Shown: positions 1 to 64,000 of the stretch, one piece after another
How positions within the stretch are numbered: position 1 is the first letter of the stretch
Layout of the letters: every line of letters starts with the position of its first letter
Assembly: GCA_963731265.1 (NCBI GenBank)
Contig: CAVSUE010000001.1
Span: 416,001-480,000 of the forward strand
Direction: 5' to 3'
Length of the DNA: 64,000 nucleotides
Source of the DNA: an uncultured Verrucomicrobiae bacterium
Lineage (GTDB): Bacteria; Chlamydiota; Chlamydiia; Chlamydiales; Rhabdochlamydiaceae
Translations under genes and position numbers: made by a program
Notes under the pieces: model-generated
Seen by the model: the letters and a program-made list of their open reading frames with translations, nothing else
Told to the model about the DNA's origin: nothing
Databases searched by the model: none

Positions 1-387
1 ACCGTTGGTGACCACGACCCTTCCCGCAATGGCCAAATCGCGGTTAAGCCAGGACGTCAGCAGAGGACTTCCGTAAATTTCGACGCCGAACTGGGTCATA
101 TTGGCACTCTGGTAGGCGGGCGTCGGTTTGAGTTTAAGCGCAGGGCTATCTGTATGCGATGCCAGGATCATCGCCTGCGTAGGCTTAGTTTTCGGCAAAG
201 AGAATGCGCACAAGGCGCCGCCCCTAGCGGTGAAGTACTTTTTTCCCAATTCCAGATCCCATTTCTCTTCTTCGTTTAACGGGTGAAAGTCGCGTATTGC
301 TAAACGGTTGCCGATTTCTTTAACAGCATGCCAGGATGTGGGAGAACTGTCGAGAAATGCCTTAAAGTCTGTCAAAATGTGGGACAT
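1..387 (-). CDS. M18 family aminopeptidase (5' part; runs off window start)
   Basis: Manual translation from ATG 387: MSHILTDFKAFLDSSPTSWHAV...ASHTDSPALKLKP...GVEIYGSPLLTSWLNRDLAIAGRV. These are typical M18 motifs. GAGGA RBS upstream. Confidence 0.85.
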   Translation of the reverse strand, partial: MSHILTDFKAFLDSSPTSWHAVKEIGNRLAIRDFHPLNEEEKWDLELGKKYFTARGGALCAFSLPKTKPTQAMILASHTDSPALKLKPTPAYQSANMTQFGVEIYGSPLLTSWLNRDLAIAGRVVVTNG

Positions 388-395
388 CTTTCCTC

Positions 396-1676
396 TTACG
401 CTCTTGGAATCAGCTCTTTGATTCCATTCAAATACTTGTGTAATACCACAGGAAGCGTTACAGAGCCATCTTCCTTTTGATTATTTTCCAGCAGAGCGAC
501 CATGAGGCGAGAGGTGGCAAGGCCGGAACCATTCAGCGTATAGACGAACTCAGGTTTTTCTTCTCTGTGCCGAAAACGGATCTGAGATCTGCGCGCTTGA
601 TAATCGGTGCAATTGGAGATCGAGGAAACCTCATAATAGCGGTTTTGGCCGGGAAGATAGACCTCGATATCGACGGTTTTTGCAGCTTGAAAGGACATAT
701 CACCTGTCACGAGCAGCATATTGCGGTAGTGAAGGCCGAGCCCTTGCAGAACGGTTTCCGCGCTTGTCATCATCTCATCGAACATTTGGTCGCCTTGCTC
801 CGGCTTGGTGAACGCGAACATTTCGACTTTATTGAACTGGTGCATCCGAATGAGGCCGCGCTCTTGCGAGCCGGCAGCCCCCGCCTCGCGACGGAAACAG
901 GGCGTATATGCGACGAATTTTTTCGGCAGCTCTTCTTCTTTGAGGATTTCGTCGTAATACAATCCATTGAGAGCGACCTCGGAGGTCGGGATCAAATAGA
1001 GCTGATGGTCTTCATCGGAGATTTTAAATAGCTGCTTCTCAAATTTCGGCAATTGCCCTGAGCCGAACATGATTTCGGGTCTCACAAGATGCGGCGGCAT
1101 ACACATCTGAAATCCATTTTCAAGGTGAATGTCGATCATGTAATTGATCAAGGCCCATTCCAGGCGGGCGCCCATGTCCCGGTAAACAGGCCATCCGCTG
1201 CCGGAAATCTTGGCGCCGCGCTTAAAGTCAAATAAGCCCAGTCGCTCATTGAGCTCGATATGGTTTTTGAAAGGGAATGAAAACGTCGGTTTTTGCCCGA
1301 CCGTTTTAATGCACACATTGTCTTTGGGGTCTAAGGACACTTTAATTTCATCGCGGGGCAAATTCGGCAGGCAGGCCAACTTTTGGTTCAACTCGTGTTC
1401 AAGCATGGAGAGTTCATGGTCTAAAATCGCAATTTTCTCGCCAAGGCCGGAGACTTCTCCCATGAGGTCGGCAACATCTTGCTTTTGCCGTTTTTTCTCG
1501 CCAATTTCCTTGGAAAGATGATTACGCGACGCTTTGAGTTCTTCCACATTCATCTTAACAACGCGGATCCGGTCATCAAGAGCGGCGATTGCAGACAAAT
1601 CGATCTCGGGGTCTTTGGTTTTTAATTTTTTTTCGACAGCCGCCTTATCGGCCCGAATGAGCTTGATGTCGATCAT
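396..1676 (-). CDS. serS: Serine--tRNA ligase
   Basis: MIDIKLIR N-terminus, coiled-coil arm, LIPTSEV, FRREAGAAG, GLIRMHQFNKVE, EVSSISNCTDYQARR, TLNGSGLA. Confidence 0.98.
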   Translation of the reverse strand: MIDIKLIRADKAAVEKKLKTKDPEIDLSAIAALDDRIRVVKMNVEELKASRNHLSKEIGEKKRQKQDVADLMGEVSGLGEKIAILDHELSMLEHELNQKLACLPNLPRDEIKVSLDPKDNVCIKTVGQKPTFSFPFKNHIELNERLGLFDFKRGAKISGSGWPVYRDMGARLEWALINYMIDIHLENGFQMCMPPHLVRPEIMFGSGQLPKFEKQLFKISDEDHQLYLIPTSEVALNGLYYDEILKEEELPKKFVAYTPCFRREAGAAGSQERGLIRMHQFNKVEMFAFTKPEQGDQMFDEMMTSAETVLQGLGLHYRNMLLVTGDMSFQAAKTVDIEVYLPGQNRYYEVSSISNCTDYQARRSQIRFRHREEKPEFVYTLNGSGLATSRLMVALLENNQKEDGSVTLPVVLHKYLNGIKELIPRA

Positions 1677-1707
1677 TTTTATGCCGCTCCAATTGTATAA
1701 CTTTGCA

Positions 1708-1736
1708 AATATAGAATCTTAATACCTAATTGTCAA
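1708..1736 (-). promoter_or_regulatory. Sigma66/sigma70-type promoter of serS
   Basis: Minus strand TTGACA-17 nt-TATATT about 30 nt upstream of the ATG. Confidence 0.65.
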
Positions 1737-1831
1737 CCTTGGGGGCGCGCGTAAAAAATAAATTGAATAGTAATATTAATTTATGTTATTTATGTAATTA
1801 AGTGTCAAAAAGAGTTTGTGGATCATTTATT

Positions 1832-4231
1832 ATGAGAAAGTATTTTCCTCTTATTTCAATGATATTGATCTTTCCCGGGTTTTCAGAGGAGTTAATCAAT
1901 CAATGCAGTTTCACTCCCGAGATTGATTATGAGATAGTTTTCATCAGTGAAAAACAAACCAGCTCCTATCAAAAGTTTTCAAAGGAAAAAAACAAGCTCA
2001 TCGAGATAAAAAAACAACTTATCGACAAAGAAAAGCAACTCATTCAAAGAAACAGAGAACTTGTCGCAAGGGAAAAAGAAATTGAAAGACAAAGACAGCT
2101 TCTCAAACAGGAAAGAGAAGATCAGCTCTTCTTGAACGCAAACAAAGAACAACAGTTATCGGTCCAGGCTGAATCGCAAGACATCCGAAGCGACCTTCAA
2201 CCGACGAGCCCGCCGCGCCCTGTCCTGGCGCCTAACAAAGAAGGTGTCGAGAAATGCCGCTCCCCTTTTCGCAACACGCATATAGGTGTGCGCCATACAG
2301 AGGCGCGGGGTGTGGGTTACAAAGATGGGTATACAACTCTAGAAGGATTCGGGATTTATGGCGAATCTTCTTCATGGATGCCTTTTTTTGATATTCGGGG
2401 ACACGTCTTTGATAATGGCAAATTTGCAGGCAATGTCGGAATTGGAATGAGAAACTACTTGCCGTCGATCGATCATTATTTTGGCGGGTACTTGTATTAC
2501 GATGTTCGCCAAAGTACTCACGGTTTGATGCCTCAACAGCTGAGCCCGGGAATGGAGTTGCTTGGAAAGCGCATGGAATATCGGATCAATGGATACTTTC
2601 CTGTAGGGAATGATGGAGGCAGAAAATATGATTTCAAATTCGAGGAATTCGAAGGGAATCGGATCATCGTCAAAGGTAAACAACAGCGCACCATGACGGG
2701 GGGAGATGCGGAAATCGGCGTCCATGTGACCCAAAGTACAAAATATGATGTCTATGCCGGCGCCGGACCTTATTATTTTACCGCCTCCGATCGGTCCTCC
2801 TGGGGAGGCAAAGCACGGCTGCTCGGGCGCTATAAGCAATGGGTTTCCCTCGAAGCTTCGTATTCTTATGACCGCCTTTTTGGAAACGTTGTGCAAGGAA
2901 CAATTTCCCTTAACGCTCCTTTTGGCAGCAAAATCAGACAAAAAGGAAAAACATGCAATGATCAGGTCAATCTCGCTCTCGGCCGCGTCGCCTATTCTCC
3001 CTACCGATTTGAAATTCCTGTTGTGAAAAAAATCACCAAAAAAACAAAGGCGGTCAATCCCGCTACAAACGATCCCTGGAAAGTGTGGTTTGTCAACAAC
3101 ACGAGCAGTTCGGATGGAACATTCGAAAGCCCCTTCCCGACATTGGCGCAAGCGCAAAACGCTTCTTCTCCAAATGATATGATCTATGTTTTCCCTGGGG
3201 ACGGCACGACGACGGGCATGAACATGGGAATCGTTCTCCAAAACGGCCAGGATCTATTCGGCTCAGGGATCTCCCACACGATTAAGACAAAACAAGGGAA
3301 AATCAAAATTCCGGCCTTTTCCACCACAGCTCCCAACATCACTAATGCGACGAGCATCGTCACCTTAGCTAACGACAATGAAGTATCGGGCTTTAACATT
3401 CTCGCTACCCAAATCAATTCGATTGGGATCAATGGGACCTCGGGCATTCAAAACACCAATATCAATCACAACGTCATTTCAGGAAGCATCGATTATTCAG
3501 GCATCTTTGTTATCGCAGGAGGAAAGCTGTTTGTCAGAGATAACCAGCTGACTGGAGCATTCAGCACCGTGAACGATGGCATACATATACAAAATCCAAT
3601 GCAGTCAGGAATCGATGTCAATGTTTCTAACAATACCATCTATGGTTTCCACAATGGAATTCGCGTGGGGCCCCCCGCTCCGCTAAAGGCTACAGGAGCT
3701 GTCTTAATTTCAAACAATTTCATCTCAAACTTTAGCAGTTTTGGAATCGACTATGAAACCGGGATGCTAAATTCTACGACTCAGATCGAAGACAATACTG
3801 TGATTAATAATGTGGGTATAAATACGTCAATAGGTATCGCAGTGATTCTCAATAACGCGCCTAATGCAGGGACGTGTTACATCACAGGCAACTCGGTGAC
3901 GACCACGACTTCGGCTGGCCTATCGTATGGCGTGTTAACCGAAATAGGCTCGCCTCAGCCCATGTCGGCGACTTTCATCATCTCGGATAATGGGATACTC
4001 ACAGGACCCACTGCTGGTTCAGTTGGGTTAAATATAAGATCTAATAATGCACCCGCTAGCATTTGTGCAGACGTGACTAACAACACAGTCCAGCTGCAGG
4101 CACCGAATACTTTCGGCCTTTCGGTCACGGCTATGGGATCTGTCAATTTCGAAGAGGCTTCATTCTCCAACAACGTGTTCCCAAATATTAGCTTCACGGG
4201 AGATGTCAACTTCGTCGAAAGCTGCCAGTAG
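1832..4231 (+). CDS. Inverse-autotransporter beta-domain outer membrane protein with beta-helix-like passenger
   Basis: Signal peptide, coiled coil, barrel segment with GNVGIG.R...YLYYD...QQLSPGMELLG...RINGYFPVG, then DGTFESPF and Asn/Ile/Gly-rich parallel beta-helix-like repeats. Confidence 0.7.
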   Translation: MRKYFPLISMILIFPGFSEELINQCSFTPEIDYEIVFISEKQTSSYQKFSKEKNKLIEIKKQLIDKEKQLIQRNRELVAREKEIERQRQLLKQEREDQLFLNANKEQQLSVQAESQDIRSDLQPTSPPRPVLAPNKEGVEKCRSPFRNTHIGVRHTEARGVGYKDGYTTLEGFGIYGESSSWMPFFDIRGHVFDNGKFAGNVGIGMRNYLPSIDHYFGGYLYYDVRQSTHGLMPQQLSPGMELLGKRMEYRINGYFPVGNDGGRKYDFKFEEFEGNRIIVKGKQQRTMTGGDAEIGVHVTQSTKYDVYAGAGPYYFTASDRSSWGGKARLLGRYKQWVSLEASYSYDRLFGNVVQGTISLNAPFGSKIRQKGKTCNDQVNLALGRVAYSPYRFEIPVVKKITKKTKAVNPATNDPWKVWFVNNTSSSDGTFESPFPTLAQAQNASSPNDMIYVFPGDGTTTGMNMGIVLQNGQDLFGSGISHTIKTKQGKIKIPAFSTTAPNITNATSIVTLANDNEVSGFNILATQINSIGINGTSGIQNTNINHNVISGSIDYSGIFVIAGGKLFVRDNQLTGAFSTVNDGIHIQNPMQSGIDVNVSNNTIYGFHNGIRVGPPAPLKATGAVLISNNFISNFSSFGIDYETGMLNSTTQIEDNTVINNVGINTSIGIAVILNNAPNAGTCYITGNSVTTTTSAGLSYGVLTEIGSPQPMSATFIISDNGILTGPTAGSVGLNIRSNNAPASICADVTNNTVQLQAPNTFGLSVTAMGSVNFEEASFSNNVFPNISFTGDVNFVESCQ

Positions 4232-4347
4232 TTAAGGGGCGTAAGCCTCATCCGTTCTGGAGTATAATAAATAATTTACTTCGCAGGCCTTTTATCCTTG
4301 AATTGGGGGGGATTGTATGCTAATCTTGCCAAAAAAAGGATCCCTCT

Positions 4348-5484
4348 ATGGCTAAATTTCCGGTCGCTCAAAACCCGCTGCTCCTCCGCTATCACCGACT
4401 CATGGACGCTTTTGCTAAATCCGACGATGAACGCGATTTTTATCTCGATAAGATAGAAGGGTTTATAGTTTATGCCGACATGGACAAAGGACCAAAAGAA
4501 ATCGAGGATTTGGATGTGGAGCTCGCGGCAAATGCTGAGCGCTACTGCATGCTTCCAAAAATGACTTTCTATGAAACTAAAAAATTCATGGAAGGGTTTG
4601 TTAATGAAAAAGTTTACGATATTGATACGAAGGAAAAGCTTCTCGACATCATCCAATCCAAAGAAGCGCGCGATAACTTCTTAGAATTCATCTACGACCA
4701 TTTAACGGAACTGGAAAAATGGCAGCAGTATTACGTCGAGCGTTCGCGCATCCGCATCATTGAATGGCTGCGTTCGCAAAATATTCAATTCGTTTTCGAA
4801 GAAGATCTCGACATTAATAAAAACATGATGGAAAAGCTGAAGCGGCATTTGTTCGATGCGAAAGTGCCTAAAGAAATCGCTGCGGTCCGCGAAGCCCTCG
4901 TCGCGAAAGCGAAAACTTACTATTCGAATGAGGCATTAAATCCTCGCCCCAAGCGCGGAAGGCCGCCGAAGCAAGTGGCCAAGGTTGAGGTTGAACCTCA
5001 AGTGACCGTCGACATGTACACAACTGTCCCTCTTCCTTGCCGGCTCTTTCTCTACCTTCCGGAAATTTCAAACGCCGCAAGCGTGACCTTCTCCGCCAAA
5101 TTCGATACGGAGGCTCAACTTCTTGCAAGTTTACGGGGCAGCACGCGCGTAAAAGTCGATACGCGTCTTCAAGCGCTTTCCGAGCGCCTTGAATCGCTGA
5201 GAACATTGTCTAGCCGCCTTGCGGGGATTGAAGATCTCACGGGTGGTGTCGAAGGGCGCCTGATCAAAGCCGTCAGCAAGAAAACGGAAGCATTAAAAGA
5301 GGACGAAGAAGTCGAAGATGGCGACCATCCGCCGAAAAAAAGGCGCATTATGGAAGTGGTTAAAGGGTTTCTTCCCGGTGGTAAGAACAAAGAGAAGAGC
5401 TTGGCTAAGCCTGAGTCGGAAGTGAAAAAGCCCGGCGTCAAGATGGTCACCAAAATCGAATCCAAAAAACCCAAGAAGAAGTGA
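4348..5484 (+). CDS. UPF0158 family protein (conserved chlamydial protein)
   Basis: QNPLLLR...LMDAFAKSDDERDFYLD...FYETKKFMEGFVNEKVYDIDTKEK and NPRPKRGRPPK, recognised chlamydial motifs. Confidence 0.75.
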   Translation: MAKFPVAQNPLLLRYHRLMDAFAKSDDERDFYLDKIEGFIVYADMDKGPKEIEDLDVELAANAERYCMLPKMTFYETKKFMEGFVNEKVYDIDTKEKLLDIIQSKEARDNFLEFIYDHLTELEKWQQYYVERSRIRIIEWLRSQNIQFVFEEDLDINKNMMEKLKRHLFDAKVPKEIAAVREALVAKAKTYYSNEALNPRPKRGRPPKQVAKVEVEPQVTVDMYTTVPLPCRLFLYLPEISNAASVTFSAKFDTEAQLLASLRGSTRVKVDTRLQALSERLESLRTLSSRLAGIEDLTGGVEGRLIKAVSKKTEALKEDEEVEDGDHPPKKRRIMEVVKGFLPGGKNKEKSLAKPESEVKKPGVKMVTKIESKKPKKK

Positions 5485-5490
5485 GGGGTC

Positions 5491-7728
5491 ATGGAGCCAG
5501 TTGCAAAACTCCACCCCAGCGAAAAATCGAGGATTTTGGCGATTTCTGGCCAGGACCTGCATGCAGGTCCGGCCGGCGGTGGCGAAGACATATTTGGGAA
5601 AGTAGAAAAGCCGCCGCCGGGGCAAGGCGCGCCAAAAGAACGATTTTCCGCGGCGAAGAGTTTTGCAACTGGCTCACCGGTCTATCAAGAGCTCGAAGTC
5701 ATCGAAGATGCCCAAATCAATGGCAAAGAGAAATGTCTTAAAGTTCTTGAAGCCATGTACTGGACCCGTTTTGCCGATGAGAAAATGCAAAAGCTCATCC
5801 GCCAAAATAAAGGTGGCACTTTTCATCTTTGCGTCTCCGGCCATGAAATGACCGGCGCCGTCTGCGCGCTTTCCTTGACGCCTGGAAAAGATTGGGGCCT
5901 GCCCTATTACCGCGACCGCGCTTTTGCCATTGGGATCGGCTGTTCGCTTCGAGATATCATCGGCGCATGCCTCTCCCGCGCCGTCCCTCATCATTCCGGG
6001 GGCAGAATGATGCCGGAACATTTCACGCACAAAGGATTGCGGATCCCTTGCCAATCGAGCTGCGTCGGGTCGCAATTTCTACACGCTGTCGGTGTGGCCA
6101 AAGGGATCCAGCTTGCGGGCAAGGACGAGGTTGTCTATGTCTCTGCTGGAGACGGAGCTACTTCGCAAGGCGATTTCCATGAAGCGCTCAATTTTGCCTG
6201 CCTCCATTCTTTAAGTGTTATCTTCGTCATTCAGGACAACGGCTGGGCGATCTCGGTTCCGGTCAGAGATCAAACCGCAGGCGGGACGATCGTCAAATTG
6301 GCGCAAGGCTATGAAGGGCTGTCTGTCTTTGATGTCGACGGTTGCAATTACGAAGAGATTTCCAAAGCGATGTCGGCAGCTGTCGTCAAGGGTCGCGCAA
6401 AAGAAGGGCCAAGCCTGATCGTCGCCAAAGTGCCGCGCATCGGGGCTCATAGCAGCAGCGACGACCCCTCCAAATACAAAGAAAAAGGCTGCATCGAAGA
6501 AGAGAAAGCAAGAGACCCGATTCCCCGTTTTGAGTCCTGGTTGTTGGATATGGGGCTTATCTCTTTAGAAGAACTTGAAAGAATGAAAGAGCGTTGTTTG
6601 CATCAAGTGGAGTCTGCCTCTTTGGAAGCGGAACAGATTCCCTTCCCTGAAAAAGGAACGGCCACTAAAGGGGTCTTCAAAGACGTCGACGTTTCTCAAT
6701 TCACTCCTTTTTCTGAAGAGGATTCTCCTTCTGCGACCGATAGCATCGTCATGATGGACGCGTTAAACCACGCCTTGGACGAAGAGATGAAGCGCGACCC
6801 TCAAGTTATCGTGTTCGGCCAGGATGTCGCTCATGGAAAAGGCGGAGTCTTTGGCATCACGCGTCATTTGACAGAGAAACACGGTGTGGAGCGCTGTTTC
6901 AATTCGCCTCTCGCCGAATCGAGCATCATCGGAATCGCGATGGGTATGTCGATGGCGGGCTGCAAGCCTGTGGCAGAAATTCAGTTTGCCGATTACATGT
7001 GGACGGGCGTCAATCAGCTCTTCAATGAACTCGCCAGCCTCTATTACCGCGCCAACGGCGAGTGGCATTGCCCCGTCGTACTACGCATGCCTTACGGAGG
7101 CTATATTCAAGGTGGCCCATACCATTCGCAGAGCATCGAAGCATTCTTAGCCCACGCCCCGGGCCTTAAAGTCGTTGTCCCGAGCAATGCGGCCGATGCG
7201 AAACGCCTCCTCAAAGCTGCGATACGCGATCCCAATCCTGTTATTTTTCTGGAACACAAAGCCCTTTACCGCCAGCGCGTTTTTTGTGCCCGGAAAGAGC
7301 CAAAAGACAACGAACTTCAACCGTTCGGAAAGGCGAAAGTCATCCGCAGTGGGGATGATATCACCTTGGTTTGCTGGGGAATGATGGTCTTCATGGCCTC
7401 GCAAGTCGCCGATACTCTTGCCAAAGAAGGCATTTCTGTGGAAGTGATCGATCTGCGCACGATTGTGCCTCTCGATATGCCGACTGTGCTGGAGTCGGTG
7501 CGCAAAACAGGTAAAGTCCTCGTTGCGCACGAAGCGGCGCGAACATGTGGTTTTGGCGCAGAAATTTCCGCCCGGATCGTTGAAGAAGCCTTCCAATACC
7601 TAGATGCCCCCGTGCAACGCGTCACTGGCAAAGATTGTCCCGTCCCTTACTGCAAAGATCTCGAAGATGAGGTCTTGCCCCAGATCAAAGATTTAGAAAA
7701 AGGAATCCGCGACCTCGTCAGTTTTTAA
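5491..7728 (+). CDS. 2-oxoacid (2-oxoisovalerate/pyruvate) dehydrogenase E1 fused alpha/beta subunit, with an N-terminal in-frame palindromic insert
   Basis: TPP motif GDGATSQGDFHEALN, HSSSDD, beta-subunit motifs VFGQDV, EIQFADY, HSQS, EVIDLRT. GAGG RBS before the ATG. Confidence 0.92.
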   Translation: MEPVAKLHPSEKSRILAISGQDLHAGPAGGGEDIFGKVEKPPPGQGAPKERFSAAKSFATGSPVYQELEVIEDAQINGKEKCLKVLEAMYWTRFADEKMQKLIRQNKGGTFHLCVSGHEMTGAVCALSLTPGKDWGLPYYRDRAFAIGIGCSLRDIIGACLSRAVPHHSGGRMMPEHFTHKGLRIPCQSSCVGSQFLHAVGVAKGIQLAGKDEVVYVSAGDGATSQGDFHEALNFACLHSLSVIFVIQDNGWAISVPVRDQTAGGTIVKLAQGYEGLSVFDVDGCNYEEISKAMSAAVVKGRAKEGPSLIVAKVPRIGAHSSSDDPSKYKEKGCIEEEKARDPIPRFESWLLDMGLISLEELERMKERCLHQVESASLEAEQIPFPEKGTATKGVFKDVDVSQFTPFSEEDSPSATDSIVMMDALNHALDEEMKRDPQVIVFGQDVAHGKGGVFGITRHLTEKHGVERCFNSPLAESSIIGIAMGMSMAGCKPVAEIQFADYMWTGVNQLFNELASLYYRANGEWHCPVVLRMPYGGYIQGGPYHSQSIEAFLAHAPGLKVVVPSNAADAKRLLKAAIRDPNPVIFLEHKALYRQRVFCARKEPKDNELQPFGKAKVIRSGDDITLVCWGMMVFMASQVADTLAKEGISVEVIDLRTIVPLDMPTVLESVRKTGKVLVAHEAARTCGFGAEISARIVEEAFQYLDAPVQRVTGKDCPVPYCKDLEDEVLPQIKDLEKGIRDLVSF
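5494..5675. mobile_element. RPE-like palindromic element/MITE inserted in frame in the E1 gene
   Basis: Perfect 18-bp terminal inverted repeats GAGCCAGTTGCAAAACTC (5494-5511) / GAGTTTTGCAACTGGCTC (5658-5675); internal hairpin GGACCTGCATGCAGGTCC. Confidence 0.8.
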
Positions 7729-8606
7729 AAGGGGTGAAACACCTGCCGTAGCTTGTGTTGGAACATCAGCAATTCAGGGTCATTGGGGTAACTTCGCACT
7801 GCAAAAGTTAATGTGTCCGCTGCCTCTCTGAACATTCCAAGACAAAAGAAATTTCCAATTTTATTTATGAGTGCGAATAGGTTGTGAGGATGTAATTGAA
7901 GGACTTTATCGGTGAGGACAAGAGAATTTCTATACTTACCCAAATGGTATAAGGCTGTTCCTTTATTGATCAAAGCAATAACGTTATCAGAATTAATGAA
8001 AAGTGCGCTTTCTGCAGCTTGATTACACTCCTGCCATTGATGCATCAGCCGCAAAACTTCGGATTTACAAGCATAAGCTTCTGCATTCTGTGGATTAGCC
8101 TCAATCGCAAGATTGGCATGATAAACAACTTGGTTATAATGCTCCCTCCTCTCGGTTTTTAAAAGGGTAATGGCAAGCTCAAGTTCTCTTCTTGAAAATG
8201 TATAATCTAGGGGAACCGGGCCTGACGTCAGTTCGTAACTGTGCGTAATTTCTTGGGGTTCATAAGTTGGAGCATTGAATGGTCGGAGGTTCTGAGAATC
8301 CCTAACATGCTCTTGTTGCGGAACATAATTTAGCCTAAAATTCAAGTCTTGCACGGTTTGTTGCAGCGTTGCATTTTCGTGCTCGAGTTGCGCCACTCTA
8401 GCTTTCAAATAATCACGTTCAGCAGTCATCATAGTCAATGGCGTATTTGCCACAAGTTGATCAAACGAAATTTGCATGATTGGTAACGGACGCCCAGGCT
8501 GTGGCGAATCTGTTTGGAGAGGAGGTAAAACATACCCATATGGATGATGAAGGGCCTCGGCAGGTGGAGAAACAAGATATGATATTTGGATGTTTTGCAT
8601 GCTCAT
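7725..8606 (-). CDS. TPR-repeat protein with Pro/Gln-rich N-terminus (candidate effector)
   Basis: Repeats such as AIEANPQNAEAYACKS, ALINKGTALYHLGKY, LQLHPHNLFALINK. AAGGAG RBS supports ATG 8606. Confidence 0.75.
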   Translation of the reverse strand: MSMQNIQISYLVSPPAEALHHPYGYVLPPLQTDSPQPGRPLPIMQISFDQLVANTPLTMMTAERDYLKARVAQLEHENATLQQTVQDLNFRLNYVPQQEHVRDSQNLRPFNAPTYEPQEITHSYELTSGPVPLDYTFSRRELELAITLLKTERREHYNQVVYHANLAIEANPQNAEAYACKSEVLRLMHQWQECNQAAESALFINSDNVIALINKGTALYHLGKYRNSLVLTDKVLQLHPHNLFALINKIGNFFCLGMFREAADTLTFAVRSYPNDPELLMFQHKLRQVFHPF

Positions 8607-8633
8607 AGATAATAAACTCCTTAGAAGAGGAGA

Positions 8634-8663
8634 ATTATACTTATCACGAAACATTTGTGTAAA
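8634..8663 (-). promoter_or_regulatory. Putative sigma66 promoter of the TPR gene
   Basis: Minus strand TTTACA-18 nt-TATAAT. Confidence 0.5.
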
Positions 8664-8766
8664 GGACCTTGCGACTCCATCAACCCCTCATTAGGGCTTG
8701 ATAGAGCACCAGTTGTGAAGAATCAGCCATGCTGTTAAAACATGAGCCGAAATATTCGAGCTAAAA

Positions 8767-9540
8767 ATGATTGGTTTTTGTCCACTGGCCTCCGGATCGA
8801 AGGGAAACTGCATTTATTTGGGAACCTTGACCACGAAAATCCTCATCGATGCAGGGATCAGCGCAAAAGCGATCCGTGAGCGGCTCAAAACGATTGGCGT
8901 AACTTTAGAGGAGATCGATGCGGTCCTCATCACGCATGAGCATACGGACCATATGCAAGCGTTGGATGTTTTGGGCTGTAAGATGCGGATCCCGGTGTTT
9001 GCCAATAGCGATACGGCAAAAGCGATCTATGGGATTTTAAACGAGTGCCCCAAATTTAAGATCTTCTCCACGGGCGAGACATTTGAATATGGCGATCTTG
9101 AAGTCCACCCCTTCAGCGTGCAGCACGATGCTGTCGATCCTGTGGCCTTCACGATACGAACAGGTGGTTTGAAGCTAGGCTTTTGTACAGATCTCGGATT
9201 TGTAACGAGCTTGGTCTCAAACCAATTGAAAGGTTGCGATTACTTATACGTCGAGGCTAATCATGAGCCCTCCATGGTCCTCGCCTCTCCGCGGCCAAAG
9301 ATCTACAAGCAACGCGTCTTGAGCAGGCAGGGCCATCTTTCGAATGAGGAATGCGCTCAACTCATCGAGCAAATCTATCACAGCGATTTAAAGCATATCC
9401 ATCTGGCCCATATTTCTAGCGAATGTAATGCTCCCGAAGCCGCTCTAAAGCGCATCATGGATAAGCTTGATTCATTAAATGCTTTAACCGAAGTTTCTAT
9501 CGCTTTTCAAGATGTTCTGAGTAGAAAGATCACTTTCTAA
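8767..9540 (+). CDS. MBL-fold metallo-hydrolase (YycJ/WalJ-like)
   Basis: LASGSKGN, IDAG, THEHTDH, HDAVDP, TDLG, EANH, GHLSN, LAHIS. Confidence 0.9.
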   Translation: MIGFCPLASGSKGNCIYLGTLTTKILIDAGISAKAIRERLKTIGVTLEEIDAVLITHEHTDHMQALDVLGCKMRIPVFANSDTAKAIYGILNECPKFKIFSTGETFEYGDLEVHPFSVQHDAVDPVAFTIRTGGLKLGFCTDLGFVTSLVSNQLKGCDYLYVEANHEPSMVLASPRPKIYKQRVLSRQGHLSNEECAQLIEQIYHSDLKHIHLAHISSECNAPEAALKRIMDKLDSLNALTEVSIAFQDVLSRKITF

Positions 9541-9618
9541 ATCGGATCGTTACCCACATCTCGCCCATATAGCTGCTTTCAGCTATTGACTTCGCCATTC
9601 GGACCGCCTGGGTTCCAT

Positions 9619-10950
9619 CTATAAAGGGATTGTCATCCCATCATAGGCAAAACGGGGACGGCATTTTAAATGCATGTCGTCTAGAACATCGAATTGCAAT
9701 TGCAGTTTTTTAAGCATGTCATTGTCGTTGTGTGTGGGATCGTGATGTGTCAGGATCCATTCCGGAACTTCGGTGTGTTTTAATAATACTGCGGCATTAT
9801 TCACGGAGGAATGCCCCCAGCCTACTTTCTTTTGGTATTCGATTGGGGTGTATTGAGCCTCGTGGATGAGAAAATCACAATCTTTGAAGAACTCGATCAT
9901 GCTCTGGTAGGGATGGAGAAGAGGGTGGTTTTTCCCAATGAGATTCGGGTTGCCGTGATATCCCATGAGGAATTCGTTGTCTGTCGTATAGCCGAACTTG
10001 AGTTTGTTGATTTTAAATTTAAAACAAACTGTGGCCCCTGGATGATAGGAATAATGTGTGTTGATCTCAATGTGTCCGATTTGAAAAGGGACGCTTTCGT
10101 GGATATCTTTGAAAACGAGGTTGGCTTGAATGTCATCGAGGCGTACGGGAAAATAGGAGTGAGCGAGAATTTCCGTGAATAATTCTCGTGTTGTTCTTTC
10201 AAATCCGATGGGCGTCCAGATGTTGATGGTGCAATTGGGTTCGTAAATGGGCGAGAAGAATGGAAATCCTGCGAGGTGGTCCCAATGCGTATGGCTCATG
10301 AGTAAATGGATTTCCTTGGGTTTGGATTCTGCGAGGACGGTTCCGAAAGAGCGGATGCCCGTGCCCGCATCGACGATGATCAGATCGTGGCCATGGCGGA
10401 TTTCCAAACAGCAAGTGTTTCCGCCGAAACGGATATATTCGGGCCCCGAGACGGGATTGGAGCCGCGAGTGCCCCAAAATTTAATATAGGAATTGGGCGA
10501 GTGCATTTTGGGGAGGTAGCAGTGTTTCCCTTCTATTGAAGATTCTTTTCCCGAAAAAGGATCGGGATGCAGTTGATTCTTGAAAAACAGCTTAAAAAGA
10601 GAAAAAAGTTGACCTGCTTCGAAGGGCTTTTCCAAAAAATAATCGCAATTCAGGATCAGCGCAGACCGGTAGTTTTGGCTCATCGCGTGAGCCGAAGTCA
10701 TCACCACGCCAATGTGATTCGTCCTGGGATCGGTCTTGATCTTGCGCAGAATTTCCATCCCATGGATTTGGGGAAGCATCAGCTCGACGATAAGCAAATC
10801 GGGTTTAAATGAGTCAACCTTAGCTAGACATTCGAATCCCGTTTTTGCAGTCTCGAAAAGGTACGGGCTAGCTCCTTTGCTTTTTTTGATCTGCATGAGG
10901 AGCTGCTCATCGGCATCCGCGAGGAGAATTCTCTTTTTTTTCTTTTCCAT
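9619..10950 (-). CDS. Response-regulator receiver fused to MBL-fold hydrolase
   Basis: N-terminal REC fold (RILLAD...DLLIVELMLP...FLEKPF); C-terminal FWGTRGS, GGNTCC, SHTHWDH, HPG, GWGHSS, HHDP. Confidence 0.85.
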   Translation of the reverse strand: MEKKKKRILLADADEQLLMQIKKSKGASPYLFETAKTGFECLAKVDSFKPDLLIVELMLPQIHGMEILRKIKTDPRTNHIGVVMTSAHAMSQNYRSALILNCDYFLEKPFEAGQLFSLFKLFFKNQLHPDPFSGKESSIEGKHCYLPKMHSPNSYIKFWGTRGSNPVSGPEYIRFGGNTCCLEIRHGHDLIIVDAGTGIRSFGTVLAESKPKEIHLLMSHTHWDHLAGFPFFSPIYEPNCTINIWTPIGFERTTRELFTEILAHSYFPVRLDDIQANLVFKDIHESVPFQIGHIEINTHYSYHPGATVCFKFKINKLKFGYTTDNEFLMGYHGNPNLIGKNHPLLHPYQSMIEFFKDCDFLIHEAQYTPIEYQKKVGWGHSSVNNAAVLLKHTEVPEWILTHHDPTHNDNDMLKKLQLQFDVLDDMHLKCRPRFAYDGMTIPL

Positions 10951-11080
10951 AGCAAGGGTGGAAGGTATTGGCTCGGCTTTCCCGCATCTTAGATCGAGAA
11001 GTGGAATATTGTAAATTTTCTTCCAAAAGAGGTTTGAAAATTGGTTGGCAGAAAAACGAAGCTTTCTGGGATTTTGTGTT

Positions 11081-11260
11081 CCTAGTGCCCCGTTTCAAAA
11101 ATTTTTGAGATAATTTCTAGCGTGAAAGCTAGCTAGAATCGACGACCGCAGGCTTCGCAAGTTGATCCGTATTAATTCAATACGGATCAACTTGCGATCG
11201 TCGATTATATCGGCTTTGACGCAGAAATTATTCCAAAAAATTCTGAAATGGGGCACTAGG
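11081..11260. mobile_element. MITE-like palindromic element (CTAG-bounded family)
   Basis: Ends CCTAGTGCCCCGTTTCAAAAATTTTT / AAAAAATTCTGAAATGGGGCACTAGG; internal hairpin CGCAAGTTGATCCGTATT-AATTC-AATACGGATCAACTTGCG. Confidence 0.8.
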
Positions 11261-11264
11261 GTCC

Positions 11265-11666
11265 CTATTCGTGTTTTTGAGGGCCGGGATTTTCTTGAAA
11301 GAGTTTTTTCCTTTTTTTCCAGGCGATGAGAAAACATGAGGTGCCAACGGCCGCAAAGATCAAGGCAACCCAATAGAAGTTAAGCACTTCTGTCGGGCTC
11401 AGCTCGAGTTCTCCCTCTTCCGATAACATTTCGAAGGAGGCCACCGCCTCTGTGAACTCTGGGTCGATCAGACCTTCCTGCGAAGGAGCAAGGGTCTCGG
11501 TGTCTTCTTTGGCGGTGATGGCGTACGTGAATGACACCAGGCACAAGGTGTACATCACATAGCCCATGAATTTGAGACGGGGCAATAATTTTTTTTCGAC
11601 CTCATGAGGGGCGGGAGCTGTGGATTTGAGTTCTTCTAGTTTATTCGAAAAGCTCTTGTTCTTCAT
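11265..11666 (-). CDS. Hypothetical membrane protein (two TM helices)
   Basis: ORF overlapping the ftsK 3' end, with two hydrophobic segments. Confidence 0.6.
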   Translation of the reverse strand: MKNKSFSNKLEELKSTAPAPHEVEKKLLPRLKFMGYVMYTLCLVSFTYAITAKEDTETLAPSQEGLIDPEFTEAVASFEMLSEEGELELSPTEVLNFYWVALIFAAVGTSCFLIAWKKRKKLFQENPGPQKHE

Positions 11667-13995
11667 AAGGGTCCCCTTGTTTAGAAGATGCGGTGGAGTT
11701 CTTGGAATCCATGAGGACGCGGCGAGGTTTTGCGCCTTCTTGAGGGCCGATCACGCCCTTGTTCTCTAATTCATCCATCAAAGATGCAGCCCTAGCGTAG
11801 CCAATTTTGAGTTTGCGCTGCAAGTATGTCGTTGAAGCTGTCTTTGTGTCGACGACGATCGATAAAGCTTGATCGTAAAGAGTATCGCGCGGGCCTTCTT
11901 CTTCAGATGGGGAGGAGGAGTCATCAAAGCGCATTTTGTCGAAGGATTCGATGAGATAATTCGGAGGGGCCTGCTGGCAGATAAAGGATACGACACGATT
12001 GATCTCCTCATCGCTGATGAACGCGCCTTGGGCCCGGATCAGTGTGGAAGAGCCGGGGGGGAGGAAGAGCATATCGCCGTTGCCGAGTAGGCTTTCTGCG
12101 CCGACATCGTCGAGAATGATCTGCGAGTTGACGCGGCTGGCGACTTTGAAAGCGAGTCGCGTGGGGAAGTTCGCTTTGATCAGCCCTGTGATCACTTCGC
12201 GTGAAGGGCGCTGTGTAGCGAGGATAAGGTGGATGCCCACGGCACGGGCCATTTGGGCAATGCGGGCGATCGGCGTTTCCAAATCGGAGCTGGAGGCCAT
12301 CATCAAATCGGCAAATTCATCGATGATTGCGACGATCGTATGCATTTTGACAGGGACAGGAATACTTAACGACGATTCGAGCTCTTTGTTGATTTGGCGG
12401 CTGTTAAAGGCGGTGATGTTGCGTACCCCGAGCTGTTTTAATACCTCGTAACGCGTCTGCATTTCTTTGACGAGCCAGCTCAAAGCTGCATAGGCGCCGT
12501 GCGCCTCCGTGATCACGGGTGCAATCATGTGGGGCAAATTCGTGTAGGGCGTGAGCTCGACTTTTTTGGGATCGATCATCACGAGCTTGATCTCGTCAGG
12601 CCGCGCGTTCATTAAGATCGACATGATGACGGTGTTGATACAGACAGACTTTCCTGATCCTGTCGCTCCGGCGATTAGGCAGTGGGGCATTTTGCTGAGG
12701 TCGCTGATGACGTTGTCTCCGGAAACCGTTTTCCCAAGAAGCAGCGGGACATTCATCTTGCGTGGACTTTGATGGTAGTTCAGATGCAATTCCTTGAAGC
12801 TGACCTCTTGCGGATAAAGCGAGGGGACCTCGACGCCGACGGCGGCTTTGCCAGGAATAGGGGCGATGATACGGATCGATTTTGCCTGAAGATTCAAGGC
12901 GATGTCATTTTCGAGAGTTTTTATCTTCTGTACTTTTACGCCGATTGCGGGATGGACCTCGAACGAAGTGATGGTCGGACCGCAATTGATCTCACCCACT
13001 TTAGCTTCAATCCCGAAGCTCAACAATGTCTCTTCCAGGATCTCCGCTTGCCGCTTCAATTCTTTTTTCAGAGAGGGCTGATCGACTTTTTTGGGGTTAT
13101 TGAGCAGGGAGGGGGAAGGGAGCTGGTATGTGGTGAAATCTCCATTCACGACCTTTTGCGCGTTGATCGCCGCTTGCCTTTTATTGAGGGGAAAAGATTT
13201 AGATTCCGTCGCCGTTTTTTTTTCCGATTCAAGCTTATCGTGCATGGTGCGGATTCTTACGTCGTCGTCATTTTCTTTTCGAGGCCGATAGATCGGTTGC
13301 GGTAGCCGTTTGGAAAGGGTCTTTTCGATCTCATCGGCTGTTTTTGTCTCAAGGACAGGAGTTGCCGTCGCAACGGTTTTTAAGGAAACCAGCTTGTTTT
13401 TAAGGGAGGTTAGAAGAGGAATGAGCTCGACCTCGGTCAATAACAAGAATGAAACGATGGCTGCGATCGAAAACGTGAGTCCGATTCCCACATCGCTGAG
13501 CATGCGCTGAAGATTGAAAGTGGGCAAATCGGAGTAGAGATAATAAAGCGGCACGCCTCCTAAATTATACCTTGTCGTGCGATGGGGAAAGGGGAAATCA
13601 AAAAAATAGGTCTCGGAATAGATCCTGTTTTCAAAAAAACTTCCAAAGGCCGGGCTCCACTCCGCAAACAGGTTTAAAAGTAAAGAGCACGAGACAACTA
13701 AAAAGGCGCAATAGATGGATTTGGAAACGAGGGAGGGTATTTCACGGTTCAAGAGGAATCGCCAGCCCATCCAGCCCAAAAACAAAAGGATGGCGTAGCT
13801 TGACAATCCAAAGAGAAAATATAATCCTAAACCGAGTCCCCAGCCGGCCAATCCGAGTAAATTTTTGCTGGAATCCGCAGCATGAAAACTGAGCAGACTG
13901 AGCAAAGCGATGAGTGAAAATCCGAGCAGGATCAATCCTTTGGCCTCTGACGGCATGCGTGATTTTTTCTTGACGGGCGAACCCTCTTTTGCCAT
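11641..13995 (-). CDS. ftsK: DNA translocase FtsK
   Basis: N-terminal TMs, IAGATGSGKS Walker A, IDPKKVEL, IDEFADLM, ATQRPS, gamma domain LQRKLKIGYARAA. Confidence 0.97.
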   Translation of the reverse strand: MAKEGSPVKKKSRMPSEAKGLILLGFSLIALLSLLSFHAADSSKNLLGLAGWGLGLGLYFLFGLSSYAILLFLGWMGWRFLLNREIPSLVSKSIYCAFLVVSCSLLLNLFAEWSPAFGSFFENRIYSETYFFDFPFPHRTTRYNLGGVPLYYLYSDLPTFNLQRMLSDVGIGLTFSIAAIVSFLLLTEVELIPLLTSLKNKLVSLKTVATATPVLETKTADEIEKTLSKRLPQPIYRPRKENDDDVRIRTMHDKLESEKKTATESKSFPLNKRQAAINAQKVVNGDFTTYQLPSPSLLNNPKKVDQPSLKKELKRQAEILEETLLSFGIEAKVGEINCGPTITSFEVHPAIGVKVQKIKTLENDIALNLQAKSIRIIAPIPGKAAVGVEVPSLYPQEVSFKELHLNYHQSPRKMNVPLLLGKTVSGDNVISDLSKMPHCLIAGATGSGKSVCINTVIMSILMNARPDEIKLVMIDPKKVELTPYTNLPHMIAPVITEAHGAYAALSWLVKEMQTRYEVLKQLGVRNITAFNSRQINKELESSLSIPVPVKMHTIVAIIDEFADLMMASSSDLETPIARIAQMARAVGIHLILATQRPSREVITGLIKANFPTRLAFKVASRVNSQIILDDVGAESLLGNGDMLFLPPGSSTLIRAQGAFISDEEINRVVSFICQQAPPNYLIESFDKMRFDDSSSPSEEEGPRDTLYDQALSIVVDTKTASTTYLQRKLKIGYARAASLMDELENKGVIGPQEGAKPRRVLMDSKNSTASSKQGDPYEEQELFE

Positions 13996-14005
13996 GAAAA
14001 CTCCT

Positions 14006-14782
14006 TTAAAAATTCATCACTGCGGTCACAACTGCCCCAAAGCAGAGACAATACCACGCAAAAGGTTTTAAATTGCCTTTTTCTAAAAATGAGAGAGCGA
14101 ATCGAACGATCAAAAAACCAAACAGGAACGAAGCGGCAAAACCGACAAAACAGGCAGGCAGCGAAACGGAATCAGGCCTTTCCTGTGATAAGGAGATTTT
14201 CAGCAGCTCTAAACAATTGCCGCCGATAATTGTGGGTATCGAAAGCAAAAAAGAGAAGCGCACGGCTTCTCTTGCTTCCCAGCCTAAAATTTTTGCGCAG
14301 GAAATCGTCGACGCGCTGCGCGAAATGCCCGGGATGAGGGCAGCGGACTGCATGGCGCCGATCCATAGCACATCCCGGAGAGTTTGTTTTTGGGGGGGGT
14401 GTTTTTGAATTTTCCATTTTTGTCCCAAAAACAGGATCAAGGCCGTCCCCATCAAACAAATTCCCAAATAGTGGGGATCGGAAACAAAATCGCGCACAGG
14501 CTTTAGCAAAAAATAGCAGGGGATCAGCGGCAGCATCGCGACGAATAAAAGCCGCAATTTATACGTCTCGTAGCGGAATATTTGCCCGATTTCTTGTCTG
14601 ATGTAGAATATTAGCGCAAACAGCGTTCCGAGGTGGCACACGAGGTCAAAAATGACTTGGGATTCAGAGCTTTTAATGTGGAAGAAGAGTTTGGCGAGCT
14701 TGACATGCGCGGAAGAGCTGATCGGGAGAAATTCCGTCAGTCCTTGCAACAGTCCAAATATGAACGCCTCGATAAGGGACAT
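14006..14782 (-). CDS. uppP: Undecaprenyl-diphosphate phosphatase
   Basis: QGLTEFLPISSSAH, HLGT, PGISRS, FSFLLSIP. Confidence 0.95.
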   Translation of the reverse strand: MSLIEAFIFGLLQGLTEFLPISSSAHVKLAKLFFHIKSSESQVIFDLVCHLGTLFALIFYIRQEIGQIFRYETYKLRLLFVAMLPLIPCYFLLKPVRDFVSDPHYLGICLMGTALILFLGQKWKIQKHPPQKQTLRDVLWIGAMQSAALIPGISRSASTISCAKILGWEAREAVRFSFLLSIPTIIGGNCLELLKISLSQERPDSVSLPACFVGFAASFLFGFLIVRFALSFLEKGNLKPFAWYCLCFGAVVTAVMNF

Positions 14783-14841
14783 AAGATACTTCCTTCATCC
14801 ATCGGCCAGTATTAGCATAGAAGCAATTATTGGAGAAGAAG

Positions 14842-14916
14842 GGCGATCGACGGGGCTCGAACCCGCGACATTTGGATCCACAATCCAATGCTCTAACCAG
14901 CTGAGCTACGACCGCC
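14842..14916 (-). tRNA. tRNA-His (GTG)
   Basis: GGCGGTCGTAGCTCAGCTGGTTAGAGCATTGGATTGTGGATCCAAATGTCGCGGGTTCGAGCCCCGTCGATCGCC. GTG anticodon, G-1 present, CCA not encoded. TTGCGC-17-TAAGCT promoter at 14936-14964. Confidence 0.95.
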
Positions 14917-15010
14917 GCATAGTAGTGACGCCAAAAGCTTAATAGATAGGGGATTTTTGCGCAAACCAATGGTTTGCGCAGGTATAAAATTAAATAAATT
15001 TATTTACAAT

Positions 15011-16423
15011 TTAGCTCCATTGGGTAGAAACCTCTAAGCGCAGGTTGGGGAGCCCTTTGATCCTCGGGGGTAGGGCATTGAACAGATTTTGGTCTAGGCT
15101 CAACTTTCGCAAGTTGACGAGGCTGCTGATTCTAGCAGGTAGCGCTTTCAAGGGATTTTGGCTTAGACTCAACTCTCGGACATTGACAAGGTTTCCAAAA
15201 CTCGGCAGCGTTTCAAAGAAGTTTTTACTTAAATCCAACTGTTGCAAAGCGACTAAATCTCCAATCACCGGCAAGGCTTTGAACCGGTTATCCCTTAGAT
15301 CCAATACCTGTAGATGGTTGGCAAGGTTATTAAACGTTAGGGGGAGGGCTGCAAGCCTGTTTTTGCTTAGGTTCAATTCCGACAATCCGGCAAGATTCCC
15401 AAATTCATTCGGCAGAACGTGAAGCTTGTTTTGGTAGAGATCCAATACTTCCAGCCTGGTCAGATTTTTAAAATCATCGGGGAGAGTCCTAAGCTCATTT
15501 TGGCTGAGATCCAATTCCTTGAGTCTAACAAGTTTTCCAAATTCATTAGGAAGATCTTCAAGTTTGTTTTTACTCAAGTCCAATTCCCGCAATTTGACGA
15601 GATCCAGGATCTCAACAGGCAGAGCTGTGAACTGATTTCCACTTAAATCCAACCTTTTCATGGCACTCAGTTTTCCAAACTCTTCGGGTAGATCGGTCAA
15701 CATGTTATCGGCGAGGCTCAACTCGCGCAAACGGATAAGATTTCCAAACTCCTCAGGCAAAGTTTTGAATTGGTTATGGGTCAAATCCAAGCTGCGGAGG
15801 TTCACAAAAGATGCGATTTGGGGTGGAACGGTTTGAAGCTTATTGCGAGCAAGATCCAAAGTTTGCAATCCAGTGAAATACAAGGAGATCTCTTTCGGAA
15901 GGGAATAAAGATCGAGTTCGCTTAAATCAAGATTTGTAAACCCTTGTAACAACTGAGCGTTTTGCGCCATGCACACGCGAATTTGCGCCGCACTCATGTT
16001 GCCATCGAGATTTAGATTAGGATGCATGGAATGAATTTGATCGACAATCTTTGGCCAAGCTGTCTTCAACGCTGTGTCGTCAATGGATTGGGCAATCGAG
16101 GCGATCTCTTGGCAGGGATGGATTTGATCTGTCGTGTTAAATCCCAGGGAGTGGATGATCTTGGTGATATTTTCCACGATATACATTCTCTGCATATGAG
16201 AATCGTGATTCAAAAGGACATACGGTTGGATCATTTGACACAAGTCTGAAGAGGAATTTTCACACAACTGAGAGATTAAATTCAGTTCGGTATTAATATA
16301 GTTGGAAAAGACGTCGCTGCATCGCGAGTCAGGCGGAAAATTCTTTGATGATGAGTTGTTTGCCACATAAAATTTAATAACATTGTCAACAATTTCATTA
16401 GGAAGATCTAAAAATGATGTCAT
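15011..16423 (-). CDS. F-box-like / leucine-rich repeat protein (candidate effector)
   Basis: N-terminal FLDLPNEIVDNVIKF F-box-like motif; about 13 23-aa LRRs of the type LxxLDLSxNxLxxLPxEFGNL. Confidence 0.85.
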   Translation of the reverse strand: MTSFLDLPNEIVDNVIKFYVANNSSSKNFPPDSRCSDVFSNYINTELNLISQLCENSSSDLCQMIQPYVLLNHDSHMQRMYIVENITKIIHSLGFNTTDQIHPCQEIASIAQSIDDTALKTAWPKIVDQIHSMHPNLNLDGNMSAAQIRVCMAQNAQLLQGFTNLDLSELDLYSLPKEISLYFTGLQTLDLARNKLQTVPPQIASFVNLRSLDLTHNQFKTLPEEFGNLIRLRELSLADNMLTDLPEEFGKLSAMKRLDLSGNQFTALPVEILDLVKLRELDLSKNKLEDLPNEFGKLVRLKELDLSQNELRTLPDDFKNLTRLEVLDLYQNKLHVLPNEFGNLAGLSELNLSKNRLAALPLTFNNLANHLQVLDLRDNRFKALPVIGDLVALQQLDLSKNFFETLPSFGNLVNVRELSLSQNPLKALPARISSLVNLRKLSLDQNLFNALPPRIKGLPNLRLEVSTQWS

Positions 16424-16588
16424 AATAACCTCTTTTTGTTTTAGTTTAATATAAATTATAAATGATAATTACAATTTTAATCAATACAATTAAAGAGATG
16501 TTTTTATATGAGATATGCGCGCAAGGCTTTTATAGTCAAGGATTTATAATCATTTCCTGAAAAACTTATTGATAAACAATGGGTTAGA

Positions 16589-17635
16589 TTAAAAGTCGAA
16601 TCGGCCGCCGACGGTCAGCCCTTGCAAGGCTAAATTGCTGTTTTCCTGGAAATAGACCCCTCTGCCAACCTCTTGCATGAAGTGGTTCATTTGATTGACG
16701 CTGAACCATTGGTTCTGCTCCCAGCCAGCATGAAACTCGATATGCAGCCGGTCATTGGAGAAATGGGTGTCCCAGCTAAGCCCGAGGGCGAGCTGTAAGG
16801 AAGAAATTCCCTTCCAAAAATTGTCTTTAGAATAGGCGATGGTCTTTCCATTTTCCTTGAGGCGAAAATCGGCATCGAATTGTCCATATAGAAGAGAGCC
16901 GGAAGTGATGCCGTAAATGGAAAACCCATAACCCATGGCAAACAGGGCATTGGCCCCTGCGCGCAAGCCTCCGCCGCGAAAATCGGACTCAGCCGCCAGA
17001 CGGCCCTTTATTCTGGGCGAAGTAAAGTAGGTGTATTGATTTTTCAGGTCCTGGTCGAGCCACAGGCCGCGCAAGCCAAAAAATGGGCGGAGGGAGAAGT
17101 AGCAGCCAAACCACGCCGATCGTCCCCATTCCATGTCGGCGACGTTAAGATCGAGGTTCCATTTTCCTTTAGCGGAGGTGTCCGCGGAGGTGGGAAGAGT
17201 GTCGGGATGCGCCCAAATGGAAAATAGGGTCCCATTGCGTTTTGAGACGGAATCGGAGGCTTCGGTGGAAAACCATGTCCAATAGGCGGCAATATCATAG
17301 CCTTCTTTGGGGAAATTGAGGCCGAGGCCTAACCGGAGCCCGGTATCCCATTCGGGTTTGATTTTTTTTAGATCACCCTTGAAATCGGCGCTTCCATTTG
17401 GAGGGGCAACGGTGGTTCCTGCTCTCAGCCCTGTATGCCCATAATATAGGCTATCCTCTTGGGCGACCCAGTAAAGATATTCGCCCGTGATGAAGAGATT
17501 TGCGCCGCCTTCGACCTGAAAATTACTGGGATAATTGACTCTGTCGTCGGGAGCTTGGCTAGGGGGCACCTTTTGTTCGCAAAAACTCGTTGCGCAAGGA
17601 AGAAACAAGCTTAAGAATAGAGAACGCCTCAACAT
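16589..17635 (-). CDS. MOMP-like / Lpg1974-family outer membrane porin
   Basis: Signal peptide, EYLYW, G.RLGLG, FSLRPFFGLRG, GWEQ..WF..NQ, terminal RFDF. Confidence 0.8.
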   Translation of the reverse strand: MLRRSLFLSLFLPCATSFCEQKVPPSQAPDDRVNYPSNFQVEGGANLFITGEYLYWVAQEDSLYYGHTGLRAGTTVAPPNGSADFKGDLKKIKPEWDTGLRLGLGLNFPKEGYDIAAYWTWFSTEASDSVSKRNGTLFSIWAHPDTLPTSADTSAKGKWNLDLNVADMEWGRSAWFGCYFSLRPFFGLRGLWLDQDLKNQYTYFTSPRIKGRLAAESDFRGGGLRAGANALFAMGYGFSIYGITSGSLLYGQFDADFRLKENGKTIAYSKDNFWKGISSLQLALGLSWDTHFSNDRLHIEFHAGWEQNQWFSVNQMNHFMQEVGRGVYFQENSNLALQGLTVGGRFDF

Positions 17636-17645
17636 GGATTCTCCT

Positions 17646-18692
17646 TTAAAAGTCAAAGCGGACGCCGAACGTGCCGCCCTGGAGTGTGAGGTCGCTATTC
17701 ATTTGTTGCAAATCGCCATTTTGCAATGCGGAAAAAAAGTGGTTCATTTTGTTGATGCCAAACCAAATGTTCTGTTCCCATCCGGCATAAAGACCGAAAT
17801 GATACCGATCATGATGCACATAGCAGTCCCAGCGTACTCCAAGGGCAAGCTGGCCTGTGGATGCTGCCTGGCGGAAGTGGTCTTTTGTTGCGCCGATCAC
17901 GACCGATTCCCATTTCTCCTTAAAATCGCAATCGTAGTAGCCGTAGAGCATGGCTGCGGATGCGGTTCCATAAAAACTCCACCCGCTCCACAGAGCAAAA
18001 CGAGCATCAAATCCTGCGCGGACCCCGCCGCCTTCAAAGTCGGACTTGGGTTTGACGCGGAGATCTGTTTCAGGCGATGTTCGCAAGTCGTATTTGATGT
18101 TAAGATGTTGATTGATCCACGCGCCTCGGATTCCAAAAAAAGGGCGCAGCGAAAAGTGTTTTCCGACCCAAAAGGAGCGTCCCATCTCTAGATCCAGGAC
18201 ATTGTAATGTAATTTCCATTCTCCTTTTGCTTTGCGGGCAATATTGCCGTTAACAGCATCGGGATAAGCCCACAATGCAAGCAGTGATCCTTTTACCTGT
18301 CTTTCTGTATGGGATTTGAACCATGTCCAATTTAGGAAAATGTCCCACTCATCATAAGGCATGTTGCCGCCAAAACCCACCCTGAATCCAGGCCGCCAAT
18401 GAGGATGCACTTTTTGCAGACGCCCAGTAAAGTCTTTCGTTCTATCTGGAGGGACCGCAGTCGTTGCTTCATTGGTGAAGCCGCTTTGAGCGAAATAAAG
18501 GCCGTCTTCTTTGGCGACCCACCACAAGAATTCGGTGTTGAGAAACATATTCCAGCCGTTGTCGACTTCAAATCGGCTCGAAGGATTGACAAGGCCCAAC
18601 GCTTCTCTTCCTTGTTTGGAAGATGGGTAATCATCCGCGCAGAGAGAAGAACTGGCGGCTAAGATCAGAATTCCTAAGTGTCGTTTCCGCAT
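17646..18692 (-). CDS. MOMP-like / Lpg1974-family outer membrane porin (tandem paralogue)
   Basis: Same motif set as its neighbour (EFLWW, GFRVGFG, FSLRPFFGIRG, GWEQ, RFDF). Confidence 0.8.
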   Translation of the reverse strand: MRKRHLGILILAASSSLCADDYPSSKQGREALGLVNPSSRFEVDNGWNMFLNTEFLWWVAKEDGLYFAQSGFTNEATTAVPPDRTKDFTGRLQKVHPHWRPGFRVGFGGNMPYDEWDIFLNWTWFKSHTERQVKGSLLALWAYPDAVNGNIARKAKGEWKLHYNVLDLEMGRSFWVGKHFSLRPFFGIRGAWINQHLNIKYDLRTSPETDLRVKPKSDFEGGGVRAGFDARFALWSGWSFYGTASAAMLYGYYDCDFKEKWESVVIGATKDHFRQAASTGQLALGVRWDCYVHHDRYHFGLYAGWEQNIWFGINKMNHFFSALQNGDLQQMNSDLTLQGGTFGVRFDF

Positions 18693-18753
18693 TGTCGCTC
18701 CATTTTCCTAAACTAAAAATTTATGCCGATCATCCCTCATTTTTTTCAAGACA

Positions 18754-20253
18754 TTACCGTTTTAAAGCGCGTTCTTTTTCTTGGAAAATGACTGCGAGAA
18801 AAAAACTTAGAGTTAAAAAAAGGCAGAGCGATGAAAAAGAAATGGCTTTAGTGCGCAGCGAAAAATCGAGGAGGGCCGGAGGATTGGAGACGAATTTCAA
18901 GATCGCGGATGTCCAGCCGTTATTGAGTTGATGAAGCACATCGCTTGCAAAGGGGAGGCAAGGAGATAAAACCAAAGCGGCGAAGAGAAAAAACATGGAT
19001 AGAGAAGCGCACACGGGAAAAAAGAGATTGTAAGCAATGCTCAACAACGGAAATTTATGAAAAAAGAAAAGGACGACGGGAATGGAAACGCAATGAACGG
19101 CCAGATTTACAGCGAGAGCTTTCCGTAAAACCGCCGAGAGCAAATAGCCATGCCGATCGAGGCTTGGCATTTCTTCCAATTCTTTGTAGGAACGTTCTGG
19201 GAGCAAGAAACACATGGCATGATGCATTAACGGATAAAATAGGAAAATGGCAAGCGTGCAAAGGAATGTGAGTTGGAAGCTGAGTTGTATGACGGCAAGA
19301 GGATGAAAAATCATTTCGATGAGCAACCCTGCGCCCAGGGCGTTCAGCCCCGAGATGCGTCTGGAAAGGAGCTGCCCAATGGCTACAAGGGAAATCGCAA
19401 TGTAGGCTCGCTGGATAGACGGGGCATTTCCCAAGAAAAGATAATAACCCGTGATGGCGATAAGAAGAAGAGTTGCGCTAGTCCGATATGAAAAAAAAAG
19501 GCGAAAGATGAAGTTAAAGAATAAAGCGGCCAAAGCAAAATGAAAGCCGGAGATGGCGAGAATGTGCTGAAGTCCGATTTTTCCAAACTCCAAACTTAAA
19601 AGCCGCTCGTCAATGTCGCCGGTTGCAAGGGCATTGAGAAACGTTCGTGCATGGGAATCTTCAATCTTTGCTTTTAAATATTTGGAGAACCTCTTTTTTG
19701 TATCGAATCTCCACTGGGATAAATTAAGAGGAGAATCTGTTACGGCAGTCCAGTTCCAGTTTTTTCGCGGCTTTAAAACAAAATGGTAGTCTCCTTTTTG
19801 GCAAAGGACGCCTTGAATTGCGTAGTCAGTGTTTGCGGGGGGATGCTTGCCGTACAATGGAAGGTAGAGGTGGCAGGGGAGATTAGCGTACACTTTTCCT
19901 TCTGCATCAAACCTCCTCAAGGTTCCTTTGTAAAGCATGGAACGGTTGAAAGGAGAAGATTGTATTTTGACTTGATCGACGTGGAAAATGCCTGCTCCTG
20001 AAATTTTTTCCTGGGGAAGGAGGGTTTTGGGGCAGCGATAGGAGGTAACGAAAAAAGCGGAGAGAAAACCAATCAGTGCCCATGCCCAAACTTTTCGTTT
20101 AGACGAAAGAGTCAACAAAACGAAGCTTAAGAACAAAAACCAGTGAGTATAAAAGCTTGCTGCTGCGCCGAGAAAAACACAGAGTCCAAAGAAAAGGGCA
20201 GGGTTCCTTTCCCAAAACCAGTGAAAATTACTTTTTGGAAACATCTTGGTCAA
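18754..20253 (-). CDS. comEC: ComEC/Rec2 family competence membrane protein
   Basis: GLQHILAISGFHF, PSIQRA, SFQLTF, multiple TMs. Confidence 0.88.
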   Translation of the reverse strand: MTKMFPKSNFHWFWERNPALFFGLCVFLGAAASFYTHWFLFLSFVLLTLSSKRKVWAWALIGFLSAFFVTSYRCPKTLLPQEKISGAGIFHVDQVKIQSSPFNRSMLYKGTLRRFDAEGKVYANLPCHLYLPLYGKHPPANTDYAIQGVLCQKGDYHFVLKPRKNWNWTAVTDSPLNLSQWRFDTKKRFSKYLKAKIEDSHARTFLNALATGDIDERLLSLEFGKIGLQHILAISGFHFALAALFFNFIFRLFFSYRTSATLLLIAITGYYLFLGNAPSIQRAYIAISLVAIGQLLSRRISGLNALGAGLLIEMIFHPLAVIQLSFQLTFLCTLAIFLFYPLMHHAMCFLLPERSYKELEEMPSLDRHGYLLSAVLRKALAVNLAVHCVSIPVVLFFFHKFPLLSIAYNLFFPVCASLSMFFLFAALVLSPCLPFASDVLHQLNNGWTSAILKFVSNPPALLDFSLRTKAISFSSLCLFLTLSFFLAVIFQEKERALKR

Positions 20254-21493
20254 TTGGTCGAGTGATCAGTCGGACGCCTCTTTCGCCAGTGAACATGGTT
20301 GCGGCCCATTCGAACATCACGCCTAATCGGTTTCGGAATCCAATGAGGTACATAATATGCACAAAGGCCCAGATGAGCCAGGCAAAAAAGCCGCTGAGTT
20401 GGAGTTTGCCGATCACAGCAATCGCTTTTGCTTTACCAATCGTTGCCAGGCTCCCTTTATCAAAGTAGACAAAAGGTTGCCGCTTGTCTTTAGGGGTGGC
20501 ATTTTTGATGAACTTGGCGGCATAACGGCCTTGCTGGACGGCAACTTGAGCGACTCCCGGTAGGGGCTTTCCGTCTTTGCCGATCGAATGCGCTGCATCG
20601 CCGACTACGAAGATTTCCGGATGATCGGGGATGGTTAAATCGGGGCCGACAATGACTCGTCCTGCACGGTCGAGTGGAACGTCGAGTGTTTTGAGCATCG
20701 GGGAGACCTGATTTCCGGCTGCCCAAATGATGTTCTTCGATGCGATGAACGCATCTTCTGTCTTCACCCCTGATTCATTAATCTCGATCACTTTTTTGTT
20801 TGTGACCACTTTAACGCCCATCCGTTCTAAAGCTATCCGCGCTTTTTCCGCAAGATGGTTCGGATACATGGGAAGAATTTGAGGGAGGGCTTCGAGGAGA
20901 TAGATCTTCGCTTCTTCCGGTTTTATTCTGCGGAAATTTTTGAACATCGTCTTGTTGGCGATTTCGGCAATGGCCCCGGCCATTTCAACTCCTGTTGGTC
21001 CGCCGCCGATGATGACAAAATTTAAATACTTCGCTGCCTCGTCCATGCTGTCATGACGTTCGGCTTTCTCAAAAGAGATGAGAATCTGCTCGCGGATATT
21101 TAGAGCGTCTCTGATTGTCTTCAAACCAGGAGCAAAAAATTCCCAATCCCCATGTCCAAAATAAGAATGGCGGATCCCTATGCTCAAGATGAGAAAATCG
21201 TATCCGTGGACATCTCCATTAGAAAGAGTGATCTGTTTGAGTGTTTTGTCGATTTTGACAACTTCGCCCATGACCACGGCTGTATTTTCTTGATGTCTCA
21301 GAATTTCACGAAGAGGGGTCGCAATTTGTCCGGGAGAAAGGGCGGCTGTCGCCACCTCATAAAGCAGGGGCTGGAAAAGATGATGATTGGTCTTATCGAT
21401 GAGAAGTACATTCAGCTTAGCGTGATTCAAAGCCTTTGCGGCAGTCAACCCAGCAAACCCTCCTCCGATGATGACAACTTTCGTATACGCCAT
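20228..21493 (-). CDS. ndh: Type II NADH dehydrogenase
   Basis: VVIIGGGFAGL, FQPLLYEVAT, GGGPTGVEMAG, IWAAG, AQVAVQQG, DKGSLATIG. Confidence 0.92.
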   Translation of the reverse strand: MAYTKVVIIGGGFAGLTAAKALNHAKLNVLLIDKTNHHLFQPLLYEVATAALSPGQIATPLREILRHQENTAVVMGEVVKIDKTLKQITLSNGDVHGYDFLILSIGIRHSYFGHGDWEFFAPGLKTIRDALNIREQILISFEKAERHDSMDEAAKYLNFVIIGGGPTGVEMAGAIAEIANKTMFKNFRRIKPEEAKIYLLEALPQILPMYPNHLAEKARIALERMGVKVVTNKKVIEINESGVKTEDAFIASKNIIWAAGNQVSPMLKTLDVPLDRAGRVIVGPDLTIPDHPEIFVVGDAAHSIGKDGKPLPGVAQVAVQQGRYAAKFIKNATPKDKRQPFVYFDKGSLATIGKAKAIAVIGKLQLSGFFAWLIWAFVHIMYLIGFRNRLGVMFEWAATMFTGERGVRLITRPIDQDVSKK

Positions 21494-21611
21494 GGCCCTC
21501 TTCCAACTGCGAGCGATTGTCATTTTTTTCCAAACAGGATTAAAAAGCAATTTCTTCTGTGCCGTTCTCAAAAAAGAAAGGAGCTGATAAAGTCAGAGCA
21601 TTAAATATTAA

Positions 21612-21707
21612 AGGCTGTTGTCGAATTAAGCTTCTTCGAGTTTTCGGGATTATTTTGGCCGCTTAAAAAAGTCGAAAATCGACAGAAGTTTAGTTCGACA
21701 ACAGCCT
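21612..21707. mobile_element. Short MITE-like palindromic element
   Basis: 24-bp inverted ends AGGCTGTTGTCGAATTAAGCTTCT / AGAAGTTTAGTTCGACAACAGCCT (2 mismatches). Confidence 0.7.
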
Positions 21708-21725
21708 CTTCGGAGTAACAAATAC

Positions 21726-22052
21726 ATGAATCCACATGTTCTTCGGTTTTATCGCAAGTTTGCCGACGAACAGGCGCCGCTACGTCTCTATCAAGAAGTC
21801 ATTGGATTAAATGAAGCGCTCCATCTTTCCTGGGAAGATCTCTCTAAAAAGGCAGCCTCTTTACCAAAAGGATGGTATGAATTAGCGCGTTGTTTTTTTG
21901 CGCTTTGGTCACCCTTTCCGCAAGCGCGAAAGGTCTATTCCTCGCCAATGGAAAGGAGCGATGTTCAAGGGCGCAGGAATTGGCAGGATAATTCAGCACT
22001 TCCCCCTTATCTGGACTGGCTCGTTTTTTTTCTCGAAAGGATAGGATGGTAA
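21726..22052 (+). CDS. Short form of the conserved chlamydial protein upstream of hprK/ptsH (possibly internally deleted)
   Basis: Syntenic position; LPKGWYELA near the middle and LDWLVFFLE at the C-terminus, only 108 aa. Confidence 0.45.
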   Translation: MNPHVLRFYRKFADEQAPLRLYQEVIGLNEALHLSWEDLSKKAASLPKGWYELARCFFALWSPFPQARKVYSSPMERSDVQGRRNWQDNSALPPYLDWLVFFLERIGW

Positions 22053-23027
22053 ATGTATTTAGTCCAAGAACTGTTTGATAAATATGGCGTGCACCTGGAA
22101 CTGCAATGGATCGCAGGGAAAAAAGGGATAAAACGTCCCATCAAAGTACCCGAAGTCCATCGTCCTGGCCTCCCGCTTTCCGGCTATATGAAAAACTATG
22201 TCAGCCAGCGCATTCTTATTTTTGGAAATGTAGAAACCATCTATTTAAAAGATCTCGGCAAAGAAACACGGATAGAAAGACTGCGCAGCATTCTAACCCC
22301 GCAAACTCCGGCTGTTATCGTCGCCGGGCGTTTTCAGCCTTCCAAGGAATTGATTTGTTTATGCGAGCAGGACGGGATCCCTCTGTTCAAAACAGGTATG
22401 CCGACGATGAATCTGCTCAGCAAGATGACATTGCTTCTCAACGAGGAATTCTCCCCGACGATGACATGCCATGGGACCCTTGTCGAGGCATTTGGCGTGG
22501 GTATTCTCATCCAAGGAGATTCATCGGTAGGCAAAAGCGAGGCTGCTTTAGGATTGATCGAGAGAGGCCATCGGCTCATTTCGGATGATGTGGTTAAAAT
22601 TCGTTTGCGCGATGGGGCGTATTTGGATGGGTCCGGGCCCGAATTGACAAGACACCTCATGGAGATCCGCGGAATTGGAATTATCAATGTGGCCCATCTC
22701 TATGGAGCTGTGTGCGTGCGCGATCACAAAACAGTAGAGTTGATAGTCAAGTTGGAAGAGTGGGACGATCTCAGATTTTACGATCGAATCGGCCTCGATG
22801 AAAAATACTGCGATATCCTGGGTGTTAATGTGCCTTACCACATCCTGCCTGTTAAGCCTGGCCGTGATGTGGTGTTATTGATTGAGACAATTGTTTTAAA
22901 TCATCGGTTAAAAGAAATGGGTTATAATTCTGCCAAGGAATTTAATGCGAAATTGCTTGAGACAATTTCAAAAAAGCAAAACGAAAGGAAGAAAGTCCGT
23001 GAAACTGTCTCGCAAACTAAGAATTAA
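22053..23027 (+). CDS. hprK: HPr kinase/phosphorylase
   Basis: HRPGL, HGTLV, GDSSVGKSE, RGHRLISDD, MEIRGIGIINV, PVKPGRD. Confidence 0.96.
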   Translation: MYLVQELFDKYGVHLELQWIAGKKGIKRPIKVPEVHRPGLPLSGYMKNYVSQRILIFGNVETIYLKDLGKETRIERLRSILTPQTPAVIVAGRFQPSKELICLCEQDGIPLFKTGMPTMNLLSKMTLLLNEEFSPTMTCHGTLVEAFGVGILIQGDSSVGKSEAALGLIERGHRLISDDVVKIRLRDGAYLDGSGPELTRHLMEIRGIGIINVAHLYGAVCVRDHKTVELIVKLEEWDDLRFYDRIGLDEKYCDILGVNVPYHILPVKPGRDVVLLIETIVLNHRLKEMGYNSAKEFNAKLLETISKKQNERKKVRETVSQTKN

Positions 23028-23265
23028 AAATGCTCTTGGATTGCATGCTCGGCCGGCTACGGTGATCGTGAAGCTGCTTCAAGGGACAACATCTCAGGTT
23101 TCTTTTACCTATCGCAAAGAAACGATCAATGCTAGAAGCATTATGAGCATTCTTATGCTCGCCGCAGCCAAAAATTCTCTAATCACAGTCGCTGTCGATG
23201 GAGAAGATGCTGAAGAAACGATGCAAAAAATTGTCGAAGCTTTTGAAACCCAGTTTGGGGAATGA
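22999..23265 (+). CDS. ptsH: Phosphocarrier protein HPr
   Basis: GLHARPA (His15) and NARSIMSILML (Ser46); GTG start. Confidence 0.95.
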   Translation: MKLSRKLRIKNALGLHARPATVIVKLLQGTTSQVSFTYRKETINARSIMSILMLAAAKNSLITVAVDGEDAEETMQKIVEAFETQFGE

Positions 23266-23269
23266 GGGT

Positions 23270-25027
23270 ATGAAGAATCGGGATGAAATTCTGATCCGGG
23301 GTGTTCCAGTCAGCGAAGGGATCGCTATTGGCGTGCCTTTTTTCTTGCTGCCCGCTGAAAAAGAAATTCCGGAATTTCCGATTTCTTTGAAAGAAGTCGA
23401 TGATGAGATTGCCCGTTATCGCAATGCTCTTTTCTCAAGCCGCGAAGATTTGACCCAATTGCGGGATGATCTCGCTATGGAAGCCGCCGATGCGGCCACT
23501 ATCCTTGATTCCCATATTTCCATGTTGGACGATCCTTTGATGACCGTGCATATGGAAGAAAAAATCCGGCAGATGCTCCAGAAGCCCGAGTCTGTTTTCC
23601 ATTCTGTCATGACGGATTATGAGAAGCGGTTTTCACAAACCACGAATCCTTTTTTTCAAGAGCGTCTCGTGGACGTGATGGACCTCGCCAAACGTGTTCT
23701 GGGCCATTTATGCCCTAGTAAGGGACATTCTCTGAACAGCGTTCCTTTTAATTCCATTGTATTTGCCAAAGAATTGATCCCTTCCTACACCGCATCCGCG
23801 GAACAATGCCGTGTCGGAGCATTTGTGACCCAATATGGAGGAGGAAATTCCCATGCTGCACTCATTGCGAGGGCCAAAGGCATTCCCTATGTGGCTTGTG
23901 TGGATGTCGCAGCTCTTCAAGACATCTCTTCCCGCTCTGTCATTGTCGACGGCCAGACAGGCGATATCATCTTCAACCCAGCCCCCGCTACCTTGGAGAA
24001 ATACAAACAGCGCAAAACTTGCCTTAAAACTTCAATGCAGCTCCTTCACAAAGAACTTCAGTACGATGCGGAAACCATCGACGGCTGCGCCATTCAGGTT
24101 TATGCCAACATCGGAAATATCGACGATCTTGATAATATCCAACAGCTGGGAGCAGAGGGCATAGGGCTTTTTCGGACGGAATATCTTTTTTTCCAAAATC
24201 GACAGCTGATCGCCTCGGAAGAAGACCAATATCAGGCGTATTTGAGATTAATCCTCGCTATCAATCCGTTGCCTGCGGTCATCCGCGTCTTCGATGTCGG
24301 AGGAGACAAAATTCCTGAACTTTTTGCGAAAGGAGAGAAGGAGCCCAATCCGGTTCTCGGTTGCCGAGGGATTCGATTTTTACTTCGCCATAAGGAGATC
24401 TTTAAAATTCAACTGCGTGCGATCCTGCGAGCAGCCATTCATGGGGACGTCCGCGTCCTTCTTCCGTTAATTTCGGATGTCCATGAACTGGAAGCTTCTC
24501 AATCGCTCCTCTACGAAGTCGCTCAAGATTTGTTCTCTGAAGGGATTCCATGCAGGCCGGACATTCCCATTGGGTGTATGATTGAAGTGCCTTCGGCTGT
24601 ACTCATCTGCGATGCTCTTGCCAAACGATGCGATTTTCTTTCCATCGGGACAAATGATCTCATCCAATACACTCTCGGCATCGACCGCAGCAATCCGGCG
24701 ATGAGCGATTTCTTCTATCCAGCCCACCCAAGCGTTTTAAGGATGATCAAGATGGTCATTACGGAAGCCAAGCGGTACGGAAAAAGCGTGACCATTTGCG
24801 GAGAGATCGCCTCCAACCCACTTTTTATACCGCTTCTCCTCGGCCTGGGCGTCGACCAGCTTTCCTGTTCTCCCCGTTATATTCCCGTTGTCAAACGCTC
24901 GATTCGGCGAACCAGTTTGATCGCCGCTTATGAACTCGCCGGAAAAATCCTGGCGATTGACACGACAAAAGAAGTCTCACGTGTACTCATGGAAGCTTAC
25001 AATAAGACAAGTTTAAAGACCGATTAA
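23270..25027 (+). CDS. ptsI: PTS enzyme I (PEP-protein phosphotransferase)
   Basis: GGGNSHAALIAR, GIGLFRTE, EPNPVLGCRGIR, MIEVP, SIGTNDLIQY, ICGE. Confidence 0.96.
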   Translation: MKNRDEILIRGVPVSEGIAIGVPFFLLPAEKEIPEFPISLKEVDDEIARYRNALFSSREDLTQLRDDLAMEAADAATILDSHISMLDDPLMTVHMEEKIRQMLQKPESVFHSVMTDYEKRFSQTTNPFFQERLVDVMDLAKRVLGHLCPSKGHSLNSVPFNSIVFAKELIPSYTASAEQCRVGAFVTQYGGGNSHAALIARAKGIPYVACVDVAALQDISSRSVIVDGQTGDIIFNPAPATLEKYKQRKTCLKTSMQLLHKELQYDAETIDGCAIQVYANIGNIDDLDNIQQLGAEGIGLFRTEYLFFQNRQLIASEEDQYQAYLRLILAINPLPAVIRVFDVGGDKIPELFAKGEKEPNPVLGCRGIRFLLRHKEIFKIQLRAILRAAIHGDVRVLLPLISDVHELEASQSLLYEVAQDLFSEGIPCRPDIPIGCMIEVPSAVLICDALAKRCDFLSIGTNDLIQYTLGIDRSNPAMSDFFYPAHPSVLRMIKMVITEAKRYGKSVTICGEIASNPLFIPLLLGLGVDQLSCSPRYIPVVKRSIRRTSLIAAYELAGKILAIDTTKEVSRVLMEAYNKTSLKTD

Positions 25028-25335
25028 AACCCAAAGGGGAGATTCATCCCTGAAGGAAGCGACATCCCTTTTGCTGGATCATCGGAAAGTTTGCTGTAAG
25101 CATCCTCGCAGGCAGCTTTGATGAGGTCTTGAAGGCCTTCGAGGTCGTTTGCGTCGACGCATTCGGGCTTGATTTTGATTTCCAGAAGCTCTTTTTCACC
25201 ATTCAAAACGACAGACACAAGCCCATTTCCCGCACTGCCTGTGACTTGCTTTGACTTCATTTCACTGCGCATCACTTCAAGCTGTTGCTCCATGAGCTTG
25301 GCTTGCTTTTTCATTTTTGAAAATCCACTACCCAT
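25024..25335 (-). CDS. ybaB: Nucleoid-associated protein YbaB/EbfC
   Basis: GSAGNGLVSVVLNG, LEGLQDLIKAA; follows dnaX. Confidence 0.92.
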   Translation of the reverse strand: MGSGFSKMKKQAKLMEQQLEVMRSEMKSKQVTGSAGNGLVSVVLNGEKELLEIKIKPECVDANDLEGLQDLIKAACEDAYSKLSDDPAKGMSLPSGMNLPFGF

Positions 25336-26917
25336 TGAAATTCTCCTTTTTAATGATCCCCTCAAGTTCTACAGAAGCAAAGCGCATCAAAGTATCGTAC
25401 CGGCTTTGAGAAGGGCCTGGTACATTTACAGGTTTTTCTGCTTTGACTTCAGGAATTGGGTGTTCAGTTTGTTTGTTATTATTTGCTACAGACTCCCATT
25501 GAGATTTGGACAACAAAAGGGAGGGTTTTGTTTCCTCAGAAACAGGAGGAGGCGAAGGCTTTTCTACTATCCGCGGAGGGCTCGACTCGATCTTTTCTTT
25601 AATTTTCTTCAGCAAAGCATCTTCCAGAGAAGAGTTATACACATCGTGCTCCGAAGAAGAAATGATGACGGGCTCGATGGGGAGGGACGGAGCTGCATCT
25701 TTCTCGACGGGAATGGGTTTTTCCGGTTGCTCTTTTTCCACTTTCTCCGTCACGACACTCATGCCATCCGTTCCTAATTTTTGTTCCAGCTCCATCAGTC
25801 GTTTGACGAGGGTAGGCAGCGTGATCCTGTGTTTCGAGCGGATGATGTGGACGAGGATCATTTCAAGGCTGACGCGCTTGAAAGGCGTTTTACCGATTTG
25901 CTGCTGCCAATGCATCAAAAATTCGAGGATATAGAGGCACTGCTCTTCCGTGTAAATCCCATGAGAAGAAGCATACTGCTCTCTTAGTTTGGCTGTAGGA
26001 AAAGTGGCAGGACTATGGAGTTTAAGTTTAAGAAGGCAGCGGTAATGCTCGATTAGATTGTCGACAAAGTAGGAAAGATCTTTTCCGAAAGAGAAAATCT
26101 CGTTTGCCAGTTCAAATGCAAAGCTAAGGTTCTGCTCTTCGAAGGCTTTGTCCAAAGCAAAAAAAGCGGTGCGCGGCATGACGCCAAGGGTGGAAGATAC
26201 TTTTGAGGCAGTGATCGGGTGCTCGGCATAGCAGATGATTTGGTCGAGAAGCGACTCGGCGTCGCGCAGAGATCCCTCGGAGAGGTTTGCGATCAAAGAA
26301 AAGACATCTTCCTCGCACTCGACGTTTAAGTCTTGGGCGATCCACGCTAGTTTTTTCTTGAGCTCCTCGGAGGCGATTCGGTTCAAGTCGAAGCGTTGAC
26401 AGCGGCTGATGATGGTGGGGGGCACTTTATGGGGCTCTGTTGTCGCGAAGAAAAACTTTACATTGGGGGGAGGCTCTTCCAACGTTTTTAACAAAGCATT
26501 GAAAGCCTCCTTTGTCAGCATGTGCACTTCGTCGATGATGTAAATTTTATATTTACCTGAAGCGGGGGCATAGCCGATCGTCTCATTGATTTGGCGAATA
26601 TCGTCGATGCCGCGATTGGAAGCTCCATCGATTTCGAGCACGTCCAGCGATCGCCCTGCCATAATATCCAAGCAGGAAGAACAGGTATTGCAAGGTTCAA
26701 AATCCGGAGAGGGGTTTTTACAATTCAGCGCTTTGGCAAAGACGCGGGCCAACGTCGTTTTTCCTGTCCCCCGGCATCCGCAAAAGAGATAAGCGTGTGC
26801 CAACCGATTATAGCGAAGGCCGTTTTTTAATGTGGTGACAATGGCTTCTTGACCGACGACGCTGGTAAATTTCTGCGGCCTGTATTTTCGCGCGATAACT
26901 TGATAATGAGCGGGCAT
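25328..26917 (-). CDS. dnaX: DNA polymerase III subunit gamma/tau
   Basis: ARKYRPQ, GCRGTGKTT, zinc Cys cluster, EIDGAS, IIDEVHML, SRC. Confidence 0.97.
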   Translation of the reverse strand: MPAHYQVIARKYRPQKFTSVVGQEAIVTTLKNGLRYNRLAHAYLFCGCRGTGKTTLARVFAKALNCKNPSPDFEPCNTCSSCLDIMAGRSLDVLEIDGASNRGIDDIRQINETIGYAPASGKYKIYIIDEVHMLTKEAFNALLKTLEEPPPNVKFFFATTEPHKVPPTIISRCQRFDLNRIASEELKKKLAWIAQDLNVECEEDVFSLIANLSEGSLRDAESLLDQIICYAEHPITASKVSSTLGVMPRTAFFALDKAFEEQNLSFAFELANEIFSFGKDLSYFVDNLIEHYRCLLKLKLHSPATFPTAKLREQYASSHGIYTEEQCLYILEFLMHWQQQIGKTPFKRVSLEMILVHIIRSKHRITLPTLVKRLMELEQKLGTDGMSVVTEKVEKEQPEKPIPVEKDAAPSLPIEPVIISSSEHDVYNSSLEDALLKKIKEKIESSPPRIVEKPSPPPVSEETKPSLLLSKSQWESVANNNKQTEHPIPEVKAEKPVNVPGPSQSRYDTLMRFASVELEGIIKKENFNG

Positions 26918-27141
26918 GGAACTTCCATGGGTAAAAATTAATTATACGCTATTTTGGCTTAGAACACAAATCGGAAAAAAGTTGGAAAATTAAAATTTAA
27001 CTTTTGCTATATTAGCTGAAAGATTAGCGTTCACATATTTGAAGCAAAATTTTTTAATTTTTCACTTTTTTCTTGGTATCCAATTCGGGTTTCAAGGCAT
27101 TATCTTTAGGCGAGTTTGGCTATACTGAATGGGCAATAGGA

Positions 27142-29277
27142 ATGCAAGAACAGCACTTTGACGAGAATCGCTCACCGCCTCAAAAAAGACGATGGCAAGA
27201 TTTTCTCGGCGGCAATAACACCCCTCAGCGGTTAGTCCTGATTTTGAGTTTTCTCATCATTCTGACCTGCTTCTTCCAACTACGCGAGGTCCGTCTTGAG
27301 AAACTGGAAATCGGAATACCTTCTCCTCGCTACGTCATCGCCCAGACCGATTTTTCATTTCTCGACGAAGAAGCGACGCAAACGCTTAAACAGGAAGCCG
27401 TCCGCGATATTGGAGCGATTTACAAGATCGATCAAGATCAGTTGAAGAATTTCCGCCACCATTATGAGAGTTCTCTGATCGAAGAGCAGAAATGGCGAAC
27501 AGATTTGCCCGACAGCACCTTTGAAGAAATCTATACATTAATGGAAGGTATAGAAAGTGTGTTGTCCGAGGGAAGATTTACGAACGCGCGCACTCTGAAT
27601 AAAATGAAATTGCTCAAAATCCTTAACCCCGAATTCTTCTTCATTGCATTTTCTGCTTCGCAGAGCGAGCCGACCCTCTTGCCGGAATCCCTTTGGAATG
27701 AAGTGGAAACAAAGTTAGCGGATGAAACGCATTATCATCCACAGACCATGGATTATTTAGTTTCTGCATTTTCCAAGCAAGCGTGGCTGTTGCAGCAGGA
27801 TTATGCTTTAGAGCGAAGCGTCCGCGGCGAGGTGCAAAAAGGGATTCCGGACAGGCATACCCACGTTTATGCGGGAAGCCAAATCATCAAAAAAGGGGAA
27901 ATAGTCACTTCTCGCCATATCGCCATGATCCAGGCGATGAAGACCGCTCTGGACGAAGCCAGAAATCTCTGGAGTCCATTGACTTTGCTTGGAAGCGCGC
28001 TTGTCTCTTTATGCTTGACTGTAGCGGCCATCTTGTACCTCCACTATTTCCATCGCGAGCTCCTGCGGTCGACGCAAAAAATGGTCCTGCTCGTGCTGAT
28101 CATCGTGATGAGCCTTGTTTTAGCCAAATGTATTGAATTTTTGCTTTTGAATGAGAGTAAGAATTTGATGGAAATGGCCCGGCTTCCTCTCATCATTCCG
28201 TTTGCTTCGCTGCTCATTTGCGTGCTGATTGGAGGAGAAATCGCGATGGTAGCCTCTTTCTTCCTATTGATTGTATTTGGCGTGAGCGTGGCCGTCGATC
28301 CTGTCCCTTTCCTGTTGATCAATTTTTTTGCTGCGATCGCCACAATTTTATTCGCGAGGAGGCTGCATAAGCGGAAAGAAGTCTTTGCTGTTTGCGGGAA
28401 GGTGTGGGTCAGCGTCATTCCCCTTATCGTCGCATGGAATTTGATGGACAACAGCCTCAAGAATTATCTTTTTGCCACAGATGTGCTGTGCAGTTGTATT
28501 TTGCTTGCGCTGACGGCAGTCCTCGTCGTGAGTTTGCTCCCCATTTTAGAATCTTTGTTCCATGTCATGACAGATATGACACTGATGGAATACATGGACC
28601 CCGACCACGAACTTCTCCGCCGCCTCAGCTTAGAGGCTCCGGGGACATATCAACATTGTCTTGTGGTAGGAAACATTGCCGAGACGGCTGCACGGTCGAT
28701 TGGGGCAAATGGCCTTTTCTGCCGCGTTTCTACGCTCTATCACGACATCGGCAAACTGTTTAATCCCCACTATTTCACTGAAAATCAACTGGGCGGGTTT
28801 AACATCCATCAGCTGCTGACACCTGCAGAATCTACGCATGTGATCATCGCCCACGTTGCAGAAGGCGAGGCATTGGCCCGTAAATATCATCTCCCGCAAA
28901 GCTTCATCGATATCATTCGCGAGCATCACGGAACGACGATGGTCCACTATTTCTATTGCAAGCAAGTTGAACAGATGGGAGGGGATGCGACCAAAGTCAA
29001 TGAAAAAATCTTCCGCTATGCAGGGCCCAAACCCCGCTCCAAAGAATCAGCTATTATCATGATCGCAGACACGCTAGAAGCAGCATCCCGCTCCATGGAC
29101 GAAGTCACGGAAGAATCTGTCTCAGAAATGGTCGACAAGCTCGTCGCTGAAAAGGCAGAAGATGGCCAATTTGACGAATGTCAGCTCACATTTGAAGAAT
29201 TGGGCCGTGTCAAAAAGGCCATCGTCAAAGCCCTGATGGTCACACGTCATTTACGCGTCAAATACCCCGAGAGATGA
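27142..29277 (+). CDS. 7TM-HD phosphohydrolase (PgpH-like, probable c-di-AMP phosphodiesterase)
   Basis: Extracellular domain, TM bundle, EAPGTYQH, YHDIGK, YFTENQ, EHHGT, IADTLEAASR. Confidence 0.85.
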   Translation: MQEQHFDENRSPPQKRRWQDFLGGNNTPQRLVLILSFLIILTCFFQLREVRLEKLEIGIPSPRYVIAQTDFSFLDEEATQTLKQEAVRDIGAIYKIDQDQLKNFRHHYESSLIEEQKWRTDLPDSTFEEIYTLMEGIESVLSEGRFTNARTLNKMKLLKILNPEFFFIAFSASQSEPTLLPESLWNEVETKLADETHYHPQTMDYLVSAFSKQAWLLQQDYALERSVRGEVQKGIPDRHTHVYAGSQIIKKGEIVTSRHIAMIQAMKTALDEARNLWSPLTLLGSALVSLCLTVAAILYLHYFHRELLRSTQKMVLLVLIIVMSLVLAKCIEFLLLNESKNLMEMARLPLIIPFASLLICVLIGGEIAMVASFFLLIVFGVSVAVDPVPFLLINFFAAIATILFARRLHKRKEVFAVCGKVWVSVIPLIVAWNLMDNSLKNYLFATDVLCSCILLALTAVLVVSLLPILESLFHVMTDMTLMEYMDPDHELLRRLSLEAPGTYQHCLVVGNIAETAARSIGANGLFCRVSTLYHDIGKLFNPHYFTENQLGGFNIHQLLTPAESTHVIIAHVAEGEALARKYHLPQSFIDIIREHHGTTMVHYFYCKQVEQMGGDATKVNEKIFRYAGPKPRSKESAIIMIADTLEAASRSMDEVTEESVSEMVDKLVAEKAEDGQFDECQLTFEELGRVKKAIVKALMVTRHLRVKYPER

Positions 29278-29313
29278 GGGGGTGGGGGAATATCCCCTCA
29301 CGGGGATAAAAAT

Positions 29314-30336
29314 TCAATTTTGCAGGTTGCAATAGAAAAGGAATGTTGCCTGCGGGGCTATGCTCTTCATGAGTTCTCGCGTGAAGGGAACGTGGCTCGT
29401 TTTTTGCGGAGGGGGATTTTCAGCCAGGATAACTGTGGCAATATCCTCATAGCCCCGTTTATCTGCAACGAGAGCCACTAAAGCCGATTGAAGGGGAGAG
29501 ACGGTAGGATTGAAGGCGGCATTTTCGAGATAATGCCCAACATAGATTGTCCCGTCGCGAGTTTGGAGAGCCAAGCCAGAGCGGCTTTTACTGTAAGGGG
29601 CATAGGAAGTACGATAAGCTTCGATCGCGAGTGCAACCAGCGGATCAGGATGATTAGATTGAAAGTCTAGTCCACGCGTAAGCAAATTGCCTTCCACCCC
29701 TAGATCTCTAGGCCCAAAAGCATCAGGGAGTAATTCGGATAATTTTCGCGGCGGGTGGGTTGGTGTGAGAATGTCTAGATCTTTTCCAAGTTCGTTCAAA
29801 AATTGCCGGCAATGGCCGCAAGGGGCGGCAGAAAGGGCAATCGCTTCAATTTCCGTTTCTCCATTAAGTCTAGCAACGATAACCGCGAATTGTTCTCCAT
29901 GGATGGTCTGATTCAAATGAAAGCCAGGAAATTCAAGATTGACTCCCAAATAAATGTTGCCGCTTTTTCCTAGCAAAGCAGCGCCGACTTTATAATCGGA
30001 GATGGGTGGACGGGCAAACTGCTTTGCAATGGGAATAAGCTCTTGGAGGAGCTCTTGTTTACTGAGCCCGGTTTGATTAAGAACCATACCCACTTTTTCC
30101 TTAACAATCACAAAAGGATTGGCCCCCAGAGCCTCCATGATGATTTTCGTTTGCAGTTGTTTTTTAGCAATTGCCGTTTCATGGGCATCCATTTCTACTT
30201 TCATCGGATTGCTGCTTGTGGCTGCAGGAATTTCTTCCGGATGAACAGCGGGGGCTTGGGGTTGGAAATATTCATTAGGCCTATTCAGATGATCTCTTAA
30301 AACAAATCGTTCCTTGGGTTGCTCTGATATTGTCAT
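29314..30336 (-). CDS. cdd: Cytidine deaminase (two-domain type) with N-terminal extension
   Basis: PISDYKVGA, GVNLEF, HGEQ, PCGHCRQF, SYAPYS, ENAAFNP. Confidence 0.9.
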   Translation of the reverse strand: MTISEQPKERFVLRDHLNRPNEYFQPQAPAVHPEEIPAATSSNPMKVEMDAHETAIAKKQLQTKIIMEALGANPFVIVKEKVGMVLNQTGLSKQELLQELIPIAKQFARPPISDYKVGAALLGKSGNIYLGVNLEFPGFHLNQTIHGEQFAVIVARLNGETEIEAIALSAAPCGHCRQFLNELGKDLDILTPTHPPRKLSELLPDAFGPRDLGVEGNLLTRGLDFQSNHPDPLVALAIEAYRTSYAPYSKSRSGLALQTRDGTIYVGHYLENAAFNPTVSPLQSALVALVADKRGYEDIATVILAENPPPQKTSHVPFTRELMKSIAPQATFLFYCNLQN

Positions 30337-30356
30337 TTCTCCTCCCTAAGCTTAAA

Positions 30357-30476
30357 CTGGACTTTACAACTTTTTGGGCCCGCCTGCCTCGCCTATTTAC
30401 TCTCGGCCGTTCGAACATGGGTCGAACGGCCGAGTAAATTTCGAGGCCTTCGGACTCGAAAAGCTGCAAAGTCGAG
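30357..30476. mobile_element. CTCGACTTTG-family palindromic element, copy 1
   Basis: Ends CTGGACTTTACAACTTTTTGGGCCCG / CGGACTCGAAAAGCTGCAAAGTCGAG; central hairpin CTCGGCCGTTCGA...TCGAACGGCCGAG; TTAAA on both flanks. Confidence 0.8.
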
Positions 30477-30588
30477 TTAAACTACCTAACAACATAAGCA
30501 TTCAACGAAATTCTTTTCAATCCTGGACAACAAAGCAAAATATTCCGATACTCGTTTACACTGTTAATTATTTGTAAAGGAGGTTCCA

Positions 30589-31371
30589 ATGAAACTGATT
30601 ACGATTTGTCTTTTGTCCCTCACTGCATTCTCCGCTAGCGTTTTTGCCGATACGACCGACAATCAACCTTTCGTTCTTCCGGAACATGTCTCAAAGTGGG
30701 AAGGAAAGCCCTACGAGGGTCCTATCGAAGTTTCAATATGGCGTGAAGAAAACGTCATTCGCGCCCTAATAGAAACTCAGGATCTCATCATGACCTCTCT
30801 CACAATAGACAAACTGGATGCCTATGTGGCATTATTCGGCGACCCTGCCGCTGTCGAAAAATATATGGATGCCATGACTTGGACGAGCAAAGAGGTCGGA
30901 ATGGCTGTCAGCCGTTGGGTGCAGCGTTGGGAAGAGTTTCAAGATCCGTTTAGCGCTTTTGCCGTCTATTCAAAAAATGAAGGCGCGCATTTTATCGGTC
31001 ATCTCGTTCTGGGTCATGGCCGCCGTTATGGCCAATCCGAATTGGCCTTCTTGTTCGCCCCCCAACATCGCGATATTGAACACGCCGTCCAGGCTGTTAC
31101 CGCGGTTGTACAGGGTTATGTCCCGCACATTGCGGGCAAGCACCTTGTCAACCTGAACGGATCTGTTACGGCAAGCCCCCTCCACAGCGTCCATTCTACC
31201 GCGCGATTCGATGATACATTTTCCGGACAAGCCTTGGTTCGATCCGGCTTTAAGATCGGGGTGGAAGAAGTGCTTTGGGATGCTCCCCGTTTCAATTATC
31301 TGATCACGCTTGATCAAATTCATCAAAACAACGATTCCTCTCAGGATCTTTTGATTGACGGCGAAGATTGA
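30589..31371 (+). CDS. Exported GNAT (RimL-like) acetyltransferase-fold protein
   Basis: Signal peptide; IETQDL, FIGHLVLG, ELAFLF, STARFDD..S..AL.RSGF resemble the RimL/GNAT fold. AGGAGG RBS. Confidence 0.55.
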   Translation: MKLITICLLSLTAFSASVFADTTDNQPFVLPEHVSKWEGKPYEGPIEVSIWREENVIRALIETQDLIMTSLTIDKLDAYVALFGDPAAVEKYMDAMTWTSKEVGMAVSRWVQRWEEFQDPFSAFAVYSKNEGAHFIGHLVLGHGRRYGQSELAFLFAPQHRDIEHAVQAVTAVVQGYVPHIAGKHLVNLNGSVTASPLHSVHSTARFDDTFSGQALVRSGFKIGVEEVLWDAPRFNYLITLDQIHQNNDSSQDLLIDGED

Positions 31372-31699
31372 TGATGTCGGTGTGCAGAGCCGATGTTTAT
31401 TGGCTCTGCTCACGAGCTCTCGCTGGCAGCCCTTGGCATCGCGTCTACGCGTCACATCTCAGTTGGTCCATTGATCGGCACTCAAAAGAATAGCCCGTTG
31501 ATAACCCGGTTGTTTAAAAGAAACTGTCCAGCCTGAATCTGGATTCTTGATTAAAGCGTCTTGGTTGAGACTAATTAAATATTTAATAGTAATAAATTGT
31601 TTAATTACGTGTTTTTTTTAAAAGTCAATGTAACAAATTCTCTTTCAATAAATCAAGAATAGTTTTTTCGGTAATAATTTTTTCTGAAAAATAATTAAA

Positions 31700-32239
31700 T
31701 AGTCGACCCTGATTTAGGCTCCTGCCATCATCGCTAACCCATCCTGGTTCTTTTTCTGTCGTCCACTTCCAACAACCTTTCGAACAAGACCATAATCTAT
31801 TCCAGCTTCCAAGCAGAAAAAAGCCCCAGTTTCCTGAGGATCGTTCTAAAGTTGTGAGCTATTGCTACCAGGAGTCCATGGATTTTGTCCCCCGTTGTTC
31901 CTTTCAGGTAACACCGTCCCAGCTTCCATCACTCTTCACGTGTCCAATCCAAGGCTCTATTGCTTGTCTTCGTTTAAGGGCTTTTTTAAGGGAAGGGGCT
32001 AACCCCTTTGTTCGACTGATCAGCACTTGCTTGCTCTTCACACCATGTCCTCGGAACCCTAGATCTACAAGCACTCTTTTTATCTCGATTTGTGTTACCC
32101 CTTCCGCCCACAGCGCTTCTTCAAGGAGGTGTCCATCGTAAGGGTTTCCTGCATGTGTTGTAAGCGTTAATGCAAGTCCTGTTTTTTCAGTGACAACAAG
32201 ACACGCCTTTGCTCCGAACTCATAAGGCTTGTGAGCCTT
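31700..32239 (-). pseudogene. IS5-family transposase remnant (3' half, frameshifted) with one terminal repeat
   Basis: Manual translation KAHKPYEFGAK...GNPYDGH...VDLGFRGH...KRRQAIEPWIGHVKSDG / frameshift / GRCYLKG..GD...AHNFR. End sequence TAGTCGACCCTGA at 31700. Confidence 0.85.
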
Positions 32240-32663
32240 AGAAGACTTGAAGCTTATTTGCTCAGCTTCTCCTCACTTGGCGAAGTTGGAAAGTCTAGAA
32301 ATTTTAGAAGTCGAAGATGATTTTAGAGACACCAAGGTGAAAATAGAGGCTGAACGACGAAAGAGCACCCTGACTACGCTTATGTGGCAAATATCTCAAG
32401 TCGTTGAAGATAAGATTCAAGAGACGAACACATATGGAGTGATTCTTTATCAAGCAATGTGCCCCTGGGTGAGTTGCCAACAGAAGCTAAAAATTTTTCA
32501 AGCAGAGCTCGGGGAGATTGCAGAGAAATCGAATACAGCCAAATCGATGGTTGAAGCCTTTGACTCTAAAAATTACAATGAATTGGCACATGAGTTTAAT
32601 GCCCTGGTTGAAGAGTAATTAATACTAGTGCAAAAACATACGCATATGTGAAAATATGCTGTC

Positions 32664-33278
32664 ATGAAGAACACATATTCTCCAGGTGAATTCGGATTAT
32701 TAATCGGAAGGACGACAAAAACCCTGCAAAGAGGGGATCGTAAGGGCATACTTAAGGCCCACCGTTCCATTACTGGACGGCGCTATTACACCCATGACCA
32801 ATATGTGGAGACAACTGGACAAAAAGCCAAAAAACGACAGTTGGTCACTTATTGTCGAGTATCAAGTGCAGGTCAAAAAAAGGATTTGATTTCACAGAAA
32901 AATGCTGTAGAATCTTTCTGTTTGACAGCAGGGAAAATCATCGAAGAGAAGTTGGAAGATATCGGTTCGGGGCTAAACTACAAGCGGAAACATTTCGTAC
33001 AATTGATGGAAATGGTAGAACGAGGTGAGGTATCTGAAATTGTAGTGGCCCATAAAGACAGGCTCGTCCGTTTTGGGTTCGAATGGTTCGAAAAATTCTG
33101 TAACGACCACGGAGTTTCCATTCTCGTTATGAATGCGGACTCTCTTTCACCTGAGCAAGAAATGACCAAAGATCTCCTATCAATTATTCATTGTTTTTCC
33201 AGTCGCTTATATGGCCTGAGAAAATACAAGAAGAAAATCATTGAAATGGCCAAAGACAATGAGAACGGTCAAGCGTAG
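32664..33278 (+). CDS. tnpA: IS607 serine recombinase/transposase TnpA
   Basis: MerR-like HTH (TLQR...TGRRYYT), catalytic YCRVSS, DIGSGLN, HKDRLVRFGF, CFSSRLYGLR. Confidence 0.93.
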   Translation: MKNTYSPGEFGLLIGRTTKTLQRGDRKGILKAHRSITGRRYYTHDQYVETTGQKAKKRQLVTYCRVSSAGQKKDLISQKNAVESFCLTAGKIIEEKLEDIGSGLNYKRKHFVQLMEMVERGEVSEIVVAHKDRLVRFGFEWFEKFCNDHGVSILVMNADSLSPEQEMTKDLLSIIHCFSSRLYGLRKYKKKIIEMAKDNENGQA

Positions 33279-34779
33279 GTCACTTCCACTCAACGCAAAA
33301 AAACAAACAGCTCTTGAAAGCTTATGCCAGGCATACACTGGTGAAAAACGGCTTTGGCTGCAACACTTCCAAGCCTGGGATTGTCAACCCTATTTAGGAA
33401 GGCCCCGAGCAATTCGGGATGAGAAAATCAAACAAGGCTATCGTTCACCCCACCAATTGCAGGCTCGTCATTGGAAACTTGCCCTTGATGACGCAGCTGA
33501 AACATGGGATAAATATTGGCAGTCCACTTTTGTTAAAGTCCGCTTAAAGATCTCCCATCGGAAAGCACTCTCCGAGACGGAGAGCCATTATGCCTATTGG
33601 CTTCTGAAAGGTTATTCCCAGTTTTCCGCCATGATGCAGGGGAAATGCCCGGAGCCGTCCTTTGCCATTGATGATCTCTCCCGGAGGTATATTGCAGGCT
33701 ATGTGCGGAGGATCACCAGACTCTGCAAAGGAAAACCACCCACTGTAAAAAAAGCCAGAAGCGTCCGGTTCGATGCCAACTGTTACGATCTTTTCGAGCA
33801 CAAAGGGCGTCAATACATCAAAATCATGTCTCTGATTCCCGGTAAGAGGATTTGTATCCCCTTATCCGGCAAAGCGCCTATTTCAGGCACAATTAGCCTT
33901 GTTTTGTCAGAAGGAAACGTTGACTTTCACATCCCTCAAGAATTAAAAAAGAAGAATCCTCCCAAGACATCTCCCGAAGCTGTAGACTTTGGATATACTG
34001 AAGTCATGACGGATACCCAAGGCATTCGTTATGGGACTCAATTTGGTACAATACTGACACAGGTATCAGAAAATCGGCACCAGAAAATGCAAAAACGTCA
34101 CAAGCTGCATGCCATGGAAAAGAGACCGACAACTTCCAATCCCAAAAAGGCAAAATCCCTTCGAAAATATAATCTAGGCAAGCAAAAACACCATGCGGCT
34201 GCCAAACGACTCAGGGCCACATTGGAAAGAGAAATCAACACCTCAATCAACCAACTCATCCAAACGAAAAATCCCTCCCTCTTAATCACAGAAGACTTGC
34301 GCCATACTTTTAAGTATAACAAGTCTAAACAAATGAATAGAAGACTCTCCAGCTGGTTGAGAGGTAAACTACAAGATCGAATTGCTTTTAAAGCGTTGGC
34401 GGAAGGTTTCCGTCATGAGCAGGTCAATCCGGCCTACGGCTCTCAAAGCTGTCCCTTTTGCGAATTTGTGGATCATCGAAATCGCAAAAACGACCGCTTT
34501 CAATGTCTGCATTGTGGACATGAGGACATATCGGACCGGATTGCCGCACTGAACTATGCCAGAAGATTTGGCGATCCTGAGATCGGACGGTATACGCCTT
34601 ACCGTCAAGTAAAAACCATTCTTTTGGACAGGTTCCACCGCCGATTGGAAACGGGGCAACCCGTGACTGTTCCAGGCAGGACTCTAGAAACCGTAATGGA
34701 GATGCGTCCACCGTCTCCATCCAGACCACGGAAGAGAGAAATCTCGCGAACCGGACGGTCAATCAGAGAGCGAAATTAA
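33259..34779 (+). CDS. tnpB: TnpB RNA-guided endonuclease
   Basis: RuvC-I AVDFG, RuvC-II TEDL, VNPAYGSQSCPFC / CLHCG zinc finger, RuvC-III SDRIAALN; overlaps tnpA. Confidence 0.9.
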   Translation: MRTVKRRSLPLNAKKQTALESLCQAYTGEKRLWLQHFQAWDCQPYLGRPRAIRDEKIKQGYRSPHQLQARHWKLALDDAAETWDKYWQSTFVKVRLKISHRKALSETESHYAYWLLKGYSQFSAMMQGKCPEPSFAIDDLSRRYIAGYVRRITRLCKGKPPTVKKARSVRFDANCYDLFEHKGRQYIKIMSLIPGKRICIPLSGKAPISGTISLVLSEGNVDFHIPQELKKKNPPKTSPEAVDFGYTEVMTDTQGIRYGTQFGTILTQVSENRHQKMQKRHKLHAMEKRPTTSNPKKAKSLRKYNLGKQKHHAAAKRLRATLEREINTSINQLIQTKNPSLLITEDLRHTFKYNKSKQMNRRLSSWLRGKLQDRIAFKALAEGFRHEQVNPAYGSQSCPFCEFVDHRNRKNDRFQCLHCGHEDISDRIAALNYARRFGDPEIGRYTPYRQVKTILLDRFHRRLETGQPVTVPGRTLETVMEMRPPSPSRPRKREISRTGRSIRERN

Positions 34780-34833
34780 AAATAAACACGTTTGAACACG
34801 TTTTTAGGAACAGTTGGACACAATAGATCGGGA
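34620..34833 (+). ncRNA. Predicted TnpB omega/reRNA (right end plus about 20-nt flank guide); 5' boundary approximate
   Basis: Inferred from position; hairpin ACGGG-GCAA-CCCGT in the tnpB 3' tail; guide would start TTGGACACAATAGATCG at 34814. Confidence 0.5.
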
Positions 34834-35106
34834 TCATCACATTTCCAAATTGCATGCTTATGTGAATCAATAGGGAATTTTGACGGCGTGGGGTAATCTC
34901 CGAGCTCAATGCGTGCAGAATTTGTCGGCGCTACCAGAATCGAAACAGAGCTTGCAAAAGCTTTTCCAGATGGGAGAGTAAAAAAAAGGCCTCCATCAAA
35001 AGCGGCGGCCCAGTTTAAGGATTGTGTTATTTAATTCTACTTTCTAGTAAAATTTATTTTTATTATTAAATTATCTTTTAAAGAAATTTTCACCAAGAAA
35101 TCAATC

Positions 35107-37143
35107 GTGGCGAATCCGATCACACATTCACGCTTTCCCACCCCTGCAGCTATTATACCGCAGAATACTGCGCTGCTGGAGATGCCGCAAGATATAGTCA
35201 CTCAAATTTTGACAAATTTATCTAGCCAGGACATCGCGACAGGTTCCTTGGTCTGTAGACAATGGACGCAGATGCTGAAAGATGATGATGTTTGGCGCAA
35301 ATTATTTCATCACCATTTTCCAAGGGGTAACGCAAGGTCCGCTGAGAATTTCCAGAGCGCCTACCGAGGTATTTATTCCAATCTTACAAAAGGAGTGTAT
35401 GCTTTGCATACCCTGACAGGCCATGGGAACCCGGTAATCTCTCTTGCCGTGTTCGATGGGAAGCTCTTTTCGGGTTCTTCCGACTGCACAATCAAGGTCT
35501 GGGAGCTAGAAACGGGGCAGTGCACAGCGACGCTTACAGGCCACATGAACGCGGTTTGCTCTCTTGCCGCCTTCGATGGGAAGCTCTTTTCGGGCTCTAA
35601 AGACAGCACCATCAAGGCCTGGGAGCTAGAAACGGGCGAGTGCATAGCGACCCTTACACGCCACAGGAAGTCGGTTTGCTCTCTTGCCACCTTCGACGGG
35701 AAGCTCTTTTCGGGCTCTAAGGACTGCACCATCAAGGTCTGGGATTTAGAAACACTACAGTGTACAGCGACCCTCACAGGCCATCAGGGCTTGGTTGGCT
35801 CCCTTGCCGTCTTCGACGGGAAGCTCTTTTCGGGCTCTTGGGACCACACCATCAAGGTCTGGGATCTAAAAACACGACAGTGCACAGCGACCCTCAAAGG
35901 GCATGGGACCTCGGTTTGGTCTCTTGCCGTCTTCGATGAGAAGCTTTTTTCGGCCTCTGCCGCGGGCCCCATCAAGCTCTGGGATATAAAAACAGAACGG
36001 TGCACAGGGACCTTTATAGGCCATCATGGCGGGGTTTTATCTCTTGCGGTCTTCGATGGGAAGCTTTTTTCGGCCTCTTGCGACGACACCATCAAGATCT
36101 GGGAGCTAAAAACAGAACGGCGCACAGCGACCCTGACAGGCGATGGGGGCGGGGTTTTCTCTCTTGCCTTCTTCGAGGGGAATCTCTTTTCGAACTCTAG
36201 CGACCACACCATCAAGGTTTGGGATTTTACAGCGGATCACAGGACGATTTTTCAAGAGATCGCACTATTATTAGAAAATGAAAGTCAGAATGTCGTTGAT
36301 GCCCTTGAGCGCTTTAAGCGGATGCCTAAAACGGCAAAACATGCCATCTATGCAAAGCTCTATGCAATTTGCCAACCATTTGCCTATCCCGGATGTACAG
36401 AAGATGCTTTTTATGATAAAAATGGACAAATCTCTACGCGTCTTCAAAAGGCTCAGGCAATTCGGGACTATTTGAATGATCAGCCTCCAAACAACAACCC
36501 TCGATTGCTGGCTCACCTAGGGATCAAAACCGAAAAGGAGTATTCAGAAAAGCTAAAGTGCCGTTCAGAGTATTTAGAAAAAATCGGCATTTTGTCGGCA
36601 GAAGACGTGAAACTGATTTGCTCAGCTTCTCCTCACTTGGTGAAGTTGGAGACCTTGGAGATCATAGAAGTCGAAGAAAATTTTAGAGACAACAAGGTGA
36701 AAATAGAGGCCGAACGACGAAAGACCGAGCTGACAACGCTTGTGGGGGAAATATCCCAATTCGTCGAAGATAAGATTAAAGAGACGAATACATGTGGCGT
36801 GATTCTTTATAAAGCAGTGTGCCCTTGGGTCAGTTTCCAACAGAAGTTAAAAGCTTTTCAAGTAAAGCTAGGTGAGATTGCAGATAAATCCAATACGGCT
36901 AAGTCGATGGTCGAAGCCTTTGATTCTAAAAATTACAATGGATGGGCTCGTGCATTGAATCCTCTGGTTGAAGAGTTTCACACATTAGATCGCACGCATC
37001 AGCTTTCCAAATTGCATGCTTATGTGAATCAATGGGGAATTTTGACGGCTTGGAATCACCTTCGAGAGGAAGGCATGCAGAATTTGTCGGCGCTACCAGA
37101 ATCTAAGCGGAGCTTGCAAAAGCTTTTTCAAATGGGACAGTAA
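35107..37143 (+). CDS. F-box / 7x WD40 protein with C-terminal domain of unknown function (candidate SCF-hijacking effector)
   Basis: LLEMPQDIVTQILTNL...VCRQW...DDDVWR F-box; seven TLTGH..V.SLAVFDGKLFSGS.D.TIKVWD repeats. Confidence 0.92.
   Translation: MANPITHSRFPTPAAIIPQNTALLEMPQDIVTQILTNLSSQDIATGSLVCRQWTQMLKDDDVWRKLFHHHFPRGNARSAENFQSAYRGIYSNLTKGVYALHTLTGHGNPVISLAVFDGKLFSGSSDCTIKVWELETGQCTATLTGHMNAVCSLAAFDGKLFSGSKDSTIKAWELETGECIATLTRHRKSVCSLATFDGKLFSGSKDCTIKVWDLETLQCTATLTGHQGLVGSLAVFDGKLFSGSWDHTIKVWDLKTRQCTATLKGHGTSVWSLAVFDEKLFSASAAGPIKLWDIKTERCTGTFIGHHGGVLSLAVFDGKLFSASCDDTIKIWELKTERRTATLTGDGGGVFSLAFFEGNLFSNSSDHTIKVWDFTADHRTIFQEIALLLENESQNVVDALERFKRMPKTAKHAIYAKLYAICQPFAYPGCTEDAFYDKNGQISTRLQKAQAIRDYLNDQPPNNNPRLLAHLGIKTEKEYSEKLKCRSEYLEKIGILSAEDVKLICSASPHLVKLETLEIIEVEENFRDNKVKIEAERRKTELTTLVGEISQFVEDKIKETNTCGVILYKAVCPWVSFQQKLKAFQVKLGEIADKSNTAKSMVEAFDSKNYNGWARALNPLVEEFHTLDRTHQLSKLHAYVNQWGILTAWNHLREEGMQNLSALPESKRSLQKLFQMGQ
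35410..36226 (+). repeat. 120-bp tandem coding repeat (WD40) x7
   Basis: AAGCTCTTTTCGGG..., ATCAAGGTCTGGGA recur every 120 nt. Confidence 0.95.
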
Positions 37144-37164
37144 GAAGCGAGTTTATGCTACTTC

Positions 37165-37329
37165 CACTTGAAAGTTAGGAAAATTTCTGCTTCAGCATCT
37201 TCACTCTTACGGCCGTCGTTTTGCGACGGCCTTTTTGTTCGTTCCATCGACAATGTGCTTGCACATGGTCTGCTTCAACAAACAAAAAATTGAAGCGCTG
37301 AAATTGAAATTTTCTATAACTTTCAAGTG
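37165..37329. mobile_element. MITE-like palindromic element between convergent genes; supplies the pgm stop codon
   Basis: Ends CACTTGAAAGTTAGGAAAATTTC / GAAATTTTCTATAACTTTCAAGTG; internal hairpin GGCCGTCG-TTTTG-CGACGGCC followed by T5. Confidence 0.7.
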
Positions 37330-39101
37330 TCAGCAGTATATACCTTAACGGCATCTTTTTTTAGTGCATCCAAATATTGATCGAGGCGGTTGTCGCAATC
37401 CTGGACGGCTTCCTCAATCATTTTAAACTGATCTCTAGACGTGCTGCCATAGATCTTGATCTTGGGTTCCGTTCCGGACGGGCGGATAACGAGGCGGGAA
37501 TGGTCCGCGAGGCGGAAAAGCAGAACATCGGACTTGGGAAGCTTCAGGGGTTCGGTCTTTTTCGAATCGACATAAACGCGCTGTTTTTTTTCGTAATCTT
37601 CGCAATAGAGGATCGATTGGTCGGCAATGTTTTTTGGAGGGGTGGTTCGCAATCTTTGCATGACAGCCGCCATTTGCTCCATCCCTTCTTTGCCGGGATT
37701 GAAATTGATCGACATCTGTTTTTCCCGGAACATGCCGTATTTTTTGTAGATCGAATGCAATCGGTCAATCAATGTCTGGCCGCCTTGCATCTTGGCCTGA
37801 AGGGCAATTTCGGCGATGAGGCAGGAGGTCACGATCGCATCTTTGTCGCGGGCATGAGTCCCCAGTAGATACCCATACGATTCTTCCGCCCCGAAAATAA
37901 AGTGATAACCATCTTTGGAAGTTTCCCAAAGATGAATTTTCTCTCCAATGTATTTAAATCCTGTCAAAACTTCAAAACACGACTTTTGGTAGCTTTCCGC
38001 AATTTTTTTCAGTAGTTCTGTTGTGACAATTGTCGTGACGAAAGCTCCCTTGGTAGGCATTGTGCCGAGCTGGGTCAGGACCTCGCAAAGGTAATCCACG
38101 CAAATCGCAGCCATTTCGTTGCCATTGAGGAGGATTGATTTCCCTTCATGGCGGACGACGGTCCCGGTCCGGTCGGCATCAGGATCAGTGGCAATGACGA
38201 TATCTGATTGTGTCATCTCCAGCTTTTCGATGCCGAGTTTCATCGTCTCTTTGTATTCAGGATTGGGAAAAGCCACGGTGGGGAAATCGCCGTCGATGGT
38301 CACTTGATTGTCGACCATTTCAACCGTCGAAAACCCCCAATCTTTTAGTGCGCGGGGAACTATGGTGATTCCAGTGCCGTGTAGACTTGTGTAAACAATC
38401 TTTAACGATGCTCCATTTTTTTTGTTCTGCTCGGGAAAATGTTGCAAAGGACGGATGGCATTGATGTATTCTTCATCGATGGGGGCTGTGGGAACAATCT
38501 CGATCAAAGGGTCCTGGAGAGAAGCGAGCCGTACCGAGGAAAAATCCTTGAGCTTCTCTGTTTCTTTGACAATTCCTTCGTCATGCGGATAGACGACCTG
38601 CGCGCCGTCGCTCCAGTACACTTTGTATCCATTGTACTGTTTAGGATTGTGGGAAGCCGTGATCATAACGGCAGCATTAGCTTTTTTAAGCCGGCAGGCA
38701 AAAGAAATGTAAGGCGTGGGCCTTAATTCGCGGAGCAAATACGCATGAATTCCATTGCCGGCCAGCACCCTTGCTGTCTCTTGAGCAAATTCTTGCGAAT
38801 GATGCCGGGAATCAAAACCGATCAACGCACTAAGTTTTGAGGCGCCTGCCTGTTTGTGCATATAGTTAGCAAGGCCCTGCGTAGCGAGGCGGACGGTGTA
38901 GATATTCATGCGCGTTGTGCCAGGGCCCATAATCCCGCGAAGACCTCCTGTTCCAAAAGTCAAATCGGTAAAAAAGGCATCGATGAGTTCTTGGGGATTT
39001 TTTTCCATTAAAGTGCGGATTTCGGTCTTTGTCTGCTCGTCGAAAGGGCCTTGCAGCCATTCATCGACTCGTTTTTGAATTTCAGGGGGAAGTGCAGACA
39101 T
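37323..39101 (-). CDS. pgm: Phosphoglucomutase/phosphomannomutase
   Basis: FGTGGLRG, TASHNP, DPDADR, GAEESYG, IRPSGTEPKIK. Confidence 0.93.
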   Translation of the reverse strand: MSALPPEIQKRVDEWLQGPFDEQTKTEIRTLMEKNPQELIDAFFTDLTFGTGGLRGIMGPGTTRMNIYTVRLATQGLANYMHKQAGASKLSALIGFDSRHHSQEFAQETARVLAGNGIHAYLLRELRPTPYISFACRLKKANAAVMITASHNPKQYNGYKVYWSDGAQVVYPHDEGIVKETEKLKDFSSVRLASLQDPLIEIVPTAPIDEEYINAIRPLQHFPEQNKKNGASLKIVYTSLHGTGITIVPRALKDWGFSTVEMVDNQVTIDGDFPTVAFPNPEYKETMKLGIEKLEMTQSDIVIATDPDADRTGTVVRHEGKSILLNGNEMAAICVDYLCEVLTQLGTMPTKGAFVTTIVTTELLKKIAESYQKSCFEVLTGFKYIGEKIHLWETSKDGYHFIFGAEESYGYLLGTHARDKDAIVTSCLIAEIALQAKMQGGQTLIDRLHSIYKKYGMFREKQMSINFNPGKEGMEQMAAVMQRLRTTPPKNIADQSILYCEDYEKKQRVYVDSKKTEPLKLPKSDVLLFRLADHSRLVIRPSGTEPKIKIYGSTSRDQFKMIEEAVQDCDNRLDQYLDALKKDAVKVYTADT

Positions 39102-39153
39102 GTTTACTCCTGATCAGAATTTTGCTGAAAATATCAAAAAGTAAATTAAACGA

Positions 39154-39555
39154 CTACGGTAAATGCTTCTGAATTTCCTCTATGGAAATGAGCGGGGCGT
39201 CAGGCTGGTTGATCCCTTCGCATCGGGCAGCTGTTTCCTTCCAATGTTCCGGGGATTTGAGATTCTCCGGCCACCAGGGAAATGTGCGGCATTGTTTAGG
39301 GCGTACCCCGTAAATTTCGCATCTTTTTCCTTTGAGAAAAACACAGTCATAGGTTTTGGGATGTTCTTTTAAAGAAACGCGATTGCCGATGCGTCGCGTG
39401 TGTGTTTTGAGAAACTCTTCCAATGGGATCTTCAAGTGCTTGGCCATCGCCTCGGCTTCAACGGGAGTGATCCACACATAGCCCGGCGATCCTGTGCAGC
39501 ATCCGCCGCATTCGGTGCATTTAAAACTTAAGCCTTCCTTATACCAAGGTTCCAT
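39154..39555 (-). CDS. YkgJ family cysteine-cluster protein
   Basis: CTECGGCC, CVFL, CEIY..RP.QCRTFPWW, CEG. Confidence 0.88.
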   Translation of the reverse strand: MEPWYKEGLSFKCTECGGCCTGSPGYVWITPVEAEAMAKHLKIPLEEFLKTHTRRIGNRVSLKEHPKTYDCVFLKGKRCEIYGVRPKQCRTFPWWPENLKSPEHWKETAARCEGINQPDAPLISIEEIQKHLP

Positions 39556-39557
39556 TA

Positions 39558-39829
39558 TACTGCCCCCGCTTAGGGTTTATGAATTTTGACTAGTGCACCG
39601 TTGCAAAAATTTTGGAATAATTTCTGCAACGGGGCACTAGCTGCGACTTTGCCAAATCGATCCTTCTCCCTCGGCTTGCTATCCAGCAATGGTCTCCCGT
39701 GTCATCCTGAACTTCGGCTCCGTTATGACCTGCAACCCTCCACTGGATGGTTGCAGCATTCGGCCGCTTCGCTTCGATTTTGCTTTGTCTCGGAGAGTCA
39801 AAATTCGTAAAGCCTAAACGGGCGCAGTA
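39558..39829. mobile_element. MITE with 3-bp TTA/TAA target duplication, containing a nested mini-element
   Basis: 34-bp inverted ends TACTGCCCCCGCTTAGGGTTTATGAATTTTGACT / AGTCAAAATTCGTAAAGCCTAAACGGGCGCAGTA (4 mismatches); TTA at 39555-57 and 39830-32. Confidence 0.85.
39590..39640. mobile_element. Minimal CTAG-bounded palindrome of the 11081 family
   Basis: CTAGTGCACCGTTGCAAAAATT-TTGGAAT-AATTTCTGCAACGGGGCACTAG. Confidence 0.75.
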
Positions 39830-40714
39830 TTACCATTTAAAGTTGGATTTTAAGATGGGCTTCCAAAAACCATTGCCATCGCTGTTTTTAAAAACCTCGA
39901 TGTCGCAGCCCGCCTCGCCAATATCGATCAAGTTCCAGGTTCCACCCTCCTTTTGCGCTGTCGAGCCACTATCGAGAAAGATGGGAAGCCCGCTATTGCG
40001 CAGGTCCGCGATGCAGTGGCGATGCGTATGTCCGTGAAGGTAAAGCTTGATTTTGGGAAACCGTTCGATCAGTTTCTTGAGGGCCTCTTTACGAATTAGG
40101 CTTTTGCGCGGAGATTCCGTAGAAAAAATGGGGAAGTGGTTGACGAGGATCACACGATGGTCCGCGGGGATTTCTTTCAAAGCCGATTCGAGTTTTTGCT
40201 CGAGTTCGGGAGAAAAATACCCATTCGAAGAGACCAATGAAGTCGCAATGGCCGTATCCAATGCCAAAAGCCACCATCCATGCCCCCAATAAGCGGAGGT
40301 TAATTGATCTTCTTTGAGGCTATATTTATCATATGTCTGAGAGAAATGTTCATAAAAAAGTTGCTTTTTATAGGCAGACTTTGTGTATTGATCGTGATTG
40401 CCCGGAAGTGTGAAAACTTTAAAATTTTCCTCTCTTAAACTGTCGACAAACCGTCTGGCCAGCTTAAACTCTTCTTCATGGGAAGTCGTCGTCAAATCTC
40501 CTGTGATTAAAACGGCATCGACTTTTTTTTCGTGGAACACAGGAAGAAGGGTAGTCAAATTGTCGGGTTCGAGCGCATGTTTGCGTGTGAAAAAGAGATT
40601 GAGGTTGCCAAGCCATCTTTTGGAGAAAAATTGGAGAGGATTCCATCCCACTTTAAAAAAATGCAAATCGGAGATGTGGGCTAAGCGGAAAAGAGGTTTT
40701 TCTATCACAGGCAT
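39830..40714 (-). CDS. Calcineurin-like metallophosphoesterase
   Basis: HISDLH, TGDLT, PGNHD, HFP, HGHTH. Confidence 0.9.
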   Translation of the reverse strand: MPVIEKPLFRLAHISDLHFFKVGWNPLQFFSKRWLGNLNLFFTRKHALEPDNLTTLLPVFHEKKVDAVLITGDLTTTSHEEEFKLARRFVDSLREENFKVFTLPGNHDQYTKSAYKKQLFYEHFSQTYDKYSLKEDQLTSAYWGHGWWLLALDTAIATSLVSSNGYFSPELEQKLESALKEIPADHRVILVNHFPIFSTESPRKSLIRKEALKKLIERFPKIKLYLHGHTHRHCIADLRNSGLPIFLDSGSTAQKEGGTWNLIDIGEAGCDIEVFKNSDGNGFWKPILKSNFKW

Positions 40715-40739
40715 AAAAAATGAATAAATTACCTTGCCC

Positions 40740-40877
40740 CTCGACTTTGTAATTTTTTGGGCCCGCCTGGCTCGCCTACGGGGAGTTATTTAAAACAGGA
40801 AGGGGGTTAAAACCCCTTCCTGTTTTAAATAACTCCCCCATTTCGAGTCCTTCGAGCCCAAAAGTTACAAAGTCGAG
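40740..40877. mobile_element. CTCGACTTTG-family palindromic element, copy 2
   Basis: Ends CTCGACTTTGTAATTTTTTGGGC / GCCCAAAAGTTACAAAGTCGAG; central perfect 26-bp stem GGGGAGTTATTTAAAACAGGAAGGGG. Confidence 0.85.
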
Positions 40878-40920
40878 TGGCAGAGAAGTAATTATAGCCC
40901 TTTTTAGATTAAAAATATTT

Positions 40921-41322
40921 TTATTTTTTCTTCCCTATGCCTTGGTGCGCCAAGATCGCCCTCTGGCTCAAATTCTGTTTAACCAATGTTTTCATCCAGC
41001 GTTTGCCTTCGGGATGGATATGGGCTGGCGCTGAATCTGAGGAGACGAGCCCGGGGGTTGTATTTTTAGACTTGATCTTATGCTGAAGCTTTTTCTTAAG
41101 GGAAATCCCTCTCTGTGCAGACTTTAAAGTTTCTTCTTGTTTTTCAGATTTTCTTTTCGGGAATTTTTTTAGCATCTCTTTTGTCGTCAATTCATCGCTA
41201 TATTGCTGAGTTTGCTGAACCGGATAACGGCCCTGCGCACTGCGAATTTCTTTTCCCCTCTTCTTTTCGAGTTTATTGGTCATCGGATGCTTGGTTTTGT
41301 TCATAGGCCTCTTATTTGACAA
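40921..41322 (-). CDS. Hypothetical basic (Lys-rich) protein; start uncertain
   Basis: 133-aa ORF filling the gap, co-oriented with its neighbours. Confidence 0.5.
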   Translation of the reverse strand: MSNKRPMNKTKHPMTNKLEKKRGKEIRSAQGRYPVQQTQQYSDELTTKEMLKKFPKRKSEKQEETLKSAQRGISLKKKLQHKIKSKNTTPGLVSSDSAPAHIHPEGKRWMKTLVKQNLSQRAILAHQGIGKKK

Positions 41323-41373
41323 GTAAATATTTTACTTCACTGTAGCGCATAGAGGGATTTAGAGAAAGCAAGA

Positions 41374-42291
41374 TTAAAACGAGCTCACGAGCTCGTCAAA
41401 AGCGGCTAGAACTCTATTCACCGAAATGAAGTTTTGCCAATTTTTTTCGCGAAGACGCAAAAACTTCCAATGGGGAAGATAGGGAGGTGGAAGGACGAGC
41501 TGCCCTTTTTGCCAGCCCGGGCGCCATAAGCGCATTCTTTTTTCGTCATTGGCGATGATAAGGGTGGGAATACACAGATTCGAGCCTAAATGGCCGGTCA
41601 ACGAGTCATTGCCAATCACATAACCAGATTCGTAGACAATGCTGGCGAGATCTGAAAGTGTGGGAGCTTTGGCAAGGGCAAATCCCTCCGTTTCTATTTT
41701 TTCCCATTCTGAAAGTTCAGCAGGTCCCACGCAGAATACCGGCTGAAAGCCTTTAGATTTTAATCTTCGAGCTAATTTTAAAAATTTTTCCGCTTTCCAA
41801 TTTTTGGCCGCGACGCGGCTGGTGGGATGGATAAGGATTTGCTCTTTTTTTAGGCGGTGGACGAGCCCCGGCAAAGGAACAATCCCATTGTCTTTGAAAG
41901 GGAACGGGAGATCGAGAAAGGACGCAACCGCTTGTGCAATATTGTCTGCCATAGACAGGTTTGGATCAAAAGCAAAGTCGTGAGGGGAAAGAGGGGCGTG
42001 TTTGGAAGGTAAGTAGGTGGGATAAAAAATCGATAGGCGCGGACGAAGAGTCTCTATCCACTGTTTGATTTTTAGTGAGTTGTCGTTTTCGACGACAATG
42101 AGATCAAACTTGGTCAAGTCGTGGATAGAAGTGGGGAACTCATGGGCGGGAAACCAATCGGAAAGTTCCGGAAGGGCAGGATGAAATGTCGTGACTTGAT
42201 AGCCAGCCCTTTTTAACTGATGGGAGACGATCATCATCAGCAATGCATCGCCAATTCCAAGCGCAGGAATAACAGCAGCTTTTTTCATCAT
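41374..42291 (-). CDS. Glycosyltransferase family 9 (heptosyltransferase-like)
   Basis: GIGDALL, ILIHPTS...KNW...F, IGNDS..GHL, RLWRP. Confidence 0.8.
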   Translation of the reverse strand: MMKKAAVIPALGIGDALLMMIVSHQLKRAGYQVTTFHPALPELSDWFPAHEFPTSIHDLTKFDLIVVENDNSLKIKQWIETLRPRLSIFYPTYLPSKHAPLSPHDFAFDPNLSMADNIAQAVASFLDLPFPFKDNGIVPLPGLVHRLKKEQILIHPTSRVAAKNWKAEKFLKLARRLKSKGFQPVFCVGPAELSEWEKIETEGFALAKAPTLSDLASIVYESGYVIGNDSLTGHLGSNLCIPTLIIANDEKRMRLWRPGWQKGQLVLPPPYLPHWKFLRLREKNWQNFISVNRVLAAFDELVSSF

Positions 42292-42333
42292 ATGGGGTCC
42301 TCATTTGAGGACCCAAATTTCCCAATGTTCCTA

Positions 42334-43929
42334 TTATCTCTTCTCTTCTTCCTCGTCGGGAGCATTGCCGATCAAGGCTTCGGAGAGAAGCACAACTCCT
42401 GCTGTAGATACCGCGTAACGCAGGCCATTTTTGACAACTTTAGCTGGATCGACCACCCCTGCTTTCAGTAAATCTTCCACCTTTTCGGTCATGGCATTGA
42501 AGCCAAAATGAGTCCCGGCAGCGAGCACTTCTTCCAACACAACCGAACTATCAAATCCTGTGTTAGAAACGATTTGTTTGAAGGGGGCTTCGCAAGCCTT
42601 GAAGACTATTTTTGCGCCGACAGACTCATCTCCGGAAAGTTCCAGGGAAACAGACTTGCTAGCGCGGAGCAATGCGCACCCGCCGCCGATGACGATCCCT
42701 TCTTCCATAGCCGCTTGGGTCGAGTTCAAGCTATCTTCGAACATCTGTTTTTTCTGTTTCATCTCAGGCTCGGTGGCAGCGCCCACTCGAATGACGGCCA
42801 CGCCGCCGCTGAGTTTTGCTTTCCGCTCTTCCAGTTTTTCTCTATCGTAAGAGCTTGTGGATTTTTCGATTTCTGCTTCGATGTGTTTGACTCTTGCCTG
42901 GATCTGTTTCGAATCTCCTTTTCCGCCGACGATTGTCGTCTTTTCTTTAGTGACGAGGATTTTTTCAGCTGACCCGAGCACATCGGCAGTGGCGTCTTTC
43001 AACACCATACCGGTTTCTTCAGAGACGACTGTGGCTCCCGTGAGAACCGCGATATCTTCGAGCATCGCTTTGCGGCGGTCTCCAAAGCCCGGGGCTTTGA
43101 CAGCGCAAACTTTAAGTGTTCCTCGGAGCTTATTGACGACCAAAGTAGAAAGGGCGTCGCCATCGATTTCTTCGGCGATGATCAATAATTCGGTGGCGGT
43201 CGTTGCGACAGATTGCAGAATAGAGAGGATTTCCTGCACCGAGGAGATTTTTTTATCGGTGATCAACAGCTTGGCTCCGCTCATCTCCACGCTCAACGCC
43301 TCCGCATTCGTGCAGAAATACGCGCTGATATATCCGCGGTCAAACTGCATGCCTTCGACCATTTCAATCGTGTCGTCGGTTCCTTTCCCTTCTTCAATGG
43401 TAATGACGCCGGCTTTGCCTACTTTTTGGACAGCATCGGCAATCATCATGCCGACGGCCGTATTACCAGACGCAGAAGCGATAGCGATATGTTGCGTTTC
43501 TTTTTCATCTTTGATGGCAATCGAAGTTTTTTCGATTTCTTTGACGATGGCTTCGACGGCTTTGTCCATTCCTCTTTTTAAAGTGATCGGGGAGGAGCCG
43601 GAAGCGATGTTTTTCACCCCGTTTTGCACAAGAGCGCGTAAAAGCAGGATGCTCGACGTTGTGCCGTCGCCGCATTTTTCTTTCATCTTGCTGGCCACCT
43701 CTTTTCCTAAAGAGACGCCCATGTTGGCATATTGATCTTTCAGTTCGATGTCTTTGACGATGCTATTGCCGTCATTGGTGATGGAAGGAGCTCCCCAGGA
43801 AGCTTGCAGTCCGACATTACGCCCTTTTGGGCCCAGCGTGACGCCGACGACATCTGCTAGTTGGTCAATGCCTTCGCGAAGCTTCTCTCGCGCTTCTTCC
43901 TCAAAAATTAATTCCTTTGGTGTGGACAT
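42334..43929 (-). CDS. groL: Chaperonin GroEL (paralogue without adjacent groES)
   Basis: [46 protein letters not shown]. Confidence 0.95.
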
Positions 43930-43932
43930 AGT

Positions 43933-44703
43933 TTATTCCTTTTTCTTAGCTAAAGTTTCTTCAAGAATTTCACGCAATCCGATCAAAGTCAGATGCGGAT
44001 CAATAAAATCAACGAGGTCTTTCAAGTCATCGATCAGCTCACCGATCAGCGTCGAGCCGCCCGTCGCAATGACTTTGACGGAACTTGGGGAAAGAGCGGA
44101 AAGCCTGAGTTCAGCGATCATGCGTTCAACAGCGCCGAGCTGGCCGTAATAAATGCCTGCCTGAAGGTGCGTTTCTGTCGTTTTAGCCAACGCGGACTCA
44201 GGTTTTTTCAGAGCGACAAGAGGAAGTTTATACGTATGGTCATTGAGCGATTTGGCGCAAAGCGCAGCGCCGGGATAAATCATTCCTCCCAAATAGCGTC
44301 CTTCTTTGACGATGAAGTCGACAGTGATGGCAGTCCCCATATCGACGACGACGCAGTCATTGATGGGAAAGCGCTGCAGAGCGCCATACGCATTGGCGAT
44401 CCGGTCATGGCCGAGAGCTTCGGGCTCATCGACATCGAGAATGAGTTTTAAAGATGGGTAATCCACAAAACGGAAAGCAATTTTTTGCTCTTCCATAAAT
44501 TTACGCATTTTGTCTTCGGCTTTAGTATTGACGGAAGAGACTAAGGCATTTGTAATCGATTTGCCTTCAAAAAATTGAATCAAGTCCTCACGATTAAATT
44601 GAACGTCAAAGCTAAACGTGTCGACGAGATTCTTCCCGTCGAAGAACCCTCCTTTGATCTTCGTATTACCAATGTTTAAGACAAGATCAAGTGTCATCGT
44701 CAC
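43933..44703 (-). CDS. coaX: Type III pantothenate kinase
   Basis: NIGNTKIK, LGHDR, VVDMGTAITVD, GGMIYPG, IATGG, LTLIGL. Confidence 0.9.
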   Translation of the reverse strand: MTMTLDLVLNIGNTKIKGGFFDGKNLVDTFSFDVQFNREDLIQFFEGKSITNALVSSVNTKAEDKMRKFMEEQKIAFRFVDYPSLKLILDVDEPEALGHDRIANAYGALQRFPINDCVVVDMGTAITVDFIVKEGRYLGGMIYPGAALCAKSLNDHTYKLPLVALKKPESALAKTTETHLQAGIYYGQLGAVERMIAELRLSALSPSSVKVIATGGSTLIGELIDDLKDLVDFIDPHLTLIGLREILEETLAKKKE

Positions 44704-45545
44704 ATCCTCAAACTAATATCGACAGCGGAGACAGAATGGGTCAGCGCCCCAATGGAAACTCCATTGACCCCGGTCGCGGCATAATCTCTGACATTGTCAA
44801 GAGTGATTCCTCCGGAGGCTTCCAAATACGCTTTCCCTTGGCCCAATCTGACAGCTTCCGCGACAACATCAGGGGGCATGTTGTCGAGTAAAATCACATC
44901 CGCTTTTCCCTGAAGAGCTTCTTCAAGGGCTGCCAAAGATTCTACTTCCACTTCGATCTTGACTTCCGGCTGCAGAATTTTTGCGCGGCGTATGGCTTCA
45001 AGGACAGGATGAACAGATATTTCTTTGAGAAGGGCGAGGTGGTTGTTCTTGATGAGAAAACGCTCTTCAAGATGAAATCGATGATTCTTTCCGCCGCCCA
45101 TTTTCACGGCATATTTTTGAATGGCCCGAAGGCCCGGAAGCGTTTTTCGCGTGTCCAGAATTTCGCAAGGAAAGCCTTTCACTGCATCGACATATTGCGC
45201 TGTCAAATGCGCGACCCCGCTGGCATGTTGCAAAAGATTGAGAGCCGTGCGTTCGCCGGCAAGAATGGAGTGGGCAATCCCTTCAATGGAAGCTAAAATC
45301 ATCCCTTCGCTGTATTCTCCGCCTTCAAAAGCATGCACGTGCCATTTTAAAGAAGTGTCGATCGTTTCGCAAATCCAGGGAAGGAAGCGAAGACCTGCAA
45401 CACGTGAATTTTGTTTCAATACAAAATCAGCGCGGATCAATTGATCGGGAGGAATACAGGCTTGAGAAGTAATGTCTTTGGTCGTGCGATCTTCATTCAA
45501 GGCAAGCAGGATGGTCCTACGGACTTCTTGTTCCAAATGTTCCAC
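44700..45545 (-). CDS. nadC: Quinolinate phosphoribosyltransferase
   Basis: ERTALN, DTRKTLPGLR, NHRF, IEVEV, ILLDN, EASGGI, GALTHS. Confidence 0.95.
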   Translation of the reverse strand: MEHLEQEVRRTILLALNEDRTTKDITSQACIPPDQLIRADFVLKQNSRVAGLRFLPWICETIDTSLKWHVHAFEGGEYSEGMILASIEGIAHSILAGERTALNLLQHASGVAHLTAQYVDAVKGFPCEILDTRKTLPGLRAIQKYAVKMGGGKNHRFHLEERFLIKNNHLALLKEISVHPVLEAIRRAKILQPEVKIEVEVESLAALEEALQGKADVILLDNMPPDVVAEAVRLGQGKAYLEASGGITLDNVRDYAATGVNGVSIGALTHSVSAVDISLRM

Positions 45546-45570
45546 GCTTTTTCCTCATCAGATTTAAGGA

Positions 45571-45752
45571 CCTCGACTTTGTAACTTTTTAGGCCCGAAG
45601 GACTCGAAATATTTGCTCTCGGGGGGAGTGATTTAAAACCGGTAGGGGGGTTAACCCCTCCTGTTTTAAATAATCACCCAGTTCGACAATAGGTCAAACG
45701 GCCGGCAGCAAATAGGCGAGGCAGGCGGGCCCAAAAAATTGCAAAGTCGAGG
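45571..45752. mobile_element. CTCGACTTTG-family palindromic element, copy 3 (inverted; composite centre)
   Basis: Ends CCTCGACTTTGTAACTTTTTAGGCCCG / CGGGCCCAAAAAATTGCAAAGTCGAGG; contains both central modules seen in copies 1 and 2. Confidence 0.85.
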
Positions 45753-45754
45753 AT

Positions 45755-45783
45755 ACTATAGAAGACGAAAAATTATTATGCAA
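45755..45783 (-). promoter_or_regulatory. Putative promoter of nadC-coaX-groEL
   Basis: Minus strand TTGCAT-17 nt-TATAGT directly upstream of the palindromic element. Confidence 0.5.
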
Positions 45784-45814
45784 CCGTGTTTTTAGCATTT
45801 TAACATGCCATTTG

Positions 45815-46636
45815 CTAATCGTTAGTAAAGTGCTTATAAACCTCTTTTTTTGAAACCCCGCGCAGCTGGGCCGCCATTTTGATCGCTTCCATTTTGCTCA
45901 AATGTAGATCCTTTTCGAACATTTCGACAAGTTCAACTAAAGAATGATCCTCAAAGAAAATGGGTTGACTGGGAGGCGAAAGCAGAAGGACAAACTCTCC
46001 GCGGGGAGGAGTTTTTCTGAAATGATCGAGCAACTCCTGAGCCGTGCCAACAAGGACCTCTTCATGCAATTTCGTCAATTCCCTGGCCGTGCAAAGCTGT
46101 CTTTTCGGGCACACCTGTACCATTTGTTCCAATGTTCCTTGTATGCGGTGGGGGGACTCATAGGCAATCGATGTTCCTGGATAAATGAGAGCTTTGCCTA
46201 AAGTCGTTCTCAGCTCGCTTTCTTTTTTAGGGAGAAAACCCACGAATTGAAATGGTTCCGGTGGAAAACCGGACAAGACTAATGCCTGAATGACCGCGCA
46301 AGGACCTGGCACCGCCGTCACAGCAATCCCTTCTTTTCGGCAGCGCAAAACAAGCTCATGTCCGGGGTCGGAAACTAAGGGTGTTCCTGCGTCGGAAATC
46401 AGCCCAATCGCTCGGCCAGCCTTGAGATCTTCGATAATCAGATCTTCTGATCGGGCTTCGTTAAATTGATGAAAAGCTTTTAGGGGAGTCTGAATGGCAT
46501 AACGCTGAAATAGGATGCGGCTGTGGCGCGTGTCCTCGCATAAAATGTAATCGCACGCTTTCAAGGTCGAAATAGCGCGAGAAGAAAAATCTTCAAGATT
46601 GCCAATTGGAGTAGCGACGAGATAAAGCATTCTCAA
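45815..46636 (-). CDS. rsmI: 16S rRNA C1402 2'-O-methyltransferase
   Basis: LYLVATPIGNLED, CEDTR, SDAGTP.VSDPG, YESPHR, ARELTKLHEE, RGEFV. Confidence 0.96.
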   Translation of the reverse strand: MRMLYLVATPIGNLEDFSSRAISTLKACDYILCEDTRHSRILFQRYAIQTPLKAFHQFNEARSEDLIIEDLKAGRAIGLISDAGTPLVSDPGHELVLRCRKEGIAVTAVPGPCAVIQALVLSGFPPEPFQFVGFLPKKESELRTTLGKALIYPGTSIAYESPHRIQGTLEQMVQVCPKRQLCTARELTKLHEEVLVGTAQELLDHFRKTPPRGEFVLLLSPPSQPIFFEDHSLVELVEMFEKDLHLSKMEAIKMAAQLRGVSKKEVYKHFTND

Positions 46637-46646
46637 ATAAAATAGA

Positions 46647-46718
46647 AGGTGGCACCCAGATTTGAACTGGGGAATGGAAGCTTTGCAGGCTTCTGCCTTA
46701 CCACTTGGCTATGCCACC
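46647..46718 (-). tRNA. tRNA-Cys (GCA)
   Basis: GGTGGCATAGCCAAGTGGTAAGGCAGAAGCCTGCAAAGCTTCCATTCCCCAGTTCAAATCTGGGTGCCACCT; TTGACC-17-CATACT promoter at 46736-46764. Confidence 0.95.
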
Positions 46719-46784
46719 GTATGAATAATGGGAAAAGTATGCTCAAAGAAGCAAATGCGGTCAACTTAATAAAATTTTTTATCA

Positions 46785-47978
46785 TTAAACTTCATTGGTC
46801 CGAAGATACTGATCGACTAACGGTGCTAGTGCAGTCAGATAGCTTGGCCCTAATAAAAAATGAGAATTTTGTCCGTCAGAGTGTTCGCCGAGCACCATGG
46901 TGTTTGGGTTGGGAAGGTGGCGATTCAGGGCCACTTTTGGGACGGGATCGGAAGGGATGACCATATTCACGACCTTTTTTGCAGACGAGGTTGGAATGAA
47001 ACTCGCTGGGGCAACTGCGATCACAATAATTCGTTGCTGTTTTTCTCGAGAAAGATGTGTAAGGGCATTATTGACTTCGATAGCGCCTCGGCTATGACAA
47101 ATCTGCAATAAATGACCCGAAGGATTTTCATCAAAAAAATCTTGCCAACGGTCTAATAATTGAAGCACGCCTGGGGTCGATGTCGTTCCTTGGCCTAGAG
47201 CAGCAGAAATCAGATCCCAATGCGGGTTGACTGTTGCGCTATAGGTGCCATGTATATTATGTCCTTGGCAGGTTTGATCAGAGAGGCTGACTGCGTTTGA
47301 TTTTGCGAGATCAAAAGTGGTACTGATTCCGTTATGATAGCCAATCGAGCCGCGGTTGGGCTCTCTACGATAAAGATGAAACCGGCAAGAAGGCTGTAAG
47401 ACCCCTTTTTCTAAATCGGAATAGACGGTAATTTGTTTCCCTGGAATTTCCAGACAATGATGTCGATGTAAAGCCCGGATCAAACGCAGGGTGTCGTCTT
47501 TTGCATGGTGTTCTCCCCATACCAAATCGTTTGTCTGAGGTTGTCCGGCCATTCGATAAACCGTTCCAAAAATCGCATTTTTCTTGGTGGTTTGTTGATC
47601 GTCCAGTGTTTTTTCAACCACGCGCTTGATAACATGGAGAAGGCGGGACTCATTGCCTTGCGTTGGGGGACTGCCCATCTCTATTAGAATATCTTGCCGC
47701 AGTTTTGCAGGGATAGCGATTAACCTTTGCTGAAGATCGGGAATTTGCTCTTGGCGTTGGAGAGATGTTTCAAGATGGGAATAAAGGCTTTGGAGGGGAT
47801 GGGTATCCAAGGCGACGGTCTTTTTTTCCAAGTTGAGTCTAGGAGAAACGGCGCTTGCAAGTAGATAAGCTCCATAGCTTTGCACTGTAGATTGCACTTC
47901 CGGCGATGTGAGGTAAGTGGTTGTCCGGGATGCCGCTTGTGAAATAGCATTGTAACCATAAGTCATATAACCAGCCAT
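46785..47978 (-). CDS. DUF687-like alpha/beta-hydrolase-fold protein (candidate effector)
   Basis: IGYHNGI, nucleophile-elbow-like ICHSRGA, IAVAPA, SDPVP, late His; Ser/Thr-rich N-terminus; GGAG RBS. Confidence 0.6.
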   Translation of the reverse strand: MAGYMTYGYNAISQAASRTTTYLTSPEVQSTVQSYGAYLLASAVSPRLNLEKKTVALDTHPLQSLYSHLETSLQRQEQIPDLQQRLIAIPAKLRQDILIEMGSPPTQGNESRLLHVIKRVVEKTLDDQQTTKKNAIFGTVYRMAGQPQTNDLVWGEHHAKDDTLRLIRALHRHHCLEIPGKQITVYSDLEKGVLQPSCRFHLYRREPNRGSIGYHNGISTTFDLAKSNAVSLSDQTCQGHNIHGTYSATVNPHWDLISAALGQGTTSTPGVLQLLDRWQDFFDENPSGHLLQICHSRGAIEVNNALTHLSREKQQRIIVIAVAPASFIPTSSAKKVVNMVIPSDPVPKVALNRHLPNPNTMVLGEHSDGQNSHFLLGPSYLTALAPLVDQYLRTNEV

Positions 47979-48152
47979 TTTTTTCTCCAAATTATGATTA
48001 AGTGTATTGAATTATACTATATATAATTAATTAAAGTTAATGTTAAAATAATTTTTATGCTTTCTGGTTTTAAGGGCTTTAATCGAAAGAAAATCTTTGA
48101 AGGAATTGGCAAAAATTAGATAAATTCAATAAGCGAAACCGGTGAGTGAAAA

Positions 48153-48842
48153 ATGAAGCTCCATACAACTATTCTCAGTTTATTTATTGCGGCAATCGTT
48201 TTCATGGGAAATTTGACAGCAGAACCCTCCTCGCAGCAACAACTTCCCAAGATGAAGGTCTTAAGTTGGACTCCCCGTATTTTTTTAATTGAAAATTTCC
48301 TCTCGCCTGCTGAATGCGATCACTTGATTGCCCATGCGCGCCCGGAATTGAAACGCTCTACGGTGGTTTCCGCTGTCGTTGATGGGGAAATTCATGAAGG
48401 GCGTACGAGCAAGGGGATGTTTTATGCCAGAAATGCAGATCTGATCATTAAGGGGATTGAGCGCCGTATTGCGGAATTGACCATGTTGCCAGAACAAAAC
48501 GGAGAAGGAATACAAATTTTATCTTATGGCATTGGAGAAGAATATAGGCCGCATTGGGACTACTTTGATCCCAACACAGAAGGGGGCGCACTGTGTTATC
48601 ATCGCGGCGGCCAAAGAGTCGCTACGATGATCATGTATCTGGCCGATACGGAAGAGGGAGGGGAGACCGTTTTTCCCAAAACAAGAGTGAAAGTAAAGCC
48701 TATCAAAGGAAATGCGGTCCTATTTTATAACTGCACACCAGAAGGCAAAGAAGATCTATTGTCCTTCCACGGCGGAGCTCCCGTGATCAAAGGAGAAAAA
48801 TGGATCGCGACGAAATGGATCCGCAAAGGAGAATTTCGTTAA
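48153..48842 (+). CDS. Prolyl 4-hydroxylase-like 2OG-Fe(II) oxygenase with signal peptide
   Basis: LSWTPR, FLSPAEC, RTSKG, HWD, RVATMIMYL, EEGGETVFP, HGGAPV..GEKWIATKW. Confidence 0.9.
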   Translation: MKLHTTILSLFIAAIVFMGNLTAEPSSQQQLPKMKVLSWTPRIFLIENFLSPAECDHLIAHARPELKRSTVVSAVVDGEIHEGRTSKGMFYARNADLIIKGIERRIAELTMLPEQNGEGIQILSYGIGEEYRPHWDYFDPNTEGGALCYHRGGQRVATMIMYLADTEEGGETVFPKTRVKVKPIKGNAVLFYNCTPEGKEDLLSFHGGAPVIKGEKWIATKWIRKGEFR

Positions 48843-48906
48843 AAGGGTCTTGGATACCCTCCGTGAAGCGCAACCATTGCCATTGGCCAACTTTTGAATT
48901 TCTCAG

Positions 48907-50943
48907 TTACTCTCCCATCTGGAAAAGCTTTTGCAAACTCTGTTTGGATTCTGGGAGCGCAGACAAATTCTGCACGCCTTGAGCGCGGAGGTTATTCCAA
49001 GCCGTTAAAATTCCCCATTGATTGACGTAAGCATGCAATTTGGAAATCTGATGATCGCGATCTAATGTGTGAAACTCTTCAACCAAAGCATTCAACTCAC
49101 CAGCCAATCCATTGTAATTTTTAGAATCAAAGGCTTCGACCATCAACTTGGCCGTATTCGATTTCTCTCCAATCTCACTCAGCTTTCCTTGAAAAGTTTT
49201 TAGCTTCTGTTGGAAACTCACCCATGGGCACTCTGCTTCATAAAGAATCACGCCACATGTGTTCGTCTCTTCAACCTTATTTTCGACGACTTGGGATATT
49301 TGGCCCAGAAGCGTTGTCAGATTGGTCTTTCGTCGTTCGGCCTTTATTTTCACCTTGTTGTCTCTAAAATCTTCTTTCACTTCTACGATCTCTAGGCTCT
49401 CCAATTTCAGAAAGGGAGGCCAAGCTGAGCAAATCAGTTTTACGTCTTCTGCCGACAAGATGCCGATTTTTTCTAAATGCCCTGAACGGCACTTTAGCTT
49501 TTCTGAACATTGTTTTTCGGTTTTGATCCCAAGGTGAGCAAGCAAGAGGAGGTTGTTTTTTGGAGGCTGATCATTCAAATAGTCCCGAATTGCCCTAGCC
49601 TTTTGAGCGCCCGTAGAGCTTTGTCCATGTTGATTGTGAAAGGCGTGTTCTGCACAACCGGGATACTCATTGGCAAAAGGTTGGCAATTTGCATAGAGCT
49701 CTCTGTAAATGGCATTTTTTGCAGTTGTTGGCATCCGCGAAAACCGCTCAAAGGCATGAGCTACTCTCTGACTTTCATTTTCAAGCTCTTCCGCGATCTC
49801 TTGAAAAATCGTGCTATTATTCGCTGTAAAATCCCAGACCTTGATTGTGTTGTCGGCACAGCCCGAAAAGAGCTTCCCATTGAGGGCGGCAAGAGAGCAA
49901 ACCGATTTCTCATGGCCTGTCAGGGTCGCTGTGCACTTTCCCGTTTTTAGGTCCCAAACCTTGATTGTGTTGTCGGCAGAGCCCGAAAAGAGCTTCCCGT
50001 CGAAGACGGCAAGAGACAAAACCCAGTTCCCATGGCCTGTCAGGGTCGCTGTGCACTGTCCTGTTTTTAGGTCCCAAACCTTGATTGTTTTGTCGGAAGA
50101 GCCCGAAAAGAGCTTCCCATTGAGGGCGGCAAGAGAGCAAACCGATTTCTCATGGCCTGTCAGGGTCGCTGTGCACTGTCCTGTTTTTAGGTCCCAGACC
50201 TTGATGGTGCGGTCTATAGAGCCCGAAAAGAGCTTCCCATCGAAGATGGCAAGAGATAAAACCGTGTGTCCATGTCCTGTCAAGGTTGCTGTGCACTGTC
50301 CTGTTTTTAGATCCCAGACCTTGATGGTGCGGTCTATAGAGCCCGAAAAGAGCTTCCCGTCGAAGATGGCAAGAGATAAAACCTTGTGTCCATGTCCTGT
50401 CAAGGTTGCTGTGCACTGTCCTGTTTTTAGGTCCCAGGCCTTGATGGTGCGGTCCGCAGAGGCCGAAAAGAGCTTCCCGTCAAAGATGGCAAGAGAAGAA
50501 ACCCCCTCTTGATGGCCTGCCAGGGTTACAGTGCACTGTCCTGTTTTTAGATCCCAGACCTTGATGCTGTTAGAGGCCGAAAAGAGCTCCCCATCGAAGA
50601 CGGCAAGAGAGTTAACCGAGTCGTCATGGCCTGTAAGGGTATCCGAAGCGTACACTCCTTTTGGGAGATTTGAATGAAGACCTTGGTAGGCGCTCTGGAA
50701 ATTCTCAATAGAGCGTGGGTTAACGGTTGGAAAACGGTTATAAAATAATATGCGCCAAACATCATCATCTTTCAGAGCCTGGTTCAATTCTTTACAGACT
50801 AAGGCGCTTGTTCCGATTTCCTGGGCAGGCAAGTGTGTCAAAATTCGAGTGACTATATCTTGCGGCATATCCAAAAGCCCAGTGTTCTGCGGTATAATGG
50901 GTGCAGGGTTTGGAAGTCCTGAAGGATTGATGGAGTTCGTCAT
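48907..50943 (-). CDS. F-box / 7x WD40 protein, paralogue of 35107-37143
   Basis: Same architecture and length (678 aa); LLDMPQDIVTRILTHL F-box; highly similar C-terminal domain. Confidence 0.92.
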   Translation of the reverse strand: MTNSINPSGLPNPAPIIPQNTGLLDMPQDIVTRILTHLPAQEIGTSALVCKELNQALKDDDVWRILFYNRFPTVNPRSIENFQSAYQGLHSNLPKGVYASDTLTGHDDSVNSLAVFDGELFSASNSIKVWDLKTGQCTVTLAGHQEGVSSLAIFDGKLFSASADRTIKAWDLKTGQCTATLTGHGHKVLSLAIFDGKLFSGSIDRTIKVWDLKTGQCTATLTGHGHTVLSLAIFDGKLFSGSIDRTIKVWDLKTGQCTATLTGHEKSVCSLAALNGKLFSGSSDKTIKVWDLKTGQCTATLTGHGNWVLSLAVFDGKLFSGSADNTIKVWDLKTGKCTATLTGHEKSVCSLAALNGKLFSGCADNTIKVWDFTANNSTIFQEIAEELENESQRVAHAFERFSRMPTTAKNAIYRELYANCQPFANEYPGCAEHAFHNQHGQSSTGAQKARAIRDYLNDQPPKNNLLLLAHLGIKTEKQCSEKLKCRSGHLEKIGILSAEDVKLICSAWPPFLKLESLEIVEVKEDFRDNKVKIKAERRKTNLTTLLGQISQVVENKVEETNTCGVILYEAECPWVSFQQKLKTFQGKLSEIGEKSNTAKLMVEAFDSKNYNGLAGELNALVEEFHTLDRDHQISKLHAYVNQWGILTAWNNLRAQGVQNLSALPESKQSLQKLFQMGE
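49830..50641 (-). repeat. 120-bp tandem coding repeat (WD40) x7
   Basis: GCCCGAAAAGAGCTTCCC recurs every 120 nt; some units nearly identical. Confidence 0.95.
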
Positions 50944-51298
50944 GGTTAATTCCTTGCTTTAAATTTTTGATATATAAATATGATTTAATTCGAATTATAC
51001 TATAATTAATGTTTTTATTTAATTAAAAAATTAAATGGTTTTAATTATAAAAATTTTATTATTTTTTAATTTTCAGTTTAAAATATATATTATATAGTAT
51101 AATATTAATAAGTTGTTGAAAGAGAGACGTGGTATTTCCTTCCAAAAAGAGAAGGGTGGTAAATAAATTTATTTACTCTTGGAGCAGGTGAACGGGTCCA
51201 CTGAGGTGTCGAGCGTCGTCCTCACGCCAAGGGTGGAAAGGGGAAAGCTCGAGAAAGTACGGGCTTTCGATTGGATGAAATTTGAGAAGAACGCCCTC

Positions 51299-52255
51299 TT
51301 AGAAGCACAAAGCGATCTGGAGTTCGCAGCCCCAATAGGTTTGTGAGCGGGAGCGCAGGTGAAGCCGAGAGCTTCCTCCATATTGCCAATATTTAAAAAA
51401 GGGGATAAGCGAAAGATCGAAGTCGGCCTTGATTCCTCGTACTGCTTTCCAGGTGATGGGAAGATCGGCCTCGTAGTTCATCATGCGGCTTACCTGATAA
51501 AAAACATCAGGCTTATTTCCGATTTGGACTTTTTCATCGACAGCAGGCATGGCCTTGAGGTCTAAACTGAGTGAAAAATGGTTCCAATAATCAAAGTCGA
51601 AGAAAAGGCCGCAGGGGACTAAGTATTGATAATAGTTCAGATCGACCCTGTGTCGGAATCCCTCATAGTTTTTACCGTCCATCACGCGGCGGAAGCCGAA
51701 ACCTGCGAAGATTGTCATCAAAGTGCGATGAAAAATAGGGGTCGTGTAACCGAGCAGGAATTGCCCAACCGCTTCCTTCCAGCTATGATGGCGCCCATGG
51801 GCTGCTACCTTTCCTTGATTCCAGAGAAAGCTTGCGTCTCCATAAACGTGATTGCTTTTCTTGTATTCCATTTCAGCCGAACCCCCCCAGAGATTGCCGG
51901 TAAGTTTTCTCATTCCACTCGAGCGGACAATCAAATAGGAATATTGCGGCGCAACGTCGATTTTGAATGGCTTGTAGCTTCTTTGCACCTTGATTTTTTT
52001 TGGAGATCGCAGCGGTGTTTGCGGATTGTTGTTTTCTTCCTGCTGAGCGACGAAAGGATGCCGTTCTTCATAAGCGATTAATTTTTCAGGATCTTTTGCT
52101 CGTTTAGGAGCTCTTTTGGGCTGCACCTGATTCTTTTCAACCGGTTTGGGGAATATGTAATTCTTTGAATCCGCGGGCACTTTGCCAATGGGATTGGCGT
52201 AACTGAATTCGGCAAAGCTGAGCAAGACGAGAGTTGTTAGAACGACTTTTTTCAT
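51299..52255 (-). CDS. Putative outer-membrane beta-barrel protein
   Basis: Signal peptide, alternating aromatic strands, C-terminal Phe. Confidence 0.6.
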   Translation of the reverse strand: MKKVVLTTLVLLSFAEFSYANPIGKVPADSKNYIFPKPVEKNQVQPKRAPKRAKDPEKLIAYEERHPFVAQQEENNNPQTPLRSPKKIKVQRSYKPFKIDVAPQYSYLIVRSSGMRKLTGNLWGGSAEMEYKKSNHVYGDASFLWNQGKVAAHGRHHSWKEAVGQFLLGYTTPIFHRTLMTIFAGFGFRRVMDGKNYEGFRHRVDLNYYQYLVPCGLFFDFDYWNHFSLSLDLKAMPAVDEKVQIGNKPDVFYQVSRMMNYEADLPITWKAVRGIKADFDLSLIPFFKYWQYGGSSRLHLRSRSQTYWGCELQIALCF

Positions 52256-52352
52256 GACGACACTTTCAATGGCTTTATTTTTTTTAACAATTTATATAGG
52301 CTTTATGGCTTGAATGTCCATATTTTTTCTTTAAGGGTGATGGCGGTAAACA

Positions 52353-53687
52353 ATGGCACAATTCGATTTTGCTCAGATTTTAGAGTGGCTGGGCAGCAGC
52401 GTTGCTGTTTCGGGAAAAATCCAGGGTTTTAAACAAGACAGCCGCGCTGTTGTTCCGGGCGATCTTTTTTTCGCGCTCAAAGGAGAAAAAGTCGACGGGC
52501 ATGAATATTTGAATGAAGCCGCTGCAAGAGGAGCTGTCGGCGCTGTTGTTTCTAAAGAGTACAGCGGCGATAGCTTTGGGCTGACATTAATAGGGGTCGA
52601 CGATGTCCTCGCGTCCTTGCAAAAATTGGCAAAGACCGTTCATGCCGGAAGGTCCGCTCGCGTGGTTGCCGTCACCGGTTCTGTCGGAAAAACAACCACG
52701 AAAGAATTCATCGCCACCCTTTTGGAGGGGAAATTTCGCGTCGGCAAAACGCCGGGGAATGCCAATTCCCAAGTCAGCGTACCTTTAAGCATCCTTAATT
52801 CCAGTGGAGATGATGAGGTCGTTGTCGTAGAAATGGGGATGACTCAACCCCGTGAGATCGAAAAATTGATCGCCATTGCTCCGCCGGAGATGTGCCTCGT
52901 TACTAAAATTGCCCTTGCCCATGTCAGTTTTTTTTCTGAGGGAATAGTAGGGATTGCCACAGCCAAAGCAGAAATTCTTTCCCATCCGCTCACTAAGCTG
53001 GGAATCCTCAATAGCCAGGCTTCAAGCTTTTCTGCAATGCACAACAGCAGCTGTTTGAAAATGACTTACTCTCTTGAAGAAGATGAGGGAAATAGTGACT
53101 TTGTTCTCTGCCGCGAGGGGCCGCTTTTCTATGCAAAGGAAAAGGAGAGTCGGACGTCTGCTTTTGCACTACCTTTTACGGCTAGCCATCTATGCGAGAA
53201 TTTTATTGGAGCGGCTGCCGTGGCAAGGGGAATGGGAATGTCCTGGTCGGAAATTATTCCGCAGGCGCAAAAGCTTAAAGTTTTCATGAGAAGATTTGAA
53301 GTCATCGAACGGGATGGGATCATCTTTCTTAACGATTCCTATAATGCCAACTACACTTCGATGAAAGCCGCTTTGCTCAATCTTCCGGTTCCACGCGCCG
53401 GAAAAAAACGGATTGCCGTATTGGGATCGATGAAAGAACTAGGCCCTTATACCGAACAAATGCATTACGACGTCGCCAAGCTTGCGCTTTCCCATATCGA
53501 CTATCTGTTATGTCTGGGAGAAGAATGCATCATAATGGTCGAACTGTTCCAGAAAGAAAACCGTCCCGTTGAGCATTTTCTTGAACTTGATTTAATCAAG
53601 AAAAGAGTCTTTCAGTTGGCGGAGGAAGGCGACGTGGTTCTTCTCAAAGGCTCCAATTCCAAAAAGCTCTGGCAAGTTCTCGAATAA
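52353..53687 (+). CDS. murF: UDP-MurNAc-tripeptide--D-Ala-D-Ala ligase
   Basis: DSR...LFFALKGE..DGH, VTGSVGKTTTKE, EMGM, NDSYNAN, LGSMKELG, LLKGS. Confidence 0.95.
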   Translation: MAQFDFAQILEWLGSSVAVSGKIQGFKQDSRAVVPGDLFFALKGEKVDGHEYLNEAAARGAVGAVVSKEYSGDSFGLTLIGVDDVLASLQKLAKTVHAGRSARVVAVTGSVGKTTTKEFIATLLEGKFRVGKTPGNANSQVSVPLSILNSSGDDEVVVVEMGMTQPREIEKLIAIAPPEMCLVTKIALAHVSFFSEGIVGIATAKAEILSHPLTKLGILNSQASSFSAMHNSSCLKMTYSLEEDEGNSDFVLCREGPLFYAKEKESRTSAFALPFTASHLCENFIGAAAVARGMGMSWSEIIPQAQKLKVFMRRFEVIERDGIIFLNDSYNANYTSMKAALLNLPVPRAGKKRIAVLGSMKELGPYTEQMHYDVAKLALSHIDYLLCLGEECIIMVELFQKENRPVEHFLELDLIKKRVFQLAEEGDVVLLKGSNSKKLWQVLE

Positions 53688-53767
53688 TTGTCTTTTTACT
53701 TTTTCATTTTTTGTCTTGTAGGTAAGATGGGAATGAGTCTTCAGTCTAATCCATACTCCCAAATACC

Positions 53768-54970
53768 GTGACCTTGCTGATTTATGATTTTTTTACTTAC
53801 TCGCTAGGATGGAAGGTGCCTGCCGCCTTTGCGTATTCATCGACGAGAATGATGCTCGCCGCCTTGACATCATTGCTGTTTGTTATTTTTTTAGGCCCCC
53901 GTTTTATCAATAAGCTGTACGAGCTCAAGACGGGGCAGTCCATACGTGTGGATGATTGTCCTTTGCTGGTGGAACTGCATGCAAAAAAGAAAGATACTCC
54001 GACGATGGGAGGAATTTTACTCCTGTGTTCGATGCTCTTTTCTCTTTTTCTCTGGATGGACTGGAAGAGCAGCTTCACTTTGATTTTGCTCTTGACAACG
54101 CTTTCGCTTGGATTTTTAGGCGCCTACGATGATTATCTCAAGTTGAAACATAAAAATTCAAAAGGGCTGTCAGCGAAAAGAAAATTTCTTCTTCAGAATC
54201 TGCTCGCTCTGCTGATTGCCCTTTATCTCTTTTGCCCGGCTGTTTCAAAAGCGGTCCATTTTAACAATTGGTTCGCGCCGCCGGCGGCAAAAGAACAAGT
54301 GAGTCACGGGAAAATAGAAACGCTCTCAACGCAAACGTATATGAGCCGTTATTATGTGCCATTCCTCAAAGATCCTGTCCTTATTCTGAATGGAGCAGGG
54401 GTGATTTTTGGCATTTTGGTCACGCTATTTGTCATCACAGGCGCATCCAATGGAGTGAATTTGACGGATGGACTTGACGGGCTGGCATCCGGATGCCTCG
54501 TCATGGTCGGAGGAGTTTTGGGCCTTGTGGCCTTTTTGTCCAATAATATCGAGATGGCGCGCTATTTGAATATTCTCTATATCGATCAAAGCGGTGAGAT
54601 CGGTGTTTATTTGTTCGCGTTGGTCGGCGCGGGTTTAGGTTTTTTGTGGTATAACGGCTATCCGGCACAAGTTTTTATGGGGGATACTGGATCTTTGGCT
54701 TTGGGAGGCATTGTTGGAGTCAGCGCGGTCTTACTCAGGCGAGAGTTGCTTTTTGCCATCTTAGGAGGAATTTTTGTCGCAGAGACCATTTCCGTGATCT
54801 TGCAAGTGGGAAGCTACAAGTTGCGCAATAAAAAACGGATTTTTCTTTGCACCCCCCTGCATCATCATTTTGAATATAAAGGATGGCCTGAGACAAAAGT
54901 TGTCCTTAGATTCTGGATCGTCGGTTTGATATTGGCTATTTTTGGCCTCGCTTCTCTGAAATTCCAGTGA
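53768..54970 (+). CDS. mraY: Phospho-N-acetylmuramoyl-pentapeptide transferase
   Basis: TPTMGG, DDYLK, SNGVNLTDGLDGLA, FMGDTGS, PLHHHFE. Confidence 0.97.
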   Translation: MTLLIYDFFTYSLGWKVPAAFAYSSTRMMLAALTSLLFVIFLGPRFINKLYELKTGQSIRVDDCPLLVELHAKKKDTPTMGGILLLCSMLFSLFLWMDWKSSFTLILLLTTLSLGFLGAYDDYLKLKHKNSKGLSAKRKFLLQNLLALLIALYLFCPAVSKAVHFNNWFAPPAAKEQVSHGKIETLSTQTYMSRYYVPFLKDPVLILNGAGVIFGILVTLFVITGASNGVNLTDGLDGLASGCLVMVGGVLGLVAFLSNNIEMARYLNILYIDQSGEIGVYLFALVGAGLGFLWYNGYPAQVFMGDTGSLALGGIVGVSAVLLRRELLFAILGGIFVAETISVILQVGSYKLRNKKRIFLCTPLHHHFEYKGWPETKVVLRFWIVGLILAIFGLASLKFQ

Positions 54971-54978
54971 AAAAAAAT

Positions 54979-56295
54979 ATGAAAACTCTTGTCATAGGTC
55001 TTGGACTCAGCGGAAGAGCAGCGGTCCGCTTTTTATTGAAACAGGGACATCGAGTGATCGCGGTCGACAGCAGCCGTTCGATTTTAGGAACGAAAGAAGT
55101 TGTCGATTTGCAAAATAGGGGATCCCAATGCCAACATGATAGCGAGACGATCGATTGGACACACATCGAGAGTGTTGTGGTCTCTCCAGGTATCAGTCCA
55201 AAGCAATTTCTTTATCGCGCTGCCTTAGAAAAAGGGATTGAGATCACCGGAGAAGCCGAGCTTGCGCTGCCCCATTTCAAAAAACCTCTGGTGGCTGTAA
55301 CTGGGACGAATGGCAAAACAACGGTCGCGCTTCTTGTCGAACATATTCTCAATACGGCAGGTGTCAAAGCCAAAGCGTTGGGGAATGTCGGCACAGCTCT
55401 TTGCGATTATTTGATGGAGCCGGGATCGGAAGAGGCCTTTGTCGTCGAACTCAGCTCTTATCAACTCGAAACAATGCGAACCCCTGTCTTCGAGGCGGCC
55501 GCGCTTTTAAATATCACCCCCGATCACTTGGATCGTTATGCCAACATGGAAGAGTATGCGAAGAGTAAGTGTCGTCTGCAAACTTTAATGAAAAAACCAG
55601 ACTGCTTTTTTGTTCAGGACCAGATTGTCAAATTCTTTGCGCCTTTGTTACACTCTCCGAAGACTTTTGGAATGGAAACAAGCAGCGCTCTTTGGACGGA
55701 CAAGACAAAAATTGTCTACCGAGAAAAGATTGAAAGCTTTTTACCTATTCGCTATAGAGAAATGGGAAGGCACGACAATGAGAACGCATTGGCAGCTTGG
55801 GCCCTTTGCATTCCTTTTTCGATAGAGAGCGAGCAGTTTTGCAAGGCATTGGAAACTTTTCGCAAGCCCCATCACCGCATTGAATTCGTCCGCGAGGTGG
55901 ATGGGATTTCTTTCTTTGACGATAGCAAAGGGACGAATATCGATGCCGTCATCCAAGCAGTAAAGGTGATGAAAGGCCCGGTAATCCTCATCGTAGGAGG
56001 AGTGGACAAGGGAGCGTCCTATCTCCCCTGGAAAGAACCTTTTTCCGGTAAAATCAAACAGATGATCGCGATTGGGGCCTCAGCGAAGAAAATTTACCAG
56101 GAATTGCATCCCTATTTTAACATTAAGTTTGCTGATTCTTTAGCCTCGGCTGTCCAGGCAGCCGCCAGCTGCTCAGAAAGAGGGGACTCTGTCCTTCTTT
56201 CTCCGGGATGTTCGAGTTTTGATATGTTTCGCGATTACGAACACCGAGGGGAAGAGTTTCAGCGCCAAGTTCATCTATTAAGGAGAACATTATGA
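54979..56295 (+). CDS. murD: UDP-MurNAc-L-Ala--D-Glu ligase
   Basis: GLGLSG, SPGI, TGTNGKTT, ELSSYQL, DHLDRY, DSKGTN, LLSPGCSSFD. Confidence 0.96.
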   Translation: MKTLVIGLGLSGRAAVRFLLKQGHRVIAVDSSRSILGTKEVVDLQNRGSQCQHDSETIDWTHIESVVVSPGISPKQFLYRAALEKGIEITGEAELALPHFKKPLVAVTGTNGKTTVALLVEHILNTAGVKAKALGNVGTALCDYLMEPGSEEAFVVELSSYQLETMRTPVFEAAALLNITPDHLDRYANMEEYAKSKCRLQTLMKKPDCFFVQDQIVKFFAPLLHSPKTFGMETSSALWTDKTKIVYREKIESFLPIRYREMGRHDNENALAAWALCIPFSIESEQFCKALETFRKPHHRIEFVREVDGISFFDDSKGTNIDAVIQAVKVMKGPVILIVGGVDKGASYLPWKEPFSGKIKQMIAIGASAKKIYQELHPYFNIKFADSLASAVQAAASCSERGDSVLLSPGCSSFDMFRDYEHRGEEFQRQVHLLRRTL

Positions 56296-57071
56296 CCCGA
56301 AAAGATACGATTATCGTTGCAGTGCTGATCAATGCAGGACTGCTCATTGTGTTGTTTGCCACTGCACTCAAATCCGATTCAAGCAAAGAAGAATTTGCTG
56401 CAAGTCCTGCTCCTGTCGTCCAGACAGCTGTTCCCGATTATTCTTTTAAAAAAGAAACGACGACTGTTGTGGGGGACGAGGTCGATGTTGCACTCAATCA
56501 ATTTGCGCAAAACGCGATGCCCTCTTCCACTCCCGTCACGCAAACTCCTTCGCTAACTCCTCCCACTGATACAATGGCCACATGGGCGCCTGCGAGTTTC
56601 GCCGATGATCTCAAAGCCATTGCCCTGCCCGAAACGACTGTTCCCACTCCCATTCAAAATCAAAACGCACAGACTTTGGTCGCTCCGATGGCTCCGCAAA
56701 ATAAGCCTGCACCCGAATTTACGGAAATCAAGGTAAAAAAGGGGGATGTTTTAGAGAAAATTGCCCGCCATCATCATACGACCGTCGCTGAAATCATGAA
56801 AACCAATAAATTGACGACCAGCAACCTGCGCATTGGGCAAGTCTTGAAAATCCCCCATAAATCGATCAAAAAAGCAGAGCCGTCGACCATTGCTTTCTCC
56901 CCTCAATCTTCTGCACCCGAAGCCAAATACTACATTGTGAAAAAAGGGGACAGCCCCTGGACGATTGCGGTAAGGAATCATCTCAAAGTGGAAGATCTTC
57001 TTAAATTGAATCACATGTCCGAAGAGCAAGCTCGTCGGCTGAAACCGGGCGATAAACTTCGAATCCAGTGA
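56292..57071 (+). CDS. Membrane-anchored LysM x2 protein (chlamydial NlpD-like)
   Basis: VKKGDVLEKIA...N.L....LRIGQVLKIP and VKKGDSPWTIA...LKPGDKL. Confidence 0.88.
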   Translation: MTRKDTIIVAVLINAGLLIVLFATALKSDSSKEEFAASPAPVVQTAVPDYSFKKETTTVVGDEVDVALNQFAQNAMPSSTPVTQTPSLTPPTDTMATWAPASFADDLKAIALPETTVPTPIQNQNAQTLVAPMAPQNKPAPEFTEIKVKKGDVLEKIARHHHTTVAEIMKTNKLTTSNLRIGQVLKIPHKSIKKAEPSTIAFSPQSSAPEAKYYIVKKGDSPWTIAVRNHLKVEDLLKLNHMSEEQARRLKPGDKLRIQ

Positions 57072-57168
57072 ACCCAGGCCTTAAGGCGTGGGATAAAGTT
57101 GGGGCCGAGCTTCAAACTCGGCCCAACATTTTTTTTGAAACTACCCGGCCCTTAAGGGCCGGGTTTCC
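57069..57168. repeat. Pair of inverted REP-like palindromes flanking an intrinsic terminator
   Basis: ACCCAGGCCTTAAGGCGTGGG and ACCCGGCCCTTAAGGGCCGGGT flank GTTGGGGCCGAG-CTTCAAA-CTCGGCCCAAC-A-T9. Confidence 0.6.
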
Positions 57169-57180
57169 GCCAGAGGACGG

Positions 57181-58281
57181 ATGAACAGAAGCTCTTTAGG
57201 CCTGCTGATCACCGTCGCCATTTTGTTCTGCATTGGTATGGTGATGATCTTTAACACGACCTCTGCGGAAGTGCTCGATCGATTTTCGGAACGAAGCACC
57301 CATCATGCATTGATCAAACAAATGTTGTATGCCCTTGTTGGGGGTATCGGCGTTGTTGGCGTTTGGTTTATCGGCTATCAAAATTTGGTCAAATTGAGCG
57401 GCCCTTTGTTGATCGCAAGCAGTGTTCTTCTCGTCCTCGTTTTTTTGCCCGGGACCGGATTGCAGATCAATGGGGCGCATCGTTGGATCAATGTGTTTGG
57501 GAATTCTTTTCAGCCCTCAGAGTTCGTCAAGTTTTTGATCCCTTTGTATTTTATTTACGTTGTGTCTGCGCAAAAAGATTCGATGAGCTTGAGGCGGTTT
57601 TTAACCTTGCTTGCAAAACTCTCACTCCCTATCGGCCTGATCTTAATTGAGCCGGACAACGGGACTGTGGCAATGATTTTTGCAGGCCTTGTCATTCTGT
57701 TTATCCTCTGCGGCCTTAAATGGACGTATTGGGCTCTTCCTCTTTGTTTTCTTTGTCTGTGCGGCGCCATCGTCGCCTCCCAAATGCCCCATGTTTCCGA
57801 CCGCATTAAAGTGTATATGAACCCGGAATACGACCTCAAAGGCAAAGGGCATCAACCCTATCAAGCGAAAATTGCTGCAGGTTCCGGACAACTCACGGGA
57901 AGGGGGTTGGGGGAAAGCTTGCAAAAACTCGAATATCTCCCAGAGGCGCGGAGCGATTACATTGCCGCGATTTTTGCGGAAGAAACCGGATTTCTCGGGA
58001 TCATGGGATTGATCCTCTCTTATATGATGATCGGCTATTACGGGTTTTCGATCGCGCAGCAAGCCAAAGAAAAAGAGGGATTTTATACTGCGGCCATTTT
58101 TACATTTATCATCTGTTTTCAAGCTTTTTTGAATTTAGGGGTTGTTTCCGGACTGTTGCCAAGTAAAGGGACGAATTTGCCTTTCTTTAGTCAGGGAGGA
58201 TCGTCTTTACTCGCGAACATGATGGCTTTATGCGTCATCCTCAATATTGCAAAGGGGAAACAGCATGTCCAAGCAAGGTAA
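57181..58281 (+). CDS. ftsW: SEDS family peptidoglycan polymerase FtsW
   Basis: GAHRWI, FQPSEFVK, EPDNG, LPEARSD, PSKGTNLPFFSQGGSS. Confidence 0.93.
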   Translation: MNRSSLGLLITVAILFCIGMVMIFNTTSAEVLDRFSERSTHHALIKQMLYALVGGIGVVGVWFIGYQNLVKLSGPLLIASSVLLVLVFLPGTGLQINGAHRWINVFGNSFQPSEFVKFLIPLYFIYVVSAQKDSMSLRRFLTLLAKLSLPIGLILIEPDNGTVAMIFAGLVILFILCGLKWTYWALPLCFLCLCGAIVASQMPHVSDRIKVYMNPEYDLKGKGHQPYQAKIAAGSGQLTGRGLGESLQKLEYLPEARSDYIAAIFAEETGFLGIMGLILSYMMIGYYGFSIAQQAKEKEGFYTAAIFTFIICFQAFLNLGVVSGLLPSKGTNLPFFSQGGSSLLANMMALCVILNIAKGKQHVQAR

Positions 58282-59383
58282 AAAAATAATTTTTGCAGCC
58301 GGCGGCACAGGCGGCCATCTCTTTCCTGCACAAGCTCTGGCCGAACAAGTCCAGAAGAAGATGCCCCATATTACTGTGTTGTTCGCCGGAGCGCACTTGA
58401 GCGGGAACGTCCATTTCGACAAGACGAAATTTCCTTTTAGTGATGTTTCCAGCGCAACGCCTTTTGGGAGGAATTTATTCAAAGCCCTTCGTTCCCTGGC
58501 TTGTTTGTTTACAGGCATCCGGCAAAGTTTTTCTTTGCTCGCCTCCCGCGAGCCCGACCTGGTCATCGGCTTTGGCAGTTTCCACGCCTTTCCCGTTTTG
58601 TTTGCCGCTGTGATGAAAAGAATCCCTGTTATTTTATTCGAATCGAATGCGATTCCGGGAAAAGTCGTTAGACTTTTCTCAAAAAGGACTCTTTTTACGG
58701 CTGTCTACTTTTCGAGCGCCAAGCAGCATTTGAAGGGGAAAACAATTGAAGTGGAAATTCCCATCAAAAATCCCGAATCACGTCAGAAAATCGACGCAAA
58801 ACAAGCCCGCACCGAACTGGGACTCGATCCAGAACTTCCTACGATTCTCGTTTTCGGAGGGTCTCAAGGAGCAAAAAAGATCAATCAGCAGATCCTGGAG
58901 CTTTTGCCGATCCTCAAAAAAGAAAATACATACTTTCAATTGATCCATCTGACCGGAAGCGACGAAATGGCTGCCGAGGTTGCGCACTGTTGCGCCGCCC
59001 TAAACATCCCTTGCTATGTGAAAAAATTTGAGAGCAGGATGAACCTCGCCTGGAGCGCTGCCGATCTCGCAATTTGCCGGAGCGGGGCTATGACGGTTTC
59101 CGAACTGCTTTATTACGAGGTTCCCGCCATCCTGGTTCCTTATCCCTTTGCTGCAGACCAGCATCAAAACGTGAATGCATTATTCATCGAACAAAAAGTG
59201 GGAGGCGGCATTGTTTATCAGGAGCATGCTGTTTCAGGACGGTCGTTTGCCGAGGTTGTGCAACGGTTGATCTTTTTAGATTCTCCGGAAAAGCTTAAAA
59301 TGAAAGAAGCCATAATCGCTTTTAAAACGGAAAAGAATAAACAGGACCTAACGGCTCTAATCATTGAGGTATTGCATGGATAA
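58265..59383 (+). CDS. murG: Undecaprenyldiphospho-muramoylpentapeptide GlcNAc transferase
   Basis: GGTGGHLFP, ESNAIPG, GGSQGA, RSGAMT, DQHQ..NA. Confidence 0.96.
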   Translation: MSKQGKKIIFAAGGTGGHLFPAQALAEQVQKKMPHITVLFAGAHLSGNVHFDKTKFPFSDVSSATPFGRNLFKALRSLACLFTGIRQSFSLLASREPDLVIGFGSFHAFPVLFAAVMKRIPVILFESNAIPGKVVRLFSKRTLFTAVYFSSAKQHLKGKTIEVEIPIKNPESRQKIDAKQARTELGLDPELPTILVFGGSQGAKKINQQILELLPILKKENTYFQLIHLTGSDEMAAEVAHCCAALNIPCYVKKFESRMNLAWSAADLAICRSGAMTVSELLYYEVPAILVPYPFAADQHQNVNALFIEQKVGGGIVYQEHAVSGRSFAEVVQRLIFLDSPEKLKMKEAIIAFKTEKNKQDLTALIIEVLHG

Positions 59384-60734
59384 TAAATACCATTTCATCG
59401 GCATCGGCGGGATCGGAATGAGTGCGCTTGCGCAGATTCTTTTGCAAAAAGGGAATAAAGTGAGCGGCAGCGATGTCGCCTCTTCGGCGATGACCGATCA
59501 GTTGCAAAAAAGAGGAGCGGAAATTTTCATCGGTCATTCTTCTCATCACATCAAACCTTCCACAATTGTCGTTTGCAGCACCGATATCAAGGAAGACAAC
59601 CCTGAGCTAAAGCAGGCCAAAGAGGATGGGCTGCATCTTTTGCACCGTTCCGAATTATTATGTCAACTGATGCACGATTATTCTCCTTTGCTTGTGACAG
59701 GAACGCATGGAAAAACGACGACTTCTTCATTGCTCGCGCATTTGCTTGTTTGGGCCGGCCTCGATCCCGCTTTTGCTGTCGGAGGCGTTGTCCGCAGTTT
59801 AAATGCGAATGGCGGCAATGGTCGCGGCTCTTATTTTGTCGCCGAGGCCGATGAAAGCGATGGTTCGTTTCTCAATTACAGCTCTTTTGGAGCGATCATT
59901 ACCAACATCGATAATGACCACTTGGCCTATTGGAATTCCCTCGATAAGCTCATCGAAGGATTTCATCAATTTGCCGACCTTGTTCAATCCTCGGAGCACT
60001 TGATCTGGTGCGGCGACGATGACATCTTACGCTCTTTAAATCTCAAAGGATTCAGTTATGGCTTTGAAGACAAAAACGATTTGAAGATCGAAAATTATCA
60101 ACAAGCGGGATGGTCGACAATTTTTGATATCTCCTTCGAAGGAAATACTTACTCAGAAATTGAAATTCCTCTGATCGGCGGCCATAATGTGCTCAATGCG
60201 GCTGCGGTTTTTGGCCTTGGGATAAAAATTAATATTCCCGAAAAGAAAATCCGGGAGGCATTCGCCACATTCAAAGGAATCAATAGGCGGTCGGAATTTA
60301 AAGGAGAATGCCGCCATATTGATATTTTCGACGATTATGCGCATCATCCCACAGAAATTTTTGCCACTTTGCGAGCCGTCAAACAGGCGATTGGGCCGCG
60401 TCGTCTCGTCGCTGCTTTTCAGCCCCATCGCTATACCCGCACAGCGGATTGTCTGAACGAGTTTGGACCTGCCTTTGAACACGCCGACATTTTAATTTTA
60501 ACAGATATTTATGCGGCCAGGGAGGCTCCCATCGAAGGGATTACGAACGAACTCCTTCTGGCAAAAATTCGGGAAAAAGGCTGCGATGCCAGTTACGTAA
60601 GCCGAGTGGATCTTGCACAATTCCTTGCCCATTATCTTAAGGCCGAGGATGTTTTAATCACGCTGGGAGCGGGGGATATTACTCAAGTCGGCCCTGAAGT
60701 ATTGCAATTACTCACGCTCAGTCATGAAGAATAA
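59376..60734 (+). CDS. murC: UDP-MurNAc--L-alanine ligase (stand-alone)
   Basis: HFIGIGGIGMS, GTHGKTTT, EADESD, DDYAHHPTE, FQPHRY, LGAGD. Confidence 0.96.
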   Translation: MDNKYHFIGIGGIGMSALAQILLQKGNKVSGSDVASSAMTDQLQKRGAEIFIGHSSHHIKPSTIVVCSTDIKEDNPELKQAKEDGLHLLHRSELLCQLMHDYSPLLVTGTHGKTTTSSLLAHLLVWAGLDPAFAVGGVVRSLNANGGNGRGSYFVAEADESDGSFLNYSSFGAIITNIDNDHLAYWNSLDKLIEGFHQFADLVQSSEHLIWCGDDDILRSLNLKGFSYGFEDKNDLKIENYQQAGWSTIFDISFEGNTYSEIEIPLIGGHNVLNAAAVFGLGIKINIPEKKIREAFATFKGINRRSEFKGECRHIDIFDDYAHHPTEIFATLRAVKQAIGPRRLVAAFQPHRYTRTADCLNEFGPAFEHADILILTDIYAAREAPIEGITNELLLAKIREKGCDASYVSRVDLAQFLAHYLKAEDVLITLGAGDITQVGPEVLQLLTLSHEE

Positions 60735-61578
60735 AAAAAAATCTGTTTATCTTCCTTTGACGCATTCCCTTGCCTGGATCGTCGGTTCGACCCTTCTCAT
60801 CAGTGGATCCTCCCATCTCGTCCTTAAGCATTATTTTAAAAAACGGGAGCGCATCCCTCAGCATGCGATCCACTCGATCATCCAGACAGGCCCTCAAAAG
60901 GAAGCTCTCAAAACGCAATATCTTGCCGAATTGCTCGCCATTTCCCGCAATCGCCCTTATAGCAATTTGACAGTTGACCTCAGTCGAGTAAAACAAAGGC
61001 TTTTGCAATCTCCGCTGATCTCAAAAGCAGAAGTCAAATGGATTAAGCCCGATGCGCTTTATATCGATTATACAGTCAGACAGCCCATCGCCTGGGTGGA
61101 AGATTATGCCAATGTCGTCGTCGATAAAGAGGGCTACCTCTTTCCATTCAGCCCCTTTTTTTCACCCAAACGGTTGCCTTCCCTCTATTTTGGACTCTCT
61201 GCTTTCGGGGTGCCCAGCGGAGATTCCGAACGCCCCACGGCTCAATGGGGAATCCCTTTGCAAGGGAAATATGCCGATTTGGCTTTTGAGATTTTGGCCA
61301 TCGTGACGGACCCCCTTGTTGCCGATTTGTTTTCCGTGAAACGGATTGACGTCTCTAACGCTTTTGCTGAAAGCTATGGAACACGTGAGATTGTCATGAT
61401 CACAGAAGAACTTTGTATCTTAAGGCTCAGTACGAAAAATTACAGGCAGGATTTAGGAAACTATTTAAAATTGCGCGATCAATTGCTCGAAAAAGAAAAG
61501 AATATCGGACCCGAAAAGAGAGAGAAGGTCATCGATTTCCGCATTCAGAAGCTCGCTTTTATTGACGAGCCCTCTTAG
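60724..61578 (+). CDS. ftsQ: Cell division protein FtsQ-like (POTRA)
   Basis: Single TM, L.SPLI..A.V....PD.LYIDY.VR.P.A, terminal IDFR; position at the end of the dcw cluster. Confidence 0.7.
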   Translation: MKNKKKSVYLPLTHSLAWIVGSTLLISGSSHLVLKHYFKKRERIPQHAIHSIIQTGPQKEALKTQYLAELLAISRNRPYSNLTVDLSRVKQRLLQSPLISKAEVKWIKPDALYIDYTVRQPIAWVEDYANVVVDKEGYLFPFSPFFSPKRLPSLYFGLSAFGVPSGDSERPTAQWGIPLQGKYADLAFEILAIVTDPLVADLFSVKRIDVSNAFAESYGTREIVMITEELCILRLSTKNYRQDLGNYLKLRDQLLEKEKNIGPEKREKVIDFRIQKLAFIDEPS

Positions 61579-61694
61579 TTAAAACAATATTTATATTTAA
61601 TTTTATTTTAAATTAAATTTATTTATATTTAGGTTTTAATTGTTAGTTGGGTGTAATATTGATAAAAAAGAAATATTAATGCTGAGGTTTAAGT

Positions 61695-62555
61695 ATGGCC
61701 GTTACAGTAAAGACATTAGCCGACGTTGCAAAGCCTTTTAGCCAAATGAAATACGAAGAACTCTTCACACCAAAAAAAGGGTTTCTGGTTTGGGATGATG
61801 GCAAAAAGTCATGGGGTGTTCAAAATCTCCCTCCGAATGATCCTGCTAAATATTACAGTGAACTTGTTAATCGTCTCATCCAAACCAAAGCCTACAGAGA
61901 GCTTCCCAATGCAGAAGCTTTTGTGAGACGCTTGAACATTTGCCGTACCAATTCGTCTATGCAGACTCCTGTTTTGAAATTCACTCCCACGATTTACTTC
62001 AATTCCAAAGATACTAATTACAGCTTCCTCTCAAATTTCTACTCGACCCTGATTCTTTTTAAGGATCATGAGGATCCCAACATGCTGAGGCTTTATCCTT
62101 CGTGTGAAAATGCCTACCAAGCGCATAAAGTGGCAAATTACATCCATGAGAAAGAACTGGTCTTGGAAGAGAAGGGCTCCGAGGAAATGGCCGAAGATGA
62201 TGAGAAGCCAATCACCTCCAACGACTTAGAAATGCTCGCGAACTCTTCTTCTTTGAACTCAAAAGAATTAGCGAACAGGTTGATGATATCCTCTAGAAAT
62301 ACCGACAAGGTGGCCCAATATAAATATGATTTGATGCTTAGCATTGTCGCTAAGAAATTTCAAGACAATCCCGCTATCGCCAAATGGCTGAAAGGAACAG
62401 GGCAGGCCCATTTGGTCGAAAATACAAATGATGGCTTTTGGGGAGCGAAAAATCCTAATGACCAGACTCTTCACAAAGATTACACTCTTCCCATCACCGC
62501 AGCATCCCGCAATATTCTTGGAAGAATACTGATGGATGTGCGGAACAGGATTTGA
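61695..62555 (+). CDS. NADAR (YbiA/DUF1768) domain protein with N-terminal extension
   Basis: FLSNFY, ENAYQAHK, KFQDNP, L..TG...LVE...DGFWG, N.LG.ILM.VR. Confidence 0.85.
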   Translation: MAVTVKTLADVAKPFSQMKYEELFTPKKGFLVWDDGKKSWGVQNLPPNDPAKYYSELVNRLIQTKAYRELPNAEAFVRRLNICRTNSSMQTPVLKFTPTIYFNSKDTNYSFLSNFYSTLILFKDHEDPNMLRLYPSCENAYQAHKVANYIHEKELVLEEKGSEEMAEDDEKPITSNDLEMLANSSSLNSKELANRLMISSRNTDKVAQYKYDLMLSIVAKKFQDNPAIAKWLKGTGQAHLVENTNDGFWGAKNPNDQTLHKDYTLPITAASRNILGRILMDVRNRI

Positions 62556-62562
62556 TTTTCTG

Positions 62563-63402
62563 CTAAATATACGGAGGAGTAATATTCGGCATGACTTCTC
62601 TGCCAATGGTGGCGAATAGAAATGATTGGCTATTAGGAACCTTGTGGTCGAAATAAGTCAGCGCAATGCCTGAATCTTCCCCCTCTTTTCCTAAGGCGCC
62701 TCCCCAATAATCATTCACAGCCTTGAGTTCAGCTTCTGATAAAATCTCTTTCACAGTGGCAATTTTGGTGGCGTGTGCAATCGTTAGCTTGATTTTTGAG
62801 CCTTTTTCCGTTAACTGTGCTCGGATTTTTTCAAGTCGATCTAAGGCCACTTGTGTAACGATAGGAACGACGACATAAAGATTGGTCGAGCTGCCTTGAG
62901 GAGTCAATTTTTCGACAATTTTATTCACATGGCTCGTCATTTGGTTCCCGCTGAAACTCGCATCGTCGAACAAGACGATGTTGGTTGGCCAAACTTTTTT
63001 AGGAATTTCATCCAAAGTTTTCACGAATTCATTAGCCTCTTCATGGCCCAGCTCTAAAAAAATTGTTTTTTCGCTGAATTTATCTGGGAAATAATTTTTG
63101 GCGACTTCAGCAACCCATTTGTTGCTCTTACGGTTTGCGACCAGCACCACGCAATCCTTCAGCAAGTTTTTGGGGAGTTGGGCAACGCAAGCCTTCAATC
63201 CATTGGAAAATTCTGAAAAAGAAACTCTTCGGATATTCTTTTCCACGGTAGCCAGGGCGTCTTGGCAGAGGGGGGCTTTGGTAGCGGCCCAGTTTTGGAT
63301 AGCCTCTGGGGCCACATCATAATTTTTCGCCTTATCGGGAATGATAAGATTTGGATTCAGTTCAATAAAGAAATTTTTATATGCTCTTGTAGTTACAGCC
63401 AT
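62563..63402 (-). CDS. Phosphoribosyltransferase-like protein
   Basis: PRPP-loop-like IVLFDDASFSGNQM, KSN.W, YFDHKVP. Confidence 0.6.
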   Translation of the reverse strand: MAVTTRAYKNFFIELNPNLIIPDKAKNYDVAPEAIQNWAATKAPLCQDALATVEKNIRRVSFSEFSNGLKACVAQLPKNLLKDCVVLVANRKSNKWVAEVAKNYFPDKFSEKTIFLELGHEEANEFVKTLDEIPKKVWPTNIVLFDDASFSGNQMTSHVNKIVEKLTPQGSSTNLYVVVPIVTQVALDRLEKIRAQLTEKGSKIKLTIAHATKIATVKEILSEAELKAVNDYWGGALGKEGEDSGIALTYFDHKVPNSQSFLFATIGREVMPNITPPYI

Positions 63403-63573
63403 ATTACCACCATTAATTTATTTAAAAAGTTTATAACTAATTAAATTATATAATTATTATTAATATAAATCAATCTCATAATTTTTTTTTAAAACAATTG
63501 ACTCTAGCCCTGTCAAACCAAGAGACATTAAAAAAGAATTGGTGCATAAAAGACTCGTAAACCAGCGGTCTCT

Positions 63574-63912
63574 ATGCGTTCCAAAAACTCTATCATCCTC
63601 ATTCTTTGGACATGCGCTACCCTGGAAGAAGCGAGGTGCATTTGCAAAGAGCTCGTGGAGCGAAAACTGGTCGCATGCGCCAACATCATTCCTCACGTCG
63701 AATCGATTTATTTTTGGGAAAAGAAAGTTGAAAAGGGAAGCGAGTCCAAGGTGTTCCTAAAAACATTGGAGTGTCATTTTGAGGCTGTAAAAGACTATAT
63801 CAAAGCGCATTGTTCTTACGATGTTCCTGAAGTTTCCCAAATCCCTATCGACAAGGGGAATGCCGATTATTTTCGCTGGGTAGAACAGTCTGTCCAAGTA
63901 AAGATTTCATAG
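63574..63912 (+). CDS. cutA: Divalent-cation tolerance protein CutA
   Basis: LVERKLVACANI, SIYFWE, SYDVPE, YFRWV. Confidence 0.92.
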   Translation: MRSKNSIILILWTCATLEEARCICKELVERKLVACANIIPHVESIYFWEKKVEKGSESKVFLKTLECHFEAVKDYIKAHCSYDVPEVSQIPIDKGNADYFRWVEQSVQVKIS

Positions 63913-64000
63913 ACTCAAATGAGCGGTAAGTGATAAATTCTCGAGCTGAGCGAGCTTTTTCCAGAGCGCAAAATTTTATTTTAAAGAAATTTGCGGATCG

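Follow-up and report, generated by a model that had tools for sequence, protein, structure and literature searches.

Coding palindromes that sit in frame within genes are associated chiefly with Rickettsia; how they arose there and which enzyme mobilises them are unclear. Models for the domains of the Rickettsia palindromic elements (RPEs) are contained in NCBIfam. RPEs are described as short palindromic repeats that form one long stem-loop in an obligate intracellular host; they are located between genes or in frame within conserved protein genes, to which they add a family-specific peptide, and enzymes tolerate their insertion (PMC2229807, PMC10969869). Their target duplication is entered as '?' in Table 1 of PMC2229807. 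Intragenic bacterial MITEs with open frames are termed 'not unusual' in reviews, where they include ERIC, the 107-bp Correia element, YPAL and QMITE1 of Coxiella (PMC10969869, PMC2229807, PMC5896051). In-frame MITEs are a known kind of element, and the one described here is a member of it. It lies in a 64-kb stretch of chlamydial DNA, designated the window, in whose numbering the coordinates of the locus are given.

The element occupies the 182 bp directly behind the ATG of an E1 dehydrogenase gene and is bounded by perfect 18-bp inverted ends, GAGCCAGTTGCAAAACTC and its exact reverse complement (Table 1), an arrangement that had been noted from the sequence and was borne out when the sequence was read. 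The insert had originally been placed at 5494-5676, which comprises the 182-bp element and one additional base; the element proper ends at 5675. A search of the window for the terminal 18-mer with up to 3 mismatches returned two occurrences, both of them the ends of the element, where 0.09 were expected, and two matches were reached in none of 100 shuffles of the window. The inverted arms continue to 32 nt with 81% complementarity. For the whole element, the predicted folding energy was -102.6 kcal/mol for the RNA (z = -9.25, equalled in 0 of 200 shuffles) and -57.8 kcal/mol for the DNA (z = -8.84). The hairpin spans nearly the full length of the element and forms one long stem-loop, as in palindromic elements, and its left subterminal block corresponds to invariant or near-invariant columns 30-44 of the family alignment A1. 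The ends hold no stop codon in any frame, and the 182-bp element as a whole is stop-free in five of six frames, so that the absence of stops in the frame of E1 is less striking than it might seem and only a weak sign of selection.

Table 1 Features of the element and of the surrounding E1 locus, in window coordinates.
Feature	Position	Strand	Remarks
Upstream ORF, 378 aa, UPF0158 family	4348..5484	+	PF03682, E 7.7e-77
Shine-Dalgarno-like GAGGGG of E1	5483..5488	+	overlaps upstream stop codon
Fused E1 alpha/beta 2-oxoisovalerate/pyruvate dehydrogenase gene	5491..7728	+	745 aa including insert, otherwise intact
ATG, native E1 start, kept ahead of insert	5491..5493	+	sequence read, SD comparison
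MITE, non-autonomous, IS1182/ISUnCu17-type ends, near whole-length hairpin	5494..5675	+	182 bp
Left terminal inverted repeat GAGCCAGTTGCAAAACTC	5494..5511	+	also on L015/L020 ISs
Left subterminal block GAAAAATCGAGGATTTTGG, family-conserved	5521..5539	+	pairs with 5632-5649
Internal perfect 18-nt palindrome GGACCTGCATGCAGGTCC	5553..5570	.	folds as side hairpin
Right subterminal conserved block CCAAAAGAACGATTTTCC	5632..5649	+	family alignment
Right terminal inverted repeat	5658..5675	-	exact reverse complement of left one
ACCG, expected place of 4-bp CATG target duplication	5676..5679	+	mismatch to CATG

The E1 open reading frame (5491-7728) starts MEPVAKL...KSFATGSPVYQELEVI, and the TGA of the upstream UPF0158 ORF, at 5482-5484, lies 6 nt ahead of the E1 start. 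The insert adds 61 stop-free codons to the 745-aa ORF and the ribosome-binding site lies upstream of the ATG, both as the original prediction had it; for ATG 5491, the anti-SD duplex of the GAGGGG at 5483-5488 was calculated at -8.9 kcal/mol, the best among all in-frame start candidates between 5491 and 5800. Removal of 5494-5676 (183 bp) yields ATG CCG GTC TAT (MPVY), just as claimed, and removal of 5494-5679 (186 bp, that is, 182 + 4) yields ATG GTC TAT (MVYQ), which is the commonest N-terminus among orthologues.

The expectation that orthologues would lack the insert also held, with the extension found in 0 of the 120 best matches (70-89% identity, 573-706 aa). Sixty-two orthologues were aligned, at 70-89% identity and with many invariant columns in common with the window E1; their insert columns contained no residue in 56 cases and one residue in 6, and P63 (the CCG codon within 5676-5679) was aligned to Met1 of the orthologues. 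Past the insert, 684 codons are intact, and the nearest orthologue is 89% identical. Both the E1 orthologues and the related copies of the element are from Chlamydiota. An AF2 model of E1 gave a core pTM of 0.82 and pLDDT values below 50 for residues 1-75, although such low values are in part to be expected for the insert, for which the alignment offers no homologue. Solved E1 alpha chains carry 35-80 residues ahead of the region that aligns to residues 72-86 of the window E1.

The same ends were identified on two 1602-bp insertion sequences (ISs), at 10001-11602 of locus L015 and 8417-10018 of locus L020, which encode a 376-aa DUF772 and DDE_Tnp_1 protein, a DDE transposase. By tblastn, the best matches of this transposase, annotated as IS1182 family/ISUnCu17, showed 41-52% identity across 96-99% of the protein, and the ISs so annotated terminate in GAGCCTCTTGCAAAAG and GAGGCACTTGCAAAACTC. 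The top NCBIfam model for the transposase was IS1182, at 94.7 bits against a cutoff of 270 bits, with IS5 models matching as well. Ends of the GAGCCAGTTGCAAAACTC type, with mismatches, are also present on ISUnCu17 and on Acinetobacter and Comamonas ISs. The suggestion that the ends are IS5-like was replaced: they are ISUnCu17-like and probably of the IS1182 family, which is related to IS5 but distinct from IS5 proper. With its inverted ends, its small size, no transposase of its own, and an autonomous IS that carries matching ends, the window element is a MITE. Its interior has nothing in common with the sampled ISs once the terminal 18 bp or so are passed, so that none of them could have given rise to it by simple internal deletion. 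No transposase homologue was found in the window or in the flanks, of up to 10 kb, of the chlamydial MAG loci. Further end pairs were considered as ISs and discarded, namely one of 3164 bp in L034, which encloses ordinary genes and no transposase, and one of 1590 bp in L013, likewise no IS; for the 1179-bp pair in L024, tblastn detected no transposase homologue.

An end-pattern scan of genome_contigs returned at least 124 loci, among which the source genome of the window was not represented. Chlamydiota-type names were borne by 32 loci from 13 MAGs, according to a hand count of titles among the at least 124 matches listed. Among these matches there were 52 distinct paired-end elements, and 26 of the 52, the window copy included, were 160-185 bp long. 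The closest relative among the matches listed, in L033 from a Rhabdochlamydia MAG, was 82% identical over 182 bp. Relatives of about 180 bp with the same ends occurred in at least 13 Chlamydiota MAGs, and one Chlamydiota MAG carried at least eight loci of the family. The element therefore does not stand alone: related copies of about 180 bp, matching ISs and in-frame peptides are all found elsewhere. No match to the element DNA was obtained among plasmids in distant mode. Within the 64-kb window the E1 copy was the only one, also when the family profile was used; a collinear 17-mer and 11-mer at 18856-18987 were rejected as a decayed second copy, since this segment has no inverted ends, and it did not match the family profile at E <= 1. 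The literature covered, which lies outside most subscription journals, contained no description of the element family or of in-frame MITEs in Chlamydiota.

Exact 4-bp target duplications flanked 24 of the 52 copies among the matches listed and both 1602-bp ISs. The window copy has no target duplication (CATG versus ACCG), though its ends are perfect. At the protein level, the flanking residue was repeated across the insert in 13 of 26 carrier proteins. In the modal 182-bp and 122-bp classes the length plus 4 is a multiple of three; as a general rule this was unconvincing, since a hand count found it in 22 of 52 copies. Compensatory changes were observed in 25 of 52 hairpin pairs, with observed values matched in 0 of 500 shuffles, and 94.8% of cells were paired across copies compared to 40-51% in slid controls. 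Because this covariation is family-wide and extends to intergenic copies, it points to the biology of the element itself and not to that of the E1 locus, and the maintenance of the whole-length hairpin by compensatory evolution would imply selection on the element.

Thirty-one other proteins carry the element peptide in frame, as does, in addition, SufS of L027; a word search with the single peptide yielded one longer protein, and a profile of 13 peptides yielded 25. The carriers are unrelated enzymes, for example SufS, LigD, an amino-acid permease, FabD and an SDR, as well as DHquinase, and the inserts lie at the N-terminal or C-terminal end of the protein or within a catalytic domain, repeatedly at codons 2-4. 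In SufS the Aminotran_5 domain is split by the insert at residues 305-359, with a TTAT duplication, and in LigD the ligase domain spans the insert. The FabD and SDR domains begin directly behind their inserts. The peptide borne by the permease is 77% identical to that of the window. A repetitive protein of 2273 aa, P0131, with domain E-values of 0.2-0.3, was dropped as a false positive.

The probable explanation for the locus is that an IS1182-type MITE, mobilised in trans, landed after codon 1 of E1 and that the gene stays in frame with a tolerated tail. The 18-bp ends would be the recognition ends of ISUnCu17-like ISs of the IS1182 family, and because the element has no transposase of its own it would have to be moved in trans by an ISUnCu17-like DDE transposase; judged from the shared ends, an ISUnCu17-like IS is the putative source of the transposase for the window copy. 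Such a transposase would duplicate 4 bp of an AT-rich target, as seen in other copies, and one copy would have inserted directly behind the first codon of a chlamydial E1 alpha/beta gene. E1 stays one 745-codon frame behind its own SD and ATG because 186 bp (182 + 4) is divisible by three, and the frame is kept open because the element ends are stop-free in every frame and the E1 frame meets no stop within the window copy. Ribosomes would probably be loaded either through coupling with translation of the upstream ORF or during transcription, ahead of the closing of the hairpin. Most likely, then, translation would proceed through the insert and E1 would be made with an N-terminal tail of 61-62 residues that is predicted to be disordered. 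This tail is most likely tolerated and neutral, since the N-terminus of E1 alpha varies and is not part of the catalytic core.

A different start site would remove the tail altogether. The hairpin starts at +4 of the E1 mRNA, positions +4..+20 have a P(unpaired) of 0.0, and opening -15..+20 by force costs 32.7 kcal/mol in the predicted mRNA fold; initiation at ATG 5491 on folded mRNA should therefore be poor, and binding of the 30S subunit there should be prevented. The element might then effectively be a 5' leader, with a tail-free E1 that starts at TTG 5536 or ATG 5755. In keeping with this, the record of one orthologue, P0033 (657 aa), has its start placed at the Met equivalent to 5755, and in the L033, L081 and L098 copies the Pfam domain begins 20-60 residues past the element, so that these could equally be leader insertions. 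We nevertheless regard such a leader as unlikely. E1 retains its native SD and ATG undamaged, 6 nt past the upstream stop, TTG 5536 is located within the hairpin, and ATG 5755 (codon 89) is essentially without an SD, with an anti-SD duplex of only -0.5 kcal/mol; no good start was found downstream of 5491. A start at 5755 would also cost about 26 native residues, including GKEKCLKVLEA, which is conserved in near orthologues. In P0121 (SDR) and P0147 (FabD), the conserved first strand lies directly behind the insert with no Met between, and read-through must therefore occur in these proteins.

The same strong structure at the initiation site could mean that the insertion silenced or crippled E1, which would then be a young pseudogene whose frame is open only because the event was recent, as the perfect ends (18/18) and the very stable stem suggest. 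This is very improbable, given that the 684 downstream codons are intact at 89% identity to the nearest orthologue and that, in other genomes, many comparable in-frame copies have been retained in housekeeping genes; the absent target duplication also speaks against a very recent event. Least probable of all is co-option, whereby the hairpin would regulate UPF0158-E1 expression through mRNA stability or translational attenuation, or the peptide would be functional. The compensatory changes that maintain the hairpin and the similarity of the window and permease peptides speak for it, but that covariation includes intergenic copies, and the carrier enzymes are unrelated and interrupted at varied positions. 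Furthermore, a promoter and terminator scan of the element gave no signal exceeding that of shuffles, its best Rfam score, 13.8 bits where the gathering score is 120, was insignificant, and the peptides of all its open frames matched no Pfam or NCBIfam family at E <= 10, the window peptide being predicted as disordered.

With the trans-mobilised MITE as the preferred reading of the E1 locus, we propose, more tentatively, that the copies constitute a new IS1182-type MITE family of about 182 bp, found mainly in Rhabdochlamydiaceae and Parachlamydiales, which is RPE-like and could represent an independent second origin of coding palindromes. The 186-bp geometry, the stop-free ends and interiors that are open in several frames may let this family persist in dozens of housekeeping enzymes, even in catalytic domains. 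If this is true, a second, unrelated family of coding palindromes exists in Chlamydiota, and tolerance of such elements recurs in intracellular bacteria under relaxed selection. As its ends are known and a candidate transposase is at hand, the family would then also be a tractable model for studying how a MITE is made compatible with protein coding and how an enzyme accommodates an insert of 60 residues. For the annotation of MAGs, it matters that the elements lengthen or displace predicted N-termini and divide domains. For E1 itself the effect is likely small, consisting of a predicted disordered N-terminal tail.

The element had been called an RPE-like coding MITE. By analogy and behaviour, as a palindrome with recurrent in-frame insertion, that description stands; it extends to behaviour only, and the peptide matched no RPE or other family model in any open frame at E <= 10. 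Like the RPEs, as these are portrayed in the accounts cited above, the chlamydial element combines one long stem-loop with recurrent in-frame insertion in conserved genes. It differs from them in its host (Chlamydiota, not Rickettsia), its length (182 bp versus 105-146 bp) and its perfect ends (18 bp versus about 12 bp). A clear 4-bp target duplication is present in about half of the copies listed, whereas the tabulated RPE entry is '?', and the element ends, unlike those of RPEs, match an identifiable transposase-bearing IS family. Compared to ERIC, Correia, YPAL and QMITE1, as those reviews present them, it has other ends, another host range and another parent IS family, and its insertions are also located inside catalytic domains (SufS, LigD, DHquinase) and repeatedly at codons 2-4. 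With the ISUnCu17-like ISs of the IS1182 family it has in common the end type GAG(C/G)C..TTGCAAAA(C/G), and the two Rhodothermales ISs (L015 and L020) are flanked by 4-bp duplications, as are copies of the element family; in contrast to these ISs, the window element measures 182 bp and lacks a transposase. If the proposed family is real, it would, to our knowledge, be the first of coding palindromes with an identifiable transposase family.

In the E1 protein, Met1 is separated from native residue 2 or 3 by an IS1182-type MITE that leaves the frame, the SD and the ATG intact, and the insert was missing from all E1 relatives examined. The E1 ORF (5491-7728) encodes 745 amino acids and starts MEPVAKLHPSEKSRILAISGQDLHAGPAGGGEDIFGKVEKPPPGQGAPKERFSAAKSFATGSPVYQELEVI. 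It follows a UPF0158 ORF whose TGA at 5482-5484 overlaps an SD-like GAGGGG at 5483-5488, in agreement with the original prediction of 61 stop-free codons and an RBS upstream of the ATG. The protein matched the NCBIfam PDH E1 beta and alpha models and, in the PDB, the E1 alpha and beta chains of 2-oxoisovalerate and pyruvate dehydrogenases. It is a thiamine-diphosphate enzyme in which E1 alpha and E1 beta are fused. A word-index search for orthologues returned 6080 matches, with source names including Chlamydiota, Chlamydiales and Rhabdochlamydiaceae, and the best 120 (70-89% identity, 573-706 aa) were inspected. The insert had been expected to be absent from orthologues, and none of these best 120 of 6080 started with the extension. 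The N-terminus of near orthologues is M-x-YQ(D/E)LEV. When 62 of the 120 were aligned, the columns of window residues 2-62 were empty in 56 and held one residue in 6, and the orthologue Met1 aligned with window P63. Five orthologues (P0015, P0039, P0043, P0088, P0111) are listed at NCBI as 'MFS transporter', in some cases with 'Verrucomicrobia bacterium' as the source, which looks like propagated misannotation. An upstream 809-aa ORF (1802-4231) matched no Pfam family at E <= 0.001; its N-terminal region is coiled and its C-terminal half is repetitive and rich in Ser/Thr/Asn/Gly.

Read from the sequence, the E1 start is laid out as ...AAGAAGTGAGGGGTC ATG / GAGCCAGTTGCAAAACTC ... GAGTTTTGCAACTGGCTC / ACCGGTCTATCAAGAG. 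The element proper (5494-5675) is 182 bp long with perfect 18-bp inverted ends, directly after the ATG as originally described. With up to 3 mismatches, the terminal 18-mer matched the 64-kb window twice, at the two ends (0.09 expected; two matches in 0 of 100 shuffles). The inverted arms extend inward to 32 nt at 81% complementarity, and the element folds into a single long hairpin with two side hairpins (RNA, -102.6 kcal/mol, z = -9.25; DNA, -57.8 kcal/mol, z = -8.84). Five of six frames lack stops, compared to 1.9 expected from 200 shuffles, which makes openness in the E1 frame less striking. A profile of 18 family copies matched the window only at the E1 copy (E <= 1). A candidate second copy, an exact 17-mer at 18856-18872 and a collinear 11-mer at 18977-18987 that match the element interior, was rejected; because it lacks inverted ends and a profile match, the resemblance is probably due to chance.

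The window also holds five or six further palindromic MITE-like elements, with arms of 26-38 nt at 75-89% complementarity and ends unrelated to those of the E1 element; two have ends CCTCGACTTTGTAA in common. Unlike the E1 element, the four largest (11081-11260, 39557-39830, 45571-45752, 37151-37343) are closed by stops in all six frames, as is 40735-40882; 21612-21707 has two short open frames, neither running past the element.

Features and loci of the E1 element, its relatives and other palindromic elements
Feature	Location or protein	Detail
Left terminal 18-mer	5494-5511	exact reverse complement of 5658-5675
Right terminal 18-mer	5658-5675	exact reverse complement of 5494-5511
Further palindromic elements, window	11081-11260; 39557-39830; 45571-45752 and 40735-40882; 37151-37343; 21612-21707	
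1602-bp IS	L015 10001-11602 and L020 8417-10018	4-bp duplications GGGT and GATT
MITE loci, Zetaproteobacteria	L006, L070, L079, L084	non-chlamydial
MITE loci, Syntrophia	L016, L024, L032, L048, L052, L093, L121	non-chlamydial
MITE loci, Lentisphaera	L010, L050, L123	non-chlamydial
Insert directly after codon 3	P0121, P0134, P0136, P0147, P0123	SDR (P0121), methyltransferase (P0134), FabD (P0147), rRNA adenine dimethylase (P0123)
Insert internal	P0133, P0126, P0140, P0149, P0150, P0137, P0152, P0141	amino-acid permease, 309-369 (P0133); thioesterase (P0126); LigD, inside ligase domain (P0140); inside DHquinase_I (P0149)
Insert near C-terminus	P0135, P0146, P0124	Mur ligase (P0135), MarC (P0146)

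Genome contigs were scanned for the end pattern, in which position 4 could be C or G and position 7 could be A or G. At least 124 loci, not including the source genome of the window, were obtained, against a chance expectation, by our own arithmetic, of ~70 single matches for the whole collection; 80 of these loci included flanking sequence, at most 10 kb. By a hand count of titles among the matches listed, 32 loci came from 13 MAGs with chlamydial names (Chlamydiae, Chlamydiia, Parachlamydiales, Rhabdochlamydia(ceae) or Ca. Acheromyda, the last belonging to Rhabdochlamydiaceae); the others listed were mainly from Lentisphaerota/Victivallales, Verrucomicrobiota, Syntrophia, Desulfobacterales, Zetaproteobacteria and Bacteriovoracaceae, often several per MAG. 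When ends with <=4 mismatches were paired across 60-320 bp, the matches listed resolved into 52 distinct elements, of which 26 were 160-185 bp long (window copy counted, one N-containing copy dropped). Many of these had interior sequence in common with the window copy, the closest listed being from a Rhabdochlamydia MAG (L033, 82% over all 182 bp), and classes of 73-160 bp from other phyla had little in common beyond the ends. Exact 4-bp direct repeats, mostly AT-rich, flanked 24 of the 52 listed copies, and several more were off by one base. The element is a member of a family, and a MITE. In several non-chlamydial phyla, MITEs of 120-191 bp carry the same 18-bp ends around unrelated interiors, and many of them have 4-bp duplications; the end type is distributed far more broadly than the chlamydial 182-bp family.

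The original prediction had likened the ends to IS5-family repeats; IS-type ends with an identifiable transposase were found, and they point instead to IS1182 (ISUnCu17-like) as the parent family. A Rhodothermales MAG carries the same ends 1602 bp apart at two loci, each enclosing a 376-aa ORF with DUF772 and DDE_Tnp_1 domains. This transposase scored highest with the IS1182 model of NCBIfam, followed by IS5 models, every score being below cutoff. In tblastn searches of plasmids it matched 'IS1182 family' transposases of Comamonas (52% identity) and Acinetobacter (41%) and that of 'IS1182-like element ISUnCu17' of Aeromonas (45%), with query coverage of 96-99% across matches. Since these annotated ISs end in GAGCCTCTTGCAAAAG...GAGTTTTGCAAGAAGCTC, GAGGCACTTGCAAAACTC and GAGGCTCTTGCAGAAC, the 18-bp end appears to be a signature of the ISUnCu17-like IS1182 subgroup. 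No MITE-to-IS alignment was found past ~18 bp, and neither the window nor the chlamydial flanks examined (up to 10 kb) contained a transposase homologue. At L015 (8126-13337) the IS splits a large repeat-protein gene into ORFs 8126-10138 and 11547-13337, the upstream half running through the IS end as ...GEPVAKLSNRG. The reference ISUnCu17 (L125, NZ_AP026405.1 25012-27324) is carried by an IncP plasmid, with qacEdelta1/sul1 on one side of it and aac(6')-Ib on the other.

The 61-aa peptide was also found in frame in other proteins. A phmmer search of 1.84 billion representatives gave 12 matches at E <= 1e-3, one of which (P0131) was a false positive; word-index searches of longer proteins gave one match with the single peptide (P0133, 77% identical to the window peptide) and 25 with a 13-row profile. 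Combined, these searches yielded 31 distinct carriers; some Pfam domains in them start directly behind the insert or extend across it. Both flanks were visible in 26 carriers, and in 13 of these the residue preceding the insert was repeated after it, a repeat that a translated 4-bp duplication predicts. At the DNA level, 6 of the 24 most window-like copies (window included) were open in frame for at least 100 codons past the element, 5 of the 6 with Pfam support. On a 1.9-Mb Rhabdochlamydiaceae contig (L027), SufS contains a copy of 167 bp that is flanked by a TTAT duplication and cuts Aminotran_5 into two stretches. The peptide is longer by 15-25 middle residues in P0123, P0124, P0128, P0136 and P0138, which hints at either a larger subfamily or insertions nested in one another.

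The hairpin was assessed in an alignment of 18 copies (179-182 bp), for which RNAalifold gave 52 pairs with double (compensatory) changes at 25. Paired cells made up 94.8%, compared to 40-51% with partners slid 1-3 columns, and the covariation score was 0.373 compared to 0.05-0.12 in the slid controls; none of 500 shuffles reached any observed measure. The copies represent perhaps seven subfamilies, and therefore independent events are fewer than the cells counted. The arms clearly co-vary, which may reflect selection on the hairpin, as transposition intermediate or RNA, or arm-to-arm conversion.

At E1 the flanks are CATG on the left and ACCG on the right, so that a 4-bp target duplication is lacking although the ends are perfect. 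An original insertion at a CATG target would have added 182 + 4 = 186 bp to an ancestral MVYQELEV, in agreement with the orthologues, and the right-hand CATG copy would then have mutated to ACCG; alternatively, 183 bp may have been gained on an MPVYQ ancestor. Anti-SD scores favored the start at 5491 (-8.9 kcal/mol) over a TTG at 5536 (-5.9, but within the stem) and an ATG at 5755 (-0.5), and 5491 is probably the translation start. Read-through from 5491 would place a 61-62-residue N-terminal tail on E1. AF2 modeled residues 1-75 as unstructured (pLDDT ~30, a low value expected where the alignment is empty) and the E1 core with a pTM of 0.82. The left arm starts at +4, the predicted probability of +4 to +20 being unpaired is 0.0, and opening -15 to +20 would cost 32.7 kcal/mol. 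The modeled hairpin counts against easy translation from 5491, and initiation despite it would need either coupling with translation of the UPF0158 ORF or ribosome loading during transcription.

No description of the 182-bp element or of a chlamydial MITE was found in the openly accessible literature searched, and the portions consulted of PMC9997750, PMC13229535 and bioRxiv 10.1101/2024.01.18.576219 treat no chlamydial MITE. According to PMC2229807 and PMC10969869, open frames that continue in frame into host ORFs are common in bacterial MITEs and unusually frequent in Rickettsia palindromic elements (RPEs), with 44 integrations in R. conorii (PMC10969869); QMITE1 and QMITE2 of Coxiella are a further example (PMC5896051). 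The chlamydial element behaves like RPEs and QMITEs in lying in frame with the host ORF, but differs from them in its host, in its size and ends, and in having a parent IS that can be identified. No Pfam or NCBIfam family matched the peptides of its open frames at E <= 10. The proposed RPE-like coding MITE is supported as a likeness in behavior, and the element would represent a second 'coding palindrome' system that arose independently and whose transposase is traceable.

Follow-up and report, generated by a model that had tools for sequence, protein, structure and literature searches.

An IS607-family element in an F-box/WD40 gene remnant of a chlamydia-like bacterium, with a predicted guide that resembles intact paralogues

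The window analyzed here, a 64,000-nucleotide stretch of an uncultured Rhabdochlamydiaceae bacterium, carries a 2198-bp IS607-family element at 32616-34813 (+ strand), inside the 3' remnant of an F-box/WD40 paralogue. This copy very probably landed by chance in a dead paralogue remnant; the resemblance of its predicted guide to intact family members would be incidental, and neither cleavage of the paralogues nor homing is expected. The features of the locus are as follows.

32240..32615, +: left fragment of the host gene remnant, aligning with paralogue 1 nt 1494-1870 (blastn, 84.35% over 377 nt)
32611..32615, +: TAM-like left flank AAGAG, motif RRGAG (comparison of 21 left flanks)
32614-32615, +: putative crossover dinucleotide AG, shared with the right end (junction comparison)
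32616..34813, +: IS607-family insertion sequence, 2198 bp (blastn and junction alignment)
32616..32663, +: left end of the element (alignment with other copies and relatives)
32664-33278, +: tnpA, serine recombinase, 204 aa (PF00239, NF033518)
33259..34779, +: tnpB, 506 aa, overlapping tnpA by 20 nt (PF07282, alignment, fold)
34632..34813, +: predicted omegaRNA scaffold core, over the 3' end of tnpB (RNAalifold covariation)
34722..34729, +: lesions private to this copy's scaffold (alignment with other copies and relatives)
34814..34834, +: predicted guide template, the right flank at the start of the right remnant piece (divergence of copies after CAG)
34814..34981, +: right fragment of the host gene remnant, aligning with paralogue 1 nt 1870-2037 (blastn, 83.9%)
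36970..36996, +: intact paralogue 1, homologous site made up of GAAGAG and the next 21 nt (guide identity 14/21)
49054..49080, -: intact paralogue 2, homologous site made up of GAAGAG and the next 21 nt (guide identity 17/21)

An earlier note on this DNA was correct that the insertion splits a decayed F-box/WD40 copy; the split copy is a 3' remnant only, corresponding to the last 544 of the 2037 nt of a paralogue, without the F-box or WD40 part. Pfam contains no family that matches the ORF at 32247-32618 in the left piece, and the right piece has a nonsense codon at 34871-34873. The remnant flanks are 81-85% identical to intact paralogues over 544 nt (84% to paralogue 1), and the two flanks taken together are colinear with nine paralogues at 76-85% identity. 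The host's F-box/WD40 family comprises roughly twenty or more genes.

Nine copies of the element are present in the genome, at 96-99% identity by blastn; five include tnpA and four lack it, as found by blastn against the genome and junction alignment. The same comparison places the other eight copies in unrelated sequence. At the left junction of the present copy the flank reads ...GTTGAAGAG, with its last base at 32615, and the element body opens with TAATTAAT at 32616; the right end, ...GGAACAG, closes at 34813, and the flank TTGGACACAATAGATCGGGAT opens at 34814. This right end is identical in 9/9 genome copies, and its last seven letters, GGAACAG, recur in 18 related loci, so that these sequences set the end at CAG/T, with unrelated sequence from the next base onward. 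The dinucleotide AG precedes the left end and closes the right end in all nine copies, which answers a question raised in the note, namely whether other copies share the AG junction. The element's flanks are colinear with the paralogues with no duplicated bases past the shared AG(T), as expected of an insertion without target duplication. One copy, c5, has an extra C at its left junction. Across 21 left flanks (nine genome copies and 12 related loci), GAG is invariant (21/21), position -4 is a purine in 21/21 and position -5 in 20/21. The right end AACAG differs from the TAM-like AAGAG solely at -3. Contigs from four public runs over 32200-35100 reached neither flank nor any junction of this copy. 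Runs from soil, peat and wetland share small fractions of its sequence words, which carries no information on habitat.

The tnpA product matches Pfam Resolvase (PF00239) at residues 61-187 and the NCBIfam IS607 transposase model NF033518 at 201.5 bits (cut-off 110), covering profile positions 6-187 of 187. Its catalytic domain begins at residue 61 of 204 and is preceded by an N-terminal DNA-binding part. Alignment with copy c2 and four relatives reveals in this part an LQRWDR...RRYYT block common to the four relatives, which we take to be a MerR-like helix-turn-helix. A W24G substitution (32733), private to this copy, falls in the conserved LQRWDR motif.

TnpB matches PF07282 at 47.1 bits (cut-off 26.3). 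The RuvC residues D243, E345 and D426, reported as present in the note, are indeed intact and, like the zinc-finger cysteines C398, C401, C416 and C419, invariant across 61 aligned homologues. The protein scores below the cut-off of NCBIfam NF040570, the whole-protein guided_TnpB model (76.2 bits, E 2.9e-21, cut-off 100), and far below that of NF038280, IS607_TnpB (22.6 against 350 bits). A PDB sequence search matched only the C-terminal third, to the RuvC/zinc-ribbon part of Cas12f. The AlphaFold model (pLDDT 82.9) has a TnpB/Cas12f fold: Cas12f and TnpB structures head the Foldseek list, with AsCas12f at E 3e-13 and TM 0.53/0.62, and the list includes ISFba1 TnpB (8iaz), ISDra2 TnpB (8h1j) and Fanzor2 (9b0l). 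This TnpB belongs to a divergent clade of proteins of roughly 510 aa from environmental chlamydia-like bacteria.

A predicted structured RNA of roughly 180-240 nt lies over the 3' end of tnpB and stops exactly at the right end of the element. RNAalifold places 60 pairs in the scaffold, 23 of them with compensatory changes, and joins the 5' GGUUCC to the 3'-terminal GGAAC. The share of paired cells is 96%, where slid controls give 32-44%, and none of 500 shuffles attains the observed score. Two further covarying hairpins lie upstream of the core, from about 34573. The TnpB tail is read in different frames among relatives, and nucleotide conservation there is frame-independent. Rfam, which includes RAGATH-18, has no + strand family matching this RNA in 34500-34850 (E ≤ 10) or in 30000-38000 (E ≤ 1), so the RNA is not assigned to RAGATH-18; the scans of both intervals returned chance-level minus-strand matches only. 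An RNA-library contig, X15 (271 nt, 15 differences), spans 34492-34730; it derives from a relative and is no evidence of a transcript.

This copy's scaffold is damaged at conserved positions. Position 34722 is C here and G in all 18 other aligned sequences, and a 9-nt deletion between 34728 and 34729, present in this copy only, takes away the 3' arm of helix 10 together with one pair of helix 11. In the left end, this copy alone has C at 32625, where every other copy and relative aligned has G. The element may be an inert relic, impaired both in cis and as a guide source, from which a functional guide is never produced. Set against the other four full-length copies, it shows only four private events (32625 G>C, W24G, 34722 G>C and the 9-nt deletion), each at a position that does not vary among the other copies and relatives examined, and its location inside a dead gene remnant fits the same reading. 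Against it, both ORFs, tnpA and tnpB, are still open, and the predicted fold retains all helices other than those lost. In other TnpBs, the omegaRNA often tolerates the loss of peripheral stems. Other copies carry 0-9 private columns as well, and four events are too few to test. On balance, inertness is a tentative possibility, with less than an even chance.

The architecture follows a known IS607 logic. By this model, the serine recombinase TnpA would move the element, presumably by crossover at AG within an RRGAG target, and transcription that starts in the 3' end of tnpB and continues past the right end would yield the omegaRNA, which TnpB would load. The TnpB-omegaRNA complex would recognize the rejoined empty site, an RRGAG TAM followed by the right-flank guide, and cut it; such cutting would favor retention of the element. 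The -3 difference between right end and TAM would protect the element from self-cutting. The present copy would have entered the 3' remnant of one F-box/WD40 family member by this route. That the right flank serves as guide and the left flank as TAM had been put forward in the note, and the assignment is well supported by the fixed right end, immediately past which (after CAG) the sequences of all copies and relatives part ways, together with RRGAG in the 21 left flanks. We infer that the guide is transcribed from this locus; its origin in the right flank, and the reading of RRGAG as a TAM by TnpB, are predictions from these junction comparisons.

The closest parallel is CboIStron, the IS607 IStron of Clostridium botulinum. 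As far as the available part of its description goes (bioRxiv 10.1101/2023.11.20.567912), it likewise combines a serine recombinase (TnpA_S), TnpB and an omegaRNA, has the same core dinucleotide at both junctions, uses one motif as transposase target and TnpB TAM, and takes its guide from the right flank; its right end also departs from the TAM at -3 only and is self-protecting, with TCGG versus TGGG discriminating self from non-self at that position. It differs in its core (GG there, AG here) and motif (TGGG there, RRGAG here). In addition, no group I intron was detected here by Rfam matching, and the TnpB here has 506 aa.

IS607 TnpBs including ISFba1 use RAGATH-18-derived reRNAs and, in 18/22 strains, a 5'-AGGAG TAM (PMC11061315, in the portion available). 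The RRGAG flanks agree with this measured TAM class ending in GAG, and the IS607 context and the related fold are shared; the ISFba1-type proteins, however, average 390 aa in that portion of the source, whereas the present protein has 506 aa, falls far short of the IS607_TnpB model and is paired with an RNA outside the Rfam families. ISDra2 TnpB, of the IS200/IS605 group, is also an RNA-guided RuvC nuclease whose omegaRNA runs over the 3' end of tnpB to the right end (PMC8612924), with a TAM and a seed of about 12 nt (PMC8612924, PMC13639567). By contrast, ISDra2 has a Y1 transposase, a single-strand mechanism and an AT-rich TAM (PMC8612924); its TnpB has about 400 aa and is only remotely similar in sequence to the protein here.

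The guide resembles intact paralogues because the element inserted into a member of a gene family with about 84% identity. Paralogue 1 (35107-37143, +) reads GAAGAG then TTTCACACATTAGATCG from 36976, and paralogue 2 (48907-50943, -) reads GAAGAG then TTTCACACATTAGATCG from 49074 downward. The identities given in the note, 14/17 with mismatches at positions 3, 4 and 10, and 17/21 for paralogue 2, were both reproduced. All nine aligned paralogues depart from the guide at positions 3, 4 and 10, and so do two paralogues of a related genome that are readable at the site and carry TTTC, not TTGG. The genome search for the guide and its paralogue variants, which the note had called for, returned no second exact copy, and every paralogue site is mismatched at the same three positions. 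All paralogue sites with a GAG TAM have at least three mismatches inside positions 1-12. Non-homologous GAG-flanked sites at three mismatches in 16 exist for the guides of three of the eight other copies (c5, d2, d4), and the guide of this copy has one such site as well. One non-homologous site has two seed mismatches to this guide, a better seed fit than the paralogues offer. Judged as sequence similarity, the match between guide and paralogues far exceeds chance; judged as a near-target, it does no better than chance would. A search of 40 relatives with the right flank gave no orthologous empty site. Besides the window's own genome, two genomes had matches, either paralogues aligned from query base 8 or later or a short weak match, none of which extends into unique downstream DNA.

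A more consequential reading would have the TnpB-omegaRNA of this copy bind, nick or cut the intact F-box/WD40 paralogues, or drive gene conversion or homing among them. Four paralogue sites do combine a GAG TAM with 13/16 guide identity, and the genome has at least seven further open TnpB ORFs whose products could load this RNA. In a contig from a related sample, another copy of the element sits right at the stop codon of paralogue 2; the F-box/WD40 family has thus been hit repeatedly. That insertion, which might seem to speak for targeting, lies at a different, non-homologous site, which points to transposition rather than homing. Within this genome, the homologous site is free of the element in all nine close paralogues aligned, which gives no hint of homing, and the remaining eight copies lie in unrelated sequence. 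The mismatches at 3, 4 and 10 fall within the seed at every paralogue site. In the accessible text of the respective sources, single mismatches in positions 1-13 cripple ISFba1 TnpB (PMC11061315) and double mismatches in 1-12 abolish cleavage by ISDra2 TnpB (review PMC13639567); with three seed mismatches at every paralogue site, cleavage or homing is unexpected. Because the TnpB here scores under the NCBIfam cut-off and its omegaRNA lacks an Rfam match, these mismatch rules may not transfer. The omegaRNA of this copy has also lost a conserved hairpin. By analogy with the characterized nucleases, activity on the paralogue sites is probably absent, and we consider paralogue targeting very unlikely. 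The note's view of a nuclease aimed at a host effector family is therefore not supported, the resemblance being plain homology with seed mismatches everywhere; its suggestion of binding, cutting or homing among family members fares no better, given the element-free sites, the seed mismatches and a uniquely damaged scaffold. A nuclease threatening or reshaping the host F-box/WD40 family is not supported.

TldRs are reportedly TnpB-like, nuclease-dead repressors that lack RuvC residues and mobility. A domesticated regulator of this kind, repressing the F-box/WD40 family under RNA guidance, would share with them a TnpB-type protein and a guide that partly matches host-family coding sequence, and TnpB-derived repressors are known (bioRxiv 10.1101/2023.11.30.569447). 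Here, however, both the RuvC triad and mobility are intact: the triad is invariant, and the gene lies within a mobile element that has a transposase, ends and nine near-identical copies. Moreover, the guide is merely the flank, and the match falls within coding sequence close to the 3' end, with a mismatched seed. Such domestication is extremely improbable. Membership in TldR was rejected on the retained RuvC catalytic residues.

Chance insertion into a dead remnant remains the preferred account, and the seed differences themselves can be set against it. The 21-nt guide window contains only three differences private to the fragment, all in the 12-nt seed, where they form the densest cluster of the 544-nt fragment. 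Windows with at least three private differences make up 2.3% (12-nt) or 11.8% (21-nt) of the total, and 13-17% of windows are reached when the same density test uses mismatches to the consensus; this is a post hoc test on a stretch that also varies among paralogues, and its result is not counted as significant. Pure chance explains the private seed cluster moderately well only. Alternatively, selection against self-targeting may have shaped this copy, with seed differences that defused a guide otherwise matching about ten host genes and a scaffold deletion and substitution fixed likewise; we regard this as unlikely.

If true, the selection reading would mean that the locus preserves, in nature, the mark of TnpB "autoimmunity" directed at a paralogous family and of the way out of it; were the seed differences and scaffold lesions selected, the locus would be newly informative on the cost of RNA-guided nucleases in repeated genes. 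As it stands, the locus illustrates known IS607 logic cleanly in a natural setting: transposase target and predicted TnpB TAM coincide, the right flank would supply the guide, and the -3 position would provide self-protection. The omegaRNA of this divergent clade is absent from Rfam, and with its ends, RRGAG motif and covarying scaffold now described, the clade could be tested directly.

The element is an IS607-family insertion sequence with TnpB and a predicted omegaRNA, and it belongs to a divergent chlamydial clade. The genome that contains it is 2.34 Mb long, in two contigs (C1 and C2), and the window spans C1 416001-480000. The element and its two overlapping genes are:

32616-34813, + strand: IS607 element, 2198 bp
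32664-33278, + strand: tnpA, 204 aa, with a Resolvase catalytic domain at residues 61-187
33259 (ATG) to 34779, + strand: tnpB, 506 aa, with a Cas12f1-like TNB domain

TnpA passes the NCBIfam IS607 transposase model (201.5 bits; cut-off 110). TnpB scores 76.2 bits with the NCBIfam TnpB model, under its cut-off of 100, and a PDB profile search matches Cas12f proteins in their C-terminal RuvC/zinc-ribbon portion only; at the sequence level it is divergent. Its homologues number more than 260, at about 510 aa each; the few named ones come from chlamydial metagenome-assembled genomes. The RuvC residues recognized in the earlier note (D243, E345, and D426) and four zinc-finger cysteines are invariant across 61 aligned sequences. 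An AlphaFold model of TnpB (pLDDT 82.9; tail 470-506 disordered) finds its best structural match in AsCas12f (E 3e-13), with ISFba1 TnpB, ISDra2 TnpB, and mimivirus Fanzor2 also among the matches.

Nine copies of the element are present in the genome, five full-length (~2.2 kb) and four of ~1.87 kb that lack tnpA:

C1 1169326-1171208: copy without tnpA
C1 55196-57078, - strand: copy without tnpA
C1 159560-161443: copy without tnpA
C1 860814-863610: copy without tnpA, with 306 nt of tnpB swapped for ~1.2 kb of foreign DNA containing other ORFs

Compared with the full-length type, these four are 96-98% identical in tnpB and the right end, are only 76% identical over the left ~283 nt, and lack ~306 nt; their sequences suggest elements that are non-autonomous or recombinant.

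All nine copies share the right end ...TTTTTAGGAACAG, and GGAACAG terminates all 18 related loci from other genomes, 16 of which carry the whole longer string. Similarity is lost at the first base past this end. Because the common sequence stops there, the guide template of this copy is predicted to begin at 34814, and the proposal that the right flank serves as guide agrees with the right ends of all 9 copies and 18 related loci. GAG lies immediately left of the element in 21 of 21 flanks (nine genome copies and 12 related loci), with a purine at -4 in every case and at -5 in 20, which supports the target-adjacent motif (TAM) assigned in the earlier note. Since host paralogues read GAAGAG continuously at the insertion point, the motif is part of the target rather than the element; AG is therefore common to both junctions, as expected of a serine-recombinase crossover dinucleotide. 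All copies share this junction (GAG left and ...CAG right, 9/9). The right end AACAG differs from the left flank AAGAG solely at -3, as in the Clostridium botulinum IS607 IStron, for which a preprint reports a TAM of TGGG, a right end of TCGG, a TnpA target identical to the TnpB TAM, and a -3 position that separates self from non-self (bioRxiv 10.1101/2023.11.20.567912).

The only irregular junction of the nine is that of copy c5 (left end, C1 682352), where an extra C stands between GAG and the element start. At a related locus, on a contig that carries a Cytophagales MAG label (L008:3661-3920), the GGAACAG end and the 3'-terminal 140 nt of the omegaRNA module are found ~1.9 kb downstream of the end of the TnpB match, and that element may be rearranged or interrupted.

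The 3'-terminal 180-240 nt of the element contain a conserved structure, which has 60 pairs in the RNAalifold prediction; 23 of these show compensatory changes. Paired cells make up 96% in this alignment, versus 32-44% after partners are shifted by 1-3 columns, and none of 500 shuffles reached the covariation score. Over the C-terminal ~45 residues of TnpB (34640-34779; columns 501-574 of the homologue alignment), reading frames differ among relatives while nucleotides are conserved, so the constraint here appears to be on RNA, not protein. No matching Rfam family was found. As sequence-based predictions, the omegaRNA scaffold, guide start, and TAM class are well supported.

The earlier note described the insertion as splitting a decayed F-box/WD40 copy. 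A decayed paralogue is interrupted, of which only a 3' remnant is left, with no F-box or WD40 parts: 32240-32615 and 34814-34981, taken together, correspond at 84% identity to the 3'-terminal 544 nt of an intact paralogue of 2037 nt (35107-37143, +). A nonsense codon in the right piece (34871-34873, TAG versus TGG in intact paralogues) is a further sign of a pseudogene. The family, whose members are putative effectors, comprises roughly twenty or more genes, and internal WD40 repeats give many self-matches among them. Comparable expansions are described for Chlamydiae (PMC4209131). Some members lie in tandem arrays:

C1 530136-534896: F-box/WD40 array
C1 1090294-1098920: F-box/WD40 array
C1 1178693-1186916: F-box/WD40 array
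C2 149740-158089: F-box/WD40 array

Recounting confirms that the guide matches the two intact paralogues at 14 of 17 positions, with mismatches at 3, 4, and 10, and paralogue 2 (48907-50943, -) at 17 of 21. Six lines nevertheless stand against the proposal that the nuclease is aimed at this family, leaving that biological inference unsupported. The similarity follows from the 81-85% identity among paralogues; the mean distance of a 21-nt fragment window from the family consensus is 2.4 mismatches, against 4 for the guide window. Positions 3, 4, and 10 differ from all nine aligned paralogues and from two readable paralogues in one related genome, and the genome holds no second exact guide copy. 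In a control that covered all nine guides, each as 16 nt next to a GAG TAM, copies c5, d2, and d4 have chance sites with 3 mismatches, and this copy's guide has a non-homologous site with only 2 seed mismatches, below every paralogue; as a near-target, the paralogue match is at chance level. AGGAG is reported as the TAM measured in IS607 TnpBs in 18 of 22 strains, and one mismatch within positions 1-13 as abolishing or strongly impairing ISFba1 TnpB activity (PMC11061315), although mismatch tolerance and TAM taken from other clades might differ in this one. By analogy with ISFba1, the three nearest mismatches, all in the seed, would count against targeting.

Homing or recombination among family members, also suggested earlier, finds no support: the element occupies 0 of 9 aligned close paralogue sites, and the other eight copies sit in unrelated DNA. 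As the family makes up a few percent of the genome, it is unsurprising that one copy of nine lies inside it. In a 401-nt contig from a public sequencing run of a related sample (X7), the right end is joined to the stop codon of paralogue 2 (48909, -) after GGGAGAG. The genome analysed here lacks this insertion, which is therefore polymorphic in a related sample. This different, non-homologous site speaks for ordinary transposition into RRGAG, not homing.

This copy carries four private events relative to the other four full-length copies, each at a position conserved throughout the sequences examined:

32625: left-end change; G in all other copies and 12/12 relatives
32733: change at TnpA Trp24; W in copy c2 and 4/4 relatives
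34722: G>C in the omegaRNA; G in the other 18/18 aligned sequences
34728/34729: 9-nt deletion in the omegaRNA, removing the 3' arm of helix 10 and shortening helix 11 by one pair

Helix 10 is paired in the 18 other sequences, with compensatory changes in two of its three pairs. The scaffold lesions, unique among 9 genome copies and 19 aligned sequences, would count against an aimed nuclease. The copy may simply be decaying; the four events could reflect decay or selected inactivation. The fragment's densest cluster of private changes is that of the three guide differences; at least three occur in only 2.3% of its 12-nt windows. This test was post hoc, on a stretch that is variable among paralogues as well, and a total of four private events is too small for a judgement. 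On whether the differences pre-date the insertion, an orthologous empty site was not found in 40 relatives searched, and none of the public contigs reached the flanks. There is a small chance that the private cluster and the scaffold lesions record selection against self-targeting. Overall, comparison strengthens the guide, the TAM, and the intact nuclease, and leaves targeting or reshaping of the host family unsupported.
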